Shown here: piece after piece, positions 1 through 64,000 of the stretch | How the letters are laid out: each line of letters starts with the position of its first letter | Numbering within the stretch: the stretch's first letter is position 1 | Source of the DNA: Myxococcales bacterium | GTDB lineage: Bacteria > Myxococcota_A > Polyangia > Polyangiales > Ga0077539 | Length of the DNA stretch: 64,000 nucleotides | Direction: 5' to 3' | Assembly: GCA_016792845.1 (NCBI GenBank) | Contig: JAEUKH010000054.1 | Location: 131,708 to 195,707 of the forward strand | Position numbers and translations under genes: made by a program | Notes under the pieces: model-generated | What the model was told of the DNA's origin: nothing | Database searches by the model: none | What the model saw: the letters and a program-made list of their open reading frames with translations, nothing else

Positions 1-1758
1 CTGCAAGCGACCCGCGTCGATGCCGTGCTCGGTGAGGTAGCGCACCACCGAGGCGGCGCGGCGGTTCGAGAGGTCGCGGTTGTGGGCGGCGGAGCCGCGG
101 TCGTCGGTGTGCCCCTGAACGTCGACGCTGGTGACCTGCGGCATCGCGCGCAGAATCGACACCACCGCGTCGAGGACGTGGAAGCTCTGCCCCCCCGTGA
201 TCACGTCGCTGTCGGTGCGAAAGTTCACCTGCTGAAGGATGCGAATCTGCGAGCCGTTCTGTTCGGCGAGGGCCACACCGTCGGGGCAGCCGTCTTCGTC
301 GTTGACGCCGTTGAAGGTCTCGGGCCGATCGGGGCACTGGTCGGGCCCGTCGGGCGGGTCGAGGATGTTGTCGTGGTCGGCGTCGAGGGCCGGGCACCCG
401 CGGCGCACCTGGCTCGGGCGCGGCCCCGCAGGCACGTCGACACACTGGTCGGCCGAGTCGAGCACGCCGTCGCTGTCGCGGTCACCCTCGGGGCAGCCGC
501 GTCGCGCGGGGTCGGGGTGCTCACCTTGCGGAACATCCACGCACTGGTCTTCGTGGTCGAGCACGCCGTCGGCGTCGCGATCGCCCGCGGGGCAACCGCG
601 TCGCGCGGGGTCGGGGTGGTCGCCCTGCGGCACGTCGGGGCACTGGTCGTCGGGGTCGAGCACGCCGTCGTGGTCGCGGTCGTTGAGGGGGCAGCCCCGG
701 CGCTCGGGGTCGGGGTAGTCGCCCTGCGGCACGTCGACGCACTGGTCGTCGGGGTCGAGCACGCCGTCGCCGTCGGTGTCGCGCGCGGTGCTGCGGTTCA
801 CCGGAGCCCACGCGAGGGTGAAGATGCCGCGGGCCGCGGGGATGCCGTAGCCGGGCTGAAACCCGACGCCGCCGCCCGCGCCGACGAGCACCTTGTCAGC
901 GATGAGGTAGTGGGCGCCCAAGAGGGCCTCGCCGCCCCAGTGGTCGGTCTCGAAGAGCGCGCTGCCGCCGCCGCCCTGCAACGGGCGGTCTGAGAGCGAG
1001 GTCATCACGTAGGCTTCGGGGCCGACGGTGAGGCGATCGTTGAGGGCGACCACGCCCACCGCCGCGGTGAGCCGCGCCTCGTGGCCGACGCCGAGGTTGT
1101 ACACGTCGAGGGCCCCGCGCAGCATCGCCGCAGCGCCCAATGACCAGCGAATCGGCCCGCCGCGGCCCGCGACGGTGAGCCGCGGCTCGACCCTGAAGCT
1201 GCCGTCGCCGGTGTTCGACTCGCGGCTCCCACTGGGGATGTACGCGTTCGCGCCGAAGTGCAAAGACACCGGGTCGCGGTCGGCGTGGTTGAAGAGCCGC
1301 ACGCGAAAGCCCACCCGGATGTCGCCGAGGCTCACGCTCTCGGCCGGCGCGACGGTGGCCGAGCCCACGGTCTCGGCGGTGCCGCGCTGCGAGAGCGAGA
1401 GCGGGAGCGAGACGTTGAGCCCCACGCGGTCGGCGAAGCTGTACGCGAGGCCGACGTGGCCGCTCAGCATGCCGCTGATCACCGCCGTGCGCTCGATGCG
1501 ACCGTCAGAGAAGGTCGACTGTTGCACCAGCGGGTTCGACGCGTAATCGAGATAAAACCCGACGGCGACGCGGCGCACCGAGGTCGTCCACGGGTGTTCG
1601 GCGATGAAGAAGGGGTCGCCCACCGGCGCGGGGTCGAAGCGGTTGAGGGCCCACCCTTGCGCCGTCTGCGCGCGGGCGTCTCGGGCCGTCGCGCCCATCA
1701 CCCCGAGGCTCGCGCACAGGGCCAGACTCGACAACCACGCACGATGCAACTTTCTCAC
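1..1758 (-). CDS. OmpA-family outer-membrane protein with thrombospondin type-3 (TSP3) repeats; C-terminus runs off the window start
   Basis: Absent from the ORF track because the frame stays open to base 1. Hand translation from GTG at 1758 gives a signal peptide, VRKLHRAWLSSLALCASLGVMGATARDARAQ. It is followed by 4-5 repeats of DxDxDGVLDxxDQCxDVPxGxxPDPxRRGCP (about 330-800). An OmpA-like end follows: QGHTDDRGSAAHNRDLSNRRAASVVRYLTEHGIDAGRLQ. No other minus-strand ORF shares this frame. Paralogue of 29544-31103. Confidence 0.85.
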   Translation of the reverse strand, partial: MRKLHRAWLSSLALCASLGVMGATARDARAQTAQGWALNRFDPAPVGDPFFIAEHPWTTSVRRVAVGFYLDYASNPLVQQSTFSDGRIERTAVISGMLSGHVGLAYSFADRVGLNVSLPLSLSQRGTAETVGSATVAPAESVSLGDIRVGFRVRLFNHADRDPVSLHFGANAYIPSGSRESNTGDGSFRVEPRLTVAGRGGPIRWSLGAAAMLRGALDVYNLGVGHEARLTAAVGVVALNDRLTVGPEAYVMTSLSDRPLQGGGGSALFETDHWGGEALLGAHYLIADKVLVGAGGGVGFQPGYGIPAARGIFTLAWAPVNRSTARDTDGDGVLDPDDQCVDVPQGDYPDPERRGCPLNDRDHDGVLDPDDQCPDVPQGDHPDPARRGCPAGDRDADGVLDHEDQCVDVPQGEHPDPARRGCPEGDRDSDGVLDSADQCVDVPAGPRPSQVRRGCPALDADHDNILDPPDGPDQCPDRPETFNGVNDEDGCPDGVALAEQNGSQIRILQQVNFRTDSDVITGGQSFHVLDAVVSILRAMPQVTSVDVQGHTDDRGSAAHNRDLSNRRAASVVRYLTEHGIDAGRLQ

Positions 1759-1923
1759 AGTGCCTCCAGAACGCGACATACGCGAAGCAATCACACACAG
1801 GGCCCGGCCCATCACGCGGGGGGCACAACGGGGCGCACGCTAAGCAGGTTTTGCGGCGCCTCGCAAGCGCCCAACGGCCCTCGCCTTCGTGTTCGTAAAA
1901 ATGGCGTACACTGCGGCCTCGTC

Positions 1924-3057
1924 ATGCTCTACGCGCCCGTCGACCGGCTCACCCACGACCACTCGTACTACCTTGTGTTTGGCTTGTTCGGGGTGGTGCT
2001 GGTCTTGGGCGTGGCGGCGCTGTGTGTGCTCGCGTGGTGGTCACGGGCGCAGGCCCGCGGGGCCGACGCGCAGGTCACGCCGATCGAGGCCTTCCGCGCG
2101 GGGCGTGTGCTCTTTGCGGGTGCGGTCGAGCTCGTGCCGGGCGAGCGCGACGCGCCGGTGCTCCTCACGTTGCAGCAGCACGGCGAGCAGCGACGCTCGA
2201 AGAACGGTCAGTTCGTGCTCTGGACCGAGACGGGCCGCTGGTACAAGACCCGGCCCTTCTACCTCAGGCTCGAAAACGGGGCCTTGGTGCGGGTCGAGCC
2301 CGGCAAGCGGGTCGACCTCGTCGACGCGCTGGAGCTGCCGACCCGCGACGCGCTGAGCGCCACCCGCACCCGCCACGCGCGGCTCGGCGCCGACGAGAAG
2401 GTCTGGCTCGGCGGCCACCTCTCGCTCGGCCTCGACCCGCTCGGCCTGGCCACCCAGGCCGCGCGGCCTGCGGGGTATCGCGAGGCGCCGCATCAGCATT
2501 GGGTGCTCAAGCCGAGCCCCGGGCGGCGGCTCTTCGCGTCGAGCGAGCCGGTGTCGAAGCGCTTCAACGACAACGCGAAATTCTACCTCGGGTGGGCCCT
2601 CGGGTGGCTCGCGCTCGGGGCGCTCATTCACGGCGTCGCCTTCCGCGAGTACCACCAATTGCGGCGCCACGGGGTCGATGCGATGGCCCAGGTGCTGAGC
2701 ACCGATCGCTATCAAACGCGCACCAAGAACGGATACGTGACCCACTACGTCGCCGTGGTGGCGTCGCCCTACGCGCCGTCACAGACGGTCCGCGAGGAGG
2801 TGAGCGCCGACGCGTGGGTGCGGCTCCAGGAGTCGCTCGCGTCGGTGCCCGTGGTGGTCGATCGGCGGCACCCGGAGTCGCTCCAGATCGGCGGGCGCCG
2901 CGAGCTCGGGAGCACCATCGTCGGGAGCCTCCTGGCGTACTTTGCCTTCTTCGTGGCCTTCGGGGGCATGCTCTACCACGGGTTTTGGCGGCGGCCCTGG
3001 TACACCCGCAAGAAGTTCAACGAGACCGAGCCGGGCTCGCTCTACGGGGGCGCGTGA
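1924..3057 (+). CDS. hypothetical membrane protein (N-terminal TM helix, soluble middle, C-terminal TM helices)
   Basis: ORF 1258-3057 trimmed to the in-frame ATG at 1924 (MLYAPVDRLTHDHSYYLVFGLFGVVLVLGVAALCVLAWW). The upstream extension overlaps the divergent OmpA gene and is Arg/Gly-rich. Hydrophobic segments lie at both ends. I recognise no family. Confidence 0.6.
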   Translation: MLYAPVDRLTHDHSYYLVFGLFGVVLVLGVAALCVLAWWSRAQARGADAQVTPIEAFRAGRVLFAGAVELVPGERDAPVLLTLQQHGEQRRSKNGQFVLWTETGRWYKTRPFYLRLENGALVRVEPGKRVDLVDALELPTRDALSATRTRHARLGADEKVWLGGHLSLGLDPLGLATQAARPAGYREAPHQHWVLKPSPGRRLFASSEPVSKRFNDNAKFYLGWALGWLALGALIHGVAFREYHQLRRHGVDAMAQVLSTDRYQTRTKNGYVTHYVAVVASPYAPSQTVREEVSADAWVRLQESLASVPVVVDRRHPESLQIGGRRELGSTIVGSLLAYFAFFVAFGGMLYHGFWRRPWYTRKKFNETEPGSLYGGA

Positions 3058-3197
3058 GGCGGCGGGAGGCTGCGTGCCGTCGGGTCTGCGCTTGACCGGG
3101 GGTGGTGCGGGCTCCTACGGTCGCCCCGGTCGCGCCTCCCATCGAGGCCACGCTGGCCTGTTGCGCAGGGTGGGGTGCGACTGAGCCAAACACCCCG

Positions 3198-5906
3198 ATG
3201 GACACCACGTTTAACGCTGGCATTCCCGCTTTTGGTACGTGGGTATTGTATGCGTTCTTGATCGCCGCGGCGGTCACTTTTGGGCTCTCGGTGCTGGCGG
3301 GCACGGCCACGGCGGGCACGGCGTCACGGTACCTTCGCGCGGCGCGGCTCGCGGCGTTGGGCACCTCGGCCCTCGTCGCGATGGACGTCTTGCTGCTCCT
3401 TTACGCCTTTCTCTCTCACGATTTTCGCATTCGGTACGTCGCCCACTACTCCGATCGGTCGATGCCGCTGCCGTACCTGATGGCGGCGCTTTGGGGCGGC
3501 CAAGACGGCTCGCTCCTTTGGTGGACCTTCCTCCTCTCTGCGTACACGACGGTGTGTGTGCTGTGGCTCAAGGGGCGGTACCGCGAGCTGGCGCCCTGGG
3601 TGATCGCGACGCTCATGGGGGTGATGCTGTTCTTCGGCGTCCTCATGGCCTTCGCGGCGAACCCGTTTGCGGCCACGTTTGGGGGCGCGCCGGTCGACGG
3701 TGACGGGCTGAACCCGTCGCTGCAAAACTTCTACATGGCCATCCACCCGCCGTCGCTCTACACGGGCTTTGTGGGCTGCGCGGTGCCCTTCGCCTTCGCC
3801 GTGGCCGCGCTGGTGACCGGCAGGCTCGACGAAGAGTGGGTCGTCGCGGTGCGGCGCTGGGTGCTCTTCGCGTGGATGTTTCTCTCGATCGGCAACATCC
3901 TCGGGATGCTCTGGGCCTACGAGGAGCTCGGCTGGGGCGGCTTCTGGGCCTGGGACCCCGTCGAGAACGCGGCCTGCCTCCCATGGTGGACCCTCACCGC
4001 GTACCTCCACTCGGTGATGACCCAAGAGCGCCGAGGCATCTTCAAGATCTGGAACGTCTCGCTCCTCCTCGGGAGCTTCTTTCTCACGATCTTCGGCACC
4101 TTTCTGACCCGCTCTGGGCTCATCGCGAGCGTGCACAGCTTCGCCCAGTCGGGCATCGGCATTTACTTCGTGTGGTTCATGGGCCTCTTGCTGCTCTTCT
4201 CGGTGGCCCTGGTGCTCTGGCGGCTGCCGAGGCTCCGCCGCCCGGTCGAGTTCGACAGCTTGCTCTCGCGCGAGGCCGCGTTCGTGGCCAACAACTGGCT
4301 CCTGCTCGGCATCTGCGTCTTCATCGCCCTGGCCACGGTCTGGCCCAAAGTCAGCGAAGCCGTGTGGAATGAGCGGCTCACCGTTGGGGCGAGCTTTTAC
4401 AACGCCTGGCTCGCGCCCCTCGGCCTCTTGCTCTTCGCGCTCATGGGCGTGGGCACCCTGACCCCGTGGCGCAAGGGCTCGAAGAAGCTCTTGCTCGAAG
4501 CCTTTCGCGGGCCCCTCGCGGTGGGCCTCACGGCGGGCGTCTTGCACGCGCTGGTGGGCCATCGCTTCGCGATGCCCGCGGTGGTGACCCTCGAACCCAT
4601 CTACGACCAGACCACCGCCATCAGGCTCGGCGGCCTCACCCTCGGGCACCTCAACGTGGGCCGGGGCCTGGCCTGGTTCGACGGTCATTTGCCGCCCTTC
4701 GTGACCGCGGTGACGGCCTTCAACATCGCCACCCTCGTGCAAGAGTTCGTGCGCGGCACCCTCGCCCGGATGCGCTCGAAGCAAGAGCCCGCCCCGGTGG
4801 CCCTCGCGCAGCTGGTCTCGCGCAACCGCCGTCGGTACGGCGGGTACATCGTTCACCTCGGCTTCTCGATGATGATGCTGGGCTTCCTCGGGGCCGCGTT
4901 TCGGCAAGAGGCCGAGGCCACCATCGCGCCGGGCGAGCGCTTCACCGTGGGCCGTTACACCCTGCGGTACGACGGCACCGAGACCCGACGCGACCCGAAC
5001 AAGCGCGAGGTCTTCGCCAATGTCACCCTGTTTCGCGGCGCCGACGAGATCGGTCGGGCTCACCCCGCCCGCTTCATTTACAGCACGCACCCCGAGATGC
5101 CGACCACCGAGGTGAGCATCACCACGACCTTGCGCGAAGACATCTACCTCGTAATGGCCACGGTCGACGCCAACACCCGGGTCGCGCACCTCAAGGCGTA
5201 CGTCAACCCGCTCACGGTGTGGCTCTGGCTCGGGGGCCTCGTGCTCGTCGCAGGGGTGCTCGTGGCGATGTGGCCCGACGCCAGCCGCGAGGCCGCGCTG
5301 GCCTTCGCGGGGCGCGACCGAGACGAGCCCGCAAGGCCCGCAAAGAAGGGCCCCGGCGCGACCGAGGCGGCGGCCCTGGTCGCGCTCTCGCTCGCGGCGC
5401 TCCTGGCCGCGCCGGGTGAGGCCCTCGCGCAGCCGCAGCCGAGACACACCGGCTCGTCGCCCATGACGGTGGGCGTCGCCGAGCGCTTCTCGCCCGAAGA
5501 GCACAGGCTCTTTGATCACCTGCTCTGCATGTGCGGCGACTGCGATCGGCTCCCCCTCGCGACCTGCTCGTGCGATTTCGCGGCGGCGCAGCGCAACCGC
5601 ATGCGCGAGCGGCTCGGGCGCGGCGAGCCCGCCCAATCGATCATCGACGCGTATGTGGCCCGGTACGGCCCCGCGGCGCTCACGGTGCCGCCCGACCGGG
5701 GGCACAACAAGGCCCTCTACATCGTGCCCGTGGCGGCCCTCATCGCCGCAGGGGTGGGCGCCTTCGCGATGGTCAAGCGATGGAGCCGCAGGGCGCAGTC
5801 AGACACCCAAGACGCCGCCAAGGCGGCGAGCGCGAATCCCGTCGACCCGGCACAAACCAGCTACGACGCCCGCATCGAGGAGGAACTCCGTGGCCTCGAC
5901 GATTGA
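3198..5906 (+). CDS. ccmF: cytochrome c-type biogenesis heme lyase CcmF fused to a CcmH-like C-terminal domain
   Basis: ORF 3102-5906 with ATG at 3198 (MDTTFNAGIPAFGTWVLY). It is a polytopic membrane protein with the CcmF tryptophan-rich signature WGGFWAWDPVENAACLPWWTLTAYLHS. The C-terminal 150 aa contain LLCMCGDCDRLPLATCSCDFAAAQRNRMRERL plus a TM helix, as in CcmH. Confidence 0.9.
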   Translation: MDTTFNAGIPAFGTWVLYAFLIAAAVTFGLSVLAGTATAGTASRYLRAARLAALGTSALVAMDVLLLLYAFLSHDFRIRYVAHYSDRSMPLPYLMAALWGGQDGSLLWWTFLLSAYTTVCVLWLKGRYRELAPWVIATLMGVMLFFGVLMAFAANPFAATFGGAPVDGDGLNPSLQNFYMAIHPPSLYTGFVGCAVPFAFAVAALVTGRLDEEWVVAVRRWVLFAWMFLSIGNILGMLWAYEELGWGGFWAWDPVENAACLPWWTLTAYLHSVMTQERRGIFKIWNVSLLLGSFFLTIFGTFLTRSGLIASVHSFAQSGIGIYFVWFMGLLLLFSVALVLWRLPRLRRPVEFDSLLSREAAFVANNWLLLGICVFIALATVWPKVSEAVWNERLTVGASFYNAWLAPLGLLLFALMGVGTLTPWRKGSKKLLLEAFRGPLAVGLTAGVLHALVGHRFAMPAVVTLEPIYDQTTAIRLGGLTLGHLNVGRGLAWFDGHLPPFVTAVTAFNIATLVQEFVRGTLARMRSKQEPAPVALAQLVSRNRRRYGGYIVHLGFSMMMLGFLGAAFRQEAEATIAPGERFTVGRYTLRYDGTETRRDPNKREVFANVTLFRGADEIGRAHPARFIYSTHPEMPTTEVSITTTLREDIYLVMATVDANTRVAHLKAYVNPLTVWLWLGGLVLVAGVLVAMWPDASREAALAFAGRDRDEPARPAKKGPGATEAAALVALSLAALLAAPGEALAQPQPRHTGSSPMTVGVAERFSPEEHRLFDHLLCMCGDCDRLPLATCSCDFAAAQRNRMRERLGRGEPAQSIIDAYVARYGPAALTVPPDRGHNKALYIVPVAALIAAGVGAFAMVKRWSRRAQSDTQDAAKAASANPVDPAQTSYDARIEEELRGLDD

Positions 5907-6549
5907 CCCGCTCCGTCAGTGGATCGCCCGCCACGCGGCGCTCTCGGGGGCCCTCGCGATGCTGGCCGTGGCGAGCGTTCTGGCCCTGCTCCGGGGCGCG
6001 CCGTCGGGCGTGCTCTGGGTCGCCTTCGGCGCCCTCGCCGCGGCGGTGATGCTCTTCTGGGAGGCCCTGCGCCTCGTGCTCGACCCCAGCGCCTCGGGCG
6101 ACGACGGCGACGACGACCAGGAGGCCCGCAGCACCGCGGCCCTCGAAGCCCGCAAGCGCGCGGCCCTGAGGGCGATCAAAGACCTCCAGTTTGAGCGCTC
6201 CCTTGAGCGCATCACCGAAGAAGACTTCGAGGCCCTGTCGTCGAAGTATCGCGCCGAGGCTCGGGCCGCGATGGAGGCCCTCGACCTCAGCCTCGGCGCC
6301 TGGCGGGTGCGCGCCGAGGCGATGCTGAAGCAGGCCGAAGGTGACGGCCTCGACGCCCTCAGGGCCGAGGTCGCCGCGCGCCCGGGCGAGTCTGCCGCGC
6401 CTCCGACTGAGTCTGACTCAGTCAACGCCGCGGCGGCCCCGGTCGGGCAGCAGACGTGCCCGCAGTGCGCTGCGGCCAACGACGACGATGCGGTGTTCTG
6501 TAAGAAGTGTGCGGCGCGACTCGCGCCCGAGGCGCAGGCCGATGCGTAA
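5890..6549 (+). CDS. hypothetical membrane protein with coiled-coil and C-terminal zinc-ribbon
   Basis: ORF 5512-6549 trimmed to GTG at 5890, which overlaps the ccmF end by 17 nt. It has two TM helices (LSGALAMLAVASVLALL, VLWVAFGALAAAVMLFW) and a charged helical region. It ends in CPQCAAANDDDAVFCKKC. Confidence 0.6.
   Translation: MASTIDPLRQWIARHAALSGALAMLAVASVLALLRGAPSGVLWVAFGALAAAVMLFWEALRLVLDPSASGDDGDDDQEARSTAALEARKRAALRAIKDLQFERSLERITEEDFEALSSKYRAEARAAMEALDLSLGAWRVRAEAMLKQAEGDGLDALRAEVAARPGESAAPPTESDSVNAAAAPVGQQTCPQCAAANDDDAVFCKKCAARLAPEAQADA
6405..6423. repeat. palindrome family A, copy A1: GACTGAGTCTGACTCAGTC (9-bp arms)
   Basis: Read directly. Lies inside CDS 5890-6549 and is read as T-E-S-D-S-V. 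Confidence 0.9.
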
Positions 6550-7900
6550 CCGGGTCACGGTCTTGGTGTTGCTCTTGGGGCTCGGGGCGGGTCGCACCGC
6601 CGCGGCCCAACACGACGCCGCGAGCGCTCTCGGAGATGCCAGCGTCGAGGCCCCGCACCCGGGGCCCGTCGACCCGCACGCGGCGCTTCCGCCGGGGCAC
6701 CCGCCGACCGCGGCAGACCCGCACGCCGGGGCTGAGATTCAGCGCGCGGCGGTGCCTCAGACCTTCGCCGAGGAGGCTCCGGGGCTCGCGCCCGGGGTCG
6801 TGCTCGTGCGGGTGGTGAACGCCGCCGGAGACCCCCAACCCGAGGCACTGGTGCGCCTCGGCGCGATGCGCGACGGCGACCGTGACACGCCCCGCGAGGC
6901 GCGCACCGACAACAACGGCGTGGCGCGCTTCGAGGGCCTCGACCGGGGCTCGGGCATCGCGTACCGGGCCAGCACCGAGCGAGAGGGCGCGCGCTTTGGG
7001 GCCATGCCCTTTCAGCTCGGGGCCCGGTCAGGGTACCGGGTTCAGCTCGTGCGGCACGAGGTCGAGCACGGGGGGCGCGCGGTGCTCCTCTGGGATGCGC
7101 GGGTTGAGCTTCGCTTCAAAGACGATCGCATCGTGGTGGTGCATCGGTATCGCGTCGCCAACCTGTCGGGGCTCGCGCTGCCCGGAGACCCGCCGCACCC
7201 GACGGCCTATGTGCCGCAGCCGGGCCTGCGCTTCGGCCTCCCCGCGGGGTACACGGCCTTTCAAGCGGCCCCCTCGATGGACGACCTCCGCCTCAACGCG
7301 GAGGGCGACGTGGCCATCCTGCAAGGCAGCGTCGCGCCCACCGTCGATCAGCCCGTCGAGGTGACCTGGCAGTACCACGTGCCCATCCGCGGCGGAGACG
7401 TCTCGCTTGAGATGTCGCTGCCCCTCCCGCTGGTGAACGCCACCCTCGCGAGCGAGGCGCCGCGCGGGCTCAGCATGGAGGTCGAGGGCATGCCCGCCGC
7501 CGAGCGCCGGGTCTCTCAGGGCGAGAACATTCTCATCACCGGGGTGAACCGTCAGCCGAACGACCCCGCGGTGCGTTCGTTTCGCATTCACCTCCGGGGC
7601 ATCCCTGCGGCGGCGGGGCCTGAGCGCACGGTGGCCGCGGTGATCGCCGGGGCGCTGGTGCTCGGGGCGCTCGGGCTCGCGGTGCGGCGTCGCAAGGCGC
7701 CGGGCGGGGGCCGAGACCGGGCCGAGCTCGAAGCCGAGCGCGACCGCATCCTGGCCGAGATGCGCGCGCTGGTGGGGCTCCGCGAGACCGGCGAGGTGGG
7801 CCCTGAGACCTACGCCCGCCGTCGGCGCGAGCTGGCCCTGTGGCTCGCCGCGACCCTCCGCGCCCTCGACCCTGACGCCGCCCCGTCGCCCTCGGCGTGA
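6542..7900 (+). CDS. hypothetical secreted protein with a C-terminal TM anchor (carboxypeptidase-regulatory-like beta-sandwich region)
   Basis: ORF 6341-7900 trimmed to ATG at 6542, which overlaps the previous stop by 8 nt. Signal peptide MRNRVTVLVLLLGLGAGRTAAAQ. A VVLVRVVNAAGDPQPEALVRL...TDNNGVARFEGLD segment follows. TM helix AAVIAGALVLGALGLAV precedes RRRK. Confidence 0.65.
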   Translation: MRNRVTVLVLLLGLGAGRTAAAQHDAASALGDASVEAPHPGPVDPHAALPPGHPPTAADPHAGAEIQRAAVPQTFAEEAPGLAPGVVLVRVVNAAGDPQPEALVRLGAMRDGDRDTPREARTDNNGVARFEGLDRGSGIAYRASTEREGARFGAMPFQLGARSGYRVQLVRHEVEHGGRAVLLWDARVELRFKDDRIVVVHRYRVANLSGLALPGDPPHPTAYVPQPGLRFGLPAGYTAFQAAPSMDDLRLNAEGDVAILQGSVAPTVDQPVEVTWQYHVPIRGGDVSLEMSLPLPLVNATLASEAPRGLSMEVEGMPAAERRVSQGENILITGVNRQPNDPAVRSFRIHLRGIPAAAGPERTVAAVIAGALVLGALGLAVRRRKAPGGGRDRAELEAERDRILAEMRALVGLRETGEVGPETYARRRRELALWLAATLRALDPDAAPSPSA

Positions 7901-7950
7901 GGGCGATCGCGGGCACCCGAGACCCTGTCATCGTGCATCGAAGAGACTCC

Positions 7951-8604
7951 ATGCGTTACGCCCTCGCCTCACTCCTTCTGGTCACTCTGGGTTGTTCTCG
8001 CGGCACCGGGCCTGCGGCCTCTGGGGGCGGCGCCGTGCCAGAGGCGCCCTCGCCGGTGACCCCGCGGTCGGAGATCCCGAGTCAGACTCAGCTGCCGACC
8101 ACCACCGGCGCGGCGGCGCCCTCGTTGACCGTCGACAGCCCCGCCCGCGACGCGCTCTTGCCCGAAGGCGCGCCGGCGCCGAGCTTCGTGGGGGTGACCC
8201 ACACGGGCGTCACGGTGATGGCCAACGGCGGCCCGCGCGAGCGCGTCTTGGTGGTGTATTTCTACCCTCGCGACGAGACCCCGGGGTGCACCGCCGAGGC
8301 CTGCGCGTTTCGTGACGCCTTCGCGGGCTATGCCGACGCGGGGGCCGACCTCGTGGGGGTGAGCACCGACTCGGCCGAGGCGCATCGACAGTTCGCGTCG
8401 CACCATCGCTTGCCCTTCGGGCTCATCGCCGACCCCGAGGCGCGGCTCGCGCGGGCCTTCGGTCTCGCGGTCGAGCCGGGCGGCTTCACCCCGCGTACGA
8501 CCTTTGTGATCGGCCGCAGCGGGCGCGTGGCGAGGGTCTTCCCCGGGGTGCAGGTGACGGGGCACTCGGCCGAGGTGCTCGCCGCGGTGCGGGCCGCGCA
8601 CTGA
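7951..8604 (+). CDS. bcp: thiol peroxidase / peroxiredoxin Bcp, lipoprotein form
   Basis: ORF 7897-8604 with ATG at 7951. Lipobox MRYALASLLLVTLGC. Bcp core VLVVYFYPRDETPGCTAEACAFRD...GVSTDSAEAHRQFASHHRLPFGLIADP. Confidence 0.85.
   Translation: MRYALASLLLVTLGCSRGTGPAASGGGAVPEAPSPVTPRSEIPSQTQLPTTTGAAAPSLTVDSPARDALLPEGAPAPSFVGVTHTGVTVMANGGPRERVLVVYFYPRDETPGCTAEACAFRDAFAGYADAGADLVGVSTDSAEAHRQFASHHRLPFGLIADPEARLARAFGLAVEPGGFTPRTTFVIGRSGRVARVFPGVQVTGHSAEVLAAVRAAH
8077..8091. repeat. palindrome family A, copy A2 (reverse complement CTGAGTCTGACTCGG; core GAGTCAGACTC)
   Basis: Read directly. Lies in the linker of the bcp lipoprotein and is read as P-S-Q-T-Q. Confidence 0.8.
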
Positions 8605-8626
8605 GCGCCTTCACGGAGCGTGCGTC

Positions 8627-9484
8627 ATGGCGGGCATTGTTCGAACACCGCGGCGCCCTGAGGGGTGGGTCGCGCCGGGGCCGCGGCCGCGGGGTGCGAT
8701 GGGCGACCCGAGCCTCGCGCCCGCCGACGACGAAGACCTCTGCCTGCTCACGGGCGAGTGGCGCATTTTTCAGAAGCTCCGCGGCCACCGCTGGTCGATG
8801 GACGACCTCGTCACCGCATGGATCGCCCAGGCGAGCGTCGACCCCGGCGCGGTGAGGCGCACCCTCGACCTCGGCTGCGGCATCGGCTCGGTGCTTCTCA
8901 TGACGGCGTGGCGCTTCGCGGAGGCCCAGTGTGTGGGCATCGAGGCCCAAGACGTGAGCTTCGCGATGGCCGCACGGAGCGTCCGATACAACGGCGTCGA
9001 TGACAGGGTGCGGGTGCTTCACGGCGATTTTCGCGGGCCTGTGGGGCTCGACCCAAACCCTGGCTTTGACCTGGTGACGGGCACGCCGCCGTACTTTCCG
9101 CCGGGCACCGGGGTGGAGTCGGGCAAGGTCCAGTGCAGCCCGTGCCGCTTCGAGCACCGGGGCGGCATCGAAGACTACTGCGACGCCGCCGCGCGCTGCC
9201 TCGCCGAGACGGGCACCTTCGTCGTGTGCGGCGCCGCGGGCGAGCACCCGAGGGCCTTGGCCGGGTGCGACCGCGCGGGCCTGAAGCTCAGGGCCTTCTG
9301 GCGGGTGGTGCCCAAGGCCGGGGCGGCCCCGTTGGTGGGCGTCTGGGTCATCGACCGCCGCCACCGCGGGCCCCACGCCGAACACACCCTCACCGTGCGC
9401 GACCCGCACCAACAGTGGACGCCAGACTTCCTCGCGCTGAGGGCCGACATGGGGCTGCCGCCGCCGCTCCGGCGCCCCGGCTGA
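8627..9484 (+). CDS. class I SAM-dependent methyltransferase, TrmN6/YfiC-like (N6-adenine type motif IV)
   Basis: Contains WRIFQKLRGHRWSMDDLV, the SAM motif LDLGCGIGSVLLM and the catalytic-type motif DLVTGTPPYF. The start is uncertain (ATG 8627 or 8699). Confidence 0.8.
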   Translation: MAGIVRTPRRPEGWVAPGPRPRGAMGDPSLAPADDEDLCLLTGEWRIFQKLRGHRWSMDDLVTAWIAQASVDPGAVRRTLDLGCGIGSVLLMTAWRFAEAQCVGIEAQDVSFAMAARSVRYNGVDDRVRVLHGDFRGPVGLDPNPGFDLVTGTPPYFPPGTGVESGKVQCSPCRFEHRGGIEDYCDAAARCLAETGTFVVCGAAGEHPRALAGCDRAGLKLRAFWRVVPKAGAAPLVGVWVIDRRHRGPHAEHTLTVRDPHQQWTPDFLALRADMGLPPPLRRPG

Positions 9485-9495
9485 GTCTGACTCAA
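9481..9495. repeat. palindrome family A, copy A3: CTGAGTCTGACTCAA, with flank AGAATGT
   Basis: Read directly. Its TGA (9482-9484) is the stop codon of CDS 8627-9484. Confidence 0.9.
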
Positions 9496-9511
9496 GAATG
9501 TGACCGCGCGG

Positions 9512-9859
9512 CTACCGCAGCGCCGCACCGAGGAGGGCGAACCCCAACGCCACACCGCTCGCGAGCCCCGCCGCGCGCCGCGCCTCGGTGAGCGACCCCG
9601 CGCTCGCGGCGAGCACCAGCAGCGCGGCGGTCACCCGCGCCTCGGCCGCGGCGTCGCTCCACCGACCGCGCGCGAGGCTCGTCAGGTAGGCCGCGCGGCG
9701 GAGGTCGAGCTCCCAATCGAGGCGTGTGACCGCGGCGTGGGCCAAGAGCCCGAGGGCCGCGAGGGCCATCACCGCGGCGAGGGTGAGCGACGGCCCGCGG
9801 CGCCACGAGACGAGCCCCAAGACCGAGAGCGCCACCAGGGCGAGCCCCGCGGCGCTCAT
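9512..9859 (-). CDS. small hypothetical membrane protein (115 aa, about 4 TM helices)
   Basis: Inner part of ORF 9512-10114, from ATG at 9859: MSAAGLALVALSVLGLVSW. The start overlaps the upstream stop as ATGA. GC-rich third positions. Confidence 0.55.
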   Translation of the reverse strand: MSAAGLALVALSVLGLVSWRRGPSLTLAAVMALAALGLLAHAAVTRLDWELDLRRAAYLTSLARGRWSDAAAEARVTAALLVLAASAGSLTEARRAAGLASGVALGFALLGAALR

Positions 9860-10164
9860 CGCACCCACGCCATCGCCGCGAGCGTCGAGAGCGCCGAGAC
9901 GCCCACGCCCCACTCGAAGCAGCGGGCCAGGCGCTCGGGGTCGCGGCGGAGTCGCGCGATCGCCAAGGCGCCCAGAATGGCCGTGGCGTAGAGCGTCACC
10001 GTCACCCGGCCGACGAAGGGCGTGGCCTCGGTCGAGAGCACCGCCGTGGCGTCGGGCGCGGGGGCGCGCAGGTGCAGCCAGACCCGCGTCGCCGCGAAGA
10101 CCGCCGGGGCCCACGCGAACGACGCGCCCGCGACGGCGAGGGTGCGGCGGCCCCGAGGGCTCAC
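9856..10164 (-). CDS. small hypothetical membrane protein (102 aa, about 3 TM helices)
   Basis: ORF 9856-10197 trimmed to GTG at 10164, which overlaps the radical-SAM stop as GTGA. Hydrophobic segments LAVAGASFAWAPAVFAA, VTVTLYATAILGALAIA and GVGVSALSTLAAMAW. Confidence 0.55.
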   Translation of the reverse strand: MSPRGRRTLAVAGASFAWAPAVFAATRVWLHLRAPAPDATAVLSTEATPFVGRVTVTLYATAILGALAIARLRRDPERLARCFEWGVGVSALSTLAAMAWVR

Positions 10165-11288
10165 GCCCGACGCTCCCAGGCCATCACCCGCGGGCACTCG
10201 GGGTCGGGGCCCATGGCGCCGCGAAGATGGGTCGCGACGACCTTGCAGCCCCCGCGGCAGACGCGCTGAAACTCGCAGCCCGCGCAGGGCTCGGGGGGCG
10301 CGTCGGCGAAGGCCCGAAAGGCGTCGATGGACATTCTTGAGTCTGACTCAGTCACGAAGCTGCACCCCTTGAGGGCGCCCTCGCGGTCGACCGCGGCGAG
10401 GTAGCGCCCCGCCTCGCAGCCGAAGACGCCGAAGCGTTCGAGGCCCGCCGCAGACCCGAGGGCGCCCGCCACGAGGGGCACCAGCGCGCAGTCGATGCGG
10501 AGCGAGAGCCGACCCTCAAGGGCCGCGGCCAGAGGCTTGAGCGCGGCGCCGAGGGCCTCGGCCTGCGAGGGGGTGAGGCGTCGGGCGAGGTACTCGGGTG
10601 AGGCCGCGCGCCCGGCGGGCTTGTACCGAAGGAGCTGAAGCTCGCGCACCCCGAGGTCTGCGAGGCGGTGCGAGAAGGGCGCAACGGAGGCGACGTTCTG
10701 CCGGGTGAGCACCATGTTGACGCCCACCGTGATGCCCGCCGAGACGAGCATGGCGATGGCCTCGTCGGCTTGTCGGGCGCCCTCGAAGCCGCGCACGGCG
10801 AGGTAGTCTGCGGGGCTGCCGTCGTGGCTGACGTTGACCTGCGCGAAATCTCGGAGCGCTGCGGCGCGGCGCGGGGTGAGCCCCAACCCGCTGGTGGTGA
10901 CCACGGGGGTCATGCCGAGGGCGCGGGCGAGGGTGGCGAGGCTCCCGAGGTCGTCGCGGAGCATGGGCTCGCCGCCGCCGAAGGCCACGGTGAAGACCCC
11001 CGTGTCGCGGAGCCCGCGCAGGGTCGCTTCGAGGGCCTCGCGGTCGACGTGGCGCCCCTCGGGCGAGGCGCTCTGGTAGCAGCCCGTGCAGGCCGCGGGG
11101 CAGCGCGAGGTGACGGCGATGTGGGCTTCGAGGGGCGCCTCGGGCGGGGGAGGGTCGTCGCGCCAAGCCCCGGCGTCGTCGAGGCCCAAGCGCCGGGCGC
11201 GGTCGCGGTCGACGGCCACGAGGGTGTCGTCGCCCAAGCGCACCCAAGCGCCGAACGGGGCCGCGCGGAGGCGGAGCTCAGCCCGCAT
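10161..11288 (-). CDS. radical SAM / SPASM-domain enzyme (peptide- or protein-modifying maturase type)
   Basis: ORF 10161-11501 trimmed to ATG at 11288 (MRAELRLRAAPFGAWVRL). CX3CX2C cluster in VTSRCPAACTGCY, then GGGEP. C-terminal SPASM-like cysteines: GCEAGRYLAAVDREGALKGCSF...CAGCEFQRVCRGGCKVV...DPECP. Confidence 0.85.
   Translation of the reverse strand: MRAELRLRAAPFGAWVRLGDDTLVAVDRDRARRLGLDDAGAWRDDPPPPEAPLEAHIAVTSRCPAACTGCYQSASPEGRHVDREALEATLRGLRDTGVFTVAFGGGEPMLRDDLGSLATLARALGMTPVVTTSGLGLTPRRAAALRDFAQVNVSHDGSPADYLAVRGFEGARQADEAIAMLVSAGITVGVNMVLTRQNVASVAPFSHRLADLGVRELQLLRYKPAGRAASPEYLARRLTPSQAEALGAALKPLAAALEGRLSLRIDCALVPLVAGALGSAAGLERFGVFGCEAGRYLAAVDREGALKGCSFVTESDSRMSIDAFRAFADAPPEPCAGCEFQRVCRGGCKVVATHLRGAMGPDPECPRVMAWERRA
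10337..10351. repeat. palindrome family A, copy A4: TTGAGTCTGACTCAG, with flank ACATTCT on the left
   Basis: Read directly. Lies inside the radical-SAM CDS and is read as T-E-S-D-S-R. Confidence 0.9.
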
Positions 11289-11508
11289 CGTCGGCACCGG
11301 GCGAGGGAGTTTCTGAGTCAGACTCAGCAGGGTCGGGTTCGGGGAGAGGGGCGTCGGGGGAAGGGGCGGCCTCGTCGAGGGCGGCGTTGAGGGCCACCAG
11401 GAGCGCGGCGCCCGCGGTGGCCGAGAGGAAGAGCATCTCGACGGCGCTCCCGATCGAGGAGCAGTTGGCGCCGGGGCCGCGTCGGATGCGCAAGATGCCA
11501 TCGCTCAC
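11278..11508 (-). CDS. small hypothetical protein (76 aa): short N-terminus, one hydrophobic helix, acidic Pro-rich tail
   Basis: Inner part of ORF 11278-11712. GTG at 11508 overlaps the upstream stop as GTGA, with AGGAG 7 nt upstream. Sequence: (M)SDGILRIRRGPGANCSSIGSAVEMLFLSATAGAALLVALNAALDEAAPSPDAPLPEPDPAESDSETPSPGADDAG. The first ~50 codons have strongly GC-rich third positions. The end overlaps the radical-SAM start by 11 nt. An alternative ATG lies at 11436. Confidence 0.5.
   Translation of the reverse strand: MSDGILRIRRGPGANCSSIGSAVEMLFLSATAGAALLVALNAALDEAAPSPDAPLPEPDPAESDSETPSPGADDAG
11313..11327. repeat. palindrome family A, copy A5: CTGAGTCAGACTCAG (perfect 15-mer)
   Basis: Read directly. 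About 25 nt upstream of the radical-SAM ATG, inside the tail of the 76-aa ORF, read as A-E-S-D-S-E. Confidence 0.9.
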
Positions 11509-12596
11509 AGAGAGACTCCTTCGAGCATCTGGGGGTCGTGGAGGAACATCGCGAGGTAGGCTACCGCGAGCACGGCGAGGGCGCAGAAGGCCGCGCGGAG
11601 GGCCCTCGGCAAGAGCCCCGCGGTCTTGAGCGTCACCGCGGCGAGGTAGACCCCTATGGTGCCGAGGCCGAGGGTCAAAAAGGGCCACGGGTCGTGGTCG
11701 TCGGTGCGCCACGCGAGGAGCCCGCCGCCCGCCGTGAGGAGCCCCAGTTGGGCCAGCGGCGTGACCCGGGCGAGCTGGGCGACGAGCGACTTCTTGAGTC
11801 TGCCTCGAAAAATCTTCACCCCGGCCGCCGCGGCGCTGAGCGCGAGGGCGACGAGGAGGGCGACGCTCGCCCTGAGGAGGGCGCGTCGTCGGGCCAGCAC
11901 CCTGGCGTTGGCGCGCACGGCCTCGTCGACGTCGAGGCCCTCGACCTCGCGCGCGGCCTGGGTCTCGTCGCCGCTCCGCTGTCGTGCGGTGACCAGGCGG
12001 TCGGCGGCGAGGTCGCGGAGGTGCGGGGGCGTGGCGCCGTCACGGGCGAGGGCGAGGTAGACCCGCACGGCGTCGTCGGGGCGGGCGAGGCGTTCGAGGT
12101 AGGCCTCGGCGACGAGGTAGCGGGCTTCGGCGCGCACGCGCCCGGGGGCGAAGCGCGCGCTCTCGGCGTCGAGGCGCCGGATGGCGTCGAGGTCGCGGGC
12201 GAGGGCGGGGTCGCGGCGCACCCGTTCGAGGGCCCTGAGCGGGGCGAAATCGCCCTCGGCGTGGGCTTCGAGGTCTTCGATCCGGGCGATGGCCCGCGAG
12301 GCCCAACGGCTCGACGGGTCGAGGGCCACGAAGCGACGGTACCCGTCGAGGGCCGCGCCGAAGGCCATGGCCTCGTCGTCGGTGGCCGCGAGGAAGTACA
12401 CCCCGAGGTGCCGCAGGGCCGGGTCGGGGCGCCCGAGGAGCGCGCGAAAATGCTGCCGCGCGAGGTCGACCTGGCGGGCCTCAAGGGCGTCACGCCCCGC
12501 GCTGAGGCTCGGGTCTTGTTGGGCGAAGGCGAGGCCCGAGGCGAGGGCGAGGGAGATACTGAGTCTGACTCGAAAACCCGCGACCCGGCGACGCAT
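11505..12596 (-). CDS. hypothetical protein: signal peptide, TPR-like helical region, four C-terminal TM helices
   Basis: ORF 11505-12596. Signal peptide MRRRVAGFRVRLSISLALASGLAFAQQ. Helical repeats rich in A/L/R/D. C-terminal hydrophobic segments, e.g. VALLVALALSAAAAGV and AFCALAVLAVAYLAMFL. Confidence 0.7.
   Translation of the reverse strand: MRRRVAGFRVRLSISLALASGLAFAQQDPSLSAGRDALEARQVDLARQHFRALLGRPDPALRHLGVYFLAATDDEAMAFGAALDGYRRFVALDPSSRWASRAIARIEDLEAHAEGDFAPLRALERVRRDPALARDLDAIRRLDAESARFAPGRVRAEARYLVAEAYLERLARPDDAVRVYLALARDGATPPHLRDLAADRLVTARQRSGDETQAAREVEGLDVDEAVRANARVLARRRALLRASVALLVALALSAAAAGVKIFRGRLKKSLVAQLARVTPLAQLGLLTAGGGLLAWRTDDHDPWPFLTLGLGTIGVYLAAVTLKTAGLLPRALRAAFCALAVLAVAYLAMFLHDPQMLEGVSL
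11794..11808. repeat. palindrome family A, degenerate copy A6: TTGAGTCTGCCTCGA (11/15)
   Basis: Read directly. Lies inside CDS 11505-12596 and is read as R-G-R-L-K. It shares the flank CTCGAAAA with copy A7. Confidence 0.5.
12559..12573. repeat. palindrome family A, copy A7: CTGAGTCTGACTCGA (13/15)
   Basis: Read directly. About 20 nt downstream of the ATG of CDS 11505-12596 and read as R-V-R-L-S. Confidence 0.8.
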
Positions 12597-12610
12597 GGCG
12601 GGGGCGATGC

Positions 12611-13729
12611 TCAGCTTCCGCGGGCGAAGCGCGCGGCCTCGGCGCCGGCGCGGTGACCGCTGGCGAGGGCGCCGGCGATGCCGTCACCGTCTCGGGCGAG
12701 GGCGACCTCGCCGGCCGCGAAGAGCCAAGGCGCGACCCGGGTCTGGCCGTCGGCGTCGAGCACCCGACCCGCGGCGTCGAGCCGCAGCCCCGCGCCGAAG
12801 GCCCGCCCTTCACGGGGCGCGAACCACTCGACCGGGTCGGCGCCCCGGGCCGCGCCGGTGGCCGAGAGGATGCGCTCGTGCCGCGCCGTCCATACGGGGA
12901 GGCCCGCGGTGCACTCTTCGAGGACCGAGGCGAAGCGCAGCCCGCCGCCCACGAGGCCGCCGGTGGCGAGCACCACGGCCCGCGCCCTGACGCTCTCGCC
13001 GTTGGCCAAGACCACCTTGGCGACGCGGCCCGGCTCGACCCGCGCCCGCGCGCTGAGCACGCCCACGTCGCGGGGCACCCAGGCCTGAAGGGCGGCCGCC
13101 ATGCGCAGCCCCGGAGGCTCGCCCGCGGCCCCCGCCACCTCGCCCACGGGTCGCCCCAAAAGCCGCTCAAGCTGCGCCGCCACATCGTGCCGCTTGAGCC
13201 CCAACACGGGCGGAAAGAGAAAGCCCCCGACGGTGTCGACGGCCTCTGCCAGCGAGGCCGCGAGGGTGGCCACGAGGCCTTCGGTGTCGAGCCGCATCGC
13301 CGCCGCGCCGAAGCCCGCCTCGCCCGCGTCGAAGCCGCAAGGCACCACTCGCCCCCCGAGGGTCTGCGCCAAGAGCCGCGGCTGCCAGGCCGGGTGCACC
13401 CCGAGGTCGACCACGCCCAAGGGCGCGCCCTCGCGCACCCGGTCAAGGTTGAGGAGCGACGAGAGGGCGCCCGCCACCCCCGACACCTGGAGCGCCCCTG
13501 CGGTCACGTAGCGCCCGCCGCGCTGCCACGGGCCCTCGGCCGACCAGCGGGCGAAGGGCTCTCGCGCCGCGCCCCAAAGCACCCCCGAGGCCATGGCCAG
13601 GGCGCCCTGAGACTCGGCCACGATGAGCGCGCTGGCGCCCGCCTCGTGGGCCGCCCGCGCGGCTGCGAGCCCCGCGGCCCCGCCGCCGATCACCACCACC
13701 TCGGCGTCGCGTCGTGGGGTGCTCATCAC
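12611..13729 (-). CDS. glpB: FAD-dependent oxidoreductase, anaerobic glycerol-3-phosphate dehydrogenase subunit B-like
   Basis: ORF 12611-13729. N-terminal dinucleotide fold EVVVIGGGAAGLAAARAAHEAGASALIV. C-terminal AAGEV...GIAGALASGHRAG. The start overlaps the glpA stop as ATGA. Confidence 0.7.
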   Translation of the reverse strand: MMSTPRRDAEVVVIGGGAAGLAAARAAHEAGASALIVAESQGALAMASGVLWGAAREPFARWSAEGPWQRGGRYVTAGALQVSGVAGALSSLLNLDRVREGAPLGVVDLGVHPAWQPRLLAQTLGGRVVPCGFDAGEAGFGAAAMRLDTEGLVATLAASLAEAVDTVGGFLFPPVLGLKRHDVAAQLERLLGRPVGEVAGAAGEPPGLRMAAALQAWVPRDVGVLSARARVEPGRVAKVVLANGESVRARAVVLATGGLVGGGLRFASVLEECTAGLPVWTARHERILSATGAARGADPVEWFAPREGRAFGAGLRLDAAGRVLDADGQTRVAPWLFAAGEVALARDGDGIAGALASGHRAGAEAARFARGS

Positions 13730-15378
13730 GCCACCGCCCCGAGCCCGCGGAGGGTCGCGTCGATCACGAGCTCAGACCGCGCTTGGGCCGTGCCGATGGC
13801 CGGGAGCCGCGAGCGCTTGCGCGCCATGATGAGGTCGATGGCTTGGGCCCGCACCTCGGCGGCGCTCCACCCGAGGAGCTCGCCGGCGATGAGGGCCGCG
13901 GTGAGGGCGCACTCGGCGCCGCCGCAGGGCCCGTAGGCGAGGTTGGTGCGCCGCGCGACGTCTTGCAGGGTGCGCGCGCCCTCGTGGGTGACGACGTAGC
14001 GCACCTCGGCGGCGAGCACGGGCTCGGTGGTGCAGGCCACCAGACGGCCCGCCTTGCCGCCCTCGGCGAGGACGCGCTCGGCCCGGGTGCCGTGGCGCCC
14101 CACGAGCCGCAGGGCCGCATAGTGTGAGATGTCGAAGCGGGCCGCGAGGGTCTCGACGTCGACGATGGCGTCGCCCCCCGGGAGCGGCGCCGTGTGGGTG
14201 GTGCAGCGCGCGCCGACGCCGAGGGCGGGGGCCACGAGGTCGGCCGCTTCTTCTGCAAATTGGCGATAACTCGCGAGTTTACCGCCGATCATGGACCATA
14301 GGTTTTTCACCCCGTCGCGGGCGTGGTCGAGCACCTCGTGCTCGCGCGAGAGGGCGTCTTCGAGCTTGCCCCAGGCGTAGAGGGTGGGCCTCGCGCCGAC
14401 GGTGGTGCCGATGATGCGGGCCTCGCGCACCCGCGGCAGCACGCGCTCGATGCCTTGGACGAGGTAGCGCACCTCGTCGCTGGTCACCGGGAGCGCGTCG
14501 AGGTTGGCGTAGGTGTCGTCGTCGGTGGTGCCGATGAGCGAGGTGTTCTCCCACGGTTCGATGAAGATGCTGCGCCCGTCGATGGCCTCGCACATCACGG
14601 CCACGTCGGTGATGGGCCGGTCGAGCATGAGGTGGACGCCCTTGCCGGGGCGCACCTTGACGCGCCCTTCGAGCCCTGCGAAACCCGCGGTGATGGGCGA
14701 CCACGCGCCGGTGGCGTTGACCACGGCGCGGGCTGAAATGTCGCGGGTCTCGCCGGTGAGCCGGTCGCGCACCCGCACGCCGGTGGCGACGCCGTCTTCG
14801 ATGAGCACCTTCTCGACCGAGGTGTGCAAGAGCACCGAGCCGCCGTGCTCGCGCGCGTCGAGGGCGTTGGCGTTGCAGAGCCGCGCGCCGTTGATGCCCC
14901 ACTCGTCGAAGGTCATGGCCCCGAGGAGCTTGTCGCTCACGAGCCCCGGCACCACCTTGAGGGCCTCGTCGGGGGTGAGCCGCGCGTGACGCTTGCCGCG
15001 CTTGAGCGGCTGGTACTGGTCGTACACCGCGAAGAAGGCGTCGTACGCCTCGAACCGCAGGCGGTCGAAGAAGCTCTGCCCGTAAATCGGCCACACAAAG
15101 GGAACACGAAAGATCATGTGCGGCGCGATGCGCTGGATGTTGCCCGAGTCTTCACACGACGAGCGGGTCACCGAAGGGTGCGTCGTGAGGTAGCGCGGGC
15201 CCCCGTGGATCATCCCCGATGAGTTGCCGCTCGCCCCGAAGGCGAGGTCATTCCGCTCGACCAGGAGGGTGCGCAGCCCGCGGAGGCTCAGGTCTCTCGC
15301 GAGGCCCGTGCCGTTCACCCCGCCACCGATGATGACCACGTCACAGTCGTAACTACGATCGTTCGCGCGAATCGACAT
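13726..15378 (-). CDS. glpA: anaerobic glycerol-3-phosphate dehydrogenase subunit A (FAD; C-terminal BFD-like 2Fe-2S domain)
   Basis: ORF 13726-15639 trimmed to ATG at 15378. MSIRANDRSYDCDVVIIGGGVNGTGLARDLSLRGLRTLLVERNDLAFGASGNSSGMIHGGPRYL. C-terminal VVTHEGARTLQDVARRTNLAYGPCGGAEC. Confidence 0.9.
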   Translation of the reverse strand: MSIRANDRSYDCDVVIIGGGVNGTGLARDLSLRGLRTLLVERNDLAFGASGNSSGMIHGGPRYLTTHPSVTRSSCEDSGNIQRIAPHMIFRVPFVWPIYGQSFFDRLRFEAYDAFFAVYDQYQPLKRGKRHARLTPDEALKVVPGLVSDKLLGAMTFDEWGINGARLCNANALDAREHGGSVLLHTSVEKVLIEDGVATGVRVRDRLTGETRDISARAVVNATGAWSPITAGFAGLEGRVKVRPGKGVHLMLDRPITDVAVMCEAIDGRSIFIEPWENTSLIGTTDDDTYANLDALPVTSDEVRYLVQGIERVLPRVREARIIGTTVGARPTLYAWGKLEDALSREHEVLDHARDGVKNLWSMIGGKLASYRQFAEEAADLVAPALGVGARCTTHTAPLPGGDAIVDVETLAARFDISHYAALRLVGRHGTRAERVLAEGGKAGRLVACTTEPVLAAEVRYVVTHEGARTLQDVARRTNLAYGPCGGAECALTAALIAGELLGWSAAEVRAQAIDLIMARKRSRLPAIGTAQARSELVIDATLRGLGAVA

Positions 15379-15550
15379 ATTGCCTGAAACCCGCGACAAG
15401 GGGTCGCCGGTTTTCGGCCGAGACCATAGGGTTCGACACGGTGCGTTGTCACGCAGAGAGCACGCGATTCGCGAGGGCGCCCTGCGGGCGGTCGGGCCGT
15501 GCGGGCTGTTCGACGCGGCCCGGGGGGTGTACCGATGGGCGCCAGCGGCG

Positions 15551-16165
15551 ATGGGTGACGACGGAGGCAGGCGTGTGGTGCTGGTGGCGCAGCGGGCGAG
15601 CGGCTCGGGGCGCTTTCGTCTCGACGACCTTCCGAGCACGAGCGGTCGTCTCGATGTTCACCTGCGGTGCCTGCGGGCGGCCTTTTTGCTCTCGCACGGT
15701 CTGCGCCGCGACGTGACCGTCGAGCTCGTACTCTTGGGCGACCGCGAGGCCCCGCGGGTGGTGCGCCTCGTGGGCGCGTCGCTCCGTTTTTTGCGCCCTG
15801 ACGAGCGCGCCATGGCCGTGCTGATGCAGAAGATTCTGACCGCCGAGGTCGGGTCTGAGGGCTGGCACGAGGTGCGCCCGGGGTGCTTCGTGTCGCGCGG
15901 CGGCACCGCCACCCTCGAAGCCGACTGGCACCCCGAGAACCTCTTGTGGCTCGACGAGACCGGCGAAGACCTTCGGGCCGCATCGCTCGCCCCGGGCCCG
16001 GTGACCCTGGTGCTCGGCGACCATCACGGGCTCGACGACGCCACCCGCGCGATCCTCGAAGGCCGCGGCGCGAAGAAGGTCTCGATCGGCCCCCTCAGCG
16101 TGCACGCCGACGACGCCCTCGCCGTCGCCTTCAACGAGCTCGATCGAAGGGCCTCAGCGCGCTGA
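15551..16165 (+). CDS. trmY: SPOUT methyltransferase resembling archaeal tRNA (pseudouridine54-N1)-methyltransferase TrmY (DUF358)
   Basis: ORF 15380-16165 trimmed to ATG at 15551. DDLPSTSGRLDVHLRCLRAAFLLSHGLRRDVTVELVLLG, FLRPDERAMAVLMQKIL, LVLGDHHGLDD and ISIGPLSVHADDALAVAFNELDRR line up with the TrmY sequence as I remember it. Confidence 0.7.
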   Translation: MGDDGGRRVVLVAQRASGSGRFRLDDLPSTSGRLDVHLRCLRAAFLLSHGLRRDVTVELVLLGDREAPRVVRLVGASLRFLRPDERAMAVLMQKILTAEVGSEGWHEVRPGCFVSRGGTATLEADWHPENLLWLDETGEDLRAASLAPGPVTLVLGDHHGLDDATRAILEGRGAKKVSIGPLSVHADDALAVAFNELDRRASAR

Positions 16166-16513
16166 GCCGTCGCCCTGAGGGCCCGCGTCAACGGGCGGAG
16201 GCGGGGCGCCGTAGATCTCACCGATGGAGCCCTGGTCTTGCGGCGGCCGCGGCGGCGCGTTGGGGTTGAGCCGCGCCCCCGCGTCTTGCACCTGCGGCGG
16301 CGGCGGGGCGCCGTACACCGCTGCCACGCGCTCGCGGCACGCGCCCAAGGCCACCGTGGCCCCGAGCAGCAAGGCCGCCCGCGCCCGTCGCGGCCCCTCG
16401 CTGCGCGCGGCCTCGTGGGATGCGCCGCGCGGCATCGCACAAAAAGGGCACAGCGCGGCCTCAACGCGTACGTGTCGTGAACACCCCTCGCAAGGGGTCA
16501 TGACGTCTCCCAT
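16154..16513 (-). CDS. hypothetical small protein: N-terminal zinc ribbon, one TM helix, duplicated YGAPPPP motif
   Basis: ORF 16154-16513. CEGCSRHVRVEAALCPFC, then TM helix AALLLGATVALGA. VYGAPPPP and IYGAPPPP each occur once. Converges on trmY with a 12-nt overlap. Confidence 0.5.
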   Translation of the reverse strand: MGDVMTPCEGCSRHVRVEAALCPFCAMPRGASHEAARSEGPRRARAALLLGATVALGACRERVAAVYGAPPPPQVQDAGARLNPNAPPRPPQDQGSIGEIYGAPPPPVDAGPQGDGSAR

Positions 16514-16599
16514 GGCGACGACGCTACCAGAGCGCGGCGACCGAGGGGCAGCGGCTCTTTCAAGAATTCTCTCTCGCCCATCGGCAGACGCGTCGGGGC

Positions 16600-17943
16600 T
16601 CAGGGCGCGGGGGCTCGGGCCGAGGGGGCGTCATCGAGGGCGCACGCGGCGGCGATGAGCGCGCGTGCGACCCCGCGACGCCGGAGGTGAGGCAGCACCG
16701 CCAGGAGGCTCAGGGCGGGGCCGGGCTCGACCCGCAGAACGCCGGCCACCTCGCCGTTGGGCATCCGCGCGAGGAGGTGCCGGCACGCGCGGTCTCGGCG
16801 ATCGCTCACGGTGTCTTCGCCGCACTGAAGCTCTTCGAGGAAGACCTCATCGCGCACCATCATCACGGGCAGAAACGCGTCGCCCTCGACGCTCACTTCT
16901 CTCACTGAAATCGAGGCCTTCGCGGGCGCTTCGGGGGGCGCCGCCGCGGCGTGCTGCGCGGGCATCGTGCCCCCGAGCCTGAGGAGCTGCTCTTCAAGGT
17001 CTGAGATCAACTCAATAAAGTACGGGTCGGTGCCGTAGGCCGGAAAGGCCGCTCGAAACGCGGGGTCGTCGTAGCGCCGCGTGACCCACGCCGCGTAGTG
17101 CAGGTACCGCAACGCGCGCAGGGCCTCGACGGTCTTCAGGCTCTCACGGTCGAAGGCACGAAAGCCCTCATAGGCCGAGACGAGCACGGCGCGTTGGGCC
17201 TCGGCTTCGGCGTCGCGGCCCGGGGTCAGGAGCCAGACGTCTTGCACCGCGGGGCCCACCATCATGTCGTCGAAATCGAGAAAGAAGGCGCCCTCGGCGC
17301 CCCAAAGGAGGTTGCCGAGGTGACAGTCGCCGTGAACCCGGTGCATCGCGGCGTCGTCGAACCACCCCGCGGTGTGCGCGAGGAGCCGCTCGGTGACCGC
17401 AGTGAGCGCCCCGCGGAGGGTGGGCGCGAGGCGCGGCGAGCGGGTCAAGACCGAGAGGCTCTCAAGGCCCCAGGCCTCGGCGTCGAAGCGGCGGCGGTGG
17501 GGCGCCGCGCGGGCCGCGCCGACGTTGTGAACACGCGCGAGGAGCATGCCGAGGCGACGCAGCTGCTCGGGGGTGAGCTCCTCGGGGGCCCGGCCGCCGA
17601 CCTTGGGGAAGAGCGCGCACCACATCGCGCCCTCGATCACCTCGTAGAGGGTGCTGCCATCGCCGAACGAGAGCGGCGCCGCGACGGGCACCTCGGCGTC
17701 GCGGAGATCAAAGAGAAAGCGATGCTCGTCTTCGATGGCCTCGCGCCGCCAGCGGCCCGGCCGGTAGAACTTCGCGACCACCCGCGAGCGGTCTTCGCGC
17801 TCTAGCTCGTAGACCCTGTTTTCAAGGGAGTTGAGCGCATAACAGAGCCCCGTGCAGGGCACCCCCGCGGCCTCGACCGCGCGCAGCACCACCTCGGGCG
17901 TGAGCGCATAGAAGTCTTCAATCACACCGAGGGCGCGTAGCAC
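16600..17943 (-). CDS. SrkA/RdoA-type (aminoglycoside-phosphotransferase fold) Ser/Thr kinase fused to a C-terminal GNAT-like domain
   Basis: ORF 16600-17943 (GTG start). NSLENRVYELEREDRSRVVAKFYRPGRW, HGDCHLGNLLW and FLDFDDMMVGPAVQDVW match the kinase fold. The last ~110 aa, VAGVLRVEPGPALSLLAVLPHLRRRGVARALIAAA, resemble an acetyltransferase core. Confidence 0.8.
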   Translation of the reverse strand: MLRALGVIEDFYALTPEVVLRAVEAAGVPCTGLCYALNSLENRVYELEREDRSRVVAKFYRPGRWRREAIEDEHRFLFDLRDAEVPVAAPLSFGDGSTLYEVIEGAMWCALFPKVGGRAPEELTPEQLRRLGMLLARVHNVGAARAAPHRRRFDAEAWGLESLSVLTRSPRLAPTLRGALTAVTERLLAHTAGWFDDAAMHRVHGDCHLGNLLWGAEGAFFLDFDDMMVGPAVQDVWLLTPGRDAEAEAQRAVLVSAYEGFRAFDRESLKTVEALRALRYLHYAAWVTRRYDDPAFRAAFPAYGTDPYFIELISDLEEQLLRLGGTMPAQHAAAAPPEAPAKASISVREVSVEGDAFLPVMMVRDEVFLEELQCGEDTVSDRRDRACRHLLARMPNGEVAGVLRVEPGPALSLLAVLPHLRRRGVARALIAAACALDDAPSARAPAP

Positions 17944-17950
17944 TCTTTGA

Positions 17951-19249
17951 TTACAGCGTACACCGCAGCGCCACGGCCTGAACGCGCCGCCGCCCCATCG
18001 CCGTGCGCAGCCCCGCGAAGACCACCGCGCCCTCGGCGGTGGGCACCACCTGCATCGCGTCGAAAGGCCCGCCGCTGCTCTCGAAGGGCAACGCGAGCGG
18101 CGCGCCCTGTTCGGCCCCGGTCGGGTCGAGGGTCAAGAAGACGCCTCGAATCACGCCCGAGCCGATGGCGGTCGCAACCAAGGTGTCGCCCCCGCGTCGC
18201 GCGACGTCGACCCCGCCGCCGAGGAAGCTGAGCGAAGGCACCGGCATCGGGGCGCCGCGGGGCGCGCCGTCGGGGGCGAGGGGCAACACCTCGACGCCCG
18301 AAATGGGAGGCCGGGTGTCAAAGCCCTGCTGCCAGACGAGGCTCCACCCGGTGCTGGTGGGCACGAGCTGGCGCGAGCGCAGCGCCCCTTCGCCGGGGCC
18401 TGCGTAGACCTGGCGCAGCGGCCCGAGGGGGCCCGCGAGGCTCATCAGCCGGGTGTAGACCGCCTCGCCGCCGTCGCGCGGCACCGCCCAGTGAAAGAGC
18501 ATCTGCCCCGTGGGGGTGAGCGCCCGGTCGACGTCAGCGTTGAGCGCGAGGCCCTCAAGGGCGAGCCGCTCTTGAAAGCGCGGAAGCTGCGTCTGGGTGC
18601 CGAAGAAGGCCACGCCCTCGGGCGCCGCAAAGAGGCCCGCGATGAAGTTGAGATCGCCGCCGCGGGCGTCGAGGCTGCGACAGAGGGGCCGCGCGATGCC
18701 GGGGTTACGCTCGACGGCGTTGAAGGCGAAGACCTCGCGCTGGCGTGCGTCGGCGAAGCCGATCTGGCAGTCGCGGTCTGACTCTTCGCCGCCCTCGGTG
18801 GCGACCCAGAGCCGCGCGGCGCTCGCGTCCCACCGGGCGGTGATGCGCGAGGGGGCCTGGTAGGTGAGGCGAAAGAAGGGCAGCGCGAGGCTCTCGGGGT
18901 CGCGCCGCAGCGCGGGGTCGACCCGATACGCGTACACCGTGTCGCGGATGGCGCCGGTGGGGGCCTCTCCGCGCAGCACCGCCACGGGCCCGGCCTCGGT
19001 CTCGACGGCGTCTTCGAGGCTCAGCTGGTTGCCCGCGGTGTCGACATCGACGACGGTCACCGCGGGGCTCGCGACCGACCAGGCACAGCGCGAAGGCGCG
19101 GCGGTGTCGGCCTCGGTGACATCAGCGCCCGCGTCGCGCGGCCCGAGGTCAACAGGGGTCGCGGCGTCGCCGACGGCGTTGCGACCGTCGACGGTGCTCG
19201 CGCAACCAAGACCGAGGCTCAGCCCCAAGCCCAGCGACAACATCTTCAT
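17951..19249 (-). CDS. hypothetical lipoprotein
   Basis: ORF 17951-19363 trimmed to ATG at 19249 (MKMLSLGLGLSLGLGCAS lipobox). No recognisable domain. Confidence 0.65.
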   Translation of the reverse strand: MKMLSLGLGLSLGLGCASTVDGRNAVGDAATPVDLGPRDAGADVTEADTAAPSRCAWSVASPAVTVVDVDTAGNQLSLEDAVETEAGPVAVLRGEAPTGAIRDTVYAYRVDPALRRDPESLALPFFRLTYQAPSRITARWDASAARLWVATEGGEESDRDCQIGFADARQREVFAFNAVERNPGIARPLCRSLDARGGDLNFIAGLFAAPEGVAFFGTQTQLPRFQERLALEGLALNADVDRALTPTGQMLFHWAVPRDGGEAVYTRLMSLAGPLGPLRQVYAGPGEGALRSRQLVPTSTGWSLVWQQGFDTRPPISGVEVLPLAPDGAPRGAPMPVPSLSFLGGGVDVARRGGDTLVATAIGSGVIRGVFLTLDPTGAEQGAPLALPFESSGGPFDAMQVVPTAEGAVVFAGLRTAMGRRRVQAVALRCTL

Positions 19250-19283
19250 CGTGCGTCGAGTGTGAGAGCCCGCTGGGCGCCCT

Positions 19284-20159
19284 TCAAGGCTGAAGAAACG
19301 CCTCTCGGGCGAGAAAGCGAATGCCCGCCGAGATCTGCTGGCAGCGGCCGTTCTCTGGGGCAAGATCGGCGAAGACGCGCAGCGCGCCGGTGATGGTGTT
19401 CATCTCGGTCTGCGAAATGGTGAGGGTGCGCACCTGGTCTGAGAACTCGCTCACGCTGATGCCGCCGCCGATGACCCCTTCGAGCGAGCCGTCTTCGCGG
19501 AGCGTGGCGCGGATCTGGGCCTGGTGCAGATTGAGCACGAAATTCGCGTCGAGCACCGTGATCGGGAGCGGCAACAAGAACGGCCCCGCGGTGACCACGC
19601 CGTTGCGCAGCGCGGCGCTCACGCGGGTCACCGGCCGGTCGCGCTGGAGCTCGTAGGTCTGGCCCTTGTCGAGGAGCATGTTGCTGTCGACGAAGGGTGA
19701 GCCCGAGACCCGCGTAAACGCGAGGGTGACGCAGGGGTCGTTCTGCGGGTCGTCGATGCCCTCAAGGCTGATGCCGACCAGGAGCTGGCCGTTGTTCACC
19801 GCGCCCTGGATGGCGCCGTCGAAGGCCCCGCCGGTCATGGCGTCGACCACGGGCAAGAGCCGCGCGAGCTGGTTGTCGATGCCCGCTTCGCCGGTCGGCG
19901 AGGTGAAGTCAGCCTGGCGGCACCCGAGCGAGTCGCCCGAGGTGCTGACGCGGTTGTCGAGGTTCAGACCTTCGGCCACCGCGGCGTTGTTCATCGCAGG
20001 GCGCACGAAGCCGAAGCGCGCGATCACGGCGCTGCGGGTGGTGTTCGAGGGCTGACACCGCGCCGCGCGGAGCGCAGCCTCGTTGGCCGCGCCGTCGCCG
20101 CCGTCGTCGCCGCACCCGAGGGCCAGCGACGCAATGAGAATGAGCGCGTGAGGTCTCAT
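19284..20159 (-). CDS. hypothetical lipoprotein
   Basis: ORF 19284-20720 trimmed to ATG at 20159 (MRPHALILIASLALGCGDD). The start overlaps the DUF1552 gene stop as ATGA. Confidence 0.65.
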   Translation of the reverse strand: MRPHALILIASLALGCGDDGGDGAANEAALRAARCQPSNTTRSAVIARFGFVRPAMNNAAVAEGLNLDNRVSTSGDSLGCRQADFTSPTGEAGIDNQLARLLPVVDAMTGGAFDGAIQGAVNNGQLLVGISLEGIDDPQNDPCVTLAFTRVSGSPFVDSNMLLDKGQTYELQRDRPVTRVSAALRNGVVTAGPFLLPLPITVLDANFVLNLHQAQIRATLREDGSLEGVIGGGISVSEFSDQVRTLTISQTEMNTITGALRVFADLAPENGRCQQISAGIRFLAREAFLQP

Positions 20160-21466
20160 GCGACGAGCCCTCCGAGACCGTCGGTGACGCGCCCCGGGCC
20201 GACGCCATACTCGTTGGCCCGAACGCCCAGGAGCTGAAGCACCGTGAGCATCACCTTGCTCGCGTTTTCGCCCATGGCGCGGAGGTGCGTACCTTGACGA
20301 AACGCGCCGCCGAGGGAGCCCGCGAAGAGCATCGGGTACTCGTCGAGCGAGTGGGTGCGCCCGTACGAGCAGTCGGTGGTGCAGAGAATCAGCGCGTGAT
20401 CGAGCAGCGTCGCGTCGCCCTCTTCGACGCGGTCGAGGGCCGAGAGAAAGTACCCGAAATCGGCCATGATGAGCCGCAAGATGGCCTGCACCTCGGGCTG
20501 CGCGCCGGGCTCGTCGTGGGTGAGCTGGTGGTGCCCCGCGCTCGCATTGGGGAAGAGCACGTTGTTCACCGGCTGCGAGTACATGTGAAAGAACACCCGG
20601 GTCTGGTCGCAGGCCATGGCCATCGCCATGAGGTCGCTCATCACCCGTGAGCGCTCGAGCACCGGCAGTCGGCCGCCCTGCTCGGGGTAATCGCTCGCGG
20701 GCATCTCGGGGCGACGGCACGCCGCGAGGTTCGGCGGGTTCTCTTGCAAGCGCTGGAGCTGACGCTCGATCGCGCGGACCCCTTCGAGGTGCTGATCGAG
20801 GCGCTGCCGGTCGCCGCTGCCGAGCCGACCCCGGAGGCGCTGACTCTGCGCGCCCACGGCGTCGAGGACGCTGCGCCGCAGGGCGAGCCGCGGGTCGGGC
20901 GCGGTGCTCTCTCCGGGGGCGCGAAAGCCCTCGCCGAAGAGGCGCTGGTAGAGCGCGAAGGGCGAGGTCTCGGGCGGGTTCACCTGCCCCGGGGCGCTGT
21001 ACGAGTAGCTGTTCGAGCTCGGCTGAATGCCCGTCTCGATCGAGCGAAACCGCGTCTCGGCGCCGACCACCTCGGCGATGCGCTGGTCGACGGTGGCGTG
21101 GGCGAGGGCGTTGTTCTGAATCGCATCTCCCGAGAAGAGCCCCGCGGGGCCCGAGAGGTGCGGCCCGGTGTTGATCGTCGCCACCCGCGTGCCGCTCACC
21201 AGGGTCAGCTTGGGCTTGTGCGTGGCGAGGGGCATCAACAAGGGCGAGAGGGTGTAGTCGGGCCCCACCTCGCGCGGGAGCCAGAAATCAGGCAACACCC
21301 CGTTGCCGAAGAACCAGACCCCGAACCTCTTGGGGAAGGCCTGGCCGCCCGCGTAGGCGGTGCCATTCTGGTTCATCAAGCACTCGAGCGGGGGCAGGCC
21401 CACCGAGACCGCGGCGCCGCCCAACATGCCCCGCAGGAGGGTGCGACGAGAGAGACGAAGACTCAT
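20156..21466 (-). CDS. DUF1552-family protein with twin-arginine-type signal
   Basis: MSLRLSRRTLLRGMLGGAAVSVGLPPLE...FPKRFGVWFFGNGV is typical of DUF1552, as are conserved His-rich segments (HHQLTHD). The start overlaps the upstream stop as ATGA. Confidence 0.85.
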   Translation of the reverse strand: MSLRLSRRTLLRGMLGGAAVSVGLPPLECLMNQNGTAYAGGQAFPKRFGVWFFGNGVLPDFWLPREVGPDYTLSPLLMPLATHKPKLTLVSGTRVATINTGPHLSGPAGLFSGDAIQNNALAHATVDQRIAEVVGAETRFRSIETGIQPSSNSYSYSAPGQVNPPETSPFALYQRLFGEGFRAPGESTAPDPRLALRRSVLDAVGAQSQRLRGRLGSGDRQRLDQHLEGVRAIERQLQRLQENPPNLAACRRPEMPASDYPEQGGRLPVLERSRVMSDLMAMAMACDQTRVFFHMYSQPVNNVLFPNASAGHHQLTHDEPGAQPEVQAILRLIMADFGYFLSALDRVEEGDATLLDHALILCTTDCSYGRTHSLDEYPMLFAGSLGGAFRQGTHLRAMGENASKVMLTVLQLLGVRANEYGVGPGRVTDGLGGLVA

Positions 21467-23115
21467 GGCGTGGCCCCTTCGCGGGTGAGCCCGATGCGTG
21501 AGAACGCGTCGCCCGTGACGAGCGCGGTGACGAGGGTCTGGAAGCGGTATCCGCTCAAGAGAAACTGACGCTCAAGCCTGACGATCTCGCCGAACTCGCC
21601 GTCGCCGTCTTCGCGGCCGTGGGCGTAGCGGTACAGCTTGAACACCACACACCGCGGCAAGAGCGGCGCGTCGCGGAGGGCCTCGGCGAGACCCCGGAGG
21701 TCTGAAAAGGGGCGCCCGTCGAGGTCGCCGCGGGTGTCGAGCGGCGCGCCGTTGTCGGTGAGCCGCGCGCGGCCGATCGCGTCGAGCGATTCGAGCGAGA
21801 GACCCAGCGGATCCATCAGGCGGTGGCAGCTCGCGCAAGAGTCGACGGTGCTGTGCGCCGCGAGCCGCTGACGCAGCGTGCGGAGGTTCGGCGACGGCTC
21901 GGGGATGGCCGTGTTGACGTTCACCGGCGGCATGGGCATCGGGCTGCAAAGCAGGTCTTCGCGGATGAAGCGGCCCCGCAGCGTGGGCGAGCTCGACGTC
22001 GGGTGCGCGTGCATCAGCATCATCGACGCGTGACCGAGGAGGCCGCGCCGCGGCGCGCTCTCGTCGAAGGTCACCTCGGCGAAGGTCTCGGGCGTCGCCA
22101 TCGACACAGGCACCGGGAAGGCGACCCGATAAATCGACGCCAACCGACGGTTGAGGAAGCTCCGCCGGGTGGTCAAGAAGTCACGAAAATCGACGTCTTC
22201 AAAGGCCAAGCGCTCAAAGAGCCGCAAGGTCTCTTCGCGTGCCGCGCCCGGCAGATCGGCCCCATACGCGGGGAAGGCCGTCGCGTCGCGGCTCACCGCG
22301 TCGAGGCGCTGAAGATGCAACCAGTCAGACACGAACGCGCGAACCCCGCGGCGCGCAGCGGGGGCCGCGAGCATGCGGGTCACCTCTGCGCTGAGCCCCT
22401 CGGGGGTGCCCAAGCGACCCTCGGCGGCGGCGCCCAAGAGGGCGGGGTCGGGGGGGCCGTTCCACAAAAAGTACGAGAGCTTCGAGGCGAGGGCGTAGGG
22501 CCCGAGGCGGTCGCTGTCGCCGACCTCGACCCGAAAGATCATGTCAGGCGCCTGAAGAAGCGCCGCGAGCCCGTATTCGAGCCCCCGGTCGAAGTCATTG
22601 AGCGCCGCCGCGGCCTGGCCCGCGACGCCCACGAGCCGCGCCCGCTCGGCCTCGTCAAGCGGGCGCCGCCAGAGTCGCTCGCCGAGGCTCGAGAGCACCG
22701 TCTCGGCGCAGCGGTCGTCGCGCACCGCCGCGGGCGCGCAGGTCACCCAACGGGCCCGCCGGGCGGGGGTGCGAAACACCTGCTGCGCGAGGTCGTAGGC
22801 CGCGCTCTGATACTGCTCGACCCCGTTGCGTGAGACGCTGGCCTCGCTCGCTCCGATGGCCACCAGGTCGTGACGCTCGACGTCGGGCTCGAGGCCCCGC
22901 GGCACCACCACGTCGTCGCCCAAGACATCGCGCACCGTGTTGGTGTATTGCGCCCGGGTGAGACGCCGAAGCACCGGGGCCGGCGCCACAAAGGGCTGAT
23001 CGACCAGCGGCGCGAGGCCCGCGTCGACGGCGCCCGCGTCGGCGGTCACCGGCGCCGCCTCGTCGCAGCCCGCGAGCACCAGGAGCGCACCCAAGACCGC
23101 GCGCACCGGCCTCAC
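21463..23115 (-). CDS. DUF1587/DUF1592/DUF1595/DUF1588/DUF1585 multidomain protein (usual partner of DUF1552)
   Basis: GTG start at 23115 with lipobox LVLAGC. RRLTRAQYTNTVRDVLG, LWRRPLDEAE and DSCASCHRLMDPLGLSLESLDAIGR are characteristic of this family. Confidence 0.85.
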   Translation of the reverse strand: MRPVRAVLGALLVLAGCDEAAPVTADAGAVDAGLAPLVDQPFVAPAPVLRRLTRAQYTNTVRDVLGDDVVVPRGLEPDVERHDLVAIGASEASVSRNGVEQYQSAAYDLAQQVFRTPARRARWVTCAPAAVRDDRCAETVLSSLGERLWRRPLDEAERARLVGVAGQAAAALNDFDRGLEYGLAALLQAPDMIFRVEVGDSDRLGPYALASKLSYFLWNGPPDPALLGAAAEGRLGTPEGLSAEVTRMLAAPAARRGVRAFVSDWLHLQRLDAVSRDATAFPAYGADLPGAAREETLRLFERLAFEDVDFRDFLTTRRSFLNRRLASIYRVAFPVPVSMATPETFAEVTFDESAPRRGLLGHASMMLMHAHPTSSSPTLRGRFIREDLLCSPMPMPPVNVNTAIPEPSPNLRTLRQRLAAHSTVDSCASCHRLMDPLGLSLESLDAIGRARLTDNGAPLDTRGDLDGRPFSDLRGLAEALRDAPLLPRCVVFKLYRYAHGREDGDGEFGEIVRLERQFLLSGYRFQTLVTALVTGDAFSRIGLTREGATP

Positions 23116-24287
23116 GGGCTCACCCTTCGTCGAAACGTTACGCGGTCTGAGAGCATGCTCGCCCCTTCGAGGATGGCGCCGACCGTCGGGTCGGTGTCGT
23201 TGAGAACCATGCGCCGCGCATAGGCCAGCGCGTAGGCGCCGACGATGGGCGCCTGCTCGGTGTCAGCGATGTTCTCACACCCGCCGAGGGCGAAGTACTG
23301 ATGGCAGCCACCTCGCACATCGATCCATGTCATGGGCATCGGCGCGGTGCTCTCGAACTGGGCCTCGGCCCCCACTGGGTCGTCGCCACCGCTCATCGCA
23401 AACATCGCAAAGCGAACCCCGCCGTGACCCGTCGGGCCGAGCCACTCGCGCCGCAGCGCGCCCGCCATCGCGAGCCCCGCCACCACCCGCTCGTCGCCCA
23501 CTCCGGCCGCAAACTGTGCGCGATCGAGGGCCGTACACGGGTTGGTCATGCACCGGGCCTCGACCGCCGCGGGGTCGAAGCGCGCGCCCCCGGCCGTCCA
23601 GACCGTGTGAACACCCGCCGAGTGGCCCGAGAGCAACACCCGGCTCACGTTGGCACGCCCCGACAGCGTCGCCGCGAGGGGCCCGTCGCGCAGCGCATCG
23701 AGGCTCGCGCTCACATCGCGCGCCCGAAGGTGAAAGATCGACGCGGGCAATGTTGACGGAGTGTCAGAGATCGTATTGCCGGTGTGATCGGGCGCCACCG
23801 CGACCCAGCCGTGGCTCGCAAAATACCGCATCAAGAAGTGACTCGTGGGGCCGAAGCCCTGGTGCCCGTGCGAGTACACATGCACCGGGTAGCCGTCGGG
23901 GTAGACCGGCACCTCTGACGGAGCGTCAACAATCGACTCGGGGTCCCTGAACAGCCGCCTGTAGGTTGGCCGCGGCCCCGACAGGGCCCGGGTGGGGTAC
24001 CAGAGGTGCAGGGTCAGGGTGCGCGGCGCGCTCGCGCCCGGGGGCGTGTAGCTGTGACTCACGCTGGTGTACCCGACGTTGAAGGGGCCCCGCGCGCGCA
24101 CCGACCACGACAGCGGCGCGCTCGGCAGCGGGCCCGCGTCGTCGGCGACGATGACCCGGTCGGCGCTCACCGCGTCGGCGCCCAAGGTGCCCGCGTCGTG
24201 CGCTGCGGGCGCTTCCGTACAGCCCGCGCAGGCCGCAGTCAGCAGCGTCGTCTCGACCACCCGTCGCAACATCGCCGCGATGATCAA
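23112..24287 (-). CDS. alpha/beta hydrolase (lipase / PAF-acetylhydrolase-like), probable lipoprotein
   Basis: ORF 23112-24287. N-terminal LLTAACAGC. VHVYSHGHQGFGP. Nucleophile elbow LLSGHSAGVHTV (GxSxG). Confidence 0.75.
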   Translation of the reverse strand: MIIAAMLRRVVETTLLTAACAGCTEAPAAHDAGTLGADAVSADRVIVADDAGPLPSAPLSWSVRARGPFNVGYTSVSHSYTPPGASAPRTLTLHLWYPTRALSGPRPTYRRLFRDPESIVDAPSEVPVYPDGYPVHVYSHGHQGFGPTSHFLMRYFASHGWVAVAPDHTGNTISDTPSTLPASIFHLRARDVSASLDALRDGPLAATLSGRANVSRVLLSGHSAGVHTVWTAGGARFDPAAVEARCMTNPCTALDRAQFAAGVGDERVVAGLAMAGALRREWLGPTGHGGVRFAMFAMSGGDDPVGAEAQFESTAPMPMTWIDVRGGCHQYFALGGCENIADTEQAPIVGAYALAYARRMVLNDTDPTVGAILEGASMLSDRVTFRRRVSP

Positions 24288-24342
24288 CGCCGCGAGGCGC
24301 TCTGGTCAACAGTGCGGCACACGCTGTGCTCAGTGCGGGCCC

Positions 24343-24876
24343 ATGAAGACGAAGTCGATGGCGGCTCTGGCCAGCGCGCTGGCCACGGTGGCGGCGGTGA
24401 CCGAGGTGAGGGCTGAGGGTCGCATGCCCGTGGCGGTGAGCGTTGAAGGGGTCTTGGGCTCGGGCAATCCGTACGCGCACGAGGTGGGGGTGAGCTTCCT
24501 CGGGGCCGTGCAGGTGATGCCGCGGCGGTGGCTCTCGGTGGGGGTGGTGGTCGGGCGCTTTCAGGCCACCGGCAACGACGGCGAGCGCCTCGCGGGGGTG
24601 CCCGTGATGGGCAGGGTGGCGCTGCGGTATCCGCGATGGGTCGTGCAGCCCTGGGGCGGCCTCGAGCTCGGGCTCTCGTCGATGACCGTGCGGGTCGGCT
24701 CAGGCCCCGGCGCCACCGTCGCGTACGACCACCTCGGGCTCGGCCTCGCAGGGGTCGTCGGCCTCGACGTCGTGCCCTCCGAGCGCTTCGCCGTGGGCCT
24801 CGTGGGGCGCATGTTCCGCGACGATGACCAGGCCCGCATGACCCACGTCGGCCTCAGGGCCGAGCTGCGCTTCTAG
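24343..24876 (+). CDS. small outer-membrane beta-barrel protein
   Basis: ORF 24067-24876 trimmed to ATG at 24343. Signal peptide MKTKSMAALASALATVAAVTEVRA. Alternating hydrophobic strands. Ends in the aromatic residue ...GLRAELRF. Confidence 0.6.
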   Translation: MKTKSMAALASALATVAAVTEVRAEGRMPVAVSVEGVLGSGNPYAHEVGVSFLGAVQVMPRRWLSVGVVVGRFQATGNDGERLAGVPVMGRVALRYPRWVVQPWGGLELGLSSMTVRVGSGPGATVAYDHLGLGLAGVVGLDVVPSERFAVGLVGRMFRDDDQARMTHVGLRAELRF

Positions 24877-24970
24877 CGCCGTCTGCTCCAAAGCGATCAG
24901 GTCGAGAAAAAGTGAGGTTCTGATTCTGTTGCAACTCGATTGCAAATAGGCTAGTCGGCCCAACCGTACG

Positions 24971-27310
24971 ATGGCGACGGCGAGGCGGCGAGCGAGGCGT
25001 TCAGGCACATGGGTGCTCCTTGGGGGCCTCGTGGGGCGCGTCGCGCGGGCGCAGACGCCTCCTGAGGCGGCGCCGACGGCGAGCCAGGCGGTGAGCCCCG
25101 AGGCGGCGTCGGCGGTGGGCCCGACGGTGAGCGCAGAGGCCCCGCGGCGGGTCGAGGGGGTGGCGCCCGCACCGGGGGCCGCTCAGGCCGTCGAGGGGCC
25201 CGTGCAGAGCGTCGTGGTGCGCGGGCGAGAGCCGATCCGGGCGGCGGGCGACGTCGCGATCACCGTGGGGCGCTTGGGCGAGGTGCCGCGGGCCAACGCC
25301 GCGGGGATGCTCCAGCTCGCGCCGGGGGTCTTTCTGGCCAACGGCTTGGGCGACGGCCACGCCGAGCAGGTGTTTCTGCGCGGGTTTGACGCGCGGGCGG
25401 GGCAAGACCTCGAGTTCACCGTGAACGGGGTTCCGCTCAACGAGCCTGGGCACCCGCACGGGCACGGCTTCGCAGACACCCACGCGATCATCCCCGAGCT
25501 GGTCGAGTCGCTGCGGGTGATTGAGGGGCCCTTTGACCCGCGGCAAGGTGATTTTGCCGTCGCCGGCTCGGCGGCCTACACCTTGCGCGCGCCCGTGCGG
25601 GGCGTGACGGTTCAGCAGCGGTACGGCTCGTTCAACACCTGGCGCACGATGGCCTCGTGGGCGCCCGAGGGGCAGTCTGCGGGCACCTTCGCGGCGGTCG
25701 AGCTCGGGGGCTCTGACGGCTTCGGCGTCAACCGCGCGAGCGAGCGCATGGCCCTCAACGCGCAGTACGAAGGGCGGCTCTCGGGCGGCGCGGTGTGGCG
25801 CGCGCTGGTGGTGAGCTACGGCACCCGGTACCGCTCGGCGGGGGTGCTGCGGCTCGACGACGTGACCCGCGGCGCGGTCGATTTCTACGGCACCCTCGAC
25901 CCCACCCAAGGGGGCGAGGTCACGCGGCACCTCGTGTCGGGCGAGCTCGACACGGGCACCTTCAAGCTGCTCTCGTGGGCCTCGCTGCGGAGCTACCGAC
26001 TCCGCGAGAATTTCACCGGGCAGCTCCTCGACGTGCAGCGCGCCTGGCAGTCGCCGCACGGCCAGCGCGGCGACGGCATCGACCAGAGCGCTGACTCCGT
26101 CGACGTGGGCGCCCGGGCCTCGACGCGCATGCGCACGAGCTTCAGAAGCCTCACCCAATCGCTCGAACTCGGGGTCTACGCGCGGCACTCCAGCGTCGAC
26201 GCCTCGCAGACCCGGCTCCGCAGCCGGAGCGACATCGCCTACGCCCTCGATTACGCCCTCGACAGCCGCCTGAGCAACCTCGGGGCCTACGCCGACGCCG
26301 AGCTAAGGCCGCTGCGCTGGGTGACCCTCCGCGGCGGGGTCCGCGCTGATTTCTACCAGTACAACGTGCTCGACGCGTGCGCCACGGGGGGCACCTCGGT
26401 GCGGGGCGTGGCCCTCGACACGGCCTGCCCCAGCGCCGACCGTTACGGGTACCGCGACCCCGCGACGCGGCGCGCCTCGGGGGGGCTCGCGATTCAGCCG
26501 CGGGCCACGCTGACCCTCGGGCCCTGGCACGGGCTCTCGGCGGCCCTCGCCATCGGGCGCGGGGCGCGCTCGGCCGACCCGGTGTATCTCGGCAACGATC
26601 AGCTCCTGCCCTACAGCCCCGTGACGGCCTACGAGGGCGGCCTGCTCTTTGAGCGGCGCACGCCCGGGTGGCAGCTCCAGGCTCGCGGTCTGGGCTTTTA
26701 CACCCAGCTCGGGCAAGACCTCATCTTCGACGAGACGCAGGGGCGCAACGCGCTCGCCACGGGCACCTCGCGGTACGGCGCCCTCGCCACGGCGCGGCTC
26801 TCGACGGCCTGGGTCGACGTCTCGGCCCACGTCACCTGGGCCCAGGCGGTGTACGACGACACGGGGCTGCGGGTGCCCTACGTACCCGAGCTCGTGGCGC
26901 GGCTCGACGGGGCCGTTCAGCACGCCTTGCCTGCCTCGATCCGGGGGCGGCGCCTGGTCGCCTCAGGGGCCCTCGGGGTGTCGTTCATCGGCCCCCGCCC
27001 GCTGCCCTTCAACGAGCGCGGCGACGCGGTCTTCACCGTCGACGCGAACGCCTCGCTGCGCTGGTCGTACCTCGCGCTCGGGCTCATCGCGCAGAACGTC
27101 TTCGACGCGCGCTACCAGTGGTCGCAATACAACTACGTGAGCGACTTCGGGAGCCGCGACTTCCCCACCCTGGTTGCGGCCCGTCACTTCACCGCGGGCA
27201 CGCCGCGCACCCTGCTCTTGACCGTGACCCTCTACCTCGGCGAGACCGCGCGGAGGCACGGCGCCCCGAGCCCTCACGGCGCCGCCGCGCCCCAACCCGA
27301 GCCGAGCTGA
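24971..27310 (+). CDS. TonB-dependent receptor
   Basis: ORF 24971-27310. Signal peptide, then plug region VVVRGREP...GMLQLAPGVFLANGLGDGHAEQVFLRGFDARAGQDLEFTVNGVPLNEP, then a long beta-barrel with alternating strands. Confidence 0.85.
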   Translation: MATARRRARRSGTWVLLGGLVGRVARAQTPPEAAPTASQAVSPEAASAVGPTVSAEAPRRVEGVAPAPGAAQAVEGPVQSVVVRGREPIRAAGDVAITVGRLGEVPRANAAGMLQLAPGVFLANGLGDGHAEQVFLRGFDARAGQDLEFTVNGVPLNEPGHPHGHGFADTHAIIPELVESLRVIEGPFDPRQGDFAVAGSAAYTLRAPVRGVTVQQRYGSFNTWRTMASWAPEGQSAGTFAAVELGGSDGFGVNRASERMALNAQYEGRLSGGAVWRALVVSYGTRYRSAGVLRLDDVTRGAVDFYGTLDPTQGGEVTRHLVSGELDTGTFKLLSWASLRSYRLRENFTGQLLDVQRAWQSPHGQRGDGIDQSADSVDVGARASTRMRTSFRSLTQSLELGVYARHSSVDASQTRLRSRSDIAYALDYALDSRLSNLGAYADAELRPLRWVTLRGGVRADFYQYNVLDACATGGTSVRGVALDTACPSADRYGYRDPATRRASGGLAIQPRATLTLGPWHGLSAALAIGRGARSADPVYLGNDQLLPYSPVTAYEGGLLFERRTPGWQLQARGLGFYTQLGQDLIFDETQGRNALATGTSRYGALATARLSTAWVDVSAHVTWAQAVYDDTGLRVPYVPELVARLDGAVQHALPASIRGRRLVASGALGVSFIGPRPLPFNERGDAVFTVDANASLRWSYLALGLIAQNVFDARYQWSQYNYVSDFGSRDFPTLVAARHFTAGTPRTLLLTVTLYLGETARRHGAPSPHGAAAPQPEPS

Positions 27311-27311
27311 C

Positions 27312-28124
27312 ATGCACACCTCACTCTCGCATCGGGCGCGCATCGCGCTCTTGGCCTTGGGGCTCTCGGGCTGCGGCGACGCGGGCACGGGCAACGCCCG
27401 GGTGCACTTCAACGCCCAGGTCGGCGGCATCGCAGAGGGCGGGTCGAACACCGTCACCAACGACCAGGGCTGGGCCGTGACCCTCACCGAGGCGCGGGTC
27501 GCCTTCGGCCCGCTCTACCTCAACACCATCACGCCCCTCGAAGCCCGGCGCGGCCCACTTGAGCGGCTGAGCGATTTCGTCATTTCGCCCGCGTGGGCCC
27601 ACGGCGAGACCCACCTCGCGTCGGGGCGCATCGCCGCCCAGGTCACCGCCCAGGTCGTGATCGACGCGCGGGCGCCCACCCTCGTGAGCATCCCGGGCGG
27701 CGGCGACGGCATCAACCTCGACGTCGAGAGCGCCGAGGTCTGGTACTACAACAGCACCGCCGAGGGCATGAACGGCGCGGCCATTCGGGTGCGCGGCGAG
27801 GCCACCCGGGCGGGGGTCACGGTGCCCTTCCGCGGCGCCCTGGTCATCGACGCGGGCATCACCGGGCCGCAGCTCACCCTCGACCAGGCGCGGCGCGTGA
27901 GGGGCATCCCCGCGGCCCTCACGGTGCGCGACGGGGGCACCCTCACCGTGCGCATCAGCACCCAGCGCTGGTTCGACGGCGCCGACTTCTCAGAGCTGGC
28001 CGCGCAGCGCTCCGAGGGCAGCGCCGACCCGGTCACCTTCGGCCTCAGCGACAACGTCGGCCGGGCCTTTCTCAACAACGTGCGACGAGCCCGCGACGTG
28101 TTCGCGGTGCAGTTTACAGACTGA
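27312..28124 (+). CDS. hypothetical lipoprotein
   Basis: ATG 1 nt after the receptor stop. Lipobox IALLALGLSGCGD. Confidence 0.65.
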   Translation: MHTSLSHRARIALLALGLSGCGDAGTGNARVHFNAQVGGIAEGGSNTVTNDQGWAVTLTEARVAFGPLYLNTITPLEARRGPLERLSDFVISPAWAHGETHLASGRIAAQVTAQVVIDARAPTLVSIPGGGDGINLDVESAEVWYYNSTAEGMNGAAIRVRGEATRAGVTVPFRGALVIDAGITGPQLTLDQARRVRGIPAALTVRDGGTLTVRISTQRWFDGADFSELAAQRSEGSADPVTFGLSDNVGRAFLNNVRRARDVFAVQFTD

Positions 28125-28179
28125 TCGACTGGTTACGTTACCAGGTCACCAGAACAACCCGAAAGAGTCAGGATTCACC

Positions 28180-29388
28180 ATGCAGAGACACGCACGGCTC
28201 GGCGCCACGGCGCTGGGGCTCATGGCATCGTTTTACCTTGTCGGTTGCGGCGATACGTCACCCTCGGCGGGCGACGCGGGGGCGAGCGACGGAGGCGCGA
28301 CGGTGCCCGCTGACGGCGCCCTCCCTGAGCGATTCAACACCCCGATGACGCCCGCGTTTGGTAGCATGACCAACGACCCCCGGGCGATCTTGGTGACGGT
28401 CTCGGGCGAGGCCGCGGCCACCGAGGGCTTCGCGTACTCGGCCACCCCCGCCGAGGGCGACCTGGTCTTCGTCGACGGCTGGCAGGTCAACATGACCCGG
28501 GTGCTCACCGTGATCGGCAACGTGCGCCTGAACCGCCTCGGCAACATGCCCAGCGACCCCTCGGTGGTCGGCGCCGCGGTGGCCGCTGACCCGCGCAGCT
28601 TCGCGGTCAACCTCACGCGCCCGGGGCCCATCGAGGGCGCAGGCGGCGAGGGCAGCGCGTGGCCCCTGGTGGCCTTTCGCAACGGCGTGAACGGGCTCAC
28701 CCTCGACCCCGCCCAACGCTACGCCTTCTCGTACGATGTCATCGCGGCCACGGCGGCCGCAGAGAACGTCAACCTCGACGCCGACGACGTCGCCCTCTAC
28801 CGCACGATGATCACCCGCGGCTGGAGCGTCTACGCCGAAGGAACCGCCACGTACCGAGGCCAGGCGCCCGAGGCCACCAGCGCCTTCGCGAGCTTCCCCA
28901 CGACGGTGCGCTGGCAGGTCGCGTACGGTGCGCCCGCGGCGTACCTCAACTGCAACAACCCCGACAACGGGGCCGAAGGGGCGCCGGGCGTCCAGCCGTC
29001 GGCCAACGGCGCGTACCGCGCGCAGATCACGTTTCACCTCGAACATTGGTTCTGGGGCGCGCTCCAGGTCGAAGACCCGCCGCTGCATTTTGACCCCTTC
29101 GCGGCGCGGGCCGCGGTGACCGGCGCCCAAGGCGAGGTCACCCTCGACGCCCTCCAAGGTGTGGTGCCCTCGAACCTCCAAGACCGCATGATGCGCCCCC
29201 TCGGCGACCGCGGCGGACAGACCCGCGGATACACCGTTCGCAACCCCGCCGCGCTCAGCTTTGACACCGGCGGTGTGTCATCGGTGCGCGACCTCCGCGA
29301 CTTCGTGGCCTTCTCGGGCCGGGCCAACGCGCACCTCAACGGCGAGGGCCTCTGTTTCGTGCGCCCAATGGGTGAGCTGCGATTTTGA
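28180..29388 (+). CDS. hypothetical lipoprotein
   Basis: ORF 28180-29388. Lipobox ALGLMASFYLVGCGD. Confidence 0.65.
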   Translation: MQRHARLGATALGLMASFYLVGCGDTSPSAGDAGASDGGATVPADGALPERFNTPMTPAFGSMTNDPRAILVTVSGEAAATEGFAYSATPAEGDLVFVDGWQVNMTRVLTVIGNVRLNRLGNMPSDPSVVGAAVAADPRSFAVNLTRPGPIEGAGGEGSAWPLVAFRNGVNGLTLDPAQRYAFSYDVIAATAAAENVNLDADDVALYRTMITRGWSVYAEGTATYRGQAPEATSAFASFPTTVRWQVAYGAPAAYLNCNNPDNGAEGAPGVQPSANGAYRAQITFHLEHWFWGALQVEDPPLHFDPFAARAAVTGAQGEVTLDALQGVVPSNLQDRMMRPLGDRGGQTRGYTVRNPAALSFDTGGVSSVRDLRDFVAFSGRANAHLNGEGLCFVRPMGELRF

Positions 29389-29399
29389 CACAGCGTCAA
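29385..29399. repeat. palindrome family B, copy B1: TTGACACAGCGTCAA (one arm mismatch), flank GAATGT
   Basis: Read directly. Its TGA (29386-29388) is the stop codon of CDS 28180-29388. Confidence 0.75.
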
Positions 29400-29543
29400 G
29401 AATGTCGCACGACGCGACCGGGGCGTTTTCTGACGGAGCGTTTGCCTGCGTAAAGCGCTGGTAGAATGGGGGCATCTGGGGTAGGTGCATCGGCCGCTGG
29501 CCGCGGATCGAAGACTTACCCCGTGGCAGGCAGAGTGTTGCCC

Positions 29544-31103
29544 ATGATGCGTCGTGATCGTTCTCGCATGGTGGCCCTGGCCCTCGGGCTTGTGGCGGCG
29601 TCGACTCTGGCTTCCCGCGCGGCCTCGGCGCAGCGTCTTGGGCGCACCGAGTTTCGCGCTGACCTCGGTGGCGGCACCACGCTGCACGACCACTACGCGG
29701 CCGATGTGGGGCTCAACACGCCGATGGCGGTGGGGCACATTCTGTTCGGGTTGCACCTCACCGAAGGGCTCTCGATTCAGGGCGGCGGCGGTTGGGGGCG
29801 GTTCTTCTTCGCCGACCAAGACGACACCACCTACTTCGACGCCGTGGCGGGTCTTCGCCTCGGCAGCTTCTCGGGCACCGTGCACCCGTGGATCGACGTA
29901 AACGGCGGCGGCTTCATCACCGACAACACCATGCATCCGGGCGTGCTCGGCGGCCTCGGGGTCGAGTTCGCCATCAACGACACGACGTCGATCGGCCCCT
30001 TCGGTCGCTTCGCGTACGTCTTCAACGGGTACACCGCGCCGACGCTGGTCAACCCGTCGATGCCGTCGAGCCCCGCGAGCGACACCCCCACGCCCCGCGA
30101 CATTTCATACTGGACGGCGGGGCTCTCGGTCACCGTGCGCCCCCCCGATGCGCCGCCTCCGCCGCCTCCGCCGCCTCCGCCGCGTGACACCGACAGCGAC
30201 GGCGTCAACGACCCCGACGACCAGTGCGTGAGCGAGCCTGCGGGGCAGCACCCCGACCCGGCCCGCCGCGGCTGCCCTGCGGCCGACACCGACAGCGACG
30301 GCGTCTTCGACCCCGACGACCAATGCGTGAACGAGGCCGCCGGCGAGCACCCCGACGCCGCCCGCCCCGGTTGCCCCCTCGCCGACGACGACCACGACGG
30401 CGTCTACGGCAGCGACGACCAGTGCCCCACCGAGCCCGCGGGGGCCCACCCGAACCCCGAGCGCGCGGGGTGCCCTGACGGCGACGAAGACCACGACGGC
30501 GTCTTCGACCACGCCGACCAGTGCCGCACCGAGCCCGTGGGCCTGCACCCCGACCCGGCCCGCGCGGGCTGCCCGGCGCCCGACCGCGACCACGACAACG
30601 TGCCCGACGCGACCGACCACTGCCCCGATCGCCCCGGCGCGCCGTCGCCGAACCCGGCCCGCAACGGCTGCCCGGGCCTCGTGCTCGTGACCGACGGCCA
30701 GGTGCGCATCAACCGCCCGGTCTTCTTCGGCAACAACAGCGACGCGGTGCTGCCCACGAGCACGCCGGTGCTCCGCGCGGTGGCCGACGCGCTCGCCGCC
30801 ACGCCCGAGATTCGCCAGGTGAGCGTCGAAGGCCACACCGACGACGTGGGCGACGACGCGCGCAACCTCGACCTCTCACGCCGCCGCGCCGCGAGCGTCG
30901 TGCGCTGGCTCACCACCACGGGCCGCATCGACGCCGCGCGCCTCGTGAGCGACGGCTTCGGCGAGACCCGTCCCCTCGCGCAGGGCACCACCCCCGCGGT
31001 GCGCGCGCAGAACCGCCGGGTCGAGTTCCGCATCGTAGCCTTCGGTGAGGCGCCCGCCGCTGCGCCCGCCGCTGCGCCCGCGACTGCGCCCGCGACGCCC
31101 TGA
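29544..31103 (+). CDS. OmpA-family outer-membrane protein with TSP3 repeats
   Basis: ORF 29466-31103 trimmed to ATG at 29544 (MMRRDRSRMVALALGLVAASTLASRAASAQ). PPPPPPPPP linker. Five repeats DxDxDGVxDxxDQCxxExxGxHPDxARxGCP. OmpA-like end VEGHTDDVGDDARNLDLSRRRAASVVRWL...RRVEFRIV. Confidence 0.85.
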   Translation: MMRRDRSRMVALALGLVAASTLASRAASAQRLGRTEFRADLGGGTTLHDHYAADVGLNTPMAVGHILFGLHLTEGLSIQGGGGWGRFFFADQDDTTYFDAVAGLRLGSFSGTVHPWIDVNGGGFITDNTMHPGVLGGLGVEFAINDTTSIGPFGRFAYVFNGYTAPTLVNPSMPSSPASDTPTPRDISYWTAGLSVTVRPPDAPPPPPPPPPPRDTDSDGVNDPDDQCVSEPAGQHPDPARRGCPAADTDSDGVFDPDDQCVNEAAGEHPDAARPGCPLADDDHDGVYGSDDQCPTEPAGAHPNPERAGCPDGDEDHDGVFDHADQCRTEPVGLHPDPARAGCPAPDRDHDNVPDATDHCPDRPGAPSPNPARNGCPGLVLVTDGQVRINRPVFFGNNSDAVLPTSTPVLRAVADALAATPEIRQVSVEGHTDDVGDDARNLDLSRRRAASVVRWLTTTGRIDAARLVSDGFGETRPLAQGTTPAVRAQNRRVEFRIVAFGEAPAAAPAAAPATAPATP

Positions 31104-31122
31104 GACCCCCCCTCCCTCGCAC

Positions 31123-31156
31123 GACCCCCAGCGGCCGCACCACGGCGTCGGGGGTC
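31123..31156 (+). terminator. possible stem-loop after the OmpA gene (GACCCCC ... GGGGGTC, 20-nt loop)
   Basis: A 7-bp GC stem read directly, followed by TCGCGTTTGG. The loop is long and the U-tract weak. Confidence 0.3.
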
Positions 31157-31182
31157 TCGCGTTTGGGCCTCGCGACCCGTTC

Positions 31183-31197
31183 TTGACACTCTGTCAA
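31183..31197. repeat. palindrome family B, copy B2: TTGACACTCTGTCAA
   Basis: Read directly. Intergenic, between the OmpA gene and the vWA lipoprotein gene. Confidence 0.9.
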
Positions 31198-31273
31198 ATC
31201 TCTCGCCGAGAGTTCACCGCGAAGTGCCCGGGCGATACCCACTTGTCACCGAGGGCTGTGCTAGAGACGGGTC

Positions 31274-32578
31274 GTGCGACGCTTCAATCGACTCTCTTGG
31301 CTTGGGCTCTTGTTGTGCGGCTGTGCGGGTGACCCTGTACCCTTCACAGAAGAGCCGCTCGACGCCGCGGCGGGCGACGACGCCTCGGGCGAGGTCGACG
31401 CGGTCACACCGGTCGACGACCTCGTCGCGGTGACCGACACGGTCTTCACCGCCGACGTGCCGCCGGTGACCCGCGACGTCTCGGCGCCGCGCGACATCAA
31501 TTTTGCAGAAGACGCCACCTGCACGAGCGTCTCGGCCAACGCGCAGATCGAGCGTCAGCCCGTCGACATCATCTGGATGGTCGACAACTCGACCAGCATG
31601 GCGCCCGCCATCGACCAGGTCATCATGGGGCTCAACAATTTCGCCCAGGTGATCGGTCAGCGCGGCCTCGATTACCGGGTCGTGATGCTCTCGCTGCGCA
31701 ACATGACCCGCAACGTTACCGTCAACGGCGGGCGGCGCTACGCCGTGTGCATCCCGCAACCGCTGGCGGGTGACGCCCGCTGCGGCAACGGCCCGCGCTT
31801 TCGCCACGCCTCGATCGACATCCGAAGCACCCAGCCGCTCGAACAGATGCTCGGGAGCCTCGCCCAGACCACGGGGTACACCGCCGACGACGACCGCGGG
31901 GGCGAAGTCTGGCGAGACTTTCTGCGGGCCGGGGCGAGCAAGACCTTCGTGGTGGTCACCGACGACAACTCGCGCTTCTCGGCGACCCAGTTCGAGACCT
32001 TTCGCGGGGGCCAGAACCCCTTCACAAGCACCCTGCGCCTGCCCCCCGGCGTGCTCGACCCTTCATGGAACGGCCTCTTCGCCAACTACACCTTCGCGGG
32101 CATCTACGGCTGGGGCAGCGAGACCAACCCCGACACCCGCTGCACCTACACCGGCACGACCACGCAGCCCTCTGCGGCGGGCACGGTCTACACCCAGCTC
32201 ATCGCCCGCTCGAACGGCGTCAGGGCCCGCATCTGTGATGGCGCCACGGCCTGGGGGCCCTTCTTCAACGCCATCGCCACCGCCGTCGACCGCGCCAGCC
32301 GCATCGAGTGCGACCTGGCCATCCCGAGGCCCCCAGACGGCTCGGTGCTCGACCCACGACGGGTCAACGTGTCGTTCTCCGGGAGCGTCAACACCCGCCT
32401 CGGCCGCGTGCTCGGCGCCACCGCCTGCGGCCCCGCGGGGGGCTGGCACTACGACAACGAGCAGTCTCCGACCCGGGTGGTGCTCTGCCCCGCCTCGTGC
32501 CAGTCGGCCCAAGAGCTCGTGCGAACGGGCGACACCACCGTGACGGTGCAGTTCGGCTGCCTCAGCGTGCCGGGGTAG
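31274..32578 (+). CDS. lipoprotein with a von Willebrand factor A-like domain
   Basis: GTG at 31274. Lipobox LGLLLCGCAG. MIDAS-like segment DIIWMVDNSTSMAPAIDQVIMGLNNFAQVI. Later TFVVVTDDNS. Confidence 0.7.
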   Translation: MRRFNRLSWLGLLLCGCAGDPVPFTEEPLDAAAGDDASGEVDAVTPVDDLVAVTDTVFTADVPPVTRDVSAPRDINFAEDATCTSVSANAQIERQPVDIIWMVDNSTSMAPAIDQVIMGLNNFAQVIGQRGLDYRVVMLSLRNMTRNVTVNGGRRYAVCIPQPLAGDARCGNGPRFRHASIDIRSTQPLEQMLGSLAQTTGYTADDDRGGEVWRDFLRAGASKTFVVVTDDNSRFSATQFETFRGGQNPFTSTLRLPPGVLDPSWNGLFANYTFAGIYGWGSETNPDTRCTYTGTTTQPSAAGTVYTQLIARSNGVRARICDGATAWGPFFNAIATAVDRASRIECDLAIPRPPDGSVLDPRRVNVSFSGSVNTRLGRVLGATACGPAGGWHYDNEQSPTRVVLCPASCQSAQELVRTGDTTVTVQFGCLSVPG

Positions 32579-32582
32579 AAGT

Positions 32583-32597
32583 TTGACAGCGTGTCAA
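32583..32597. repeat. palindrome family B, copy B3: TTGACAGCGTGTCAA (7-bp arms over 32582-32598)
   Basis: Read directly. Intergenic, 5 nt after the vWA gene stop and next to the terminator hairpin. Confidence 0.9.
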
Positions 32598-32602
32598 AAC
32601 AC

Positions 32603-32636
32603 AAGGGCCCTTTCACTGTGAAGCGAAAGGGCCCTT
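32603..32636. terminator. bidirectional intrinsic terminator hairpin
   Basis: AAGGGCCCTTTC (32603-32614) pairs perfectly with GAAAGGGCCCTT (32625-32636), with a 10-nt loop. On the minus strand the stem is followed by GTGTTTTG. It lies between convergent genes 31274-32578 (+) and 32667-33230 (-). Confidence 0.65.
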
Positions 32637-32666
32637 TGGTGGCTCAGCGCGGTGACCGCGAGGCGT

Positions 32667-33230
32667 TCAGATGGTGAGGCCGCTCTCGATGTCAGCGAGC
32701 TTGATGCGCGCGAGGGCCAAGTTGGCTTGAGCGCGGTTCAGCGCGAGGTACATGAAGAGGTTCGGGTGCCGGCCGAGCGGGCGAATGAGGTGATACTGCG
32801 AGGTCAGGGTGATGAGAATGTCTTCAATGCGGTCGGGGAGCTTGAGGGCATTCTTGGCGTTCATCTTAGCGCGCATCACTTCGGTGTTGGCCGCCGCGGC
32901 GAGCTCGATCGGGAAGGACATCGCCTCTGCGGTGCCGAGGGTCATCCCGGTCTCGTAGTCGACCAGCGCGACGGCGAGGGCCCCGGGGATTTCAAGAGCC
33001 TTCTTCAGCGATTCGGTGATCTCAGCCATGTTGCCTTCAAACCTCGGGGGCAGTGACGCCGGGGGCGTCGGGGGTTGGGGAGGGGGCGGAGGCGCCGGGC
33101 GGGGCGCCACCCACACATCGTCGGGACGCGTCGCGACCCAGCCAGCATCACCCTCGCTTGAGTCTTCAGTGAGCCCGAGGAACGCTTCAAGCAAGCTTTC
33201 AACGGGTTGGGGGCTGCGTGTTCGCGACAT
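32667..33230 (-). CDS. Roadblock/LC7 (MglB-like) domain protein with a Pro-rich N-terminal extension
   Basis: ORF 32667-33281 with ATG at 33230. The core LKKALEIPGALAVALVDYETGMTLGT...ILITLTSQYHLIRPL fits Roadblock/LC7. The N-terminal 65 aa contain PRPAPPPPPQPPTPP. Alternative start at the MAEITESL codon. Confidence 0.7.
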   Translation of the reverse strand: MSRTRSPQPVESLLEAFLGLTEDSSEGDAGWVATRPDDVWVAPRPAPPPPPQPPTPPASLPPRFEGNMAEITESLKKALEIPGALAVALVDYETGMTLGTAEAMSFPIELAAAANTEVMRAKMNAKNALKLPDRIEDILITLTSQYHLIRPLGRHPNLFMYLALNRAQANLALARIKLADIESGLTI

Positions 33231-33463
33231 GTTGTTCGACCCTTCGTAGAGTGTACGAATACAGGACAATTGGCCGTACACCAGACGAAATCGGGTCGAA
33301 AAACTTCGAGTCGTATCGATTCTTTCTTGAATTCATCTCTTCGCCGTGATTGCCCCACCACAGTCGCCAATGTGGTTGCGCAACTCGGTGCGCAAAAACA
33401 CCCGATTTGACCCCGAAATGGTGTCGCTCTGTGGCGCGTAGGCCGCGTCTGTGAGGCCTGATT

Positions 33464-34732
33464 TCAGGGCTTGAGCGAGAGCATCACGTCGACGCCGACG
33501 AGCGCGAAGACCACGAGCCACATCACGACGGCGATGATGATGCGGGTTTTGTGCTTCTTTTGAAGCGCCGCGAGGGCCTCGGCGTGGGCCTGCCGCAGCT
33601 GCGCATCGCGCGTCTGAGACTGCGCCTCACGCTGCTGCGCTTGCTGCTGAAAATACTGGCCTTGCTGCCAGCTCTCTTGCTGCAAGCGATGCACATCGGC
33701 CTGGTGCGCGTCGCGCGACTCTTGGAGGCTCTGTTCGAGCCCGCGGCGCGTCTCGTCGGCCTCGCGGCGCGCGGTCTCGAGGGCCTGCGCGGTCTCGTCG
33801 AGGCGCTGCTGGGTCTCGCGCAGTGTGCGCGTGAGGCGCTCGTGTTCGGCCTTCTCGCGGGCCTCTCGCTCGCGCCGCTGTCGGTCGGCCTCGCCGCGCT
33901 GGGCTTGCGCCTCTTGGAGCCGGAGCTCTCGCTCCTGGCGCTCTCTCTCTTGCAGATTCCACGCGGCCCAGGCGGCCTGGTTCGCGGCCTCTTGCTCAGA
34001 CTGCTCTCGCTGCTGTTGCACCATCGGCCGCATCGACGAGGTGCCCTCGAGCAGCAGCCACCACGGCTCGATGCGCCCCGGCACCGGCTGCCCCTGCGCG
34101 AAATAGAGCAAGACCCGCAGCGGCACCACCCGCGCCGCGAGGCTCTGCGGCAGCGCAAACGCTTCGCGCTCGCCGCAGCGCTGACACTCCGCCGACGAGC
34201 GCCCCTGAGAGAGCATCCGAAGGGTCACCGGCGAGGCGCAGCGCGTGCAGAGCGGCGCCCCGGCACCGCAGCGCATCTGCATCGTCGACTGCAACGGCAC
34301 CCGCTCGCTCGGGAGCCGCGCCGTCGCCAACGACTGCCCCACCTCGGCGAAGGGGTTGAAGGCCCCGAGCGCGGCGTTGGTGCCGAAATAGTCAGGGTGC
34401 CCGAGGTCGACCACGGCGTGCGCGAGGTGCACCACCTCGTCCCACCAGGCGACGTCGAGGAGCGTGCGCTCGCCGCAGGCGTGACAGCTCAGGCCCTCGT
34501 CGATGGCGCTCGGCGAGGGGGCCAACACCGTCGCGCAGCGCGGGCACGGCACCGTCAGCTCAAGCCGCGCCCAGGGCCGCCCCGGCAGGAGGTTCGGCAC
34601 CGTGTGACCGCGCACCCCCAACGGGCTCTGGCAAACCTCGCACTGCCCCGCAGCCCCCGGCGCAGCGACCCCGCACACCGGGCAGACCCGAATCTCGTTC
34701 GCGAACTGGCTCACCGCGCCCGGAGGGTGCAC
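33464..34732 (-). CDS. hypothetical multi-zinc-ribbon, coiled-coil, tail-anchored membrane protein
   Basis: ORF 33464-34807 trimmed to GTG at 34732 because the upstream gene ends at 34761 (GTG 34714 is also possible). Several CxxC pairs (CPVCG..CEVC, CPRC..CHAC, CTRC..CQRC). About 150 aa of Q/E/R-rich coiled coil. Terminal TM helix IIIAVVMWLVVFALVGVDVML. Confidence 0.65.
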   Translation of the reverse strand: MHPPGAVSQFANEIRVCPVCGVAAPGAAGQCEVCQSPLGVRGHTVPNLLPGRPWARLELTVPCPRCATVLAPSPSAIDEGLSCHACGERTLLDVAWWDEVVHLAHAVVDLGHPDYFGTNAALGAFNPFAEVGQSLATARLPSERVPLQSTMQMRCGAGAPLCTRCASPVTLRMLSQGRSSAECQRCGEREAFALPQSLAARVVPLRVLLYFAQGQPVPGRIEPWWLLLEGTSSMRPMVQQQREQSEQEAANQAAWAAWNLQERERQERELRLQEAQAQRGEADRQRREREAREKAEHERLTRTLRETQQRLDETAQALETARREADETRRGLEQSLQESRDAHQADVHRLQQESWQQGQYFQQQAQQREAQSQTRDAQLRQAHAEALAALQKKHKTRIIIAVVMWLVVFALVGVDVMLSLKP

Positions 34733-34760
34733 CGCATCGGGCCGTCGCCGCAATCGTAGA

Positions 34761-35753
34761 TCACACCCCCGGCGCCCGGGTCGATAGCACCCAGTCGGCC
34801 AAGGCACCGAAGCGCTCGCTCAAGAGCAAATGCCGCAAACGCCAGAGCGGCGAGTGCCACGCCGAGGGCGCGATCTTGCCGTCGAGCACCTCGAGCATCG
34901 CCTCTGCGGTCAGTGTTGACAGTGTGTCAAGAACCCTGGCCCCCCGCGCGGCGCTGGCGAGGCTCGGGTCGCCCGCGTAGGTCTCGCGCTCGAAATACCG
35001 GTACCGCAAGGGGAAGCTCCGCACGATCTCGAAGAAGGTCGGCCGCGGGCCGCGGTTGAGCGGCGCCTGGCCGTTTCGGGCGAGCTCATCTTCGAGCGAG
35101 CGCCGCGGCAAGGTGGCGTACTGCGCAGAGACCCAGTCGCCGAGCCCGTGCAAGAGCAAGCTGGTCTCGACGGCGCCGCCGTGGACGTCACCCAGCAAGG
35201 CGCGCACGTCGAGCCCCATGGGCTCGGCGAGGATGTGACTGGCGTCGCTCGAACCGCCCGTCAGGCGCCCGAGGAGCAGCGAGAACACCGGCACCATCTT
35301 CGCCCCCGGGCAGCGCCGCATGACCCGCGCGCAGGCCTCCTCGATGGCCACGATGTGCCGCGGGCCGCCGTGAAAATTGCTCACCCAGAGGGTGTCAAAG
35401 CCTTGCGTCGCGAGGCTCACCCCGAGGTCTTCGAGCATCCGGGTGATGGTCGAGGTGCGAAACCTGATCGAGCCGCGGTGCGGCAGCACATCGGCCGCGG
35501 CGTAGATCGCGGGCAGCTTCACGAAGCGAAGCCCGGGGCGCGCCTCGGCCACCCGCCGCGCCGCCGCGTCGAGGAGCATCTCAGCCTCGGCGATGTCGGC
35601 GATCACGGGCAGGTGCGGGCCGTGCACTTCGAGCGGCGAGCAGCTCACCAGCGCGACCGTGGGCTGCCCGCGGAGCCGCGCGAAATCAGCGCCGGTGAGG
35701 CGCCGCCAGTCAGAGATGGGGTCTTCGATCATCGCGGCCCGAGAGCCTACCAT
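34761..35753 (-). CDS. creatininase-family amidohydrolase
   Basis: VSCSPLEVHGPHLPVIADIAEAE and WVSNFHGGPRH match the creatininase-family metal-binding motifs. Start ATG 35753 or 35732. Confidence 0.8.
   Translation of the reverse strand: MVGSRAAMIEDPISDWRRLTGADFARLRGQPTVALVSCSPLEVHGPHLPVIADIAEAEMLLDAAARRVAEARPGLRFVKLPAIYAAADVLPHRGSIRFRTSTITRMLEDLGVSLATQGFDTLWVSNFHGGPRHIVAIEEACARVMRRCPGAKMVPVFSLLLGRLTGGSSDASHILAEPMGLDVRALLGDVHGGAVETSLLLHGLGDWVSAQYATLPRRSLEDELARNGQAPLNRGPRPTFFEIVRSFPLRYRYFERETYAGDPSLASAARGARVLDTLSTLTAEAMLEVLDGKIAPSAWHSPLWRLRHLLLSERFGALADWVLSTRAPGV
34916..34930. repeat. palindrome family B, copy B4: TTGACAGTGTGTCAA, flank GAAC
   Basis: Read directly. Lies inside the creatininase-family CDS and is read as L-D-T-L-S. 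Confidence 0.9.
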
Positions 35754-35779
35754 CGCGGCGCGGGCGGCGGGGCGCGGGG

Positions 35780-38700
35780 CTATTTGTGCTCGAGCTCTTC
35801 GACCCCGGTGAAGGGGCTCGGCGGCGCGTCGAGGTAGCGAGCCGTGCGGGCGCGACGGAGCGCGAACACCGGGTCATCGGCGAGCCGCGGGGCCAGCGCG
35901 TCGAAGGCCGCGAGGGCCTCGGCGAAGCGCCCCGCGCCGTGCAGGGCGAGGGCCGCGTGCCAGGCCGCCAAGGTGTCTGCCTTGGCCGCCCGCAGCGCCT
36001 CGGGGTCGGCGTCGAAGACCTCGTAGAGCGTCACCGGGGCCATGCGGCCGACGACCCTGACGCGGTCGACCTCGCGCAAACCGAAGCGCCCCGGAGGCAG
36101 CGCCGCGGCGGTCTGATCGCCGATCAAGAGCGCGACGTTGTAGTGCTTGGTGAGCGACTCGATGCGGGCCCCGAGGTTGACGCAGTCGCCGATCACGCCG
36201 CACTTGATGCGCTGCGGGCCGCCGATGGTGCCGAGGGTCAGCTCGCCCGTGTTGAGGCCGACGCCGATGGCGATGGGTCGTCGGCCCTCGGCCGCGCGAC
36301 GGGCGTTGAGCGCGCCGAGCCGCGCGAGCATGCCGACCCCGGCCACCACCGCGGCTTCGGGGGCGCCGTCGAAGAGGGCCATGATGGCGTCACCGATGTA
36401 ACTGTCGACGAAGCCGCCCTGGTCGAGGATGGCGGGCTCCATCGCGGCGAGGTAGTCGTTGATGAAGGCGATGTTCTCTTCAGGGGTCATGCCCTCGACG
36501 TGACGGGTGAAGCCTCGCATGTCGCTGAAGAGCACCGTCATGGTCTTCTGGACGCTGTCGCCGAGGGCCACCTCGTCGATGCTCTTGTGCCCGAGCGAGC
36601 GGATGAACTCCGCGGGCACGAAGCGCCGGTTGGCGTCGGTGAGCGCGATCTGGCGCCCGAGGGCGTCGCGGAGCTCGTCGTAGAGCCGCGCGTTCTCGAG
36701 CGACACCGCGGCCTGCGCCGCGAGCACCCGCACGAGCTCGACCCGCGCCGGCGGAAAGGCCCCCGGCACGCTGTCGTGCTCAAGGTAGAGCACCCCCGTC
36801 ACCGTGCCCTGATTCGACAAGGCCGTGCAGAGCACCGAGCGCACCCCCTGGGCCCTGACATACGCGTCGCCCACGTACGCGCCGTGCGTCGCCGCGTCGC
36901 TCAGCAGCACCGTCTCGCCCGTGCGCGCCACATACCGCAGCACGCTGCTCGGGAGGTTTGACACTGTGTCAAGATCGCGCGTCTCGCGCACGAAGCGCCC
37001 CCCGACGTGGCTCTCGGCCTCGACCCAGAGGGCCCCGTCGCGCAGCCTGAGGAGCGCCCCGCGCCGCGCCCCCGCGTTCTCGATCACGACGTCGAGCACG
37101 CGGTTGAGGAGCTGGTCGAGCACGATCTCGCCCGAGAGCGCCCGCGCGGCCTTGAGGGCCGACTCCAGGTCGAGCGCCTCGACCCGGGTGTTGGTGGTGG
37201 TGGTGGCTCCGGCGCTCGCGCTCACCGCCGCTGGGCCTTCGGGCCCGAGGGCGAACTCTGCGTCGAGGCGCCGCACCAAGGCGCCCGCGCCGTAGCGCTG
37301 GAGCGCGCCCCGGGCCTCGCGGGCCAGCGAGATGGCGAGGCCCTGACGGCCCATGCTGCGGTGCCACCGCGCGGCGCGGGTCAACACGATGGCCTCGTCG
37401 CCCGGCGTGGCGCCCTGCCGCGACGCGGCGACGGCGCGCTCAAAGTGCGAGAGGGCGTCGTTCGTGCGGCCCTCGACCCGGGCCAGCTCGGCGTCGAGGA
37501 GCGTCGCGCGGAGGCCGTAGCTCTGCGCGTTGCGGGCGCCCCAGGCGCGGTACCCCGAGACCCGCTGGCGGAGCTGAACGTGAGCCCGCGCGCGGCGCGC
37601 CAGGGGCCATGTTGACAGCGTGTCAAACATCGCCAGGAGGCCATAGAACCTCACCGCGGGGAGGTACACCTGTCCGGCGATGAGCGCCGCGTTGGCCTCG
37701 ACCTCGTCGTAGCTCTCGCAGGCCTCGGGGCCCATCGCGAAGAGGGCTCGGCGCATGATGCGCACGACGTTGGCGTTGGTGACGCCGTTGAGGTCGCCGG
37801 CGCCGCGGTACCGGGCCACCACGACCTCGTCGGCGGCCTCGGTGGCTTCGAGGGTGGCCTCTCCCTGGAGCGAGCGGAGGGTCAAGCGACCGAGGCCGAT
37901 GAGCTCAGAGGTCTTGGTCTGTCGAAGGTCTGACAGTGTGTCAAAGCTCTTGTCGAAGCGCGGCCCGAGCTCGGCGAGGGAGACCCCGCGGAAGAGGTCG
38001 ACGAGGTCGGCGCCCGAGAGGTTGTAGGCCCAGTACTCAAGGTTGCCGGTCTCGAGGGCCCGCCGCGCGGCGATTTGGTGGTCGGCGACGCAGTCTGCGA
38101 GGGGCGCCGTCCAGTGGCGGATGAAATACTGGAGAATGAACTCGATCTGGGGGCGCAGGGGCTCGTCTGCGAAGCGGTCGATGGTGCGCCGGGCGAGGTC
38201 GCCGAAGCGGAGCCCCGTCTCGACCTGGCCGAAGTGCGCCGTCACGATGAGCCCGTAGGCGATGTATCCGAAGGCCGAGAGCCCCGTCGCGCCGTGCGCC
38301 ACCGTGAGCTGAACCACCCGACACGCGAGGAGCGGGAAGAGGTTCGGCGACGCGAAGAACGCCGACGCCGCCGCCGAGCCGATGATCTTGAACGCGATCT
38401 TCAGCGACGCGTCGCGCAGCTCGGGGAGCTCGGCGAGGGCGTCCATCGAGCGAAACCCGAGGCTCACCCGGGTCGCCGCGAGGGCCCGCAGCACATGCCC
38501 CTGCCCGGGCTCAGCGGGGAAGCTCAGCCCCAACATCGCCAACGCCTCAAGGCTGAGCGCGATGGCGTCGACGTGGCGCCCGCGATGGTTCGCCGCGCGC
38601 ACCCGCACCTCGGCGATGCGCGCCCGCGACAAGGTGTCAGGCGCGACGCTCAGGGCCTCGCGCACCGACGCCTCGACGGCCTCGAAGTCGGTCGCCAGGT

Positions 38701-41044
38701 ACGCGCACTCGGCCCGCTCGATGAGCCGATCGAGCCGCGATTCGAGCGCCACCGCGCGCGAACCCCAAAGTGTTGACACCAAGTCAAGATGACCCAGCGC
38801 GGCGCGGTACGCGGTGGCCGCGCGGGCCAGGCGAGCGGCCTGCCAGACCCGTGACGCCATGGCCGTCCGCGTGTCAGGCTCGGCGATCGCGGCCTCGCCG
38901 CGCGAGAGGTGGTACGCGAGGGCGAAGAGCTCGGGCCCCGGGAGCGCGTCGCCGTAGAGGGCCACGAGGGTCTCGGCGATCTGCGCGTGGAGCGCCGGGA
39001 GCCCCGTCTCGGGCAAGAGCTGATGGGCGGCCTCGCGCACCCGGTCGTGGGCGAAGCGCCAAGGCTGATCGGTGTTGCTCGGCACGACCAGGCCGAGCCC
39101 GAGGGCCTCACCGAGCTGGGCTTCGAGCTGCGCGTGATCGTGCCCGGTGAGCGCCGCGAGCATGGCGAGACCGAACTGATTGCCGACCGCCGAGGCGAGG
39201 GTCAGCGTACGGCGCACCGCCGGGTCGAGCGCCGCGAGCCGCGCCGCCACGAGGCCCGAGACGGTGTCGGGCACGCCCGCAGACTTCACCGCGTCGAGCG
39301 ACCAGGCCCAGCGCCGGCGCTGCGGGTCGAAGTGAATCACCCCCGCGTCTGAGAGGGCCCCGAGAAACTCCACCGTCGCGTAAGGGTTGCCGCCGGTGCG
39401 GGCGCGAACCACCCCCGCCAGCGCCGCGACCTGGGCCTCGTCGGCCGGGAAGACGCGCCCCACCAGCGCCGCCACATCGTCGAGGTCGAGGGCGTCGAGG
39501 TGCACCTCGTCGACGGTGCCGTCGACACCGCTTAAGCGCTGCCAGAAGCCCCCGAGGCGCCCCTCGGGGTCGGGCCAGGGGTCGCGCTCGGCGGTCACCA
39601 AGAGCAAATGCGGGAGCCGCCGCGCCGCCACGCTCTCGATCAGCTTCAGCGAGGCCTCGTCGGCCCACTGGAGGTCGTCGAGGAAGAGCACCAGCGGCCG
39701 CTCGGCGGTGCTGAGGGCGCTAACAAGTGCTCGAAATGTCAGTTGAAACCGAACGTCGCTCTCGGCCGGGCCGAGGGCCGGCAGCGGCTCGGTCTCACCG
39801 AGAAGGGTGCCGAGCTCGGGCACCACCTCGACGAGGCACCGCGCGTTGGGCTTGAGCGCCTCGCGGAGCTGGTACCGCCAGAGCGCGAAGCCCTCGGCGT
39901 CGAGGCCCAAGAGCGAGCCCACCGCCTGGCGCAGCGCGCTCGCGATGCCCGCGTACGGCACCGCGCCCTGGAGCGGGTCTTGTTTGCCCTCGACGAGCAA
40001 GCCCCCGAGCGCCGCCACCTCGCGCTGGAGCGCCCGTACGAGCGACGACTTGCCCGCCCCGGTCTCGCCCCGAAGCCGCACCGTCTCGCCTCGCCCCGCC
40101 CGCGCTCGACCGAGGGCCTCGCGGAGCACCGAGAGCGCCCCGGCGCGGCCCACGAGCTGCTCAGGGCGCCGAAAGCGCTCGGGCACGTCGTCGCAGCCCA
40201 AGGCGAAGGTCGCAGTCTCACCGCGGGCGAACTGCGCCGCGCAGCGCGCGAGGTCGGCCGCGAGCCCCGCCGCGCTCTGGTACCGCTGGGCCGGGTCTTT
40301 TTCGAGCAAGCGATGGATCACCCCGCAGAGGCTCGGGCTCACCGCGGGGGCCACCGACGCGAGGGCCGCGGGCTCCTGGGCGAGGTGCGCGTGGAGCCAC
40401 CCCAAGGTCGACTCGGCCCGCAGCGGCAGCTGACCCGCGAGGGCCTCGTAGAAGACCACCCCGAGGGCGTACAAATCGCTCGCCGGAGACAGCGTTCGTT
40501 GAGTGCGCCCGCTCTGCTCGGGGGCGATGTACGCGAGGGTGCCCTCGACCCGGTCGCGGGCCGCCACCCCTTGCTCGCCGTGCAGCCGCAGCGCGATGCC
40601 GAAATCGCTCACCCAAGCCTCGGCGCCGTCTTCGCTCAAGAGCAGGTTCGAGGGCTTGATGTCGCGGTGCAACACACCCGCCCGATGCACCACCCCCAAG
40701 GCGGCCACCACCGCCCGCGCCATCGGGTAGAACGCGGCCTCGGTGAGGGCGCCCCGCGCGAGCCGTTGGGCCAGGGTCTCGTGACCGCGCCAGAGCCGCA
40801 CCAGCACCGGCCGACCCCCGTCGTGCGCGAGGCCGACCCCGCGCGCCACCGCCCCGTCAGGGAGCGACTGCGTGATCGCGAGCTCGTGTTCGAGCTGGGC
40901 GCCCAAACGGCCTTCAGGGTCGCTCGCCCTCACCGCCTTCAGCGCGACGGTCTCGCCGTCGCCCCGCCGGTGTGCGCGCCAAACCGTAAAGGCGGTGCTC
41001 TCTGCCACCGCCTCAGCACCCTCGTAACCCGCAATGTGCACCAT
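35780..41044 (-). CDS. multidomain signalling protein: Ser/Thr protein kinase, AAA/STAND-type ATPase, helical repeat region, GAF, class III adenylate/guanylate cyclase
   Basis: ORF 35780-41044 (1754 aa). Kinase HRDIKPSNLLL, DFG and APE. P-loop GETGAGKSSL. GAF around LDQLLNRVLDVVIENAGARRGALL. Cyclase TVLFSDMRGFT...YIGDAIMALF...GLNTGELTLGTIGG...VIGDCVNLGARIES. Confidence 0.9.
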   Translation of the reverse strand: MVHIAGYEGAEAVAESTAFTVWRAHRRGDGETVALKAVRASDPEGRLGAQLEHELAITQSLPDGAVARGVGLAHDGGRPVLVRLWRGHETLAQRLARGALTEAAFYPMARAVVAALGVVHRAGVLHRDIKPSNLLLSEDGAEAWVSDFGIALRLHGEQGVAARDRVEGTLAYIAPEQSGRTQRTLSPASDLYALGVVFYEALAGQLPLRAESTLGWLHAHLAQEPAALASVAPAVSPSLCGVIHRLLEKDPAQRYQSAAGLAADLARCAAQFARGETATFALGCDDVPERFRRPEQLVGRAGALSVLREALGRARAGRGETVRLRGETGAGKSSLVRALQREVAALGGLLVEGKQDPLQGAVPYAGIASALRQAVGSLLGLDAEGFALWRYQLREALKPNARCLVEVVPELGTLLGETEPLPALGPAESDVRFQLTFRALVSALSTAERPLVLFLDDLQWADEASLKLIESVAARRLPHLLLVTAERDPWPDPEGRLGGFWQRLSGVDGTVDEVHLDALDLDDVAALVGRVFPADEAQVAALAGVVRARTGGNPYATVEFLGALSDAGVIHFDPQRRRWAWSLDAVKSAGVPDTVSGLVAARLAALDPAVRRTLTLASAVGNQFGLAMLAALTGHDHAQLEAQLGEALGLGLVVPSNTDQPWRFAHDRVREAAHQLLPETGLPALHAQIAETLVALYGDALPGPELFALAYHLSRGEAAIAEPDTRTAMASRVWQAARLARAATAYRAALGHLDLVSTLWGSRAVALESRLDRLIERAECAYLATDFEAVEASVREALSVAPDTLSRARIAEVRVRAANHRGRHVDAIALSLEALAMLGLSFPAEPGQGHVLRALAATRVSLGFRSMDALAELPELRDASLKIAFKIIGSAAASAFFASPNLFPLLACRVVQLTVAHGATGLSAFGYIAYGLIVTAHFGQVETGLRFGDLARRTIDRFADEPLRPQIEFILQYFIRHWTAPLADCVADHQIAARRALETGNLEYWAYNLSGADLVDLFRGVSLAELGPRFDKSFDTLSDLRQTKTSELIGLGRLTLRSLQGEATLEATEAADEVVVARYRGAGDLNGVTNANVVRIMRRALFAMGPEACESYDEVEANAALIAGQVYLPAVRFYGLLAMFDTLSTWPLARRARAHVQLRQRVSGYRAWGARNAQSYGLRATLLDAELARVEGRTNDALSHFERAVAASRQGATPGDEAIVLTRAARWHRSMGRQGLAISLAREARGALQRYGAGALVRRLDAEFALGPEGPAAVSASAGATTTTNTRVEALDLESALKAARALSGEIVLDQLLNRVLDVVIENAGARRGALLRLRDGALWVEAESHVGGRFVRETRDLDTVSNLPSSVLRYVARTGETVLLSDAATHGAYVGDAYVRAQGVRSVLCTALSNQGTVTGVLYLEHDSVPGAFPPARVELVRVLAAQAAVSLENARLYDELRDALGRQIALTDANRRFVPAEFIRSLGHKSIDEVALGDSVQKTMTVLFSDMRGFTRHVEGMTPEENIAFINDYLAAMEPAILDQGGFVDSYIGDAIMALFDGAPEAAVVAGVGMLARLGALNARRAAEGRRPIAIGVGLNTGELTLGTIGGPQRIKCGVIGDCVNLGARIESLTKHYNVALLIGDQTAAALPPGRFGLREVDRVRVVGRMAPVTLYEVFDADPEALRAAKADTLAAWHAALALHGAGRFAEALAAFDALAPRLADDPVFALRRARTARYLDAPPSPFTGVEELEHK
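36958..36972. repeat. palindrome family B, copy B5: TTGACACTGTGTCAA, flank GATC
   Basis: Read directly. Lies inside the kinase-cyclase CDS and is read as L-D-T-V-S. Confidence 0.9.
37612..37626. repeat. palindrome family B, copy B6: TTGACAGCGTGTCAA (identical to B3)
   Basis: Read directly. Lies inside the kinase-cyclase CDS and is read as F-D-T-L-S. Confidence 0.9.
37930..37944. repeat. palindrome family B, copy B7: CTGACAGTGTGTCAA (one mismatch)
   Basis: Read directly. Lies inside the kinase-cyclase CDS and is read as F-D-T-L-S. Confidence 0.8.
38773..38787. repeat. palindrome family B, copy B8: TTGACACCAAGTCAA (one mismatch), flank GATG
   Basis: Read directly. Lies inside the kinase-cyclase CDS and is read as L-D-L-V-S. 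Confidence 0.75.
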
Positions 41045-41274
41045 TCAACCGCCCACCCGGCATCGTAGAAGCCTCAGCGACCCGACTTCAAGCGCGCTTT
41101 CAACGAACCCTCACCCGACGCAAAGTCTGCGTGCGCGGAGAAAGCTCTACCGCGACGACTTTTCTGCCACCCTGCGGCGACTTCGTTTAGTTTCACCGCT
41201 TCGCATCGAAGCGGCCTCGTCGCGAGGCTGTTCTGCAAGATTTTCTGATTTTTGCAAAGGGGAGCGCGGCGCAA

Positions 41275-42747
41275 ATGCAGAAGGCGGTGGTGATCGGTGC
41301 GGGCCTCGGGGGTCTGGCCATTGCGGCGCGGCTTGTGGCGCGAGGCTGGCAGGTGACGGTGTGCGAGCGCAACGGTCAACCCGGGGGTCGCGCGCAATAC
41401 GAGGTGCGCGACGGGTACGTCTTCGACCGCGGCCCGAGCGTGCTCACGGGCCCGTGGATGCTCGACGCGATCTGGGCGCTCTTCAATGAGCGACGCCGCG
41501 ATGATTTGAAGCTCCTGCCCGTTGACCCGAGCTACCACTTCATCTTCCCCGATGGGCACGATTTCTATCTCTCGCGCGACCCTGTGTTCATGCGCAAAGA
41601 GGTCGAGCGCGTGGCGCCCAGCAACCTTGAAGGGTGGGAGCGTTACCGCCAACACGTCATCGGGTTTTGGGAGGGCACGGTCCGTTCGGTGATGAAGACG
41701 CCGATGTTGAACCTCTGCGACCTCTTGCGCTTCACCCCGGGCATGGTCGCCGGCGGCGGCTTTTTGAGCATGAACGCCCTGGTCGAGCGCTACCTCGAAG
41801 ACCCGTACCTGATTCGGGCCTTGCGCTTTCACCCGACCTTCGTGGGGGCCTCGTGTTGGGCTCCGGGCAGCGCCATCTACTCGGCCATGCAGGGCCTCGA
41901 ATGGGAGGAGGGGGTGAGCTTCCCCGCCGGGGGGATGAACGCCCTCGTGAAGGCCCTCGAAGACCTCGCCGCGCGGCACGGGGTCGAGTTCCGTTATAAC
42001 TGTGAGGTGAAGCAGCTCAAGCTCGATCGGCACAAGGTGACCGGGGTCGAGCTGGCCAACGGCGAGATGCTCAGCAGCGACGTGGTGATCTCGAACGCCG
42101 ACGCGGCCTTCACGTATGAGAAGCTCGTACCCGAGTACGCCCAACGCTTCTGTACGAGCCGCTATTTCGACAACGCGTCGTACAGCACCGGGCTCTTCGT
42201 CTGGTACTTCGGCACCAAGACGCAGTACCCCGAGGTCTCGCACCACTCGGTGATCTTCGGCGACGACGTGCCCGGCGGCTGGCAATGTGAGGGGCCGGTG
42301 CGCTTCGACACCTTCACCTATCTGCACCGCCCCACGGCGAGCGACCCGAGCCTCGCGCCGCCCGGCTGCGACACGTTTTATGCGCTCCGCGCGGTGCCCA
42401 ACCTCTCGGGCATCGTCGACTGGCAGACCGAGGCCGACGACCAGCGCCGCATCTTGATGAACCTCCTCGACGGGGGCGTCTTGCCGGGGCTCCGCGACAA
42501 CATCGCGGTCGACTGGTGGGCCACGCCGCGCTTGTTTCGCACCGACCTCCAGACGCTCTACGGCGCCGGGTTCGGGCTCGCGCCGACCTTGTTTCAGTCG
42601 GCGCTCTTTCGCCCGCACCCCAAGAGCGATGCGATCAAGGGGCTCTACCTCGTGGGCGAGGGCACCCACCCGGGGCCAGGGATCCCCGCGGTGCTCTCTT
42701 CGGCCGAGATCGTCGACGCCCTGCTCAACCCGGGTGTGTCGAAATAA
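41275..42747 (+). CDS. phytoene desaturase family FAD oxidoreductase (CrtI/CrtD-like)
   Basis: MQKAVVIGAGLGGLAIAARLVARGWQVTVCERNGQPGGRA dinucleotide fold. C-terminal LYLVGEGTHPGPGIPAVLSSAEIV is typical of CrtI-family enzymes. Confidence 0.85.
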   Translation: MQKAVVIGAGLGGLAIAARLVARGWQVTVCERNGQPGGRAQYEVRDGYVFDRGPSVLTGPWMLDAIWALFNERRRDDLKLLPVDPSYHFIFPDGHDFYLSRDPVFMRKEVERVAPSNLEGWERYRQHVIGFWEGTVRSVMKTPMLNLCDLLRFTPGMVAGGGFLSMNALVERYLEDPYLIRALRFHPTFVGASCWAPGSAIYSAMQGLEWEEGVSFPAGGMNALVKALEDLAARHGVEFRYNCEVKQLKLDRHKVTGVELANGEMLSSDVVISNADAAFTYEKLVPEYAQRFCTSRYFDNASYSTGLFVWYFGTKTQYPEVSHHSVIFGDDVPGGWQCEGPVRFDTFTYLHRPTASDPSLAPPGCDTFYALRAVPNLSGIVDWQTEADDQRRILMNLLDGGVLPGLRDNIAVDWWATPRLFRTDLQTLYGAGFGLAPTLFQSALFRPHPKSDAIKGLYLVGEGTHPGPGIPAVLSSAEIVDALLNPGVSK

Positions 42748-44726
42748 GGGTACACCTGCTCGATGAGCATGGTCTCAAGGTCTTCAAAATCCATCGCGTA
42801 GTTGACCACCGCGCGGAGCGGCGCCGTCAAGAGCCGCCAGAGCGGCGTGCACTCGCCCCCGAAGAAGCGGTTGTATTGTTCTTTGATGGTGTTGATGTTC
42901 AGGTCTTCTTTGATGTTGACCTGATTGTTGAGCGGGGCCGGGGGCAGCCTGGGCGTCCACATCGAGTGGAGGGTCATGCCGAATTTGAGCTCGGGGTGCC
43001 CCAGACGACAGATCGGGCCGCGGGCCATGTCTTGCGCGAGGTACACCCAGAGCTCGTCGCCGCTCGACCCTTCGGGCAGCTGCGTCGACGGGTCTGAGAG
43101 GTTCATCACCACGACGTAGCCGTCTTCGCGGTCGACCTCGGGCCGGGCGCTCCGCACGTAGGTCGGCGCGAAGCAGTACCAGCCCGCGGGCACGTTGTGC
43201 CCATCGAAGGCGCCGGTCTCGGTGTTGAATCGAAACACGCTCGCGGGGATGCCCTGCTCAATGGGCAACGACTCTAGCGGCCCGGCGCGGTCTTTATAGA
43301 GATTGTAAAACGACACCGGGAGCTGGTCTGCGGTGAAGCCGCCCGCGTTAAGCCAGATGTTCTTGGTGCGGGTGATCTCGCCCTGACGGAAGCCCGGGTG
43401 GGTGTACACCGCGATGCCCCAGGTGAAGCGGTCGTCAGCGTAGAAGCGCGAGCGCACGGCGTTGTTGCCGAGCTCGAGCTCGTGCACCCCCATCATGCCG
43501 CGGATGATCGGCACCGGGGTGAGCATCCCGTCGGCCCAGGCGGGCACGCGGTCGCCGTTGACGAGCCGCTCGCCCTCGCGCAAGACGTGGGTGAGGTCTT
43601 CGCTCGGGGTGTGGGTCATCACCAGCTTGATCTTGCCCTCGCTGTCGTCTTCGTCGACGGCGATGTGGAGCCCGCCCGGGCCGAGGGTGAATCGCTGGGC
43701 GTAGATGCGCGGCGGGTCTTCAGGGTTGAGGCTCGCCTCGCTGTCGACGAGGTCGCTCTTTTTGACCACCCAGACCGTGGCGACGGCGCTGGTCTGCCGC
43801 GCCACGAGGCGCTCAACCAGCAAGGGCGGCAGCGGCACCCAAGGGTGAAAGAGCGCCGCGATGGCTTCAATGAGGTTCACCGGAAAGTCGCTGTCGAGCA
43901 TCACAACGTGCTCGCGGGTGATGGCCAGCTGATGCAGCGTCTGCATCGCGACGTCGCCCTGGGTCTTCGGGTCGATCAGCCGCCAGTGGCGGACCCGCGG
44001 GTCGCGCTCGCGCCAACGGCAGAGGTGCGTAAACGGCCGCGTCAGGAGCGTCTTGGGGCTGTGATTCGAGCAATACAGATCGCCCGAGTGGGCGTCGACG
44101 GTGGCGTGGGCCGTGGTCTGTAGGAGCGGAAGCATCCACGGGGCCGGGAGCGCGGGCTTGTACTCGCTGCGGTACCCGATGGGCGTGATGGGCCTGAGCG
44201 AATAGGGGTCGATCTGCCACGGCCGCCCCGCGTCGGTGGTGACGATCATGCGACCCGAAACAGGGATGAACACCGGCGCCGTGTTGGGCAGCTCTTGGGC
44301 CCCAAGGGTGAGCGACATCTGCCCGAGGCCGTCGGTGCGAAACTGATGAACGCGGTGATCGACCAGCGGGCGCTTGAGATACTTCAGTTGATTGACCGCG
44401 CGGTGCACATACCAGCTCGCGGTGCGGGTCGCCGCCGAGGTGATCGAGACGCCCGCTTCATCGAGATCAATACGGTACGTGATGCCGTTGCTTGAGAGCA
44501 CCGGTGTACCCGTATGAACCCGCGGGCCGCTTACGAAGATGTGACCCCTGAGGTCGGCCGGGAGCTGCCCCGCGAGCACCTTGAGCTTGAGCCCGCGGTA
44601 CTCGATGGGGCTAGAGTCCATGATGGATTTGGGCGTCCCGGGGTGGGGGCCGGGGGCCACCGTCAACCCTGGCGCTGACCACCCGTCGGGGCGCGCCGGC
44701 CCCTGGTCAACATCGTCGTCTTGCAT
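42645..44726 (-). CDS. carotenoid oxygenase (RPE65/CCD) family protein
   Basis: ORF 42645-44840 trimmed to ATG at 44726. GQLPADLRGHIFVSGP, NTAPVFIPVSGRMIVTTDAGRPWQIDPYSLRPITPIGY and TAHATVDAHSGDLY follow the family pattern as I remember it. Sits next to the crtI-family gene. The 3' end overlaps that gene by 103 nt. Confidence 0.7.
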   Translation of the reverse strand: MQDDDVDQGPARPDGWSAPGLTVAPGPHPGTPKSIMDSSPIEYRGLKLKVLAGQLPADLRGHIFVSGPRVHTGTPVLSSNGITYRIDLDEAGVSITSAATRTASWYVHRAVNQLKYLKRPLVDHRVHQFRTDGLGQMSLTLGAQELPNTAPVFIPVSGRMIVTTDAGRPWQIDPYSLRPITPIGYRSEYKPALPAPWMLPLLQTTAHATVDAHSGDLYCSNHSPKTLLTRPFTHLCRWRERDPRVRHWRLIDPKTQGDVAMQTLHQLAITREHVVMLDSDFPVNLIEAIAALFHPWVPLPPLLVERLVARQTSAVATVWVVKKSDLVDSEASLNPEDPPRIYAQRFTLGPGGLHIAVDEDDSEGKIKLVMTHTPSEDLTHVLREGERLVNGDRVPAWADGMLTPVPIIRGMMGVHELELGNNAVRSRFYADDRFTWGIAVYTHPGFRQGEITRTKNIWLNAGGFTADQLPVSFYNLYKDRAGPLESLPIEQGIPASVFRFNTETGAFDGHNVPAGWYCFAPTYVRSARPEVDREDGYVVVMNLSDPSTQLPEGSSGDELWVYLAQDMARGPICRLGHPELKFGMTLHSMWTPRLPPAPLNNQVNIKEDLNINTIKEQYNRFFGGECTPLWRLLTAPLRAVVNYAMDFEDLETMLIEQVYPYFDTPGLSRASTISAEESTAGIPGPGWVPSPTR

Positions 44727-45103
44727 CGCTACCTCAGCCTCACTGCCAGCGCCCCGCTGGTTTCGCGGCGACGGCGACGACGCCAGCGCCCCGATGACCC
44801 TTTTACAGCGCGCGATGGTACGCCGTGCGCGCCGCCGCACAGACCGAAAAAGACAGCACAGAAAACACCAGCGGCGCCCGACCCGTGGGCCCGTCTGGGG
44901 CTCGCGGCGGCTGAAATCGCACGACTTTCGGCCCGGGCTGTGCTTTACACCGCCCCACCGCGCGGCGCCCCACGCTGGGGCTCGGCCACCTCCCTACGCG
45001 CTTTGACGGCGTATCTTGAGCGCGCGGTGCCCCTCACCGGGGTGTCACCCACGAAACGAATTTGCCCACGATGTAAAGCCGTCGCGGGTCTTGAGGTACG
45101 AAA

Positions 45104-46507
<1,404 letters not shown>

Positions 46508-46526
46508 GCTGGTGTTCTCTTGAAAC

Positions 46527-46549
46527 GGGGTGTACACGCCGTGCACCCC
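46527..46549 (+). terminator. possible stem-loop after rhlE
   Basis: GGGGTGTAC acgcc GTGCACCCC: a 9-bp stem including one G-U pair, and no U-tract. Confidence 0.3.
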
Positions 46550-46638
46550 GGTGATCCGTCGGGGTGATGCCAGATCAAACGGGCGTCACCGCGGCGGGAG
46601 TGCGTGCCAGGCGCGCGCCCGCGGTGGTCTCACACACT

Positions 46639-47253
46639 ATGAAAATCTCGCGTAAAGTTGTGGCCTTTGCGGCGGTGACGCTCGGCCTCTCGACGGTGCT
46701 CGCCCAAGAGCTTCGAGGCGCCCTCGGCCCTGCAATGGCGCTCCCCGTGACCGCGCCTCCCGCGCATACAGAGACCGCGCAGGCGGCGGTGGGGCTCCAT
46801 GAGGCTGCGGCGGTGATGCCGCATCCGATGGTGAGCCCGCGTCGGGCGGGTCGCGCGGCGCCGAACGTGGTGGTGGCCGAGATGAGCACCGAGTGGACCA
46901 CCGCGTACGGCACGGCGTGGGTGGTCATTTCGGCCTTGTCGGTGACGATCACGACCTCGGGGGGGCCGGTGATGATCACGGCGAATTTGAACCACAACGC
47001 GATCGGCGAAGACGGCGCCCGCGGGTACTTCACCATCTTTCGCGACGAGATGAACCTCGGCAACGCCAACGTCGGCCTTCAGATCGCCGAGGGCCGCGGC
47101 GACAGCGAGAACGAGGCCGTGGCCATCGTCTACGTCGACCGCCCCGAACCGGGCACCCACACCTACAGCGTGCGGGTGCGCTCGGGCGACGGCATCACGA
47201 TGGTCTCAGAAGACGGTCAGCGCGCCCAACTCGCAGCCATCGAGTTGCACTGA
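46639..47253 (+). CDS. hypothetical secreted protein
   Basis: ORF 46564-47253 trimmed to ATG at 46639. Signal peptide MKISRKVVAFAAVTLGLSTVLAQE. Confidence 0.6.
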   Translation: MKISRKVVAFAAVTLGLSTVLAQELRGALGPAMALPVTAPPAHTETAQAAVGLHEAAAVMPHPMVSPRRAGRAAPNVVVAEMSTEWTTAYGTAWVVISALSVTITTSGGPVMITANLNHNAIGEDGARGYFTIFRDEMNLGNANVGLQIAEGRGDSENEAVAIVYVDRPEPGTHTYSVRVRSGDGITMVSEDGQRAQLAAIELH

Positions 47254-47303
47254 AGCGCCCCGCGCCCTGTACCGCGCGCGCCGCGGTGGTGTAGAAGACG
47301 CGG

Positions 47304-48275
47304 GTGCGCCCTCTTCGCCCCCTCGTCACGGGTCTGTTCTGCGTTTCTCTTGTAATTTCAGCCTGTTCTGACCCCGCTCCGGTCAGCGTTGACAGCGGCC
47401 AGAGCGTCGACGCGGGCGGGCGTGACGTCGCCCTCGACGCGGGTTCGCTCGATGCGGGCTCGGCGGATGCGGGCTCCCTCGACGCGGGCTCGGCGGATGC
47501 GGGCTCGGTTGACGCGGGCGCCCTCGACGCTGCGACGGGTGACCTCGGCGCTCGAGACGGCGGCGTCGACGGGGGGCCCCTCGGGAGCGACGCGGGGGCC
47601 GACGGAGGGGCCGTCAGCGACGCAGGGGCGGGCCTCGGCGCGCTCTCGGGCATGTGCGGCACGCTGCGGACGATGTTGCGCTCGCCCGCTCCCTCGCTGG
47701 TGCGCAACGCGATGCAGTTTCGCGCGGGCGAGATGTACGTGCGCGGGGCGCTCTCTCCTGAGGCGCAGCGCATCTTCGACACGCCCAACGCGGGGGGCAG
47801 CTCGACCGAGTCCGAGGTGCTGAGCTTCGAGCTCTTGCGGCGCTGCGAGGGGGCCTCTCTGGTCGCCACCGAGACCGAGGTGATGTACACCCCGCCCGAC
47901 GACGCGGGGGCCAACTCGATCACCGACATTCTGCTCTCGATCGACGGCCAACGGGTGGGGGTCAGCGTGACCCGGGCCTACCGACCGCGGCCCATGATGG
48001 TCACCGAAGACCAGATGCGCACCCTCTTGACCGAGAAGCTCAACGGCATCAACCGCAGCACGCAGCGGGTGCTGCCGGCCCAGGCCTGGGTGAAGCAGAT
48101 TCTTCATGTCTGGGCGGTCGACGAGGCCGCCGCGGGGGTGGTCGAGCGGGTGTGGCCGACGCTGAGCGCGTCGCTCCGGGCTGACACCATCGTGCTGCTC
48201 ACGGTGTCGAGCGGGGGCGGCTTTCTGTACTGCAACCCCGACCCGCCGCTCGGCAGCGAGTGCCCCTCGCTCTGA
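47304..48275 (+). CDS. hypothetical lipoprotein with an (L/A)DAGS pentapeptide repeat region
   Basis: GTG at 47304. Lipobox LFCVSLVISACSD. Repeat region, then a globular C-terminal half. Confidence 0.65.
   Translation: MRPLRPLVTGLFCVSLVISACSDPAPVSVDSGQSVDAGGRDVALDAGSLDAGSADAGSLDAGSADAGSVDAGALDAATGDLGARDGGVDGGPLGSDAGADGGAVSDAGAGLGALSGMCGTLRTMLRSPAPSLVRNAMQFRAGEMYVRGALSPEAQRIFDTPNAGGSSTESEVLSFELLRRCEGASLVATETEVMYTPPDDAGANSITDILLSIDGQRVGVSVTRAYRPRPMMVTEDQMRTLLTEKLNGINRSTQRVLPAQAWVKQILHVWAVDEAAAGVVERVWPTLSASLRADTIVLLTVSSGGGFLYCNPDPPLGSECPSL
47433..47537 (+). repeat. in-frame 15-bp tandem repeat, 7 units (CTCGAYGCGGGYTCG / GCGGATGCGGGCTCS)
   Basis: Read directly. Encodes LDAGS LDAGS ADAGS LDAGS ADAGS VDAGA LDAAT. 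Confidence 0.85.
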
Positions 48276-48303
48276 GGCGTGAAGGGCAAGGCGGGGCGAC
48301 GGG

Positions 48304-49260
48304 TCAGCGGCGCGTCCACCAGGCGCGGTGGGCGTTGCGGTTGCGGTACTCGGGCGCGACGGTCTTGTCGGTGACCTCGCGGAGCCCGAGGCGTTCGAGG
48401 TCTGGCTCGAAGCGTTGATGGTTGGTGCTGAACCACAGCTGCCCTTCGACTTCGAGGGTCGCGAGGGCCGCTTCGACCATGCGCCGGTGATCGCGCAAGA
48501 CCTCAAGCTCGGGGTCTTCGCCCGCGGTCGAGAACGAAGGCGGGTCGAGCACGATGAGGTCGTAGCGCGCCCCCGAGAGCCGCGCTTCATTGAGGAACGC
48601 GAGGCAGTCTCGGGCCTCGAAGCGGTGCTGCGAGCCGAGCAGCGCGTTGAGGGCCATGTTGTGATGGGCGCGCTCGAGGTACTGCCTTGAGCGGTCGACG
48701 GTGACGGTCTCGCGGGCGCCCGCGGCGGCGGCGTACACCGTAAAGCTCCCGGTATAACCATACAGGTTGAGGAAGCGCTTGCCCCGGGCCTCGCGCGCCA
48801 CCCACTGCCGCGTCGGTCGGTGGTCTGCGAAGAGCCCCGTGTCAATGTGCGACGCGAGGTCGACCGAGAACCGATGCCCGCTCTCGTGGACGATCTTCTC
48901 GGCGCGCTGCCCCGAGGCCCCGTAGCGCCCCGCGGTGTCGCCCTCGTGTCGGGTGTGACGCCGCTTGTAGTGACACCGCGAAGCGTCGACGCCGAGGGCC
49001 TCGGCCACCGCCGCGCCCAGGCTCTCAAGGTACTGCGGCACGGTGCTGGTCTGTTCGCGCTCGTACTCGGCGAAGACCAGGTCGCCGTCGTACCAGTCGA
49101 TCACCACCCGCACCTCGGGGATGTCTTGATCGAAGAGACGGAAGACCGTGGTCTTCTCGCGCGCGAGGCGCTTCTGCCAGTGTTTGAGGTTCTTCGCGGC
49201 TCGGTTGGCCGTCATCGCGGCGTGCCGCGATACATCTTCAGGGCGTAGCGCGCCTTTCAT
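48304..49260 (-). CDS. class I SAM-dependent rRNA methyltransferase (RlmK C-terminal half / RlmI-like)
   Basis: FRLFDQDIPEVRVVIDWYDGDLV, then RFLNLYGYTGSFTVYAAAAGA and YDLIVLDPPSFS. Start ATG 49260 or 49215. Confidence 0.8.
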   Translation of the reverse strand: MKGALRPEDVSRHAAMTANRAAKNLKHWQKRLAREKTTVFRLFDQDIPEVRVVIDWYDGDLVFAEYEREQTSTVPQYLESLGAAVAEALGVDASRCHYKRRHTRHEGDTAGRYGASGQRAEKIVHESGHRFSVDLASHIDTGLFADHRPTRQWVAREARGKRFLNLYGYTGSFTVYAAAAGARETVTVDRSRQYLERAHHNMALNALLGSQHRFEARDCLAFLNEARLSGARYDLIVLDPPSFSTAGEDPELEVLRDHRRMVEAALATLEVEGQLWFSTNHQRFEPDLERLGLREVTDKTVAPEYRNRNAHRAWWTRR

Positions 49261-49264
49261 GCCA

Positions 49265-51145
49265 TCACTCTTTGTTCGCGTATCGGTCGGGCACGCGGAT
49301 GCCCGCTTCGGTCAGGGCCTTGCGCAGCTCGGCGCGGCTCACGGCCTTGGCCATGGCCTCTTTCACTTCAACCTTGCCCGACTTGACGAGCTCGCAGAGC
49401 GAGTCGGTCAGGGTGCTCATGCCGATGGCGCGGTTGGTCTGCATAATCCCAGGGATTTGAAAGACCTTGCCCTCGCGGATGAGGTTCGCCACCGCCGGGG
49501 TCACCACCAAGACCTCGTACGCGGCCACCCGCCCGCCGCCGACCTTCTTGCAGAGCGTCTGCGCGATCACGCCGCGCAACGACTCTGAGAGCATCGTGCG
49601 AATCTGACCCTGCCGCTCACCCGGAAACTGATCAATGATGCGGTCGACGGTGCTCGGCGCCGTACGGGTGTGCAGGGTGCCGAACACCAGGTGCCCCGTC
49701 TCGGCCGTCTCGATGGCCATCGCGATGGTCTCGAGGTCGCGGAGCTCGCCCACCAGCACCACGTCGGGGTCTTCGCGCAGGGCCGCCCGCAGCGCGTTCT
49801 TGAACGAATCGGTGTGCACCCTGATCTCGCGCTGGTTGACGAGACACTTCTTGTTCTGATGCACAAACTCGATCGGGTCTTCCATCGTGATGATGTGCTC
49901 ACGACGGCTTGCGTTGATGCGATCGATGAGCGTGGCCAGGGTGGTGCTCTTGCCCGAGCCCGTCGGGCCCGTCACCAGCACGAGACCCTTCGACAGGTTG
50001 CAAAACTCTGTCACCGACTTGGGCAGCCCGAGCTGCTCGAAGGGCACGATCTCTTCAGGGATGCGACGCATCACCGCCGCGTTGCCGCTGCGGTCGACGT
50101 AGGCGTTGCAGCGAAACCGCGCCACGCCCTTCAGCTCATACGCGTAATCGGTGTCGCGACGCTCGGCCAGCTCGCGCCGGTTGGCCACCGGCATCGTGGC
50201 GTAAAGGAGCTGCATGATCAGCTCCTGGGTGAGCGTCGGCCAGGTGCCCTCGAGCGGCTTGATGCTGCCGTGAACCCGCGCCATCGGCGGCCGCCCCACG
50301 CACAGGTGGAGGTCGCTGCCGCCGAGCTTCGAGAGCGTGCGCAAGAGCGTGTCGATGCGGGCGCTGTCGTAGCTCGCCGTCGGCACCTCGACCCCCGCGC
50401 CGCTGCCCCCGAGCCCTGGCGGCGGCGGCAAGGTCGCCGGAGGCGCCGGGATGCTGTCTGACGAACGCGCCGCCCTCGGCTCGGGCGCCGTCGGCGGCGG
50501 CAGGCTCGCGCGCTCGACCCCCGCGCCCGGTGTCGGAGCGCCCGGCGACGAGGGCCGAAGCGAGGCGCCCGCGGCCACCCCGGCCACCGAGCCGCCCATC
50601 GGCGTCGACCGACCCAACATCGCATCGACCGGCGCGAAGCTCGACGAGGGGCGCTGCGGCGGCCCCAAGGCCGTCGACGGCAGCTGCGAGGCCCGCGCCG
50701 AGCCCCCGGCAGGCGTCGGCGGGCCGAGGGTGCTCGCCATGACCGCGCTCGCGGCCCGCGGGTCGGGCGGCAACGACAGAATGCCCGTGGTGGGCTCGGG
50801 GCGGCGGGGGCGCTCGCTCACGCTCCGCGCTGGTTTGGCGCTCGGCGGCAACGGGGTGATGGTCACACGCCACAACCCGGGCGTAGGCGTAACGTCGATG
50901 TTGACTTGCGGGTCTACAGTTGGGTACGAAAACTTGGTGGGCCGAGAGCTGCGCACGTCGCTCAGCGCCTCAGGGGGCATGGCATCTTGGATGGTGGCCA
51001 CCAGCACGGCATGGTCGACGGTCTGGGTGCTCGCGCGCTCGGTGCCGTTGGCGAGCTTCGCCACCACGGGGCCGTTGCTCTGGAGGCTGAGCGTGGTGGC
51101 CTCGAAGCGCAGCATGTGCTGAAGGTATTTGTCGAGCTGTGCCAT
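49265..51145 (-). CDS. PilT-family type IV pilus retraction-type ATPase paralogue with a 250-aa N-terminal extension
   Basis: The C-terminal 370 aa are PilT-like: GGSDLHLCVGRPPMARVHG, Walker A GPTGSGKSTT, ITMEDPIEFVH, REDPDVVLVGELRD, AETGHLVFGTLHT. The N-terminus is a ~100-aa domain followed by a Pro/Ala/Ser-rich linker. Confidence 0.85.
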   Translation of the reverse strand: MAQLDKYLQHMLRFEATTLSLQSNGPVVAKLANGTERASTQTVDHAVLVATIQDAMPPEALSDVRSSRPTKFSYPTVDPQVNIDVTPTPGLWRVTITPLPPSAKPARSVSERPRRPEPTTGILSLPPDPRAASAVMASTLGPPTPAGGSARASQLPSTALGPPQRPSSSFAPVDAMLGRSTPMGGSVAGVAAGASLRPSSPGAPTPGAGVERASLPPPTAPEPRAARSSDSIPAPPATLPPPPGLGGSGAGVEVPTASYDSARIDTLLRTLSKLGGSDLHLCVGRPPMARVHGSIKPLEGTWPTLTQELIMQLLYATMPVANRRELAERRDTDYAYELKGVARFRCNAYVDRSGNAAVMRRIPEEIVPFEQLGLPKSVTEFCNLSKGLVLVTGPTGSGKSTTLATLIDRINASRREHIITMEDPIEFVHQNKKCLVNQREIRVHTDSFKNALRAALREDPDVVLVGELRDLETIAMAIETAETGHLVFGTLHTRTAPSTVDRIIDQFPGERQGQIRTMLSESLRGVIAQTLCKKVGGGRVAAYEVLVVTPAVANLIREGKVFQIPGIMQTNRAIGMSTLTDSLCELVKSGKVEVKEAMAKAVSRAELRKALTEAGIRVPDRYANKE

Positions 51146-51164
51146 GGGGGGTGCTGCGCCGCGC

Positions 51165-52697
51165 TCAGAGCTCGGGGATGGTGATCCCGGCGTTGGTGAA
51201 GAGGAGCCGAAGGTCTGCCTTGTTGACGGCCTTGAGGTAGGCCTCTTTGGGCTCGATGACGCCCCGGATGACCAGGTCGGTGAGCGACTCGCCGAGGGTG
51301 ATCATGCCGGCGCCCCGCGATGATTGCATGGTGCCGTAGAGCTGAAAGGTCTTGCCCTCGCGGATGAGGTTCGAGACCGCCGGGGTGCCGAGCAGCACCT
51401 CGAAGGCAGGCACGCGCCCGCCGCCGATCTTCTTGCAGAGGGTCTGCGCGATCACGCCCTTCAGAGATTCGGCCAGCATCGCGCGGATCTGACTCTGCCG
51501 CTCATGGGGAAACTGGTCGATCATGCGGTCGACGGTGCTCGGCGCGGTGTTCGTGTGCAAGGTGCCGAACACGAGGTGCCCCGTCTCGGCCGTCTCGATG
51601 GCGATCTCGACGGTCTCGAGGTCGCGCATCTCGCCCACCAAGACCACGTCGGGGTCTTCGCGAAGCGCGGCCCTGAGGGCGTTGCGAAAGCTGTCGGTGT
51701 GCACATGAACCTCGCGCTGGTTGACGAGGCACTTCTTGTCGTGGTGCACAAACTCGATCGGGTCTTCAATGGTGAGGATGTGGTCGTCGCGATTCGCGTT
51801 GATGCGGTCGAGGAGCGAGGCCAAGGTGGTGCTCTTGCCCGAGCCCGTCGGGCCCGTCACGAGCACGAGCCCGCGGTTCAGCTCGCAGAGCTCGAGCACC
51901 TCGGCCGGGAGCCCGAGCCGCTCGACCGGCACGATCTCGAAGGGGATGCGCCGAAACACCGCGCCGGGCCCCAAACGGTCGGCGAACATGTTCACCCGAA
52001 AGCGCGAGACCCCCGACACCTCGTGGGCGAAATCGGTGTCGTGCCTGCGCTCGAACTCGGCCCGGTTGTGGGCGGGCATCAGCGGGTACAAGAGCGCCCT
52101 GAGGTTCTCAGGCGTGAGGGCGCCGAGGCTCTCATCAAAGCGCACGATCTCGCCGTGGACGCGCATCATCGGGGGCACGTTCGACGACAGGTGCAGGTCG
52201 CTCGCGCCCCGTTGGGCCATCACCCTGAGCATCTTGTCGATGGTCTCGGTGCCCGCCACCCGGGGGATGGCGCTCGAGCTCACCCGCACCGGCGGCCCGC
52301 CGGCGACGTATCCGCCCCCCGCCGCGGGAGGCACCGACACCGGGCTCGGCGCGCCCCGCTCACCCCGCGGCGCCCCTTGGCCCGCCCCTTGGCCCGCCCC
52401 AGGCAAGAGGGTCACCCGCCACGCTTGGGCCCCGGTGACCGACACCTCGACGGTCACCACCCCCGAGGGCGAACCTTCATACAAGAACCGAACGTCGCGG
52501 CCCATGGCGAGGTCGCGCAGGAGCGCCGCCGGGGCCACCTCGCTCACCATCGACTCGATCGCCGCGTGGTCGAGCACCTGGCTCGACGCGCGCTCTCCCG
52601 CGGTGGTGCGCACCAGCACCGGCGCCTGGCTCGCCGCCACCAGCGCGTCGGCCGCAAAGCGCACGAGATGCCCCACCAGCTTGTCGATCTGTTTCAT
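51165..52697 (-). CDS. PilT-family ATPase paralogue with a related N-terminal extension
   Basis: ORF 51165-52760 trimmed to ATG at 52697 (MKQIDKLVGHLVRF). GASDLHLSSNVPPMMRVHG, GPTGSGKSTT, LTIEDPIEFVH, AETGHLVFGTLHT. Shares long identical DNA runs with 49265-51145, e.g. the 29-mer AGGTGCCCCGTCTCGGCCGTCTCGATGGC on the plus strand. Confidence 0.85.
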   Translation of the reverse strand: MKQIDKLVGHLVRFAADALVAASQAPVLVRTTAGERASSQVLDHAAIESMVSEVAPAALLRDLAMGRDVRFLYEGSPSGVVTVEVSVTGAQAWRVTLLPGAGQGAGQGAPRGERGAPSPVSVPPAAGGGYVAGGPPVRVSSSAIPRVAGTETIDKMLRVMAQRGASDLHLSSNVPPMMRVHGEIVRFDESLGALTPENLRALLYPLMPAHNRAEFERRHDTDFAHEVSGVSRFRVNMFADRLGPGAVFRRIPFEIVPVERLGLPAEVLELCELNRGLVLVTGPTGSGKSTTLASLLDRINANRDDHILTIEDPIEFVHHDKKCLVNQREVHVHTDSFRNALRAALREDPDVVLVGEMRDLETVEIAIETAETGHLVFGTLHTNTAPSTVDRMIDQFPHERQSQIRAMLAESLKGVIAQTLCKKIGGGRVPAFEVLLGTPAVSNLIREGKTFQLYGTMQSSRGAGMITLGESLTDLVIRGVIEPKEAYLKAVNKADLRLLFTNAGITIPEL

Positions 52698-52763
52698 CGC
52701 TGCGTCACTCGCCCGGGCGCCCCGCGCCGTCGTCGCCACCGCCCTCGCGGCAGTGAGCATGTC

Positions 52764-53402
52764 TCAGTCTTCGCGCACCAGCACAAAATACGAGCCCAAC
52801 GAGCGCTCACCCTTGTACGCCGCCCCGATGCTGACAGCCTGCGCGACCCGCCGCATGAAGTCGCGGGTGCCGTGGTAGACGAAGCGCTGAAGCCCTTGCT
52901 TGTTCGACACCACCGCGGGCCAGGTCGGCGCCACCGGCCCGTCGGGCACCTCGAAGTAGTCGATCACCACGTCGCCGCGCGACGCCCACACCGCGTCGTC
53001 GCCCACCGGGCGGGCCACGAAGTACCCCGGGCCGATCAGGTCGCGCGAGGGGGCCTCGTTGTAGCCGAAGAGCCGCCCTGAGCCGTCGCCCGCGCGGCAA
53101 AATCGCTTCTCGAAGCGCGTGTGCGCTCGGGGCAAAGGCAGGGTGTTGCGCCCGAGGTGCCGCACCTCGCAGCGGGCCTCGACCTCGGCGGGCACGAAGT
53201 GCTCGACCCCCACCGGCGCGCTCAGCGACGCCAACGTGTAGAGCCGCTTTTGCACCGCGCGGTCGAGCCGCGGCAAGAGGTCAACCCGCTGGCCGTGGGT
53301 CATCGCATCAAGGCACGTCGCGACCTCAGAGGCGCGGGCGCCGGGCTTGGCGAGAAGCTCGAAAAAATCCACCGTAAAACCGCTCGCTGCGCACGCTATC
53401 AC
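52764..53402 (-). CDS. hypothetical protein (212 aa)
   Basis: ORF 52764-54332 trimmed to GTG at 53402, which overlaps the upstream stop as GTGA. VIACAASGFTVDFFELLAKPG. Good GC3 bias. No motif I recognise. Confidence 0.55.
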   Translation of the reverse strand: MIACAASGFTVDFFELLAKPGARASEVATCLDAMTHGQRVDLLPRLDRAVQKRLYTLASLSAPVGVEHFVPAEVEARCEVRHLGRNTLPLPRAHTRFEKRFCRAGDGSGRLFGYNEAPSRDLIGPGYFVARPVGDDAVWASRGDVVIDYFEVPDGPVAPTWPAVVSNKQGLQRFVYHGTRDFMRRVAQAVSIGAAYKGERSLGSYFVLVRED

Positions 53403-54400
53403 ACAGTGCCGCCGACGTTCACCATCTCGGGGTCTGCGAGCCCGGCGATTTCGCCCTCGGGGAGGAGCCCCAAGCGTTGCCCCGCCGCGCACACCGGCGC
53501 CACGGTCTCGATCAAGGGGTCGAGCGTAAAGGCCACCCGCGAGAGGGCCTGGGTCAGCAAGGGCATCGCGATGGGCGCACCGGCCGCGGCGAGGGCGCGG
53601 GCGATGGTCTCGGGGGCTCGGGCCGCGTCGCGTCGCAGGGCCAGCACCTCGCGGCGATGGGCCGCCACGAGCCGGGCGACGTTCTCGCGAGCCTCGCCGA
53701 GGTAGCGCCCCCGGGCCACCAAGACCGTGGCCGCGAACTGACCCCGCGGCCAGAGGCTCCGCTCGTCGAGGAGCTGATGCCCCCCGGCCTCGCGTTCGAG
53801 CCGGCTCGCCCAGGGCTCGGGCACCCAGGCGCCGTCGATGAGGCCCCTGCGAAACTGTTGTAAAATCAAAGCGTTGCGCATCGGTGTGACGGCGACGCTG
53901 CCGCCCCACTCCTGGGCCCCGAGGCCGTGCGCGGCGAGGTAGGCTCGCAGCGAGAGGTCTTGCGAGTTGCCGAGCTGCGGGGTCGCGAGGGTCTTTCCTT
54001 CGAGGTCGCGGGGGCCGGTGATGCGGGCCGCGGGGCGTACGATGAGCGAGGCACCACCGGAGGCGACGCCCGAGACGATCTTGAGGCCGCGGCGGCGGGT
54101 TCGGAGGTAACCCGTGACGGCGGGCACGGGGCCCACGTAGAGCATGTCGAGGGCGCCCGCGAGGAGCGCGCCCATGGCCTCGGGGCCGGCGTTGAAGGCG
54201 TGGGTCTCGAAGCCGATCCCGGCGAGGGCTTCTCGAAAGCGGCCCGAGCTCACCCCGACGAGGCCCGGGGCGTGGGTCACATTGGGGAAGTATCCGAGCC
54301 GCAGGGCGCCGCGGTCGGTGGCGTGCTGACACCCGGCGAGGCCGTAGGCCGCGAGGCTCCCGAGGCCCGCGAGGAGGGCGCGGCGCGAGAGGTGGTTCAT
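53399..54400 (-). CDS. ABC transporter substrate-binding protein, NitT/TauT (sulfonate/nitrate/taurine) family
   Basis: ORF 53399-54904 trimmed to ATG at 54400. Tat/lipobox-like MNHLSRRALLAGLGSLAAYGLAGC. LRLGYFPNVTHAPGLV and TLATPQLGNSQDLSLRAYL are typical of SsuA/TauA-like proteins. Confidence 0.85.
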   Translation of the reverse strand: MNHLSRRALLAGLGSLAAYGLAGCQHATDRGALRLGYFPNVTHAPGLVGVSSGRFREALAGIGFETHAFNAGPEAMGALLAGALDMLYVGPVPAVTGYLRTRRRGLKIVSGVASGGASLIVRPAARITGPRDLEGKTLATPQLGNSQDLSLRAYLAAHGLGAQEWGGSVAVTPMRNALILQQFRRGLIDGAWVPEPWASRLEREAGGHQLLDERSLWPRGQFAATVLVARGRYLGEARENVARLVAAHRREVLALRRDAARAPETIARALAAAGAPIAMPLLTQALSRVAFTLDPLIETVAPVCAAGQRLGLLPEGEIAGLADPEMVNVGGTV

Positions 54401-55164
54401 GCCCGGTCGAGGCCCCACTGTTGGCGGACCCGCGCTTCGAGACGCGCGAACAAGAGGCGCTCGGAGGCGAGCCCGAGGGCCACGATGACCACCATGACGC
54501 CGATCACCAGGGCCATGTCGTGGAGCTCGCGGCCCATTTCGAGCACCTGGCCGAGCCCGCCCGAGAGAAAGAGCAGCTCGCCCGCGAGGAGCGAGCGCCA
54601 GGCGAAGGTCCACCCGAGCCGCGCGCCCGACACGATGCCCGGGAAGGCCGCCGGGAGGATCACCCGGAGCCAGAGGGTCGCGCCTCGGGCGCCCATGGTG
54701 CGGGCGGCGCGCACCATCAAGGGCGGGATGGTGTTCACCGCGCTCTCGGTGGCCAGCGCGATGGAGAGAAGCGACCCCAACACGATCACCATCTGAATGG
54801 CCGCCTCGCCGAGGCCGAACCACAGCAAGGCCAGCGGGAGCCAGCACACCGACGGGATGGCCTGGAGCCCGAGCACCACGGGCCCGAGGGTGTCTTTGAC
54901 CCACCGCGCGCGGGCGAGGCCTACCCCGAGGGCGACCCCGAGCGCGAGCGAGAGCGAATAGCCCACCGCGAGCCGCGCGAAGCTCTTGCCCACCGCGCGG
55001 AGCAAGAGCCCCGAGCGCAGCGCCCCCGCGAGGGCCCGCACGACGTCGTCGGGCCCGGGGAAGAGGAAGCGATCGCCGAGCCTAGATGCCGTCGCCCAGA
55101 CCGCCGTCAGCGCCAGCAGAAACAGGCCGCCCCGAAGGGCTCCAGGCCGAGTCGCCTTCGTCAC
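54397..55164 (-). CDS. ABC transporter permease, NitT/TauT family
   Basis: Six hydrophobic segments and an EAA-like loop RTMGARGATLWLRVILPAAFPGI. The stop overlaps the next start as ATGA. The start may lie downstream of 55164, because that start overlaps the ATPase gene by 83 nt. Confidence 0.8.
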   Translation of the reverse strand: MTKATRPGALRGGLFLLALTAVWATASRLGDRFLFPGPDDVVRALAGALRSGLLLRAVGKSFARLAVGYSLSLALGVALGVGLARARWVKDTLGPVVLGLQAIPSVCWLPLALLWFGLGEAAIQMVIVLGSLLSIALATESAVNTIPPLMVRAARTMGARGATLWLRVILPAAFPGIVSGARLGWTFAWRSLLAGELLFLSGGLGQVLEMGRELHDMALVIGVMVVIVALGLASERLLFARLEARVRQQWGLDRA

Positions 55165-55957
55165 GGATCACCTTCTCGATCTCGATCTTGAGCTCGTCTT
55201 CGATGGCCGAGGCCACCTCGGTGACGTCTCGGTGGTTGATCGCGCGGGGCCGCGCGAGCTTCGAATCAAGCACCCGTTTGATGCGCCCGGGGCGGGTGCC
55301 CATGATCACCACGCGGTCGCCGAGGCGGGCCGCCTCGCGCACGTTGTGGGTCACGAAGATCACCGTCTTCTTGGTCTCAAGCCACACCCGCTCGAGCTCG
55401 GCGTGGAGCACGTCGCGGGTCTGCGCGTCGAGGGCCGCGAAGGGCTCGTCCATCAAGAGAATCTGCGGCTCGGCGACGAGGGCGCGGGCGAGGGCCACGC
55501 GCTGGCGCATCCCCCCGGAGAGGGTGTGCGGCTGCCGGTCGCGGAAGCCCCAAAGGTGCACCATCCGAAGGTAGCGCTCGACCCGCGCCGCGCGCTCGCC
55601 CCCGCCCACACCCGCCACCTCCAACGGGAAGGCCACGTTCGCCGCCACGCTCAGCCACGGAAAGAGCGCGCTCTCTTGAAACATCACCGTGCGGTCTGGC
55701 CCCGGGCCCCGCACCCGCTGCCCCCCCACCAAGACCTCACCCTCGGTCGGGAATTCAAGCCCCGCGATCAAGTTCAACAGCGTCGTCTTGCCGCAGCCCG
55801 AGGGCCCGCAGAGGCACACAAACTCGCCCGCCCCGACGCGCAGGTCGACCGCGCTCAGCCCCGCCGACGCAGCCCCCGCCTCGCCCCCGCCGGGCCACCG
55901 CTTGGCCACCCCGGCGAGCGCGATCAACGCCCCCGAAGTACTAGAAGTTTCTGTCAA
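55082..55957 (-). CDS. ABC transporter ATP-binding protein, NitT/TauT family
   Basis: TTG start at 55957. Walker A GPSGCGKTT, signature LSGGMRQRVALARAL, Walker B ILLMDEPF. Confidence 0.85.
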   Translation of the reverse strand: MTETSSTSGALIALAGVAKRWPGGGEAGAASAGLSAVDLRVGAGEFVCLCGPSGCGKTTLLNLIAGLEFPTEGEVLVGGQRVRGPGPDRTVMFQESALFPWLSVAANVAFPLEVAGVGGGERAARVERYLRMVHLWGFRDRQPHTLSGGMRQRVALARALVAEPQILLMDEPFAALDAQTRDVLHAELERVWLETKKTVIFVTHNVREAARLGDRVVIMGTRPGRIKRVLDSKLARPRAINHRDVTEVASAIEDELKIEIEKVIRDEGDSAWSPSGRPVSAGADGGLGDGI

Positions 55958-55965
55958 ACAAGAAC

Positions 55966-55985
55966 CTCGTTCACTATCGTGAACG
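55966..55985. promoter_or_regulatory. inverted repeat TCGTTCAC-TATC-GTGAACGA upstream of the ABC transporter operon
   Basis: 8-bp arms read directly. It lies in the 43-nt gap between the regulator stop (56001) and the ATPase start (55957). A single palindrome of this size is not statistically remarkable in 64 kb. Confidence 0.3.
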
Positions 55986-56000
55986 ATTTCAGGCGCCCCG

Positions 56001-56717
56001 TCAACGCGCGTACAAGATCACGTTGTGGTACCGCGCCTCGGTGCGCCCGGGGTTCTCGTACGCGTGTGCGACGTCGGCCTCGAAGAACACCGAGTCGCCC
56101 GCGGCGAGCTCGTACACCTGGTCGGCCACGTGGAGCTTGAGCACCCCGGTGAGCACCACCAGGCTCTCGCAGGTGCCCCGGGCGTGCGGCTCGCTCCGCG
56201 CGAGGCCCCGGGCCTGGAGCCGCAGCTCGTAGCACTCGACCATGGGCGAGGCCCCGGCGGGGGTGAGGGGCCGCGACTCCATGCGCCCGTCGGCCGAGCG
56301 CAGCACCTGCGAGTCGCCACGGCGCAGCACCCGCACCCGCTCGACCTCTTCGTTGCCGAGGAGCGAGGCGAAGGGCACCCCAAGCCCTGCGGCGATCTTC
56401 CACAAAATGGCGATGGTGGGGTTGGTCTTGCAGGTCTCGATCTGCGACAGCGTGGCCCGGCTCACCCCCGAGCGGGTCGCCAGCTCATCGAGCGACAGCT
56501 CGCGGCGCTTGCGCAGGGCCCGCAGGTTGTCGGCCACCCGGCGCGTCAGCTCGGCGGCCCCGACCTCGTCGCCCTCGACCAGGAGCTCGCCCGCGGGCGC
56601 CTCAGGGAGCCCCGCCCCCTCGTCAAGCGCCGCGGGCTCGGGGGCCGCCTTCGAGGGCGCACGGGCCGCGCTCACGGTGGGTCGAGGAGCGTTTGACTTC
56701 TTGACGGTCTTCGCCAT
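56001..56717 (-). CDS. XRE-family transcriptional regulator with a C-terminal cupin domain
   Basis: ORF 56001-56813 trimmed to ATG at 56717. HTH LRKRRELSLDELATRSGVSRATLSQIETCKTNPTIAILWKIAAGLGV. Cupin GTCESLVVLTGVLKLHV...DSVFFEADVAHAYEN. Confidence 0.85.
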   Translation of the reverse strand: MAKTVKKSNAPRPTVSAARAPSKAAPEPAALDEGAGLPEAPAGELLVEGDEVGAAELTRRVADNLRALRKRRELSLDELATRSGVSRATLSQIETCKTNPTIAILWKIAAGLGVPFASLLGNEEVERVRVLRRGDSQVLRSADGRMESRPLTPAGASPMVECYELRLQARGLARSEPHARGTCESLVVLTGVLKLHVADQVYELAAGDSVFFEADVAHAYENPGRTEARYHNVILYAR

Positions 56718-56857
56718 AGTAGAGACACCTTCTAGTATACAAGAGAGCGGTGCGGCGCCGCGGGTAGCCGATGCTACACCACCGGTCGCCGCCCTGCCGA
56801 CAATGAAACGCACGGCGGCTCAAGCCTCTGGCGAGCCTGAATGGGTCGAGCATTCGA

Positions 56858-57403
56858 ATGACCGTCAACCCCCCTGTCGAGCGCGGCGTCGCGATCTGGT
56901 TCACTGGACTGTCGGGCGCGGGCAAGAGCACCCTGGCCGAGGCCTTGGCGCCGCGGCTCCGCGCGCGGGGCAAGCGGGTCGAGGTGCTCGACGGCGACGC
57001 GGTGCGCACGCACCTCTCGAAGGGCCTCGGGTTCTCGCGCGAAGACCGCGACATCAACGTGCGCCGCATCGGGTATGTCGCGCAGCTCCTGGCGCGCAAC
57101 GGGGTCTTCGTGATCACCGCCGCGATCTCGCCCTACCGCGAGGCCCGGCGCTGGTGCCGCGAGAGCATCCGTGATTTCGTCGAGGTCTTCGTCGACACGC
57201 CCCTCGCGGTGTGCGCGGCCCGCGACGTCAAGGGCCTCTACAAGCGCGCCGAGGCGGGCGAGATCGCGCAGTTTACGGGCGTGAGCGACCCCTACGAGGC
57301 CCCCGAAGACCCTGAGCTTCGGCTGGCGACCGAGGGGCTCAGCGTCGCCGAAGCGGTCGATCTGGTCGAGCAGCGCCTCGTGGCCCTCGGCTATCTGCCT
57401 TGA
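56858..57403 (+). CDS. cysC: adenylyl-sulfate (APS) kinase
   Basis: [21 protein letters not shown]...[32 protein letters not shown]...ISPY. Confidence 0.9.
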
Positions 57404-57427
57404 AGAAGTGTTCTACTGAAACAGAGA

Positions 57428-57444
57428 TCACTCTATCAGAGTGA
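57428..57444. promoter_or_regulatory. inverted repeat TCACTCT-ATC-AGAGTGA upstream of the sulfite reductase gene
   Basis: 7-bp arms read directly, about 45 nt upstream of ATG 57489 in an AT-richer intergenic region. On its own it is not statistically remarkable. Confidence 0.3.
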
Positions 57445-57488
57445 AGTGACTACGCCCCTCGACGGGGGCCGCGGGTACGGTGGTGAAG

Positions 57489-59240
57489 ATGAGCGACTTC
57501 GTGTCAGAGGCCGGGCGGTTCTTGCCTCGGTTCAGTGATGTGCGAGACATCGACGAGTTCGTCGAGACCTTGGGGCGCTTCGAGCGGGGCGAGATCGGCG
57601 CCGAGGAGTTTCGTCGGTACCGTCTCGCGCGCGGGGTCTACGGCCAGCGGCAAGAGGGCGTTCAGATGTTGCGGGTGAAGATCCCGCAGGGGGTCGTGGC
57701 GGCGTCGCAGCTCCGCTGTCTGGCCGAGGTCGCGCGGCGATGGGGCCGCGGATACGGCCATGTCACCACCCGGCAGAACATTCAGTACCACTTCATCGCG
57801 ATGGCCGAGATCGAGGCGGCGCTCCGGGTGCTCGACGCGTCGGGGCTTACGACCCGCGAGGCCTGCGGCAACACCGTGCGCAACGTGTGCGCCGACCCGC
57901 TCGCGGGGGTCCGCGACCACGGCACCTTTGATGTGACGCCCTACGCAGAGGCCATCACGCGCTTCTTCCTGCGCAAGGGGTGGGCCAACAGCTTGCCGCG
58001 CAAATTCAAGATCGCGCTCGGGTACGCGCCGGGCGACACGGCGCTCGCGGCGATTCACGACATCGGCCTCGTGGCGCAGGTGCGCGACGGGCGCCGGGGC
58101 TTCGCCGTGCGGGTCGCCGGGGGGCTCTCGACCTCGCCGCAGAACGCGCTCTTGTGGCACACGTTTCTCGACGCCGACGACCTCCTCGACGCCTGCGAGG
58201 CGGTGGTGCGCGTCTTCGACCGCACGGGCAACCGCGAGAACAAGCATCGCGCGCGGCTGAAGTATGTGCTGCGCCGCCTCGGGCCCGAGAAGTTCGTCGA
58301 GGCCCTCAACGAAGAGTACGCCGCGGTGAAGGCGCGTGGCGGCACGCCGCTCGACCTCGGGGTGGCCACGGCGCCGCCGTCGCCGCCGTCGCTCGGGCCC
58401 GACACCGAAGCGCCCGCGACGCGCTCGAAGGGGTACCTCCGCTGGCGCGGCTCGAACGTGCTCGACCAAGACCAGCCCGGCTACCACGTCGTCTTGGTGC
58501 GGCTCGCCATCGGCAAGATCACCGCGGCGCAGTTTGACGCCCTCGCGGACCTCGCCGAGGCCCACAGCGACGGCACCGCGCGGCTCTCGCAAGAGCAAGG
58601 GGTGGTCTTGCGTTGGGTGCCCACGGCGCGGCTCCCCGCGGTGCACGCGGCCCTCGAAGCGATGGGCCTCGGGCGCCCCGACGCGCGCTCGGTGGGCGAC
58701 GTCACGACCTGCCCCGGGGCCGAGAGCTGCAACCTCGCGGTGACCGCCTCGCGCCAGGTCGGCGGCGCCATTGCAGAGTACCTCGACACGACCCCTGCGA
58801 TCGCGCCGTGGGTCGAGGCCGCGGCGAGCACCACCATCAAGGTCTCGGGCTGCCCCAACTCGTGCGGTCAGCACCACATCGCCAACCTCGGCTGGCACGG
58901 CGCCGCCCGTCGCGCCGGAGACCGCACCGCGCCGGTGTACCAGCTCCACCTCGGCGGCGGCTTCGACGCGGGGGGCGCGCGCTTCGGGCGCCAGGTGATC
59001 AAGATCCCCGCGCGGCGCGTGCCCGAGGCCGTTGGGCGCCTCTTGGGGCTCTACGTCGACGCCCGACACGCCGACGAGACGCCCGATGCCTTCTACGCCC
59101 GGGTCGAGTCGAAGACCGTGAGCGCCTTGCTCGAAGACCTGGCCGCCCTCGACGCCGCGACCCCCGACGAGGTCTTTCTCGACCTCGGGCAAGATCAGGG
59201 CTTTCAGATCGCCATTGGCGAGGGCGAGTGCGCCGCCTAA
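57489..59240 (+). CDS. nitrite/sulfite reductase hemoprotein (ferredoxin-type sulfite reductase-like)
   Basis: ORF 57480-59240 (ATG at 57489). Duplicated NIR/SIR ferredoxin-like halves (RVKIPQGVVAASQLRCLAEVARRWG, TTRQNIQYH). Siroheme/4Fe-4S cysteines TCPGAESCNLAV and SGCPNSCGQHH. Confidence 0.85.
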   Translation: MSDFVSEAGRFLPRFSDVRDIDEFVETLGRFERGEIGAEEFRRYRLARGVYGQRQEGVQMLRVKIPQGVVAASQLRCLAEVARRWGRGYGHVTTRQNIQYHFIAMAEIEAALRVLDASGLTTREACGNTVRNVCADPLAGVRDHGTFDVTPYAEAITRFFLRKGWANSLPRKFKIALGYAPGDTALAAIHDIGLVAQVRDGRRGFAVRVAGGLSTSPQNALLWHTFLDADDLLDACEAVVRVFDRTGNRENKHRARLKYVLRRLGPEKFVEALNEEYAAVKARGGTPLDLGVATAPPSPPSLGPDTEAPATRSKGYLRWRGSNVLDQDQPGYHVVLVRLAIGKITAAQFDALADLAEAHSDGTARLSQEQGVVLRWVPTARLPAVHAALEAMGLGRPDARSVGDVTTCPGAESCNLAVTASRQVGGAIAEYLDTTPAIAPWVEAAASTTIKVSGCPNSCGQHHIANLGWHGAARRAGDRTAPVYQLHLGGGFDAGGARFGRQVIKIPARRVPEAVGRLLGLYVDARHADETPDAFYARVESKTVSALLEDLAALDAATPDEVFLDLGQDQGFQIAIGEGECAA

Positions 59241-59249
59241 GGTGGGGTC

Positions 59250-59963
59250 ATGGCGCGTGATGTCTTCTCTGACGGTGCGCTCGCGGCGCTCAACGGCGCG
59301 CTCGAAGCCCGCGATGCGGCGGGGCGCCTCGGGTGGGCCCTCGCGCGCTACGGCGATCGCTTGCTGCTGACCTCGGCCTTCGGGCCGGGGGGCGGCGCGC
59401 TCTTGCACCTATGGGCCACGGTCAACCCCGGCGCCCCGGTGTACTTTCTCGACACGGGCTTCATCTTTGAAGAGACTCTGCGCTACCGCGACGCCATGGT
59501 CGCGCGGCTGGGCCTGACCCTCAAGGTGCTCACGCCGACCCTTGAAAAAGGGGCGTTTCTCTCAAAGTATGGTCTCACCGTCTATCAAGACAACCCTGAC
59601 CTCTGTTGCGAGAAGAACAAGGTCGAGCCCCTCGACGCGGCGCTCTCGGGCTTCGACGGGTGGGTCTCAGGGCTCAGGCGGAGCCAGGGCGGCGCGCGGG
59701 GCGAGACCCCCGTGCTCGTCGCCACCGAGGGGCCCACCAAGGTGCACCCGCTGGTCGATTGGAGCCCGCGCGACGTCTACGCGTATCAAAAGGCCCACGA
59801 TTTGCCCGAGCACCCGCTCTTCGAGCAAGGGTACACCTCGGTGGGGTGTGTGCCCTGCACCCGGCCGCCCCTTGAGGGCGAGGGCGAGCGCGGCGGGCGC
59901 TGGGCGGGCTCGGGCAAGACCGAGTGCGGCCTCCACACCTTCTTGAAGACCCGCGGCGCGTAG
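59250..59963 (+). CDS. cysH: phosphoadenosine phosphosulfate (PAPS/APS) reductase
   Basis: SD AAGGTGG upstream. LLTSAFGPGGGALLHL...VYFLDTGFIFEETL, CC in DLCCEKNKVEPL, GCVPCT and the C-terminal ECGLH motif. Confidence 0.9.
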   Translation: MARDVFSDGALAALNGALEARDAAGRLGWALARYGDRLLLTSAFGPGGGALLHLWATVNPGAPVYFLDTGFIFEETLRYRDAMVARLGLTLKVLTPTLEKGAFLSKYGLTVYQDNPDLCCEKNKVEPLDAALSGFDGWVSGLRRSQGGARGETPVLVATEGPTKVHPLVDWSPRDVYAYQKAHDLPEHPLFEQGYTSVGCVPCTRPPLEGEGERGGRWAGSGKTECGLHTFLKTRGA

Positions 59964-59966
59964 CGC

Positions 59967-60902
59967 TCACACCGCGTCGAAGAGGGCGTCGACGAAGCGG
60001 GGGTCGTCGAAGCGGGCGAGGGGCTGCCACACGACGTCGGGTTCGCCCCGAAACCAGGTGCGCTGGCGCTTCGCGAAGCCCGCCGTCGCGAGGGTGATGG
60101 CCTCGTGGAGGTCGCGCAACGCGAGCCGCCCTTGGAGGTGGGCGATCACCTCGGCGTAGCCCACGCTCTGGAGCGGCTTGAGCGTCGGCGGGTGCCCGTC
60201 TCGCAAGATCTCACGCACCTCGTCGAGCCAGCCGCGGTCGAGCATCGCCTGGGCCCGCGCGGCGATGCGGGCTTTGAGGGTGGAGCGCTCGGTTTCGAGG
60301 CAGATCCAGCGGGCGTTGTAGCGCCGGGGCATGGCCTGGTGCCGGGCGTGATGGGCCGAGAGGGCCTCGCCCGAGAGCTGGTACACTTCGAGGGCGCGCA
60401 CGATGCGAATCGGGTCGCTCGGCGCGATCCGCGCGGCGTAGGTCGGGTCGACGAGGCTGAGCTCGCGGTGCATCTCGGCCAGGGCGCTCGGGCCTCCCGA
60501 CGCGATGCGTGCGTGGAGCGCCGCGCGCACCGCCGGGTCAGCGGGGATGCCCTCTGCGAGCCCCGCGATGAGCGCGCGGAGGTAGAGCCCCGCGCCGCCC
60601 ACTACGATCACTCGCTTCTTTCGCGCGTTGAGCGAGGCGATCACCCGGTCGGCGTCGTCGCGAAAGCGCGCGGCGTCGTAGGGGGCCTCAAGGGGCAAGA
60701 AATCGAGGAGGTGGTGCGCGACGCCGCCCTGCTCTTCGAGGTCGGGGCGCGCCGACCCGATCGCCAGGCGGTGGTAGATCTGAATCGAATCGGCGCTGAC
60801 GATCTCGGCGTCGAATCGGCGCGCGAGGCGCACCCCGAGGGCGGTCTTGCCCGAGGCCGTCGCGCCCGAGATGACCAGCACCCGGGGGCCCGTGAGGCTC
60901 AC
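59967..60902 (-). CDS. miaA: tRNA dimethylallyltransferase
   Basis: ORF 59967-61202 trimmed to GTG at 60902, which overlaps the glgA stop as GTGA. VLVISGATASGKTALGVRLARRFDAEIVSADSIQIYHRLAIGSARP...VAHHLLDF...VVGGAGLYLRAL. Confidence 0.9.
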   Translation of the reverse strand: MSLTGPRVLVISGATASGKTALGVRLARRFDAEIVSADSIQIYHRLAIGSARPDLEEQGGVAHHLLDFLPLEAPYDAARFRDDADRVIASLNARKKRVIVVGGAGLYLRALIAGLAEGIPADPAVRAALHARIASGGPSALAEMHRELSLVDPTYAARIAPSDPIRIVRALEVYQLSGEALSAHHARHQAMPRRYNARWICLETERSTLKARIAARAQAMLDRGWLDEVREILRDGHPPTLKPLQSVGYAEVIAHLQGRLALRDLHEAITLATAGFAKRQRTWFRGEPDVVWQPLARFDDPRFVDALFDAV

Positions 60903-62353
60903 GCCGAGGCGGGGGCCAAGAGGGCTTCGTAGCGGGTGAGGTAGTGTCGGGCCGCGCGCTCCCACCCGTGGTCTTGGCGCATCACGCGGGTGATCACCTG
61001 CGAGAAGCCCGGGTGCTGGTAGGCCGTCAGGGCGCGCCCGACGGCGCCGGCGAGGGCCTCGGCGCTGGCCGCCTCGAACACGAAGCCCGTGCCGGTCTGG
61101 AGGCTCGGGTCGAGGTCGATCACCGTGTCGACGAGGCCGCCGGTGGCGCGCACGATCGGCACCGCGCCGTAGCGCATCGCGTACATCTGCGTGAGCCCGC
61201 AAGGCTCGAAGCGCGAAGGCACGAGGAAGAAATCGCTCGCGGCGTAGATCTGGTGGGCCAGGGCCTCGTCGCGCGCGTCGGTGTAGAACACCCGGTCAGG
61301 CAGCGCGCGGGCCAGCGACTGCAACGCAGCCGAGAGGGCGGGGTCGCCGGCCCCCTGGACCACGAGCTGAAGGTCTTGCCGCACGAGCTGCGCGGCCGCT
61401 TCGACCACCAGGTCGACGCCCTTCTGCGGGTCGAGCCGCGCGACGAGCCCGAGCACCGCCGCCTCGGGTCGCTGGGCGAGCCCCAAGCGGGCCTGCAGGG
61501 CGGTCTTGTTGCGGCGCTTGCCCACCAGGACGCTCGGGCCGAAATGCACCGCGAGGTGAGGGTCGGTGGCGGGGTCCCACGTGCGGGTGTCGATGCCGTT
61601 GAGGATGCCCTCGAGGTTGGGGCGCTGCGCCTTGAGGATGCCATCCATCGCGTGGCCCATCGCCGGAGTCAGCACCTCGCGGGCGTAGGTCGGCGACACC
61701 GTCACGACCTCGTCGGCACCCAAGACGGCGGCCTTCATCCACGAGATGTCGCCGTAGAACTCCCACGCGTCGTGGGCGGCGTACTGCGCCCCGAGGCCGA
61801 GGTCGGCCAGGGTGGCGGGCGAGAAGCGCCCCTGGTGCGCGAGGTTGTGGAGCGTAAACACCGTCTTCACGGCGGCGAAGCGAGGGTCTTCGGCGGCGGC
61901 CTCTTTCAAGAGCGCCGGCACGATGCCCCCCGTCCAATCATGGAGGTGGAGCACCTCGGGGAGCTTCGGTTGGAGCCGCAGCCACCCCACCACGGCCCGG
62001 GCGAAGGCCCCAAACCGCAAGTGGTTGTCAGGGTACCCGCTCGCCCCTTCGCCATACACCCCAGGCCGATCGCTCACCCCGGGCACGCCCAAGAGCACCA
62101 CGTCGAGCCCCGAGGGCAAGCGCCCCTCATGGACGTCTGCGCTCACCGGCCCCGACCCCATCGCGAACTTCACCTTCACCAGACGCCGCGCGAAGCCCAA
62201 CGCCGTCGTGTCGAGACCCCCGTACCGCGGGCTCAACACCGTCACCTTGTGACCCGCCGCCTTCTGCGCCACCGGCAACGCCGCCGCCACGTCACCAAGG
62301 CCGCCGATCTTGCTGAACGGCGCCAGCTCTGGGCTCACATGCACAATGTCCAT
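60899..62353 (-). CDS. glgA: glycogen synthase
   Basis: ORF 60899-62587 trimmed to ATG at 62353. MDIVHVSPELAPFSKIGGLGDVAAALP...HDWTGG...PSRFEPCGLTQMYAMRYGAVPIVRATGGLVDTV. Confidence 0.9.
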   Translation of the reverse strand: MDIVHVSPELAPFSKIGGLGDVAAALPVAQKAAGHKVTVLSPRYGGLDTTALGFARRLVKVKFAMGSGPVSADVHEGRLPSGLDVVLLGVPGVSDRPGVYGEGASGYPDNHLRFGAFARAVVGWLRLQPKLPEVLHLHDWTGGIVPALLKEAAAEDPRFAAVKTVFTLHNLAHQGRFSPATLADLGLGAQYAAHDAWEFYGDISWMKAAVLGADEVVTVSPTYAREVLTPAMGHAMDGILKAQRPNLEGILNGIDTRTWDPATDPHLAVHFGPSVLVGKRRNKTALQARLGLAQRPEAAVLGLVARLDPQKGVDLVVEAAAQLVRQDLQLVVQGAGDPALSAALQSLARALPDRVFYTDARDEALAHQIYAASDFFLVPSRFEPCGLTQMYAMRYGAVPIVRATGGLVDTVIDLDPSLQTGTGFVFEAASAEALAGAVGRALTAYQHPGFSQVITRVMRQDHGWERAARHYLTRYEALLAPASA

Positions 62354-62591
62354 CACGAGGCGCCGAGAGTGAACACAGTCGACCCCGTTCTGCAACAGCG
62401 CACATGCCGCCGACCTGTCGCTCCAACACCTACAGAACAGGGGCGTGCCCGGTGAACAGCATTGTGTCCATGTAGGCGAGGGTGCGTGACGCGGCGCAAT
62501 GTCCCTTGAAAATACTGAAAATGTCTTGGGGCGTCGCAGTGCTGCGTCATGGCAAGGGCCTTGCTCATATCTCGCCTCGGAGGTCACTCGG

Positions 62592-63230
62592 ATGCGTGGT
62601 CAAGCAGGTTGGGGCGTGGTGGCGGGGATGGCGTTGATCGCTTCGTTGACGGGCTGTGCTCCGACTGAGTTTGACGACGACGACTGGGATGTTGACCCCT
62701 ACGACATGAGCGACGAGGCGATCTCGATTCCGGGGCGTTACGTCCCGCCCTCGTCAGTGTCGTCTTCGGGCGACCGTCAGTCGGTTCGGTACGACAACCC
62801 CCCTTCGTGGAGCGGGGGTCGGTACTGCACCGGGTCGATTACGGGGGGCGCGCGGGTGTTGGGCAACTATCTCCGCGCCAACTTTCGCGGGGTGAGTTCG
62901 TACGGCGGGTACTCGTGTCGGCCCAACACGGCCAACCGGTCGCAGCTCTCGGTGCACGGCACGGGGCGCGCGCTCGATGTGTTCATCCCGTTGTCGCGGG
63001 GCGCGGCAGACAACACCCTCGGCGACCCTGTGGTGAACTACCTCATCCAGAACGCGAGCGCCCTGGGCGTTCAGTTCATCGTGTGGGATCGCTCAAGCTG
63101 GAATCCCTCGCGCCCTGCGGGTCGCAAGACCCAGCCGTACACCGGCCCGCACCCGCACCACGACCACATCCACGTCGAGCTGAACACCGACGGCGCCGCC
63201 CAGCGCACGAGCTGGTTCCGCGGCCGCTGA
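62592..63230 (+). CDS. putative LAS-superfamily (M15-like) zinc peptidase lipoprotein
   Basis: ORF 62499-63230 trimmed to ATG at 62592. Lipobox MALIASLTGC. SVHGTGRALDVF and HHDHIHVE resemble the H-x-D ... H-x-H metal ligands of LAS enzymes. Confidence 0.5.
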   Translation: MRGQAGWGVVAGMALIASLTGCAPTEFDDDDWDVDPYDMSDEAISIPGRYVPPSSVSSSGDRQSVRYDNPPSWSGGRYCTGSITGGARVLGNYLRANFRGVSSYGGYSCRPNTANRSQLSVHGTGRALDVFIPLSRGAADNTLGDPVVNYLIQNASALGVQFIVWDRSSWNPSRPAGRKTQPYTGPHPHHDHIHVELNTDGAAQRTSWFRGR

Positions 63231-63358
63231 AGCGCGTCGCCCGCCTGTTGCCGCGGCCCGCGGTCGCGCCGTGGTTCGGTCGCGGTGGGGGCGATTTTTG
63301 TGATCGCCTGTCGTCGGTTTCGACAATTGATCACATGTTCGGGTGGTGCGGCGTTGTC

Positions 63359-63379
63359 GGGCAGGCACAAGGCCTGCCC
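63359..63379. repeat. REP-like hairpin H1: GGGCAGGC-ACAAG-GCCTGCCC
   Basis: 8-bp stem and 5-nt loop read directly. Preceded by GGTGCGGCGTTGTC and followed by GGTCACGATACGTATCCCCATCGC. Confidence 0.85.
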
Positions 63380-63474
63380 GGTCACGATACGTATCCCCAT
63401 CGCCCGTCGCCCGTCGCCCGTTGCGTGTTGGGCGTGTTTGTTGGCGCATTCACGTTTGTCGGTGCGGCGTCGTC

Positions 63475-63495
63475 GGGCAGGCACAAGGCCTGCCC
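63475..63495. repeat. REP-like hairpin H2 (identical to H1)
   Basis: Read directly. Preceded by GGTGCGGCGTCGTC, followed after 6 nt by GGTCACGATACGTGTCCCCATCGC. Confidence 0.85.
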
Positions 63496-63530
63496 GTACC
63501 CGGTCACGATACGTGTCCCCATCGCGGTAG

Positions 63531-63551
63531 GGGCGACCCTTGTGGTCGCCC
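63531..63551. repeat. REP-like hairpin H4: GGGCGACC-CTTGT-GGTCGCCC
   Basis: Read directly. The loop is the reverse complement of the H1 loop. The stem differs from H1 by paired, compensatory changes. Confidence 0.75.
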
Positions 63552-63743
63552 GTCGCGTGTCGCCCGTCGTCTGTCGCCCGTCGTCTGTCGCCCGTCGTCT
63601 GTCGCCCATCGCCCGTCGCGTGTCGCCCGCCGCGTGTCGCCCGTCGCGTGTCGCCCGTCGCGTGTCGCCCGTCGCCCGTTGCCCGTCGCGTGTCGCCCGT
63701 CGTCCGTCGCCCGCCGCGTGTCGCCCGTCGTCCGTCGCCCGCC
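63545..63743. repeat. 14-bp minisatellite, about 13 units of GTCGCCCGTCGYSY with occasional 7-bp half-unit insertions
   Basis: Units read directly at 63545, 63559, 63573, 63587, 63601 (21 nt), 63622, 63636, 63650, 63664 (28 nt), 63692, 63706, 63720 and 63734 (partial). Confidence 0.9.
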
Positions 63744-63766
63744 TTTCGACGATGGATCACATGTTC

Positions 63767-63787
63767 GGGCAGGCACAAGGCCTGCCC
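63767..63787. repeat. REP-like hairpin H3 (identical to H1)
   Basis: Read directly. Preceded by TTCGACGATGGATCACATGTTC, which matches TTCGACAATTGATCACATGTTC at 63319-63340. Confidence 0.85.
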
Positions 63788-63936
63788 CTACTGATCCGGA
63801 TGCGCGACCGTCGTGCGCGTCGTGTCGTTGTCGGCGGTTGCCGCATCTTCCGCCGTCGCCGCATCGCCACGCGCCGCCATGCCGTTGCGCGATCGTCGCA
63901 ATCACGCGTTTGGGGAGCCACAAGCCCTGCGCTTGC

Positions 63937-64000
63937 CTAAAACGCGACCCCAAACCCGAAGCGCAGGTAGGGCGCTGTGGCCGACACCTCGCCCATCGCA
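63937..64000 (-). CDS. 3' end of an outer-membrane beta-barrel-type protein (gene start lies beyond the window)
   Basis: Hand translation of the minus strand gives ...AMGEVSATAPYLRFGFGVAF followed by TAG (63939-63937). A terminal aromatic residue after alternating residues is typical of OM beta-barrels. Only 21 codons are visible. Confidence 0.35.
   Translation of the reverse strand, partial: AMGEVSATAPYLRFGFGVAF

Follow-up and report, generated by a model that had tools for sequence, protein, structure and literature searches.

Why does one 15-base palindrome recur, mostly inside genes and on both strands, along a few kilobases of a Myxococcales genome? The first-pass annotation of this locus, made from the letters alone, had listed seven copies, and all seven proved correct in position and sequence when we reanalyzed the whole 64-kb stretch of DNA (64,000 nucleotides; hereafter, the window). 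The array is real and comprises six to seven copies of a single word, the last one depending on how a weak match is counted. Below we describe this array and a second one found in the same window, the level at which selection acts on the sites, and the explanations that they admit.

Two local arrays with a common frame

With up to 2 mismatches, CTGAGTCWGACTCAG occurs 6 times (at 6407, 8077, 9481, 10337, 11313, and 12559), against 0.10 occurrences expected from dinucleotide shuffles, and none of 100 shuffles reached 6 matches. The 13-mer TGAGTCWGACTCA has 4 exact copies (0.00 expected), and the 11-mer core GAGTCWGACTC is exact in 6 of the 6 copies. Scanning the whole 64-kb window identified no copy of CTGAGTCWGACTCAG outside 6407–12573, where the sites reach a density of approximately 1 per kb across 6 kb; the probability that six random points fall inside 6.2 kb of 64 kb is approximately 3.5e-5. 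Recurrence beyond chance and local clustering, both claimed previously, are thus borne out within the window, "local" referring here to the 64-kb scale, which is the part of the genome that was read. When one mismatch is allowed in the core, 7 matches are obtained, including the one at 11794, compared to 1.22 expected, so that copy 11794, taken alone, may be due to chance.

The window contains a second local array (array 2), built on TGAC-N5-GTCA, mostly in the form TTGACA-N3-TGTCAA, with 10 copies at 23.7–38.8 kb against 0.65 expected; the form TTGA-N7-TCAA is represented by 7 copies (0.12 expected). The two arrays are 17 kb apart, or 11 kb if two outlying copies of array 2 are counted, and share the frame YTGA-N7-TCAR, which occurs 17 times in the window, compared to 1.44 times in shuffles and 0.38 times per 64 kb in related genomes (1.34 Mb). 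In both arrays, the upstream ends of the operons are devoid of sites, which gather in the distal halves, and one copy per array is located at a point of operon convergence (Table 1).

Table 1. Sites of the two arrays and the operons around array 1. Positions are those of the window; "Reading" gives the encoded peptide.
Feature	Sequence	Position	Context	Reading
Array 1, copy 1	GACTGAGTCTGACTCAGTC	6405..6423	Perfect 19-nt palindrome; linker preceding the zinc ribbon of a 219-aa protein (5890-6549); 121 nt upstream of the start (6542) of a 452-aa gene	TESDSV
Array 1, copy 2	CCGAGTCAGACTCAG	8077..8091	1 mismatch; N-terminal region of AhpC/TSA-PrxQ-like gene (7951-8604), before the catalytic domain	PSQTQ
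Array 1, copy 3	CTGAGTCTGACTCAA	9481..9495	Provides the TGA stop of the methyltransferase gene (8627-9484); array 1 midpoint, at the convergence of + and - operons (- strand gene ends at 9512)	
Array 1, copy 4	TTGAGTCTGACTCAG	10337..10351	Variable loop of radical SAM/SPASM gene (10161-11288, - strand), indel-free against the closest orthologues; 173 nt upstream of the start of a 102-aa gene	TESDSR
Array 1, copy 5	CTGAGTCAGACTCAG	11313..11327	Perfect; variable acidic tail of conserved 76-aa gene p76 (11278-11508, - strand)	AESDSE
Array 1, weak candidate	TTGAGTCTGCCTCGA	11794..11808	4 mismatches, 1 in core; in p363	FRGRLK
Array 1, copy 6	CTGAGTCTGACTCGA	12559..12573	2 mismatches, core exact; in p363 (11505-12596, - strand), CGA instead of stop-making TGA	FRVRLS
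Convergence point		9484..9512	Array 1 is centred here	
+ operon		into 9484..9512	CcmF/H, zinc-ribbon protein, 452-aa protein, AhpC/TSA-like, methyltransferase	
operon		into 9484..9512	- operon genes: GlpA-like, GlpB-like, p363, p76, rSAM/SPASM, two small membrane proteins	
Array 2, outlier	TTGACGGAGTGTCAG	23753..23767	Esterase-like gene (23112-24287, - strand)	SDTPST
Array 2, outlier	CTGACGGAGCGTCAA	23915..23929	Esterase-like gene (23112-24287)	VDAPSE
Array 2	TTGACACAGCGTCAA	29385..29399	Its TGA is the stop of the gene ending at 29388; ~55 nt upstream of an OmpA-like reading frame	
Array 2	TTGACACTCTGTCAA	31183..31197	Intergenic, 77 nt upstream of the p434 start (31274)	
Array 2	TTGACAGCGTGTCAA	32583..32597	4 nt past the p434 stop codon, at a convergence point	
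Array 2	TTGACAGTGTGTCAA	34916..34930	Creatininase-family gene (34761-35753, - strand), gap-free alignment to orthologues; 109 nt upstream of a double-zinc-ribbon gene	LDTLST
Array 2	TTGACACTGTGTCAA	36958..36972	1754-aa kinase-AAA-TPR-GAF-cyclase gene	LDTVSN
Array 2	TTGACAGCGTGTCAA	37612..37626	1754-aa kinase-AAA-TPR-GAF-cyclase gene	FDTLST
Array 2	CTGACAGTGTGTCAA	37930..37944	1754-aa kinase-AAA-TPR-GAF-cyclase gene	FDTLSD
Array 2	TTGACACCAAGTCAA	38773..38787	1754-aa kinase-AAA-TPR-GAF-cyclase gene	LDLVST

The reading frames originally described for array 1 hold throughout (TESDSV, TESDSR, AESDSE, and PSQTQ, the TGA stop of the methyltransferase gene, and CGA in both p363 copies), and two of the locations were refined. 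Copy 11313 does lie 25 nt upstream of the radical-SAM ATG and, in addition, inside the 3′ end of the 76-aa gene; copy 12559 does fall within the start of p363, spanning codons 8–12, but in this operon p363 comes after the GlpA-like and GlpB-like genes and is not the first gene.

Selection on DNA and conservation of the sites

The copies arose by substitution, not by insertion, and selection acts on the DNA rather than on the protein. Codon windows over the intragenic copies fall in the lowest 0.2–3.5% of the codon-preference distribution of the window, with rare codons such as TCT/TCA, ACT/ACA, AGT, AGA, and CGA. In a synonymous-codon shuffle that holds the proteins and codon usage fixed, 0.32 occurrences of the array 1 core are expected in coding DNA, compared to the 5 seen, and the maximum over 500 shuffles was 2. 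Copies are read directly in two phases; in the third, the TGA either ends the gene or is replaced by CGA. The intragenic copies occupy variable loops, tails, linkers, or a stop codon; in the creatininase-family protein, the helix carrying the copy aligns without gaps, and the orthologues read LDxL(T/A). The rare codons, the excess over synonymous shuffles, the use of several phases and both strands, and the indel-free placement in variable regions all support the proposal that the word itself is selected. The RNA hairpins that the copies could form are weak (approximately −3.4 to −6.3 kcal/mol for the hairpin alone), with folding mostly no better than that of shuffles, which suggests that the copies function as double-stranded DNA.

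Among same-species sequences, the sites are stable. In 7 Logan contigs from separate sequencing runs, 99.6–100% identical to the window, every copy that is spanned is unchanged, and the recurrence is therefore not an assembly artefact. Copies are also unchanged in strains with 99.3–99.6% identity, where the sole within-site change falls in the nonconserved spacer: in a 99.3%-identical strain, the central spacer base of copy 32583 alone differs, despite SNP-dense flanks. Beyond the species, related Polyangiales loci (1.34 Mb in total, ≤68% protein identity) contain neither word and no comparable array, and cross-species conservation can thus not be used as support. The first-pass annotation had counted absence of the word from orthologous genes against its own reading; the word is indeed absent (0 copies in 80 loci), but because these relatives share just 47–65% protein identity, we take the result to indicate lineage specificity only, not missing function.

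Candidate docking sites and competing explanations

The explanation we favor, to which we give somewhat less than an even chance, is that the copies are candidate high-affinity docking sites for a regionally acting, symmetric dimeric DNA-binding protein encoded outside the window. The selected property appears to be the regional density of sites and not a fixed distance to a promoter, from which we infer that the binder most likely acts regionally; binding by a protein and its dimeric state are likewise put forward as probable features. Point substitutions would have created the sites at tolerant positions of the resident genes. Nucleation or loading would take place at the palindromes, from which the putative protein would spread, slide, or form bridges to other sites; the nucleoprotein domain built in this way would organize or control both operon ends. 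The logic may be likened to that of ParB (parS), KorB (its operators), or BisD (bisS). Published precedents exist in the intragenic, odd-length bisS sites (PMC12409273) and in the clustered, mostly intragenic SegB sites (bioRxiv 10.1101/2025.02.07.637068). A paralogous protein would serve array 2, whose different palindrome has the YTGA-N7-TCAR frame in common with that of array 1. Against this explanation, no candidate gene for the binding protein is present within the 64 kb: among approximately 50 genes scanned against Pfam and NCBIfam, no ParB, ParA, TetR, or LysR was detected, and the sole regulator found was an HTH_3-cupin protein (56001-56819). The canonical parS, TGTTNCACGTGNAACA, is absent from the window, and the presence of two different arrays 17 kb apart counts against a centromere role.

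A rather unlikely alternative is an ordinary local regulon, in which a TetR-, XRE-, or LysR-type dimer encoded elsewhere binds each copy independently, without spreading or assembling into a higher-order complex. Each copy would then be the operator of an internal promoter or a roadblock to elongation, like mycobacteriophage "stoperators" or intragenic cre sites. Helix-turn-helix dimer operators are typically 15-bp palindromes with a central base pair, a format that suits the copies. Furthermore, TGA-N7-TCA matches the T-N11-A pattern of LysR-type regulators, as in GcdR (PMC6667623), and 6 of the 17 sites lie within approximately 200 nt upstream of a gene start (6407, 10337, 11313, 29385, 31183, and 34916; Table 1), which may leave room for ordinary operator function. 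However, the main promoters of 4 out of 4 operon arms are free of copies, at least 9 copies are located deep within genes (4 of them in one 5.3-kb gene), no sigma-70-like promoter was predicted near the array 1 copies, and no regulator gene adjoins the copies. In our judgement, the near-invariance of the 11-nt core over six copies is also tighter than in usual regulons.

It is improbable that the copies have no function for the host and stem from mutation or from a selfish process, such as short-patch copying between nearby sites, footprints of a locally hopping transposon, or a miniature mobile palindrome. Some flanks are shared, namely ACATTC directly before TTGA at 9481, 10337, and 29385 (3 of the 8 ACATTC in the window) and GGGCGAGGGAG-N3 at 11313 and 12559, and the same peptide is encoded by more than one copy (ESDS; DT(L/V)S). 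Nevertheless, the rSAM and creatininase-family genes contain no insertion relative to their orthologues, reading frames and family-typical residues are kept, with the TGA phase repaired to CGA, and flanking homology able to drive gene conversion is absent, as are transposases and element ends near the copies. One process would also hardly yield two distinct words, each in its own segment.

An epigenetic or restriction signal is very improbable; under this reading, a CcrM/HinfI-type methyltransferase would target the paired GANTC words, and the locus would be regulated via its methylation state. Each array 1 copy does contain two inverted GANTC words, from which the link to CcrM had been drawn, and GANTC is 2.4-fold depleted relative to dinucleotide shuffles, but the depletion disappears under a codon-aware null (59 observed versus 65.9; z = −1.05). 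Family searches detected no DNA methyltransferase family in the window, the local methyltransferase resembles TrmN/HemK at scores far under the family cut-offs, and array 2 has the same architecture with zero GANTC, leaving the link unsupported. Equally slight is the probability of site-specific recombination (shufflon- or inverton-type crossover) or of cruciform or RNA-hairpin signals: the sites are palindromic and the central W could give polarity, but 11 same-species contigs from at least 9 sequencing runs keep the gene order of the window throughout, in full collinearity, inversion or deletion at sites inside conserved genes would destroy these genes, arms around a single central base do not, to our knowledge, fit known crossover cores, the RNA hairpins are weak, and no Rfam matches were obtained.

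Comparison with known systems

In Myxococcus, Caulobacter, and Corynebacterium, ParB binds multi-copy, largely intragenic parS clusters near parAB. As in the arrays, several near-identical palindromes are spaced at approximately kilobase intervals over 5–30 kb, genes tolerate internal copies, and it is the cluster that matters, not the position of a single site. Unlike parS, which has 16 bp and is nearly universal, the array 1 word has an odd length (15 bp), is unrelated in sequence, and is not conserved in relatives, and the window, with its two different arrays, lacks parAB and origin genes. In cluster A mycobacteriophages (L5, Bxb1), repressor stoperators silence a gene block through many copies of one short word, a likeness to the arrays, but stoperators are asymmetric, transcription-oriented, intergenic, and phage-borne.

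LysR-type (GcdR, PMC6667623) and TetR-type operators resemble the sites in the outer TGA-N7-TCA frame and the 15-bp dyad with a central base pair, but number 1 or 2 in a promoter adjoining the regulator gene, whereas the arrays comprise 6 to 10 sites across 6–15 kb of coding DNA. The SegB sites of Sulfolobales (bioRxiv 10.1101/2025.02.07.637068) are likewise imperfect palindromes, predominantly intragenic and densely clustered, and have been interpreted in terms of chromosome organization rather than promoter control; in contrast to the arrays, they are archaeal, are bound by a ribbon-helix-helix protein, cluster around segAB, and are also scattered genome-wide. Finally, the KorB operators of plasmid RK2 and the bisS sites of ICEclc belong to mobile elements and adjoin their own ParB-like gene. 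The arrays, by contrast, are carried by core genes of the chromosome (cytochrome c maturation, rSAM trio), the 64 kb contain no ParB-like gene, and the copies are more numerous per kb. As in the arrays, these sites are palindromic, some are intragenic, and the length is odd, the central base being free: bisS (GAGCTATCCCCnGGGGATAGCTC) is an intragenic loading site of the ParB-like regulator BisD (PMC12409273). From a few loading sites, KorB and BisD act at a distance on several operons, as the putative binder of the arrays would.

Two clustered palindromes in one chromosome segment

Array 1, a set of copies of a 15-bp palindrome with the core GAGTCWGACTC, lies in a part of the window where G+C content is 70% to 77% throughout. 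Scanning the window for CTGAGTCWGACTCAG with up to 2 mismatches returned 6 matches (6407, 8077, 9481, 10337, 11313, and 12559) versus 0.10 expected, a number reached in none of 100 dinucleotide-preserving shuffles, which upholds the claim of the first-pass annotation that the palindrome recurs beyond chance. Allowing 3 mismatches yielded no further match in the 64-kb window. The 13-mer core has 4 exact occurrences (0.00 expected), all 6 copies match the 11-mer GAGTCWGACTC without a mismatch, and the first copy is a perfect 19-nt palindrome. With one mismatch, the 11-mer gives 7 matches versus 1.22 expected; the extra match is 11794, which, taken alone, may be due to chance because of that expectation. 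The annotation had also described the array as local and, at window scale, it is: all copies fall within 6.2 kb (P about 3.5e-5 for 6 random points in 64 kb), and the word was not found in the remaining 58 kb. Seven independently assembled same-species Logan contigs from separate runs are 99.6% to 100% identical to the window and carry all spanned copies unchanged; array 1 is therefore no assembly artefact and, with four more contigs for array 2, an assembly or adapter artefact is ruled out. Sequencing runs in which the organism is present are SRR29844862-875, SRR12425353/364, ERR15459719, and SRR10555725.

The genes around array 1, mapped by GC3 frame analysis, Pfam, NCBIfam, and gene calls on same-species contigs, form 2 operons whose ends meet head-on at 9484/9512. 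This is precisely where copy 9481 lies, and the array midpoint (9490) coincides with it; the upstream ends of both operons are free of copies. Five of the 6 copies are in coding DNA. The trio of p363, p76, and the radical SAM/SPASM gene (rSAM; p-names give protein length in aa) is conserved in 53 to 56 of 80 related loci and resembles an as yet uncharacterised system for rSAM maturation; in the related loci examined, the plus-strand operon never adjoins it. Within the trio (10161–12596, minus strand; related loci L009–L088), p363 is a membrane/TPR-like protein of 363 aa and p76 combines the invariant motif RRGPGANCSSIGS with a transmembrane helix. The GlpA-like and GlpB-like genes precede the trio in the closest relatives, and no Pfam or NCBIfam family covers either of the 2 small partners of rSAM.

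Genes and other features of the window
Feature	Coordinates	Context
CcmF/CcmH fusion	3102–5906	+ operon, array 1
Membrane protein, C-terminal zinc ribbon	5890–6549	+ operon, array 1
452-aa protein	6542–7900	+ operon, array 1
AhpC/TSA-PrxQ-like protein	7951–8604	+ operon, array 1
Methyltransferase, small-molecule or RNA-type	8627–9484	+ operon, array 1
Two small membrane proteins	9512–9859 and 9856–10164	− operon, array 1
Radical SAM/SPASM (rSAM)	10161–11288	− operon, array 1
p76	11278–11508	− operon, array 1
p363	11505–12596	− operon, array 1
GlpB-like	12611–13726	− operon, array 1
GlpA-like	13726–15378	− operon, array 1
Membrane-anchored zinc-ribbon protein	33464–34807	array 2
HTH_3-cupin protein	56001–56819	
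Intergenic tandem 7/14-nt repeats	63318–63790	

When the window was scanned de novo for palindromes that recur, TTGACA-N3-TGTCAA emerged, with 5 copies at 31183–37612. The looser TGAC-N5-GTCA defines array 2, with 10 copies at 23754–38786 versus 0.65 expected and none in the rest of the window (P about 2.5e-5 for 10 random points within 15 kb); most of the copies (23753–38787) are TTGACA-N3-TGTCAA, and TTGA-N7-TCAA occurs 7 times versus 0.12 expected. The genes of array 2 bear no relation to the array 1 genes; among them are a TonB-dependent receptor, an OmpA-like protein, a secreted 434-aa protein (p434), a double-zinc-ribbon protein, a creatininase-family protein, and a 1754-aa kinase-AAA-TPR-GAF-cyclase. 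The 29385 copy gives its gene the TGA stop codon, and a second convergence point holds the 32583 copy, 4 nt past a stop codon. Between strains 99.3% identical, only one of the covered array 2 sites has changed, 32583, and that in its central spacer base alone; this is one of 9 SNPs in the surrounding 88-nt intergenic region.

Both words fit a common frame, YTGA-N7-TCAR, which occurs 17 times in the window versus 1.44 expected by shuffles; in 1.34 Mb of related Polyangiales, its density is 0.38 per 64 kb, never twice per locus. In both arrays, the positions directly outside the palindrome are A/T-enriched. Three copies across the arrays have the flank ACATTC followed by TTGA (9492–9501, 10331–10340, and 29396–29405); of only 8 ACATTC in the window, counted over both strands, these are 3. 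Copies 11313 and 12559 have GGGCGAGGGAG-N3 in common on one side. Such flanks might stem from copying between sites, or the recognition sequence might be longer and weakly conserved. Each array also contains one membrane-anchored zinc-ribbon protein, that of array 2 running from 4 N-terminal ribbons through a long coiled coil to a C-terminal anchor. Neither has relatives in the PDB, and a cis-encoded binder of this type was rejected, there being no detectable relation between the two; because they lack significant similarity, their presence in both arrays may be a coincidence.

Selection on the DNA word within genes

The array 1 copies are read as TESDSV, PSQTQ, a stop, TESDSR, AESDSE, and FRVRLS, with both strands used. 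The phase that places TGA in frame behaves as the first-pass annotation had described: once, the TGA is a genuine stop codon, and in p363 it is replaced by CGA. G+C makes up about 90% of third codon positions in the window, where the copies use TCT and TCA (each 6% of Ser codons) and other rare codons (ACT, 2.6%; AGT, 1.7%; AGA, 1.0%; CGA, 6.9%), and all intragenic copies fall within the lowest 0.2% to 3.5% of six-codon windows by codon preference. In 500 within-gene synonymous-codon shuffles, the core was expected 0.32 times in coding DNA and reached a maximum of 2, versus 5 observed. This excess and the rare codons bear out the earlier proposal that the DNA word, not the peptide, is under selection; the shuffles, the synonymous-codon null, and the rare-codon analysis rule out both chance and a protein motif. 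Rare codons also mark the intragenic copies of array 2, all of which are read in a single phase, D-x-x-S; the other phase would need cysteine.

Array 1 copies occupy mutationally tolerant places. One is in a variable rSAM loop that does not exceed its counterparts in the closest orthologues in length; others are in the acidic tail of p76, which is itself variable, in the first dozen codons of p363, in the linker ahead of the ribbon in the zinc-ribbon protein, and in the region preceding the peroxiredoxin domain of the AhpC/TSA-PrxQ-like protein. In array 2, the creatininase-family copy aligns without gaps, in every column, with 14 orthologues reading (L/F/I)-(D/E)-x-(L/F)-(T/A/S), and the site was therefore made by substitution within a pre-existing helix. 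Gap-free alignments of the rSAM and creatininase-family sites rule out an insertion, footprint, or mobile element. The approximately 16 sites arose by many codon-level substitutions opposing a strong GC3 bias, which implies sustained selection.

For comparison with relatives, we used loci of rSAM (80), p434 (6), and the creatininase-family gene (4), together 1.34 Mb, the latter 2 sets including 2 loci of the closest metagenome-assembled genome (MAG). The expectation that the array 1 word would be kept in orthologous loci was not borne out: the 80 rSAM loci of GTDB species (Polyangiales, Polyangium, Labilithrix, and Chondromyces) contain zero copies at up to 2 mismatches, and neither array word is present in the 90 loci, the nearest relative being at 65% protein identity. 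Among 5.8 billion proteins, the rSAM protein has no relative above this identity outside its own species. The absence of the words from orthologous loci suggests that both arrays are a recent, lineage-specific feature on pre-existing genes. No A/T-containing palindrome is repeated 3 or more times in the rSAM, p434, or creatininase-family loci of relatives; the rSAM loci (1.19 Mb) hold 5 repeated pairs, none with at least 3 copies. Among side observations, 2 MAG loci each carry a GTTGCA-NN-TGCAAC pair about 1.48 kb apart (L065, 17527/19019; L076, 17024/18496), apparently at orthologous positions, and a Polyangium fumosum locus (L063, 5205–5378) has 4 TTGGGG-N3-CCCCAA palindromes spaced by 43, 86, and 44 nt, a small tandem-like repeat. 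Exact matches to the 15-mer in viral contigs (69) are all single and at chance level; in metagenomes there are at least 120 matching stretches and, among the matches listed, only singletons or low-complexity acidic coding repeats.

Candidate functions of the arrays

A near-perfect 15-bp dyad is a classic target of a symmetric dimer on double-stranded DNA. Clustered, gene-embedded palindromes mark bacterial centromeres (parS) and, more recently, have become known as loading zones of the sliding-clamp regulators KorB and BisD. Our preferred reading, a tentative one at a little short of an even chance, is that the copies are clustered loading or nucleation sites for a putative dimeric protein acting regionally on both converging operon ends. 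Selection has kept about one site per kb across the segment, in tolerant coding positions, and has skipped the main promoters. A symmetric dimer would bind each palindrome, and the sites would work as nucleation or loading points by the logic of ParB-parS, KorB, BisD-bisS, and SegB; a paralogue would serve array 2. Both arrays are denser toward converging gene ends, and the primary promoters carry no copies. We favor loading sites because, with sites at tolerant positions and main promoters skipped, density over the region, not promoter geometry, seems to matter. We infer this function from the 64 kb of genome in view.

The main rival, which we think possible and somewhat unlikely, is that a conventional transcription factor uses the many copies as operators or roadblocks, each independent of the rest. 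It would account for the 6 of 17 copies situated no more than about 200 nt upstream of a gene start (about 3 expected) and for the TGA-N7-TCA frame, which is LysR-like. Promoter and terminator prediction placed no site at any copy, and inspection found no −10 partner for the array 2 TTGACA. Among about 50 genes of the window, Pfam and NCBIfam detected no TetR or LysR, the HTH_3-cupin protein being the sole regulator found. Were the copies ordinary operators, they would still be an unusually clean natural case of binding sites evolving within coding sequence.

Three minor alternatives complete the set. Methylation control through the copies builds on the GANTC words of array 1, for which the first-pass annotation suggested a CcrM-type role. 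The window contains 107 GANTC versus 260 in dinucleotide shuffles, a 2.4-fold depletion; in 42.5 kb of coding DNA, there are 59 versus 65.9 in synonymous shuffles (z = −1.05), so the depletion is a codon-structure effect, a caution for motif statistics wherever third codon positions are G+C-rich. With no bias under the codon-aware null, no GANTC in array 2, and no DNA methyltransferase evident in the window, the proposed link gains no support; the methyltransferases nearby are TrmN/HemK-like (weakly) and RlmI-like. Coding DNA has a mild excess of GTNAC (130 versus 114, z = 3.2). Recombination or structural signals would use the palindromes as such; same-species contigs, whose ends fall within the window, are collinear with it and thus reveal neither inversions nor deletions at the copies. 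A functionless copying process could have produced the common flanks, and the gap-free alignments point to substitution in place. An RNA element is ruled out by weak hairpins (the hairpin itself contributing about −3.4 to −6.3 kcal/mol), by folding that for the most part does not surpass shuffles, and by empty Rfam and tRNA scans. Elsewhere in the window, the tandem repeats at 63318–63790 (GTCGCCC/GTCGCGT, about 25 units) are flanked by 3 copies of a 36-nt module containing the hairpin GGGCAGGCACAAGGCCTGCCC, and same-species assemblies break there.

Extending the loading-site reading, the lineage might use a paralogous DNA-binding family, each member with its own 15-bp palindrome on the YTGA-N7-TCAR frame at about one site per kb over a convergent segment of 6 to 15 kb, forming locus-specific “address arrays”; this proposal is speculative and we consider it improbable. 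If true, such arrays on one chromosome would build separate nucleoprotein domains, with roles in regional silencing or activation, insulation of convergence zones, or positioning of envelope-protein loci. Clustered palindromes embedded in genes are thus far seen twice, within these 64 kb of core chromosome, as 2 words on one frame, with neither a nearby partner gene in the window nor a counterpart in the relatives examined. Should the protein family be found, region-wide, site-nucleated DNA–protein domains would extend well beyond segregation and mobile elements. The 15-mers would provide a sequence handle for pull-down, DAP-seq, and Hi-C in this uncultured Polyangiales lineage.

Comparison with known systems

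DUS/USS sequences occur at about one copy per kb genome-wide and are non-palindromic and strand-biased; they were rejected as candidates, the words here being palindromic and each confined to one window segment, with about one per kb only inside the arrays. REP/BIME, Rickettsia palindromic elements, and MITEs were ruled out by the lack of an insertion relative to orthologues at the rSAM or creatininase-family site. The array words match the operators of TetR, XRE, and LysR regulators in size (13- to 19-bp dyad), but those operators are promoter sites near the regulator gene, whereas the arrays have no adjacent regulator and the operon upstream ends have no copy. Searching the literature for pattern names returned a LysR example alone (GcdR, PMC6667623), and the exact words turn up only incidentally, in eukaryotic papers on unrelated subjects, and never as a binding site in bacteria. 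The Myxococcus PexR site differs from the array words.

Array 1 resembles parS in its 6 near-identical copies within 6.2 kb, intragenic ones included, but parS is a 16-bp palindrome, TGTTNCACGTGNAACA, and the array word a different 15-mer. Canonical parS is absent from the window (one 3-mismatch match versus 0.70 expected, chance level), no ParB, ParA, or DnaA family was found among about 50 genes scanned in the 64 kb, and cumulative GC skew shows no turning point in the window. Like the loading sites of KorB and BisD, array 1 is palindromic, its copies being 15-bp dyads around a central W that for the most part lie inside genes; bisS, the loading site of BisD, is likewise intragenic and of odd length (PMC12409273), and SegB sites are clustered and mostly intragenic (bioRxiv 10.1101/2025.02.07.637068). 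The KorB and BisD systems, however, have a ParB-like gene beside their sites on a plasmid or ICE, whereas the context here is chromosomal, and the window contains no conjugation, integrase, or ParB-like genes. The arrays thus lack the defining features of parS centromeres, mobile-element KorB/BisD systems, promoter operators, and mobile palindromes. We know of no described bacterial-chromosome system that matches a multi-array, multi-word pattern on one frame; the architecture nevertheless belongs to a known kind, clustered palindromic sites for putative protein binding.

Follow-up and report, generated by a model that had tools for sequence, protein, structure and literature searches.

A radical-SAM/SPASM gene cassette of Polyangiales and its putative small-protein substrate

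Gene content of the locus

The 64-kb stretch of DNA analyzed here (the window), the source sequence of which was found in DNA metagenomes only, carries five adjoining genes on the minus strand, designated g1 to g5 (Table 1). A preliminary description had placed five open reading frames (ORFs) between positions 9512 and 12596, and all five are present and are real genes: the peak in GC content at the third codon position (GC3) follows the frames of g1 to g5, each in turn, a signal that matters because the sequence is 71–77% GC and offers many spurious ORFs. Reading of the sequence likewise confirmed the reported junctions, which are a GTGA overlap between g1 and g2, an 11-nt overlap between g2 and g3, a GTGA overlap between g3 and g4, and an ATGA overlap between g4 and g5. 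These overlaps suggest a fixed stoichiometry of the encoded proteins.

Table 1. Positions of genes and sequence features in the window.
Feature	Position	Strand	Description
g1	11505-12596	minus	363 aa; supported by ORF and GC3
g2	11278-11508	minus	76 aa; starts with GTG, which overlaps the stop of g1; Shine-Dalgarno sequence AAGGAG 8 nt upstream
g2 motif	11446-11484	minus	R9-R-G-P-G-A-N-C16-S-S-I-G-S21; family pattern R-x-G-x-G-A-N-C-S-S-[IV]-G-S
g2 Cys16 codon	11461-11463	minus	sole invariant Cys of the motif
g3	10161-11288	minus	375 aa; radical-SAM/SPASM enzyme
g3 N-terminal extension	11190-11288	minus	AF2 model: strands 6-10, 13-19, and 22-27, helix 28-33
g3 CX3CX2C radical-SAM motif	11079-11102	minus	C-P-A-A-C-T-G-C (C63, C67, C70); invariant in 49 homologues
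g3 SPASM region	10194-10490	minus	eight invariant cysteines: C267, C291, C309, C335, C338, C344, C348, C365
g4	9856-10164	minus	102 aa; GTGA overlap with g3
g5	9512-9859	minus	115 aa; ATGA overlap with g4
GlpB-like flavoprotein gene	12611-13729	minus	14 nt upstream of g1; GlpB 64 bits (cut-offs 174-680); FAD_binding_2
GlpA-like FAD dehydrogenase gene	13726-15378	minus	TIGR03377 320 bits (cut-off 553); DAO and DAO_C domains
Sigma-70-like promoter match	15423-15452	minus	GTGACA-18-TATGGT, upstream of the GlpA-like gene; consensus match only

Conservation across Polyangiales

For comparison, 80 loci were fetched from other genomes. Because the five-gene arrangement recurs in these loci, it lies far beyond chance. 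The g2 family comprises 1729 clusters at 90% identity (302 at 50%), similar in size to the g3 family (at least 1861 clusters), and is present in 115 Polyangiales species genomes. Among these genomes, 70 loci could be tested, and g3 lies directly 3′ of g2 in 68 of them; the other two, L052 and L076, have no adjoining enzyme. Directly 5′ of g2 stands g1 (57 of 73 loci), g4 follows the enzyme (53 of 67), and g5 is next in line in at least 35 of 52; g4 and g5 are absent from part of the clade with GlpA- and GlpB-like genes (the GlpAB clade), where they are often missing. The 4-nt stop/start overlap is kept at 43/54 g1–g2, 51/71 g2–g3, and 38/54 g3–g4 junctions. The small flanking genes are therefore kept alongside the enzyme across Polyangiales, as a neighborhood comparison proposed in the preliminary description could reveal, and the cassette looks both conserved and specific to Polyangiales. 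Where the cassette has recurring neighbors, these are housekeeping genes such as those for EF-P, MurB, and HrpB. No protease, transporter or exporter, or other biosynthetic or tailoring gene recurs in the neighborhoods of the fetched loci, nor do genes of lipid, quinone, or tetrapyrrole pathways.

The gene set had been described as an unrecognized system, and this judgment stands: g3 reaches no subfamily model (see below), g1, g2, g4, and g5 belong to no family modeled in Pfam, NCBIfam, or PADLOC, and full-text literature searches returned nothing on the g2 motif or on the five-gene system.

The radical-SAM/SPASM enzyme

The g3 protein matches the Pfam Radical_SAM model (PF04055) with 61.7 bits (gathering score 29.5). 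Its scores against NCBIfam equivalogs are all far under the cut-offs: the best is TIGR04347 (94 bits, cut-off 525), followed among those of interest by PqqE (TIGR02109; 80, cut-off 381), MftC (TIGR03962; 79, cut-off 265), StsB (73, cut-off 625), and NirJ (66, cut-off 515), with NirJ, AhbC, and AhbD at 58–66 bits; the model for the anaerobic sulfatase maturase anSME is not among the best 25 NCBIfam matches. Profile searches thus place g3 in no characterized radical-SAM/SPASM subfamily, and its more than 1800 homologues are, every one, generically named. The AF2 model of g3 (pLDDT 91.2) gave fold matches to SuiB (TM 0.72, E 1e-15), SkfB, PqqE, CteB, and anSME (TM about 0.62), and a sequence profile searched against the PDB aligned residues 46–374 with PqqE (E 7e-25). 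Matches to SPASM-type enzymes with non-peptide substrates include BlsE and GDGT-MAS, a tetraether lipid synthase (7tom; 212 columns aligned at an rmsd of 2.7). By sequence and by fold, the closest solved relatives of g3 are peptide-modifying SPASM enzymes, a subfamily in which chemistry is poorly predicted from sequence similarity (PMC6231123).

The C-terminus of g3 contains a CX2CX5CX3C motif plus four more cysteines. Together these align with the SPASM cysteines of SuiB and PqqE, including the linker cysteine of SuiB. Since all eight are invariant, two fully ligated auxiliary clusters are predicted, as in anSME, SuiB, and PqqE; for anSME and BtrN, such clusters have been suggested to act as oxidants of the radical intermediate rather than as substrate binders (PMC6231123). 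At the N-terminus, a conserved extension (FGAW...LVA.DR) resembles, by its predicted order of secondary-structure elements, a truncated peptide-binding sheet of the RRE type, although no PqqD or RRE sequence match to it was found in Pfam even at E ≤ 10. RRE domains bind leader peptides by extension of a three-strand-type sheet (PMC6231123).

The small protein g2

The 76-aa protein had been noted to have no Cys-rich or aromatic-rich core; it is not featureless, as it carries the motif R-x-G-x-G-A-N-C-S-S-[IV]-G-S around a single cysteine. This motif is invariant in 42 diverse homologues (38–69% overall identity), at least 95% conserved across the 80 genome loci, and present once in the window. 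A short N-terminal segment precedes it and one hydrophobic helix follows directly (residues 22–40 by hydropathy scan, with acidic residues on both flanks), leading into a variable acidic and Pro-rich tail; outside the invariant block the sequence varies freely. The cofactor precursors PqqA and MftA likewise combine an invariant block with an otherwise variable sequence. The invariant single-Cys motif makes g2 the prime substrate candidate, and g2 is probably the substrate of g3.

A small ORF beside a SPASM enzyme is also the classic signature of a RiPP cluster, SuiB, SkfB, and CteB are among the relatives of g3, and myxobacteria are rich in secondary metabolites. On this basis g2 could be a conventional precursor from which a modified peptide is released, with g1, g4, and g5 serving export or self-immunity. 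We consider this improbable. The window holds a single g2-type ORF and a single CX3CX2C enzyme, the recurring neighbors are housekeeping genes rather than the protease, ABC transporter, and tailoring genes of a RiPP cluster, the 8–10 residues before the motif in the window copy are too short for a usual leader, and the motif, rather than having diversified, stays unchanged throughout an order.

Membrane partners

The assignment of g1 as a protein with a signal peptide, a TPR-like domain, and four transmembrane helices is supported by its all-helical AF2 model (pLDDT 94.8): a signal-like helix stands at the N-terminus, helix pairs of the TPR type follow, and four long helices lie toward the C-terminus. 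The signal peptide is of the Sec type (AFA|QQ) and the TPR-like domain periplasmic; fold searches returned generic TPR folds only (BamD, YbgF, and LapB, each with E ≥ 1.5e-3). C338, in the fourth transmembrane helix, is kept in at least 90% of homologues. Of the two small proteins taken earlier for membrane proteins, g5 is borne out by three hydrophobic helices in a hydropathy scan, whereas g4 is less firm, with one helix above threshold in the window copy and two in homologues; its conserved loop reads P-E-P-D-P-A-x-V-x-W-S. The g5 family is very divergent, such that no pairwise similarity links the window and Polyangium types, but iterated profiles of both converged on one set of ORFs in six loci. 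For g5 of the Polyangium type, faint matches to haem-binding membrane families stay below threshold.

These partners bear on a second reading, in which g2 is a tether or adaptor that keeps g3 at the membrane, where the target of g3 would be a lipid, quinone, or tetrapyrrole, or else a different membrane protein such as g1. Every partner is a membrane protein, g1 offers a near-invariant cysteine within a transmembrane helix, the g5 matches to haem-binding families and the similarity of g3 to GDGT-MAS, BlsE, and NirJ/AhbC/AhbD would fit non-peptide substrates, and one natural in-frame g2–g3 fusion protein (P0435), which also speaks for g2 as the substrate, is what a tether would predict. For g2 as the substrate the fusion poses a difficulty as well: its enzyme part comes after the helix, so that a membrane-spanning helix would place the motif on the opposite side from the enzyme, and modification would have to precede insertion. 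There would be no need, however, for a soluble and fully invariant single-Cys motif in a tether, the best full-length relatives of g3 are peptide maturases, and the pathway genes expected for such substrates do not recur near the cassette. We judge this reading unlikely, if less so than release of a RiPP.

Comparison with characterized maturases

PqqE, of pyrroloquinoline quinone biosynthesis, is the relative of solved structure that the sequence profile places closest to g3. It is a SPASM radical-SAM enzyme with fully ligated auxiliary clusters (PMC6231123) and, as proposed for g3, acts on a small co-encoded peptide with few, invariant reactive residues. The g3 protein falls far short of the PqqE equivalog cut-off, and PqqE lacks cysteines at the positions of C267 and C291; the cassette has no PqqB, PqqC, or PqqD genes, and g2 has no Glu/Tyr pair but does have a hydrophobic helix and membrane-protein partners. 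SuiB, which forms the Lys-Trp cross-link of streptide in SuiA, is the best fold match and shares the SPASM pattern of eight cysteines, among them the linker cysteine by which Aux I is completed (PMC6231123), as well as an N-terminal domain of peptide-binding type. Its identity to g3 is just 14–16%, however, and it has a full RRE of about 100 residues, whereas the extension in g3, with its three strands and single helix, spans about 33; the g2 motif has no Lys/Trp pair, and the cassette lacks a transporter or quorum-sensing context.

The enzyme anSME, with two fully ligated auxiliary clusters, oxidizes one Cys or Ser residue to formylglycine within a short, conserved motif of its protein substrate, much as proposed for g3. 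Sequence similarity is confined to the radical-SAM core (E 4e-10), the G-A-N-C-S-S-I-G-S of g2 lacks the anSME signature C/S-x-P/A-x-R, and no sulfatase genes recur in the fetched neighborhoods. MftC of mycofactocin biosynthesis acts on the invariant short motif of the small co-encoded peptide MftA to yield a redox cofactor and is often encoded beside dehydrogenases. Its model is likewise not reached by g3; MftB, MftD, MftE, and MftF genes are missing from the cassette, and g2 has a hydrophobic, membrane-type helix and no C-terminal Val-Tyr. The sactipeptide and ranthipeptide maturases (CteB, SkfB, AlbA, PapB, NxxcB, QhpD) are SPASM/Twitch enzymes that turn substrate cysteines into thioether cross-links, and SkfB and CteB are fold matches of g3. 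Their precursors usually contain several cysteines, whereas g2 has one, and the Aux I site that CteB leaves open for a substrate cysteine (PMC6231123) is unlike that of g3, where all eight ligand cysteines are present. The StsB model, too, is far from reached.

Proposed working of the cassette

From the features observed directly at these loci, we infer a self-contained protein-maturation module in which g3 oxidatively modifies the g2 motif, after which the product is retained in the membrane as part of a complex with its partners, a reading to which we give about an even chance. As a presumably cytoplasmic enzyme with two predicted, fully cysteine-ligated auxiliary Fe-S clusters, g3 would bind the N-terminal segment of the co-translated g2, and the hydrophobic strand I/V-L-x-V-R just ahead of the motif may pair with the three-stranded N-terminal sheet. 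The 5′-deoxyadenosyl radical would then abstract a hydrogen within G-A-N-C-S-S-[I/V]-G-S, and the second electron would leave via the auxiliary clusters. The product may be an oxidative modification centered on the invariant Cys or its Ser/Asn neighbors, with formylglycine-type oxidation or a short intramolecular cross-link as candidates. Modified g2 would be neither cleaved nor exported as a free peptide; it would remain anchored through the hydrophobic helix and form one subunit of a complex with g1, g4, and usually g5. The cassette thus offers a concrete target in the search for new protein modifications.

Upstream genes and palindromes

Here the operon probably starts two genes further up, with the GlpA-like gene first and the GlpB-like gene second, the two overlapping by 4 nt. 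The sigma-70-like match upstream of them is the only promoter-like match in positions 9000–16500, where 0.1 were expected. A third reading would have the membrane proteins of the cassette serve the GlpA/GlpB-like dehydrogenase as a membrane anchor or electron acceptor in place of the missing GlpC, with g3 maturing this module. The coupling of both genes to g1 through the 4-nt overlap and the 14-nt gap, in the window and eight other loci, is consistent with this, and neither the part of the window examined for it nor locus L001 showed a GlpC-like gene. We nevertheless regard it as very improbable: the linkage occurs in 8 of the 80 loci, all of the window's own clade, most cassettes lie in contexts unrelated to GlpAB, precisely this clade often lacks g4 and g5, and the GlpA- and GlpB-like proteins score under the equivalog cut-offs.

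The palindromes reported for this stretch were recovered in the same number, seven copies of TGAGTCNGACTCA (≤2 mismatches). They are absent from every related locus, are genome-specific, and are no part of the cassette system; four of the seven lie inside positions 9512–12596.

Organization of the cassette

The window has a GC content of 71–77% and contains long spurious open reading frames (ORFs) in every frame. A preliminary description of this DNA proposed five consecutive minus-strand genes (g1–g5), and these are borne out by the ORFs and by the third-position GC signal, the frame of which switches exactly at the proposed gene borders. The genes encode a TPR/four-transmembrane protein (g1), a small protein with a conserved motif (g2), a radical SAM/SPASM enzyme (g3), and two further small proteins (g4 and g5). 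Their junctions (GTGA, an 11-nt overlap, GTGA, and ATGA) read in the sequence as described. The Shine-Dalgarno sequence of g2, AAGGAG, is located 8 nt before the start codon and explains the conserved Leu-Glu-Gly at the C-terminus of g1. A search of positions 5000–17000 with Rfam resulted in zero matches. No transcripts of the cassette were found, the sequence occurring only in DNA metagenomes from sludge and wastewater.

Features of the cassette and its surroundings (positions in the window)
Feature	Position	Strand	Remarks
CcmF-CcmH fusion (cytochrome c maturation)	3102-5906	plus	Opposite strand, converging on g5
AhpC/TSA-type redoxin, possibly CcmG-like	7948-8604	plus	Opposite strand, converging on g5
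SAM methyltransferase	8627-9484	plus	Opposite strand, converging on g5
g5	9512-9859	minus	115 aa
g4	9856-10164	minus	102 aa
g3	10161-11288	minus	375 aa
g2	11278-11508	minus	76 aa, GTG start
g1	11505-12596	minus	363 aa
GlpA-like and GlpB-like genes	12611-15378	minus	4-nt overlap with each other; 14-nt gap from GlpB-like gene to g1
Sigma-70-like promoter match	15423-15452	minus	Just upstream of the GlpA-like gene; only match in the region
Palindrome copies	6408-6420, 8078-8090, 9482-9494, 10338-10350, 11314-11326, 11795-11807, 12560-12572		

Distribution and conservation

A profile search for the g2 family resulted in 1,729 clusters at 90% identity and 302 at 50% identity, all annotated as "hypothetical", with lengths of 69–128 aa among the matches listed. 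When one genome per species was scanned, the pattern GANCSS[IV]GS was identified in 115 genomes. Its cultured carriers are all Polyangiales (Polyangium, Chondromyces, Labilithrix, and Byssovorax), and the cassette is present in cultured Polyangium fumosum DSM 14668, P. jinanense, and Chondromyces apiculatus DSM 436.

Gene calls around three g3 homologues gave the order g1-g2-g3-g4(-g5), with overlaps of 4 or 17 nt. Neighbors were then counted in 80 fetched loci, among which Sorangium, Haliangium, and Nannocystis are not represented, using as denominator the loci with enough flanking DNA. The co-occurrence of the five genes across Myxococcota genomes, which the preliminary description had named as a point to be checked, holds in these loci: g3 is directly downstream of g2 in 68 of 70 and g1 directly upstream in 57 of 73, while g4 follows the enzyme in 53 of 67 and g5 follows g4 in at least 35 of 52. 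The start and stop codons overlap by 4 nt at 51 of 71 g2–g3 junctions, 38 of 54 g3–g4 junctions, and 43 of 54 g1–g2 junctions.

A few loci depart from this arrangement. In one (L052, 6871-9200), g1, g2, g4, and g5 are kept, the enzyme is absent, and g2 terminates with a long His-Glu repeat. In another (L076, ~8000-8222), a g2-like ORF without an adjacent radical SAM gene follows a 1339-aa TPR/transglutaminase-like ORF. In one subclade, a Cys-rich secreted protein of ~780 aa takes the place of g1, with g2, g3, g4, and g5 retained; this ORF was read directly in L004 (5641-7980) and also forms a five-locus ORF cluster that includes L017. The same replacement is presumed at this position in L005, L008, L011, L013, L014, and L017, the evidence beyond the ORF cluster being only that no g1 was detected upstream.

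When all flanking ORFs from the 80 loci were clustered, none that recurs encodes a protease, a transporter, or a biosynthetic enzyme. The recurrent neighbors reflect clade-level synteny with housekeeping genes only, such as those for EF-P, MurB, and HrpB, and were discounted as a hint to function. The gene set had not been recognized as a described system, and it is indeed found neither in Pfam, NCBIfam, or PADLOC nor in the searchable literature, where queries for the motif string, for SPASM enzymes in myxobacteria or Myxococcota, and for radical SAM enzymes in Polyangiales returned nothing relevant.

The radical SAM/SPASM enzyme

The enzyme g3 belongs to the radical SAM superfamily, as C63-x3-C67-x2-C70 is invariant in 49 homologues and PF04055 matches with 61.7 bits (vs 29.5, Pfam). 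In SPASM enzymes, seven or eight C-terminal cysteines, some of them arranged as CX2CX5CX3C, serve two auxiliary Fe-S clusters; in g3, C335-x2-C338-x5-C344-x3-C348 together with C267, C291, C309, and C365 are all invariant. These cysteines align with those of SuiB and PqqE, one of them with the linker cysteine by which SuiB completes auxiliary cluster I (Aux I). The Pfam SPASM model (PF13186) did not match the g3 of the window and was precomputed for only one homologue, and Fer4_12 is marginal (22.1 bits vs a Pfam cut-off of 22). PqqE is the solved structure closest to the profile of the 49-member family (E 7e-25, full length), followed by SuiB and SkfB. The AF2 model of g3 (pLDDT 91.2) has SuiB as its best fold match (TM 0.72), then SkfB, PqqE, CteB, and anSME, all SPASM enzymes.

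From its cysteine pattern, g3 appears to have fully ligated auxiliary clusters, as do anSME, SuiB, and PqqE, whereas in the sactisynthase CteB the Aux I site is left open for the substrate cysteine (PMC6231123). Sequence similarity cannot predict chemistry within the SPASM subfamily (PMC6231123). The enzyme also has a conserved N-terminal extension of ~33 residues, for which AF2 predicts three strands and one short helix. An RRE/PqqD domain (PF05402) has a winged helix-turn-helix fold in which three helices accompany a sheet of three strands; the predicted extension resembles the sheet of this peptide-binding domain, and PF05402 had no match at E <= 10 in four members of the g3 family.

The preliminary description had named a clean fit of the enzyme to a characterized subfamily as part of what would refute it; g3 is outside every such subfamily, with all NCBIfam equivalog models far below cut-off: TIGR04347 (94.1 bits vs 525), GeoRSP (82.8 vs 400), PqqE (TIGR02109, 79.9 vs 381), MftC (TIGR03962, 79 vs 265), StsB (73 vs 625), and NirJ (66 vs 515). 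The top 25 NCBIfam matches, all below their cut-offs, do not include the anSME model; the match to anSME in the PDB spans the core only, C/S-x-P/A-x-R does not occur in g2, and no sulfatase recurs nearby. In addition to the low PqqE and MftC scores, the cassette contains no pqq genes (pqqA, pqqB, pqqC, and pqqD would be expected), and the C-terminus of g2 is a variable acidic tail rather than the Val-Tyr of MftA. The heme and heme d1 enzymes NirJ, AhbC, and AhbD score 58–66 bits against equivalog cut-offs of 500–650, and tetrapyrrole biosynthesis genes do not recur around the cassette. The pseudo-SAM/SPASM systems GeoRSP and TIGR04347 were likewise rejected, as CX3CX2C is intact in g3 and the partner proteins match no NCBIfam model. 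A defense system was also dismissed, the sole PADLOC match being a generic viperin similarity to the radical SAM core. More than 1,800 homologues of g3 carry generic names, and their named sources are Polyangium or metagenome-assembled genomes labelled Polyangiales, Labilithrix, Myxococcaceae, or Deltaproteobacteria; the database name "heme biosynthesis protein" on one of them is an unsupported transfer.

The candidate substrate g2

The preliminary description saw no precursor-like core in g2, but alignments reveal an invariant R-x-G-x-G-A-N-C-S-S-[I/V]-G-S, present in one copy only in the 64-kb window. The motif is followed by Leu-Phe and a hydrophobic helix of ~20 residues, the flanks of which are both acidic in most members. 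All else varies freely: the N-terminal segment of 4–40 residues is mostly acidic, with a pre-motif part that can be shorter than 10 residues, and the C-terminal tail is rich in Pro, Asp, and Glu, with a His-Glu repeat in one case. PqqA and MftA are likewise otherwise free small proteins with a few absolutely fixed residues, encoded beside a SPASM enzyme, and it is mainly this shared pattern that led us to take g2 as the substrate. A lipobox, a Tat signal, and a MYXO-CTERM-type sorting tag were considered for g2 and discarded: the hydrophobic segment comes after the Cys and not before it, the second Arg is not invariant, a passenger domain is lacking, and g2 has no NCBIfam match. The g2 family itself is not assigned in NCBIfam, Pfam, or PADLOC, with only a noise-level DUF7269 match at E <= 10.

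One protein of 502 aa (P0435; L084, 560-2068) is an in-frame fusion of g2 and the enzyme, and g1, lying before it, overlaps it by 4 nt. This fusion is weak evidence, coming from one 2.1-kb contig of one sample, and may be either genuine or due to a single-base error in the assembly; two other apparent fusions (P0431 and P0496) are frameshifted read-throughs. If the g2 helix spans the membrane in P0435, the motif and the enzyme would be on opposite sides. A rival reading is that g2 is a tether and g3 acts on a lipid, a cofactor, or another protein; with the fixed residues of g2 set against it, we regard this reading as rather unlikely.

The partner proteins

In the AF2 model of g1 (pLDDT 94.8), a signal-peptide helix, which ends in A-x-A, is followed by a TPR-like superhelix. 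The C-terminal part consists of four long helices, in which a P-F-x-x-L-G motif and a Cys that is almost invariant are located. A fold search with this model returned generic TPR proteins only and no match to the four-helix membrane part. The g4 protein has a conserved loop, P-E-P-D-P-A-x-V-x-W-S, and one hydrophobic helix above the hydropathy threshold in the window copy vs two in homologues. For g5, the window-type and Polyangium-type proteins have no pairwise similarity; since iterating profiles from either type leads to identical ORFs in six loci, g5 is considered one very divergent family. None of g1, g4, and g5 could be assigned to a family in NCBIfam, Pfam, or PADLOC. The Polyangium-type g5 (L002, 9480-9947) has conserved V-H-G and G-W-L-F-E-R-K-E-H motifs and sub-threshold, noise-level Pfam matches to the heme-binding membrane families COX15-CtaA (E 0.0014), DUF2231, and cytochrome b561, which window-type g5 does not have.

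Proposed function

SPASM enzymes paired with small peptides have yielded new chemistry, including PQQ, mycofactocin, sactipeptides, streptide, and darobactin, and many uncharacterized SPASM cassettes exist. The present cassette would resemble in its working the SPASM maturases that act on a peptide or protein encoded with them, as in PqqE/PqqA, SuiB/SuiA, anSME, and MftC/MftA. Score, motif, or partner genes nevertheless place it outside each of these families. In contrast to those systems, its candidate substrate has a hydrophobic, membrane-type helix and an invariant single-Cys motif, and the cassette lacks a protease or exporter but has three dedicated partners, including one whose TPR domain is periplasmic.

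We give an approximately even chance to a model in which g3 oxidatively modifies the g2 motif and the product stays in a membrane complex that also contains g1, g4, and, in most cases, g5. In this model, g3 would bind the N-terminal segment of g2, abstract a hydrogen within the invariant motif, and finish a two-electron oxidation via its fully ligated auxiliary clusters. The chemistry could be a formylglycine-type oxidation or a short cross-link involving the single invariant cysteine (Cys16), and the modified g2 would be a lasting subunit of the complex. A conventional RiPP cluster releasing its peptide would also pair a small protein with such an enzyme, the small protein being a precursor made of leader and core and the cluster including a leader protease, an exporter, or both; given that no protease or transporter recurs in the 80 loci and that the pre-motif segment can be under 10 residues, we consider it quite improbable.

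The cassette is conserved throughout one order of myxobacteria (115 species genomes and ~1,700 sequence clusters), and its candidate substrate offers a sharply defined nine-residue target. The four proteins partnering the enzyme are all predicted membrane proteins, the window copy of g4 with one helix above threshold. Together with the absence from databases and literature and the lack of export, these properties suggest that the cassette, which is well defined, widespread, undescribed, and directly testable, modifies a membrane complex as a housekeeping function and does not produce an antibiotic. A bolder version of the model, which we rate as improbable, is that g2 is the precursor of a new membrane-tethered, protein-derived cofactor or catalytic residue, which g3 would form from the invariant Asn-Cys-Ser-Ser segment and which would act, together with the TPR protein, in an envelope complex specific to Polyangiales. 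If true, the three kinds of peptide cofactor made by radical SAM enzymes (PQQ, mycofactocin, and the QhpC cross-links) would be joined by a fourth, and no earlier one is kept anchored in the membrane.

Neighboring genes and the palindrome array

Upstream of g1 are two flavoprotein genes, GlpA-like and GlpB-like. Based on their coupling to g1 and the promoter match upstream, the transcription unit in this genome probably comprises seven genes. Neither protein reaches the GlpABC equivalogs (GlpA-like, 320 bits vs 553; GlpB-like, 64 bits vs at least 174), and no GlpC-like gene was found in the stretch of the window examined or in L001, a locus from another genome. In the bolder version of the model, a membrane-tethered g2 cofactor might, in the clade of the window, serve as membrane partner to a GlpAB-type dehydrogenase that has no GlpC. 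That the module as a whole serves such a GlpAB-like dehydrogenase would be compatible with modification of g2 by g3; we deem it very unlikely, the linkage occurring in only 8 of 80 loci, all from the window's own clade.

The palindrome TGAGTCNGACTCA has seven copies (<=2 mismatches), and the count of four within the five genes in the preliminary description agrees with our scan. These 13–15 bp palindromes, (C)TGAGTC[A/T]GACTCA(G), are spaced ~0.5–1.7 kb apart over 6.2 kb (6408-12572), the other 58 kb of the window being empty; the exact 11-mer core was observed six times vs 0.16 expected. Three copies are located in or at the end of the plus-strand stretch at 3102-9484, and one is between the two stop codons (9484 and 9512) of the convergent genes. 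Within coding sequence, the copies occur in three frames at variable codons and add no length, indicating substitutions and not insertions. None was found in 83 related loci, and the palindromes are a feature of this genome's DNA and not of the cassette. As the center is a single base, an RNA hairpin is ruled out, and the array looks like a set of putative sites for a dimeric DNA-binding protein.

Follow-up and report, generated by a model that had tools for sequence, protein, structure and literature searches.

A local array of palindromes in a Myxococcales chromosome: putative operators of a TetR-like protein

What kind of protein might read a palindrome that recurs eight times within 9.4 kb of ordinary, nonprophage chromosome, and largely inside genes? 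The palindrome, TTGACA-N3-TGTCAA (family B), lies at 29385-38787 of a 64-kb stretch of DNA analyzed here in full (the window). A pattern scan of the window recovered five perfect copies and three with one mismatch, with the coordinates and sequences of the original prediction correct throughout. Dinucleotide-preserving shuffles yield 0.00 perfect copies and 0.01 copies at ≤1 mismatch, and the chance that eight uniformly placed sites would span ≤9.4 kb of 64 kb is ~1e-5. The claim that no copy exists elsewhere in the 64 kb stands at ≤1 mismatch, but a single, weaker site (23753) appears at two mismatches and is possibly an outlying member of the array. A symmetrized PWM built from the 16 half-sites scored the eight B sites at 24.9 to 33.6 and 23753 at 21.3, with the rest of the window at ≤13.1. 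Approximately 493 kb of high-GC control loci contained no comparable array. Within the 64 kb, the B word is strongly local. The sites and their surroundings are as follows.

23753-23767: weaker B-like site, TTGACGGAGTGTCAG, two mismatches, in gene 23112-24287; PWM 21.3
29385-29399: B site, TTGACACAGCGTCAA, one mismatch, followed by AGAATGT; its TGA (29386-29388) ends gene 28180-29388; an OmpA-family gene starts ~170 nt downstream (29568); PWM 31.8
31183-31197: B site, TTGACACTCTGTCAA, perfect, intergenic, 77 nt upstream of gene 31274-32578; PWM 31.6
32583-32597: B site, TTGACAGCGTGTCAA, perfect, between convergent genes with stops at 32578 and 32667 (gap of 89 bp), immediately ahead of the hairpin below; PWM 32.6
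32603-32636: G+C-rich hairpin, 15-bp stem, bidirectional terminator-like; context only, outside the repeat family
34916-34930: B site, perfect, read as L-D-T-L-S in the minus-strand creatininase-family gene 34761-35753; PWM 32.2
36958-36972: B site, perfect 7-1-7 (TTGACAC-T-GTGTCAA), kinase-cyclase residue 1358 in the GAF domain, read as L-D-T-V-S; PWM 33.6
37612-37626: B site, perfect, kinase-cyclase residue 1140, read as F-D-T-L-S; PWM 30.5
37930-37944: B site, CTGACAGTGTGTCAA, one mismatch, kinase-cyclase residue 1034, read as F-D-T-L-S; PWM 24.9
38773-38787: B site, TTGACACCAAGTCAA, one mismatch, kinase-cyclase residue 753, read as L-D-L-V-S; PWM 26.1

The reading at 34916 was taken by hand from the gene frame, and those of the four kinase-cyclase sites were computed. 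Three sites (29385, 31183, and 32583) occupy intergenic or boundary positions, at a TGA stop, between genes, and between a stop codon and the hairpin, exactly as first described; the other five are intragenic. The 6-bp arms initially recognized are real, but the conserved word is longer, a 7-1-7 palindrome (TTGACAC-N-GTGTCAA) flanked by TTC/GAA. Fifteen of the 16 half-sites have C or G at position 7 and the flanks at -2/-1 are T-rich, giving tYTTGACAC-N-GTGTCAARa, with a central base that is mostly A/T and extended flanks that are symmetric. The arms are fixed while the spacer bases vary freely, and in a strain variant of 32583 the spacer base differs with the arms intact. No sigma-70-like promoter overlaps any B site, although sigma-70 rules may not be those of this lineage; a sigma-70 promoter or double -35 element was rejected, as a -10 element at the right spacing is absent.

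A related array at a neighboring junction

A relationship to a second palindrome family (A) had also been proposed. Family A exists and is related to B, but it comprises seven copies of CTGAGTC-W-GACTCAG at 6408-12572 rather than two to four.

6408-6420: A site, TGAGTCTGACTCA, in zinc-ribbon gene 5890-6549, read as E-S-D-S
8078-8090: A site, CGAGTCAGACTCA, one mismatch, in AhpC/TSA lipoprotein gene 7951-8604, read as S-Q-T-Q
9482-9494: A site, perfect, between convergent operons (gap of 28 bp) and followed by AGAATGT; its TGA ends methyltransferase gene 8627-9484
10338-10350: A site, perfect, read as E-S-D-S in the minus-strand radical-SAM gene 10161-11288; the AGAATGT flank stands before it in reverse complement (ACATTCT)
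11314-11326: A site, perfect, at the 3' end of a 76-amino-acid gene, 11278-11508 (minus strand); the start codon of the radical-SAM gene lies 26 nt downstream
11795-11807: A site, TGAGTCTGCCTCG, two mismatches, in gene 11505-12596, with a TTCTTGA flank; PWM 24.1
12560-12572: A site, one mismatch, coding strand minus; on that strand a T-to-C change turns a would-be in-frame TGA into CGA

The relation between the families is supported by a common 7-1-7 frame, a common TGA-N7-TCA core, and the flank TCAAGAATGT found in both. The words differ in the inner triplet (GTC/GAC in A versus CAC/GTG in B) and have the outer bases in common. The asymmetric flanks that had suggested this kinship were also borne out. 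TCAAGAA, present 16 times in the window, adjoins 6 of the 15 A and B sites (including the two-mismatch site 11795) as well as an A-like half-site at 45142, and AGAATGT, present seven times, lies downstream of three palindromes in the same register. Each array extends across a junction at which two long operons converge (9484/9512 for A and 32578/32667 for B), and one site lies in the gap; site spacings include ~1.4 kb and 1.7 to 1.8 kb. In the search for a local binder, the two zinc-ribbon proteins close to the arrays proved not to be paralogues. Outside this locus, the A word had no occurrences in 2.1 Mb of other loci, its extended form had none in JGI metagenomes, and viral contigs held no A arrays, the matches there reflecting redundancy of one conserved gene.

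One reading of the shared flanks is that both arrays are by-products of local copying without a binding function, in which a master copy was spread by short-patch gene conversion or template switching. Such copying would agree with the strict locality, with cores that are identical within an array and different between arrays, and with partial flank identity (e.g., TCAAGAATGT at 9492, 10331, and 29396). However, the similarity stops 3 to 10 nt from the palindrome with no longer surrounding repeats, there are no indels relative to orthologues, and the spacer bases vary freely beside fixed arms. Moreover, the reading phase avoids stop codons and the T-to-C change at 12560 avoids another, which points to purifying selection together with retention of the word, and the B word has an independent, documented operator role elsewhere (see below). 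We know of no mechanism that copies 15-bp patches without flanking homology, and we consider this explanation very unlikely. An element of the REP/MITE mobile type was rejected as well, given that the four kinase sites show no indel, that the copies are mostly intragenic, and that no longer repeat surrounds them.

A signal in the DNA

Two further observations of the original prediction were confirmed: the five intragenic B copies are all read in one phase (phase 1), as (F/L)-D-(T/L)-(L/V)-S, and they use rare codons (ACA, 2.4% of Thr codons; TCA, 5.8% of Ser codons; CTT, 5.3% of Leu codons). The shared phase can be attributed to coding constraints, as phase 3 gives a TGA and the other phase would require Cys and Gln; unrelated phage proteins show the phase seen here too. 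Beyond this shared phase, nothing favors chance or a conserved peptide motif, (F/L)-D-T-(L/V)-S, as the origin of the repeats. Comparison with kinase-cyclase orthologues, set out in advance as a possible refutation of a DNA-level signal, did not refute it. At four of four B sites, orthologues (52 to 53% identity) have different residues, encoded by GC-rich codons, and no indel: L-D-A/D-A-D versus L-D-T-V-S at 36958, A-D-A-L/V-A/G versus F-D-T-L-S at 37612, R/L-A-Q/A-L-Q/R versus F-D-T-L-S at 37930, and L-D-L-A-V/R versus L-D-L-V-S at 38773. The peptide motif was therefore rejected. With three copies outside coding sequence proper, with the shuffles expecting 0.00 to 0.01 copies, and with the peptide missing from orthologues, the shuffles and the orthologues together refute both chance and a peptide motif, to which we assign next to no probability. 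The B word is selected at the DNA level, as follows from the occurrence of both intergenic and intragenic copies, the differences from orthologues, the rare codons, and a stop-creating phase that is either avoided or repaired by the T-to-C change.

The range of relatives available for this comparison was narrow. A genome contig scan and a search of 5.8 billion proteins returned no kinase-cyclase relatives between 53% and ~99% identity; the near-identical strains (99.3 to 100%) were Logan contigs lying entirely inside the window, and the B word is missing from the retrievable relatives L001, L083, and L084.

The sites could also be elements of RNA, forming short transcript hairpins for processing, stability, or termination. 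A terminator hairpin follows site 32583, two of the copies overlap a stop codon, and in some phage contigs related palindromes immediately precede a ribosome-binding site or start codon. Yet a loop of 1 nt is too small for a 7-1-7 palindrome to close, and realistic stems would have 5 to 6 A/T-rich pairs. In addition, copies are present in both gene orientations and in gaps that do not look transcribed, no T-run follows the sites, and Rfam yielded no match across the whole window at gathering thresholds. An RNA-level role is extremely unlikely.

Candidate readers of the word

Occurrences of the B word in other bacteria point to a family of proteins that may bind it. In JGI metagenomes, 31 of 120 occurrences (26%) of the exact word lie ≤400 bp from a TetR-like open reading frame, at its 5' end, compared with 0.2% of bases so placed in 1.46 Mb of control loci. 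Of the 120 loci, 25 have two to four copies, mostly clustered tightly at spacings of 15, 26 to 28, or 36 bp. Pfam confirmed TetR_N in two unrelated subfamilies adjoining the word, and the weak relatives of these adjoining TetR proteins in NCBIfam and PDB include the SlmA and RefZ families. In other bacteria, TetR-family genes carry the B word in their promoters. TTGACAC-N-GTGTCAA appears to be a widespread autoregulatory operator of at least two uncharacterized TetR subfamilies and offers a lead for regulon annotation. Literature searches with the A and B strings returned nothing relevant.

Given that 26% of the metagenomic occurrences are at the 5' ends of TetR genes, the B sites in the window are most likely TetR-type operators. 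We therefore propose, at a probability of roughly 45%, that they are putative operators for a homodimeric helix-turn-helix protein, most likely of the TetR family, encoded outside the window. Point substitutions in this lineage, including amino acid changes and rare codons in the kinase-cyclase and creatininase genes, would have given rise to eight or nine high-affinity copies, placed to either side of the point at which two long operons run toward each other. With that many copies around the convergence point, many dimers would be held on ~10 to 15 kb. Sites 29385, 31183, and 32583 could act as classical operators or as end-of-operon roadblocks, and the intragenic copies may serve as auxiliary operators, by roadblock, by looping, or as a trap that raises local concentration. 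Family A might then be an equivalent array for a paralogous protein at the neighboring convergence point.

The B word has the form of a TetR operator, a dyad-symmetric 15-bp 7-1-7 palindrome, and it stands in TetR-family promoter regions in other bacteria, but no cognate TetR gene lies beside the sites in the 64-kb window. Pfam detected no TetR_N among called genes or small open reading frames, a six-frame TetR HMM search of the 64 kb was equally negative, and the sole obvious DNA-binding gene is an XRE-cupin gene at 56001-56717. This weighs against a TetR reader, as TetR regulators are usually encoded beside their targets. So does the layout: typical TetR operators number one to three copies within 60 bp at a promoter, versus eight over 9.4 kb here, and a dispersed, largely intragenic array is atypical of the family.

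Dispersed, kilobase-scale arrays of the B word were also found in at least eight unrelated groups of IMG/VR contigs, where intragenic copies are read in the x-D-T-V-S phase, as in the window. Two composition-matched control words gave 63 and 48 stretches; the first reached ≥3 copies in only four loci and the second gave single matches only. A 14-bp variant of the B word also forms gene-by-gene arrays in uncultivated phages, and these viral arrays, of the word and of its variant, are a further useful lead for regulon annotation. No TetR gene was seen in the fetched viral loci (≤15 kb each), so that other protein families may read the B word too. Searches with the array-bearing contigs turned up no annotated relatives, few common proteins, and no common binder.

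These viral arrays, with their common phase and set against the control words, suggest an alternative in which the sites are dispersed operators of a non-TetR dimer, which could be a repressor of the phage or XRE type or a CRP/FNR-like protein whose sites are unusually spaced. Phage immunity systems offer parallels in the L5 stoperators, the P1 C1 operators, and the phiC31 CIRs, in which one short repressor site is repeated at kilobase spacing in and between genes. However, stoperators are asymmetric and orientation dependent, and the B region is ordinary chromosome without phage genes. For the CRP/FNR variant, the densest B cluster lies within an adenylate/guanylate cyclase gene (the kinase-cyclase), the TGA-N7-TCA of both families is one base longer than the CRP/FNR core TGA-N6-TCA, and HcpR boxes, which resemble tcTTGAC-N4-GTCAAgg, are similar (PMC4534486). 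Against it, the N7 spacing misfits CRP/FNR geometry, and no A or B site matches FNR, HcpR, or CRP patterns. As no such regulator is encoded nearby and the only positive family evidence favors TetR, a non-TetR dimer is an unlikely reader.

Comparison with known operators and regional systems

A TetR-family operator has close structural counterparts. Like tetO and hrtO, the operator of Lactococcus lactis HrtR, the B word is a 15-bp palindrome with a single central base. With hrtO as ATGACACAGTGTCAT, the core TGACAC-N-GTGTCA would be common to it and the B word. According to the AibR paper (PMC5389471), the palindromes recognized by HrtR and TetR have one nucleotide between their halves and are bound with sub-nanomolar affinity, and hrtO is 15 nt long (PMC7200772). 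In contrast to these operators, which occur in one to three copies at the promoter of the regulator or target, the array has eight to nine copies over 9 to 15 kb, five of them deep inside genes, with no TetR gene in 64 kb and no promoter overlap. Among the sites there was also no match to tetO or MrpC boxes.

Precedents for many sites, mostly intragenic or position specific, do exist within the TetR family in RutR, SlmA, and RefZ. RutR, a TetR-family regulator of E. coli, has a 16-bp box, TTGACCAnnTGGTCAA, with the half-site TTGACCA, and its sites are reportedly mostly intragenic. The TTGAC half-site resembles that of B, but the RutR spacing is even, its sites are scattered genome-wide rather than clustered in 10 kb, and no B site fits the box at ≤3 mismatches. 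Of the likeness to RutR, parS, and matS drawn originally, what survives is that RutR points to the TetR family (31/120); no site fits the RutR, matS, or parS boxes even when mismatches are allowed, a lack of identity that the original prediction had already granted. SlmA and RefZ are TetR-fold proteins on intragenic palindromes for which chromosomal position matters, not promoter context. Their site sets (SBS and RBM) span hundreds of kilobases, whereas the B array spans 10 kb, and nothing links the arrays to cell division.

Such proteins, together with the ParB-parS and KorB-OB clamps, are models for the arrays as regional landmarks that load or concentrate a DNA-binding protein on a chromosomal segment for a nontranscriptional purpose, be it segregation, nucleoid occlusion, division-site control, or domain organization. 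KorB OB is an odd-length palindrome whose sites lie far from promoters and act in long-range silencing. A landmark would account for about one site per kb over 6 to 15 kb irrespective of gene structure and written into coding sequence, for arrays centered on convergent operon junctions with one site in the gap, and for the absence of a local regulator gene. Two neighboring arrays with distinct but related words have a parallel in replicon-specific parS variants and in the 22 clustered parS sites of M. xanthus (PMC7022226). The B word is, like parS, one palindrome in many copies, regional and tolerated in genes; parS differs in length and spacing. Against a landmark, the window contains no parA/parB, smc, or matP-like genes. 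It has no match at ≤2 mismatches to the 16-bp TGTTNCACGTGAAACA-type parS palindrome, SlmA SBS (GTGAGTACTCAC), Noc NBS (ATTTCCCGGGAAAT), or KorB OB (TTTAGCSGCTAAA), and no A or B site matches the 13-bp matS (GTGACRNYGTCAC). With word length and spacing different and parAB or matP-like genes absent from the window, the centromere or macrodomain analogy gained no positive support. No association of the B word with ParB-family genes was found, the sole family association being with TetR genes, and the role documented for it elsewhere is that of an ordinary autoregulatory operator. Nor is there an obvious rationale for two different centromere-like arrays at a distance of 17 kb, and a landmark of this kind is unlikely.

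A bolder form of the TetR-type reading, which we regard as quite unlikely, is that private 15-bp palindromes mark neighborhoods of ~10 kb, each read by a paralogous TetR-like protein, in an address or insulation system. If so, arrays of tightly bound dimers would organize, insulate, or silence a segment rather than exert ordinary promoter control, through words placed in coding sequence to the detriment of the encoded proteins and centered on the collision points of convergent operons. The location of the arrays at such junctions would make roadblock or insulation models directly testable. Were the sites occupied in vivo, they would imply that a bacterium can remodel residues and codons of housekeeping and signaling genes to install many high-affinity binding sites for one regulator over 10 kb, and that neighboring segments can carry different words, adding to the regional systems represented by ParB/parS, KorB/OB, SlmA/SBS, RefZ/RBM, and MatP/matS.

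The B array and its extended word

The palindrome TTGACA-N3-TGTCAA (family B) forms a non-random, local array that is selected at the DNA level. Pattern scans of the window found five perfect copies (31183, 32583, 34916, 36958 and 37612) and, with one mismatch allowed, three more (29385, 37930 and 38773), recovering all eight copies of the original prediction with exactly the coordinates and sequences claimed. Its view that the array exceeds chance also held: dinucleotide-preserving shuffles of the window (~70% G+C, GC3 ~0.9) gave 0.00 expected perfect copies and 0.01 with one mismatch, and for eight points placed uniformly in 64 kb, the chance of all lying within 9.4 kb is ~1e-5. TTGACA itself occurs only nine times in the 64 kb, seven of these within B copies. 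The claim that no copy lies elsewhere in the 64 kb stood for up to one mismatch but failed at two, where one extra copy appears at 23753. A symmetrised weight matrix scores this copy at 21.3, compared to 24.9 to 33.6 for the eight sites and a maximum of 13.1 anywhere else in the window.

At position 7, 15 of the 16 B half-sites have C or G; six of the eight sites have A or T as the central base, and the two bases just outside each arm are T-rich. Given these preferences, the true word is longer than first stated: tYTTGACAC-N-GTGTCAARa, two 7-bp arms around one central base (7-1-7) plus extensions. Isolated extended half-sites (GTGTCAAA) occur at 18315 and 35392, and a B-like half-site pair with a 5-nt spacer, TTTGACAC-CGGCG-GTGTGTCA, lies at 29260-29281, 125 bp upstream of site 29385.

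Genes were called using a GC3 filter, the gene tables of near-identical public contigs, and Pfam.

Genes and B sites of the array region
24971-29388, plus strand: TonB-dependent receptor gene and two unknown genes
29385: B site supplying the TGA stop of gene 28180-29388
29568-31103: OmpA-family gene
31183: B site, 77 nt upstream of the 434-aa gene
31274-32578: unknown 434-aa gene
32583: B site in an 89-bp gap between convergent genes, adjoining a hairpin with a 15-bp stem
32667-33029, minus strand: roadblock/MglB-like 120-aa gene (our reading of the translation; no Pfam match)
33464-34732, minus strand: zinc-ribbon coiled-coil gene
34761-35753, minus strand: creatininase-family gene
35780-41044, minus strand: Ser/Thr-kinase-AAA-TPR-GAF-cyclase gene (kinase-cyclase), 1754 aa
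Remaining five B sites: intragenic

These calls agree with the predicted placement of 29385 at a stop codon, 31183 between genes and 32583 near a hairpin. The OmpA-family gene also carries five to six 99-bp tandem repeats (30087-30680), which we read as thrombospondin type-3-like D-x-D-x-D-G motifs. Far from the array, the non-coding stretch 63345-63800, where public contigs of the same species stop, holds the hairpin GGGCAGGCACAAGGCCTGCCC three times, in two cases after GATCACATGTTC; between the hairpins, the heptamer GTCGCCC is repeated in tandem over 197 bp, with a 28-bp super-unit.

Coding constraints and the related family A

As predicted, all five intragenic copies are read in a single phase and use rare codons: in the window, ACA makes up 2.4% of Thr codons (24 in 17,544 codons, 4 of the 24 within B sites), TCA 5.8% of Ser codons and CTT 5.3% of Leu codons. 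The shared phase reflects coding constraints, since one alternative creates a TGA and the other needs Cys and Gln. Intragenic copies in viral contigs, within unrelated phage proteins, arrive at the same solution, x-D-T-V-S.

The nearest kinase-cyclase orthologues that could be retrieved are Polyangiales proteins (52-53% identical) whose loci keep the upstream synteny (RPE65, amine oxidase, kinase), and the B word is absent from all retrieved orthologue loci. When the sequences are aligned codon by codon, the four B sites translate as L-D-T-V-S, F-D-T-L-S, F-D-T-L-S and L-D-L-V-S in the window protein; the orthologues read L-D-A/D-A-D, A-D-A-L/V-A/G, R/L-A-Q/A-L-Q/R and L-D-L-A-V/R, in GC-rich codons and with no gap. 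This comparison, the refutation test named in the original prediction, finds residues and codons differing at all four sites and upholds a word of DNA rather than peptide; a peptide motif, like chance, is effectively excluded. Because the orthologues differ in residues, use GC-rich codons and align without gaps, the word in the kinase-cyclase appears to have arisen within the present lineage through substitutions, of which several changed the amino acid. A copying process that spread the word without function is improbable, and no longer repeat was found around the B sites in the window. Near-identical strains (99.3-100%) keep all B sites at a divergence too low to inform on conservation; one differs by a spacer base only.

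An unbiased scan for over-represented 8-mers of the window returned exactly two families, A and B, and palindrome enumerations concur. Family A (CTGAGTC-W-GACTCAG) comprises seven copies at 6408-12572 (locality, P ~5e-6), likewise 7-1-7, with a central base that is always A or T. Coding sequence contains or touches all seven: sites 6408 and 10338 are read as E-S-D-S and another as S-Q-T-Q, site 9482 provides a TGA stop, and at site 12560 a T-to-C change turns a would-be in-frame TGA into CGA. The predicted kinship of the families is borne out by their common 7-1-7 frame, outer bases (TGA...TCA) and outer flank, TCAAGAA(TGT); the inner triplet distinguishes them. AGAATGT occurs seven times in the window, in three cases following a palindrome in the same register. 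The flank of site 29385 does recur at two A copies, near 9482 and 10338 (reverse complement): the 10-nt TCAAGAATGT is identical at 9492-9501, 10331-10340 (reverse complement) and 29396-29405, thus adjoining two A copies and one B copy, and two of the three provide TGA stops. An A-like half-site at 45136-45149, close to where the DEAD-box helicase gene begins, has the TCAAGAATGT flank too.

Each array spans a point at which two long operons converge, with one site per gap (site 9482 at gap 9484/9512 for A; site 32583 in gap 32578/32667 for B). On the plus side, the intervals between the three sites are 1670 and 1404 bp for A, and for B they are 1798 and 1400 bp, given here as an observation. 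To our knowledge, two adjacent dense, largely intragenic arrays of related words, centred on convergent junctions, have not previously been described. Within the A array, 9512-11508 holds a radical-SAM gene flanked by three small ORFs (115, 102 and 76 aa) that returned no family match; we read its C-terminus as Cys-rich and SPASM-like, and the stretch is possibly a RiPP-type cluster.

The word in metagenome and viral contigs

The B word is identical to an operator type of TetR-family regulators in many bacteria. Two to four copies occur in 25 of 120 metagenome loci, mostly as tight clusters (spacing 15, 26-28 or 36 bp). These clusters have a TetR-family gene on one side and a divergent gene on the other, the latter often coding for an NmrA-like NAD(P)-binding protein. 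Where this pair is conserved, three words lie between the genes, two abutting and the third 26-28 bp off, and the last overlaps the regulator start, ATG-TCA-AGT. Pfam confirmed TetR_N in two unrelated subfamilies, one with a TetR_C_34 domain. Using an HMM from ten word-adjacent regulators, 31 of 120 metagenome occurrences had a TetR-like ORF no more than 400 bp away, with the word at the 5' end of that ORF; in 1.46 Mb of control loci, only 0.2% of bases are as near to one.

Loci from metagenome (JGI) and viral (IMG/VR) contigs
L565, L633, L568, L618, L537, L607, L623 (metagenome): conserved divergent TetR-family/NmrA-like pair
L087, L144, L136, L127, L110, L130/L139/L142, L166, L204, L183 (unrelated uncultivated viral contigs): 3-10 dispersed copies of TTGACA-N3-TGTCAA
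L454, L463, L475, L491, L496, L500, L502, L504, L512, L514 (phage contigs): arrays of TTGACACGTGTCAA

The operator hrtO of the regulator HrtR is ATGACACAGTGTCAT, which would put G at position 11 and T at position 12; we take its core, TGACAC-N-GTGTCA, to be common to the B word. The word-adjacent TetR proteins are not HrtR homologues. Palindromes are the targets of TetR-family dimers, and HrtR and TetR bind palindromes with single-nucleotide separation (Kd about 0.2 nM), HrtR contacting G11 and T12 (PMC5389471); hrtO is 15 nt long (PMC7200772).

In IMG/VR, TTGACACNGTGTCAA matched at least 120 stretches, compared to 63 and 48, nearly all single, for two composition-matched control palindromes across all of IMG/VR. 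Among the 120 matches listed, 15 loci carry 3-10 copies at kb spacing, on contigs of 37-67% G+C with almost no proteins in common; in L087, ten copies, each flanked by CTTG/CAAG, lie ahead of successive small genes. One group of phage contigs (42-50% G+C) carries the 14-bp variant TTGACACGTGTCAA in perfect arrays (about 1 per kb; flanks (A/T)TT and AA(A/T)) that abut start codons, at 0-5 nt in most copies examined. With the same HMM and 400-bp limit, the TetR association was absent from every viral set. The viral arrays suggest a binder outside the TetR family, a reading we consider quite unlikely for the window. The IMG/VR scan found no A-word arrays, and 1.5 Mb of loci around kinase-cyclase homologues (including ~493 kb with >60% G+C) held no comparable array of an A/T-rich palindrome.

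Three ~19-kb IMG/VR contigs (3300045988_051638, _031070 and _078088; loci L088/L095, L104/L148 and L109/L126) each carry the B word in two separate loci, ~110-190 bp from an end of each locus. Another contig from the sample of 3300045988_051638 (L164) has three copies at 115-bp spacing. Linear elements may carry such copies as terminal inverted repeats or as iterons.

A putative binder and known systems

No gene for a TetR, ParB or MatP-like protein was found among the called genes of the 64 kb, and a six-frame search of the window with a TetR HMM was empty; its sole HTH protein is an XRE-cupin (56001-56717) beside sulfate-assimilation genes. We infer that the B word is bound here by a TetR-family or other HTH dimer encoded outside the window, a paralogue of which would bind family A. 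An RNA element is very improbable; the window gave no Rfam match. No sigma-70-like promoter overlies any B site, and no canonical parS occurs in the window. The sites fail sequence tests for RutR, matS and parS, which the original prediction had also set apart, and for SBS, NBS, OB, FNR/CRP and tetO boxes.

We tentatively propose, at a probability of roughly 0.45, that the B array is a multi-operator platform. The promoter-proximal and gap copies could serve as operators or end-of-operon roadblocks, and the intragenic copies as auxiliary sites acting via roadblock, looping or a local-concentration trap. The most mundane outcome, a TetR repressor encoded in trans whose local regulon is unusually rich, is still likely. 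The anatomy of the arrays is striking, and their evolutionary cost is clear.

The main alternative, which we consider unlikely, is that the array might be a regional non-transcriptional landmark, modelled on ParB/parS, KorB/OB and the TetR-family factors SlmA and RefZ. An ordinary TetR regulon fits poorly in copy number, kb-scale dispersion, intragenic positions and the lack of a local regulator gene. Compared with TetR-type operators, the sites agree in anatomy and comparative distribution but have no adjacent regulator gene; we therefore class them as TetR-operator-like, sites that would work like TetR operators while standing outside any named regulon as demonstrated members.
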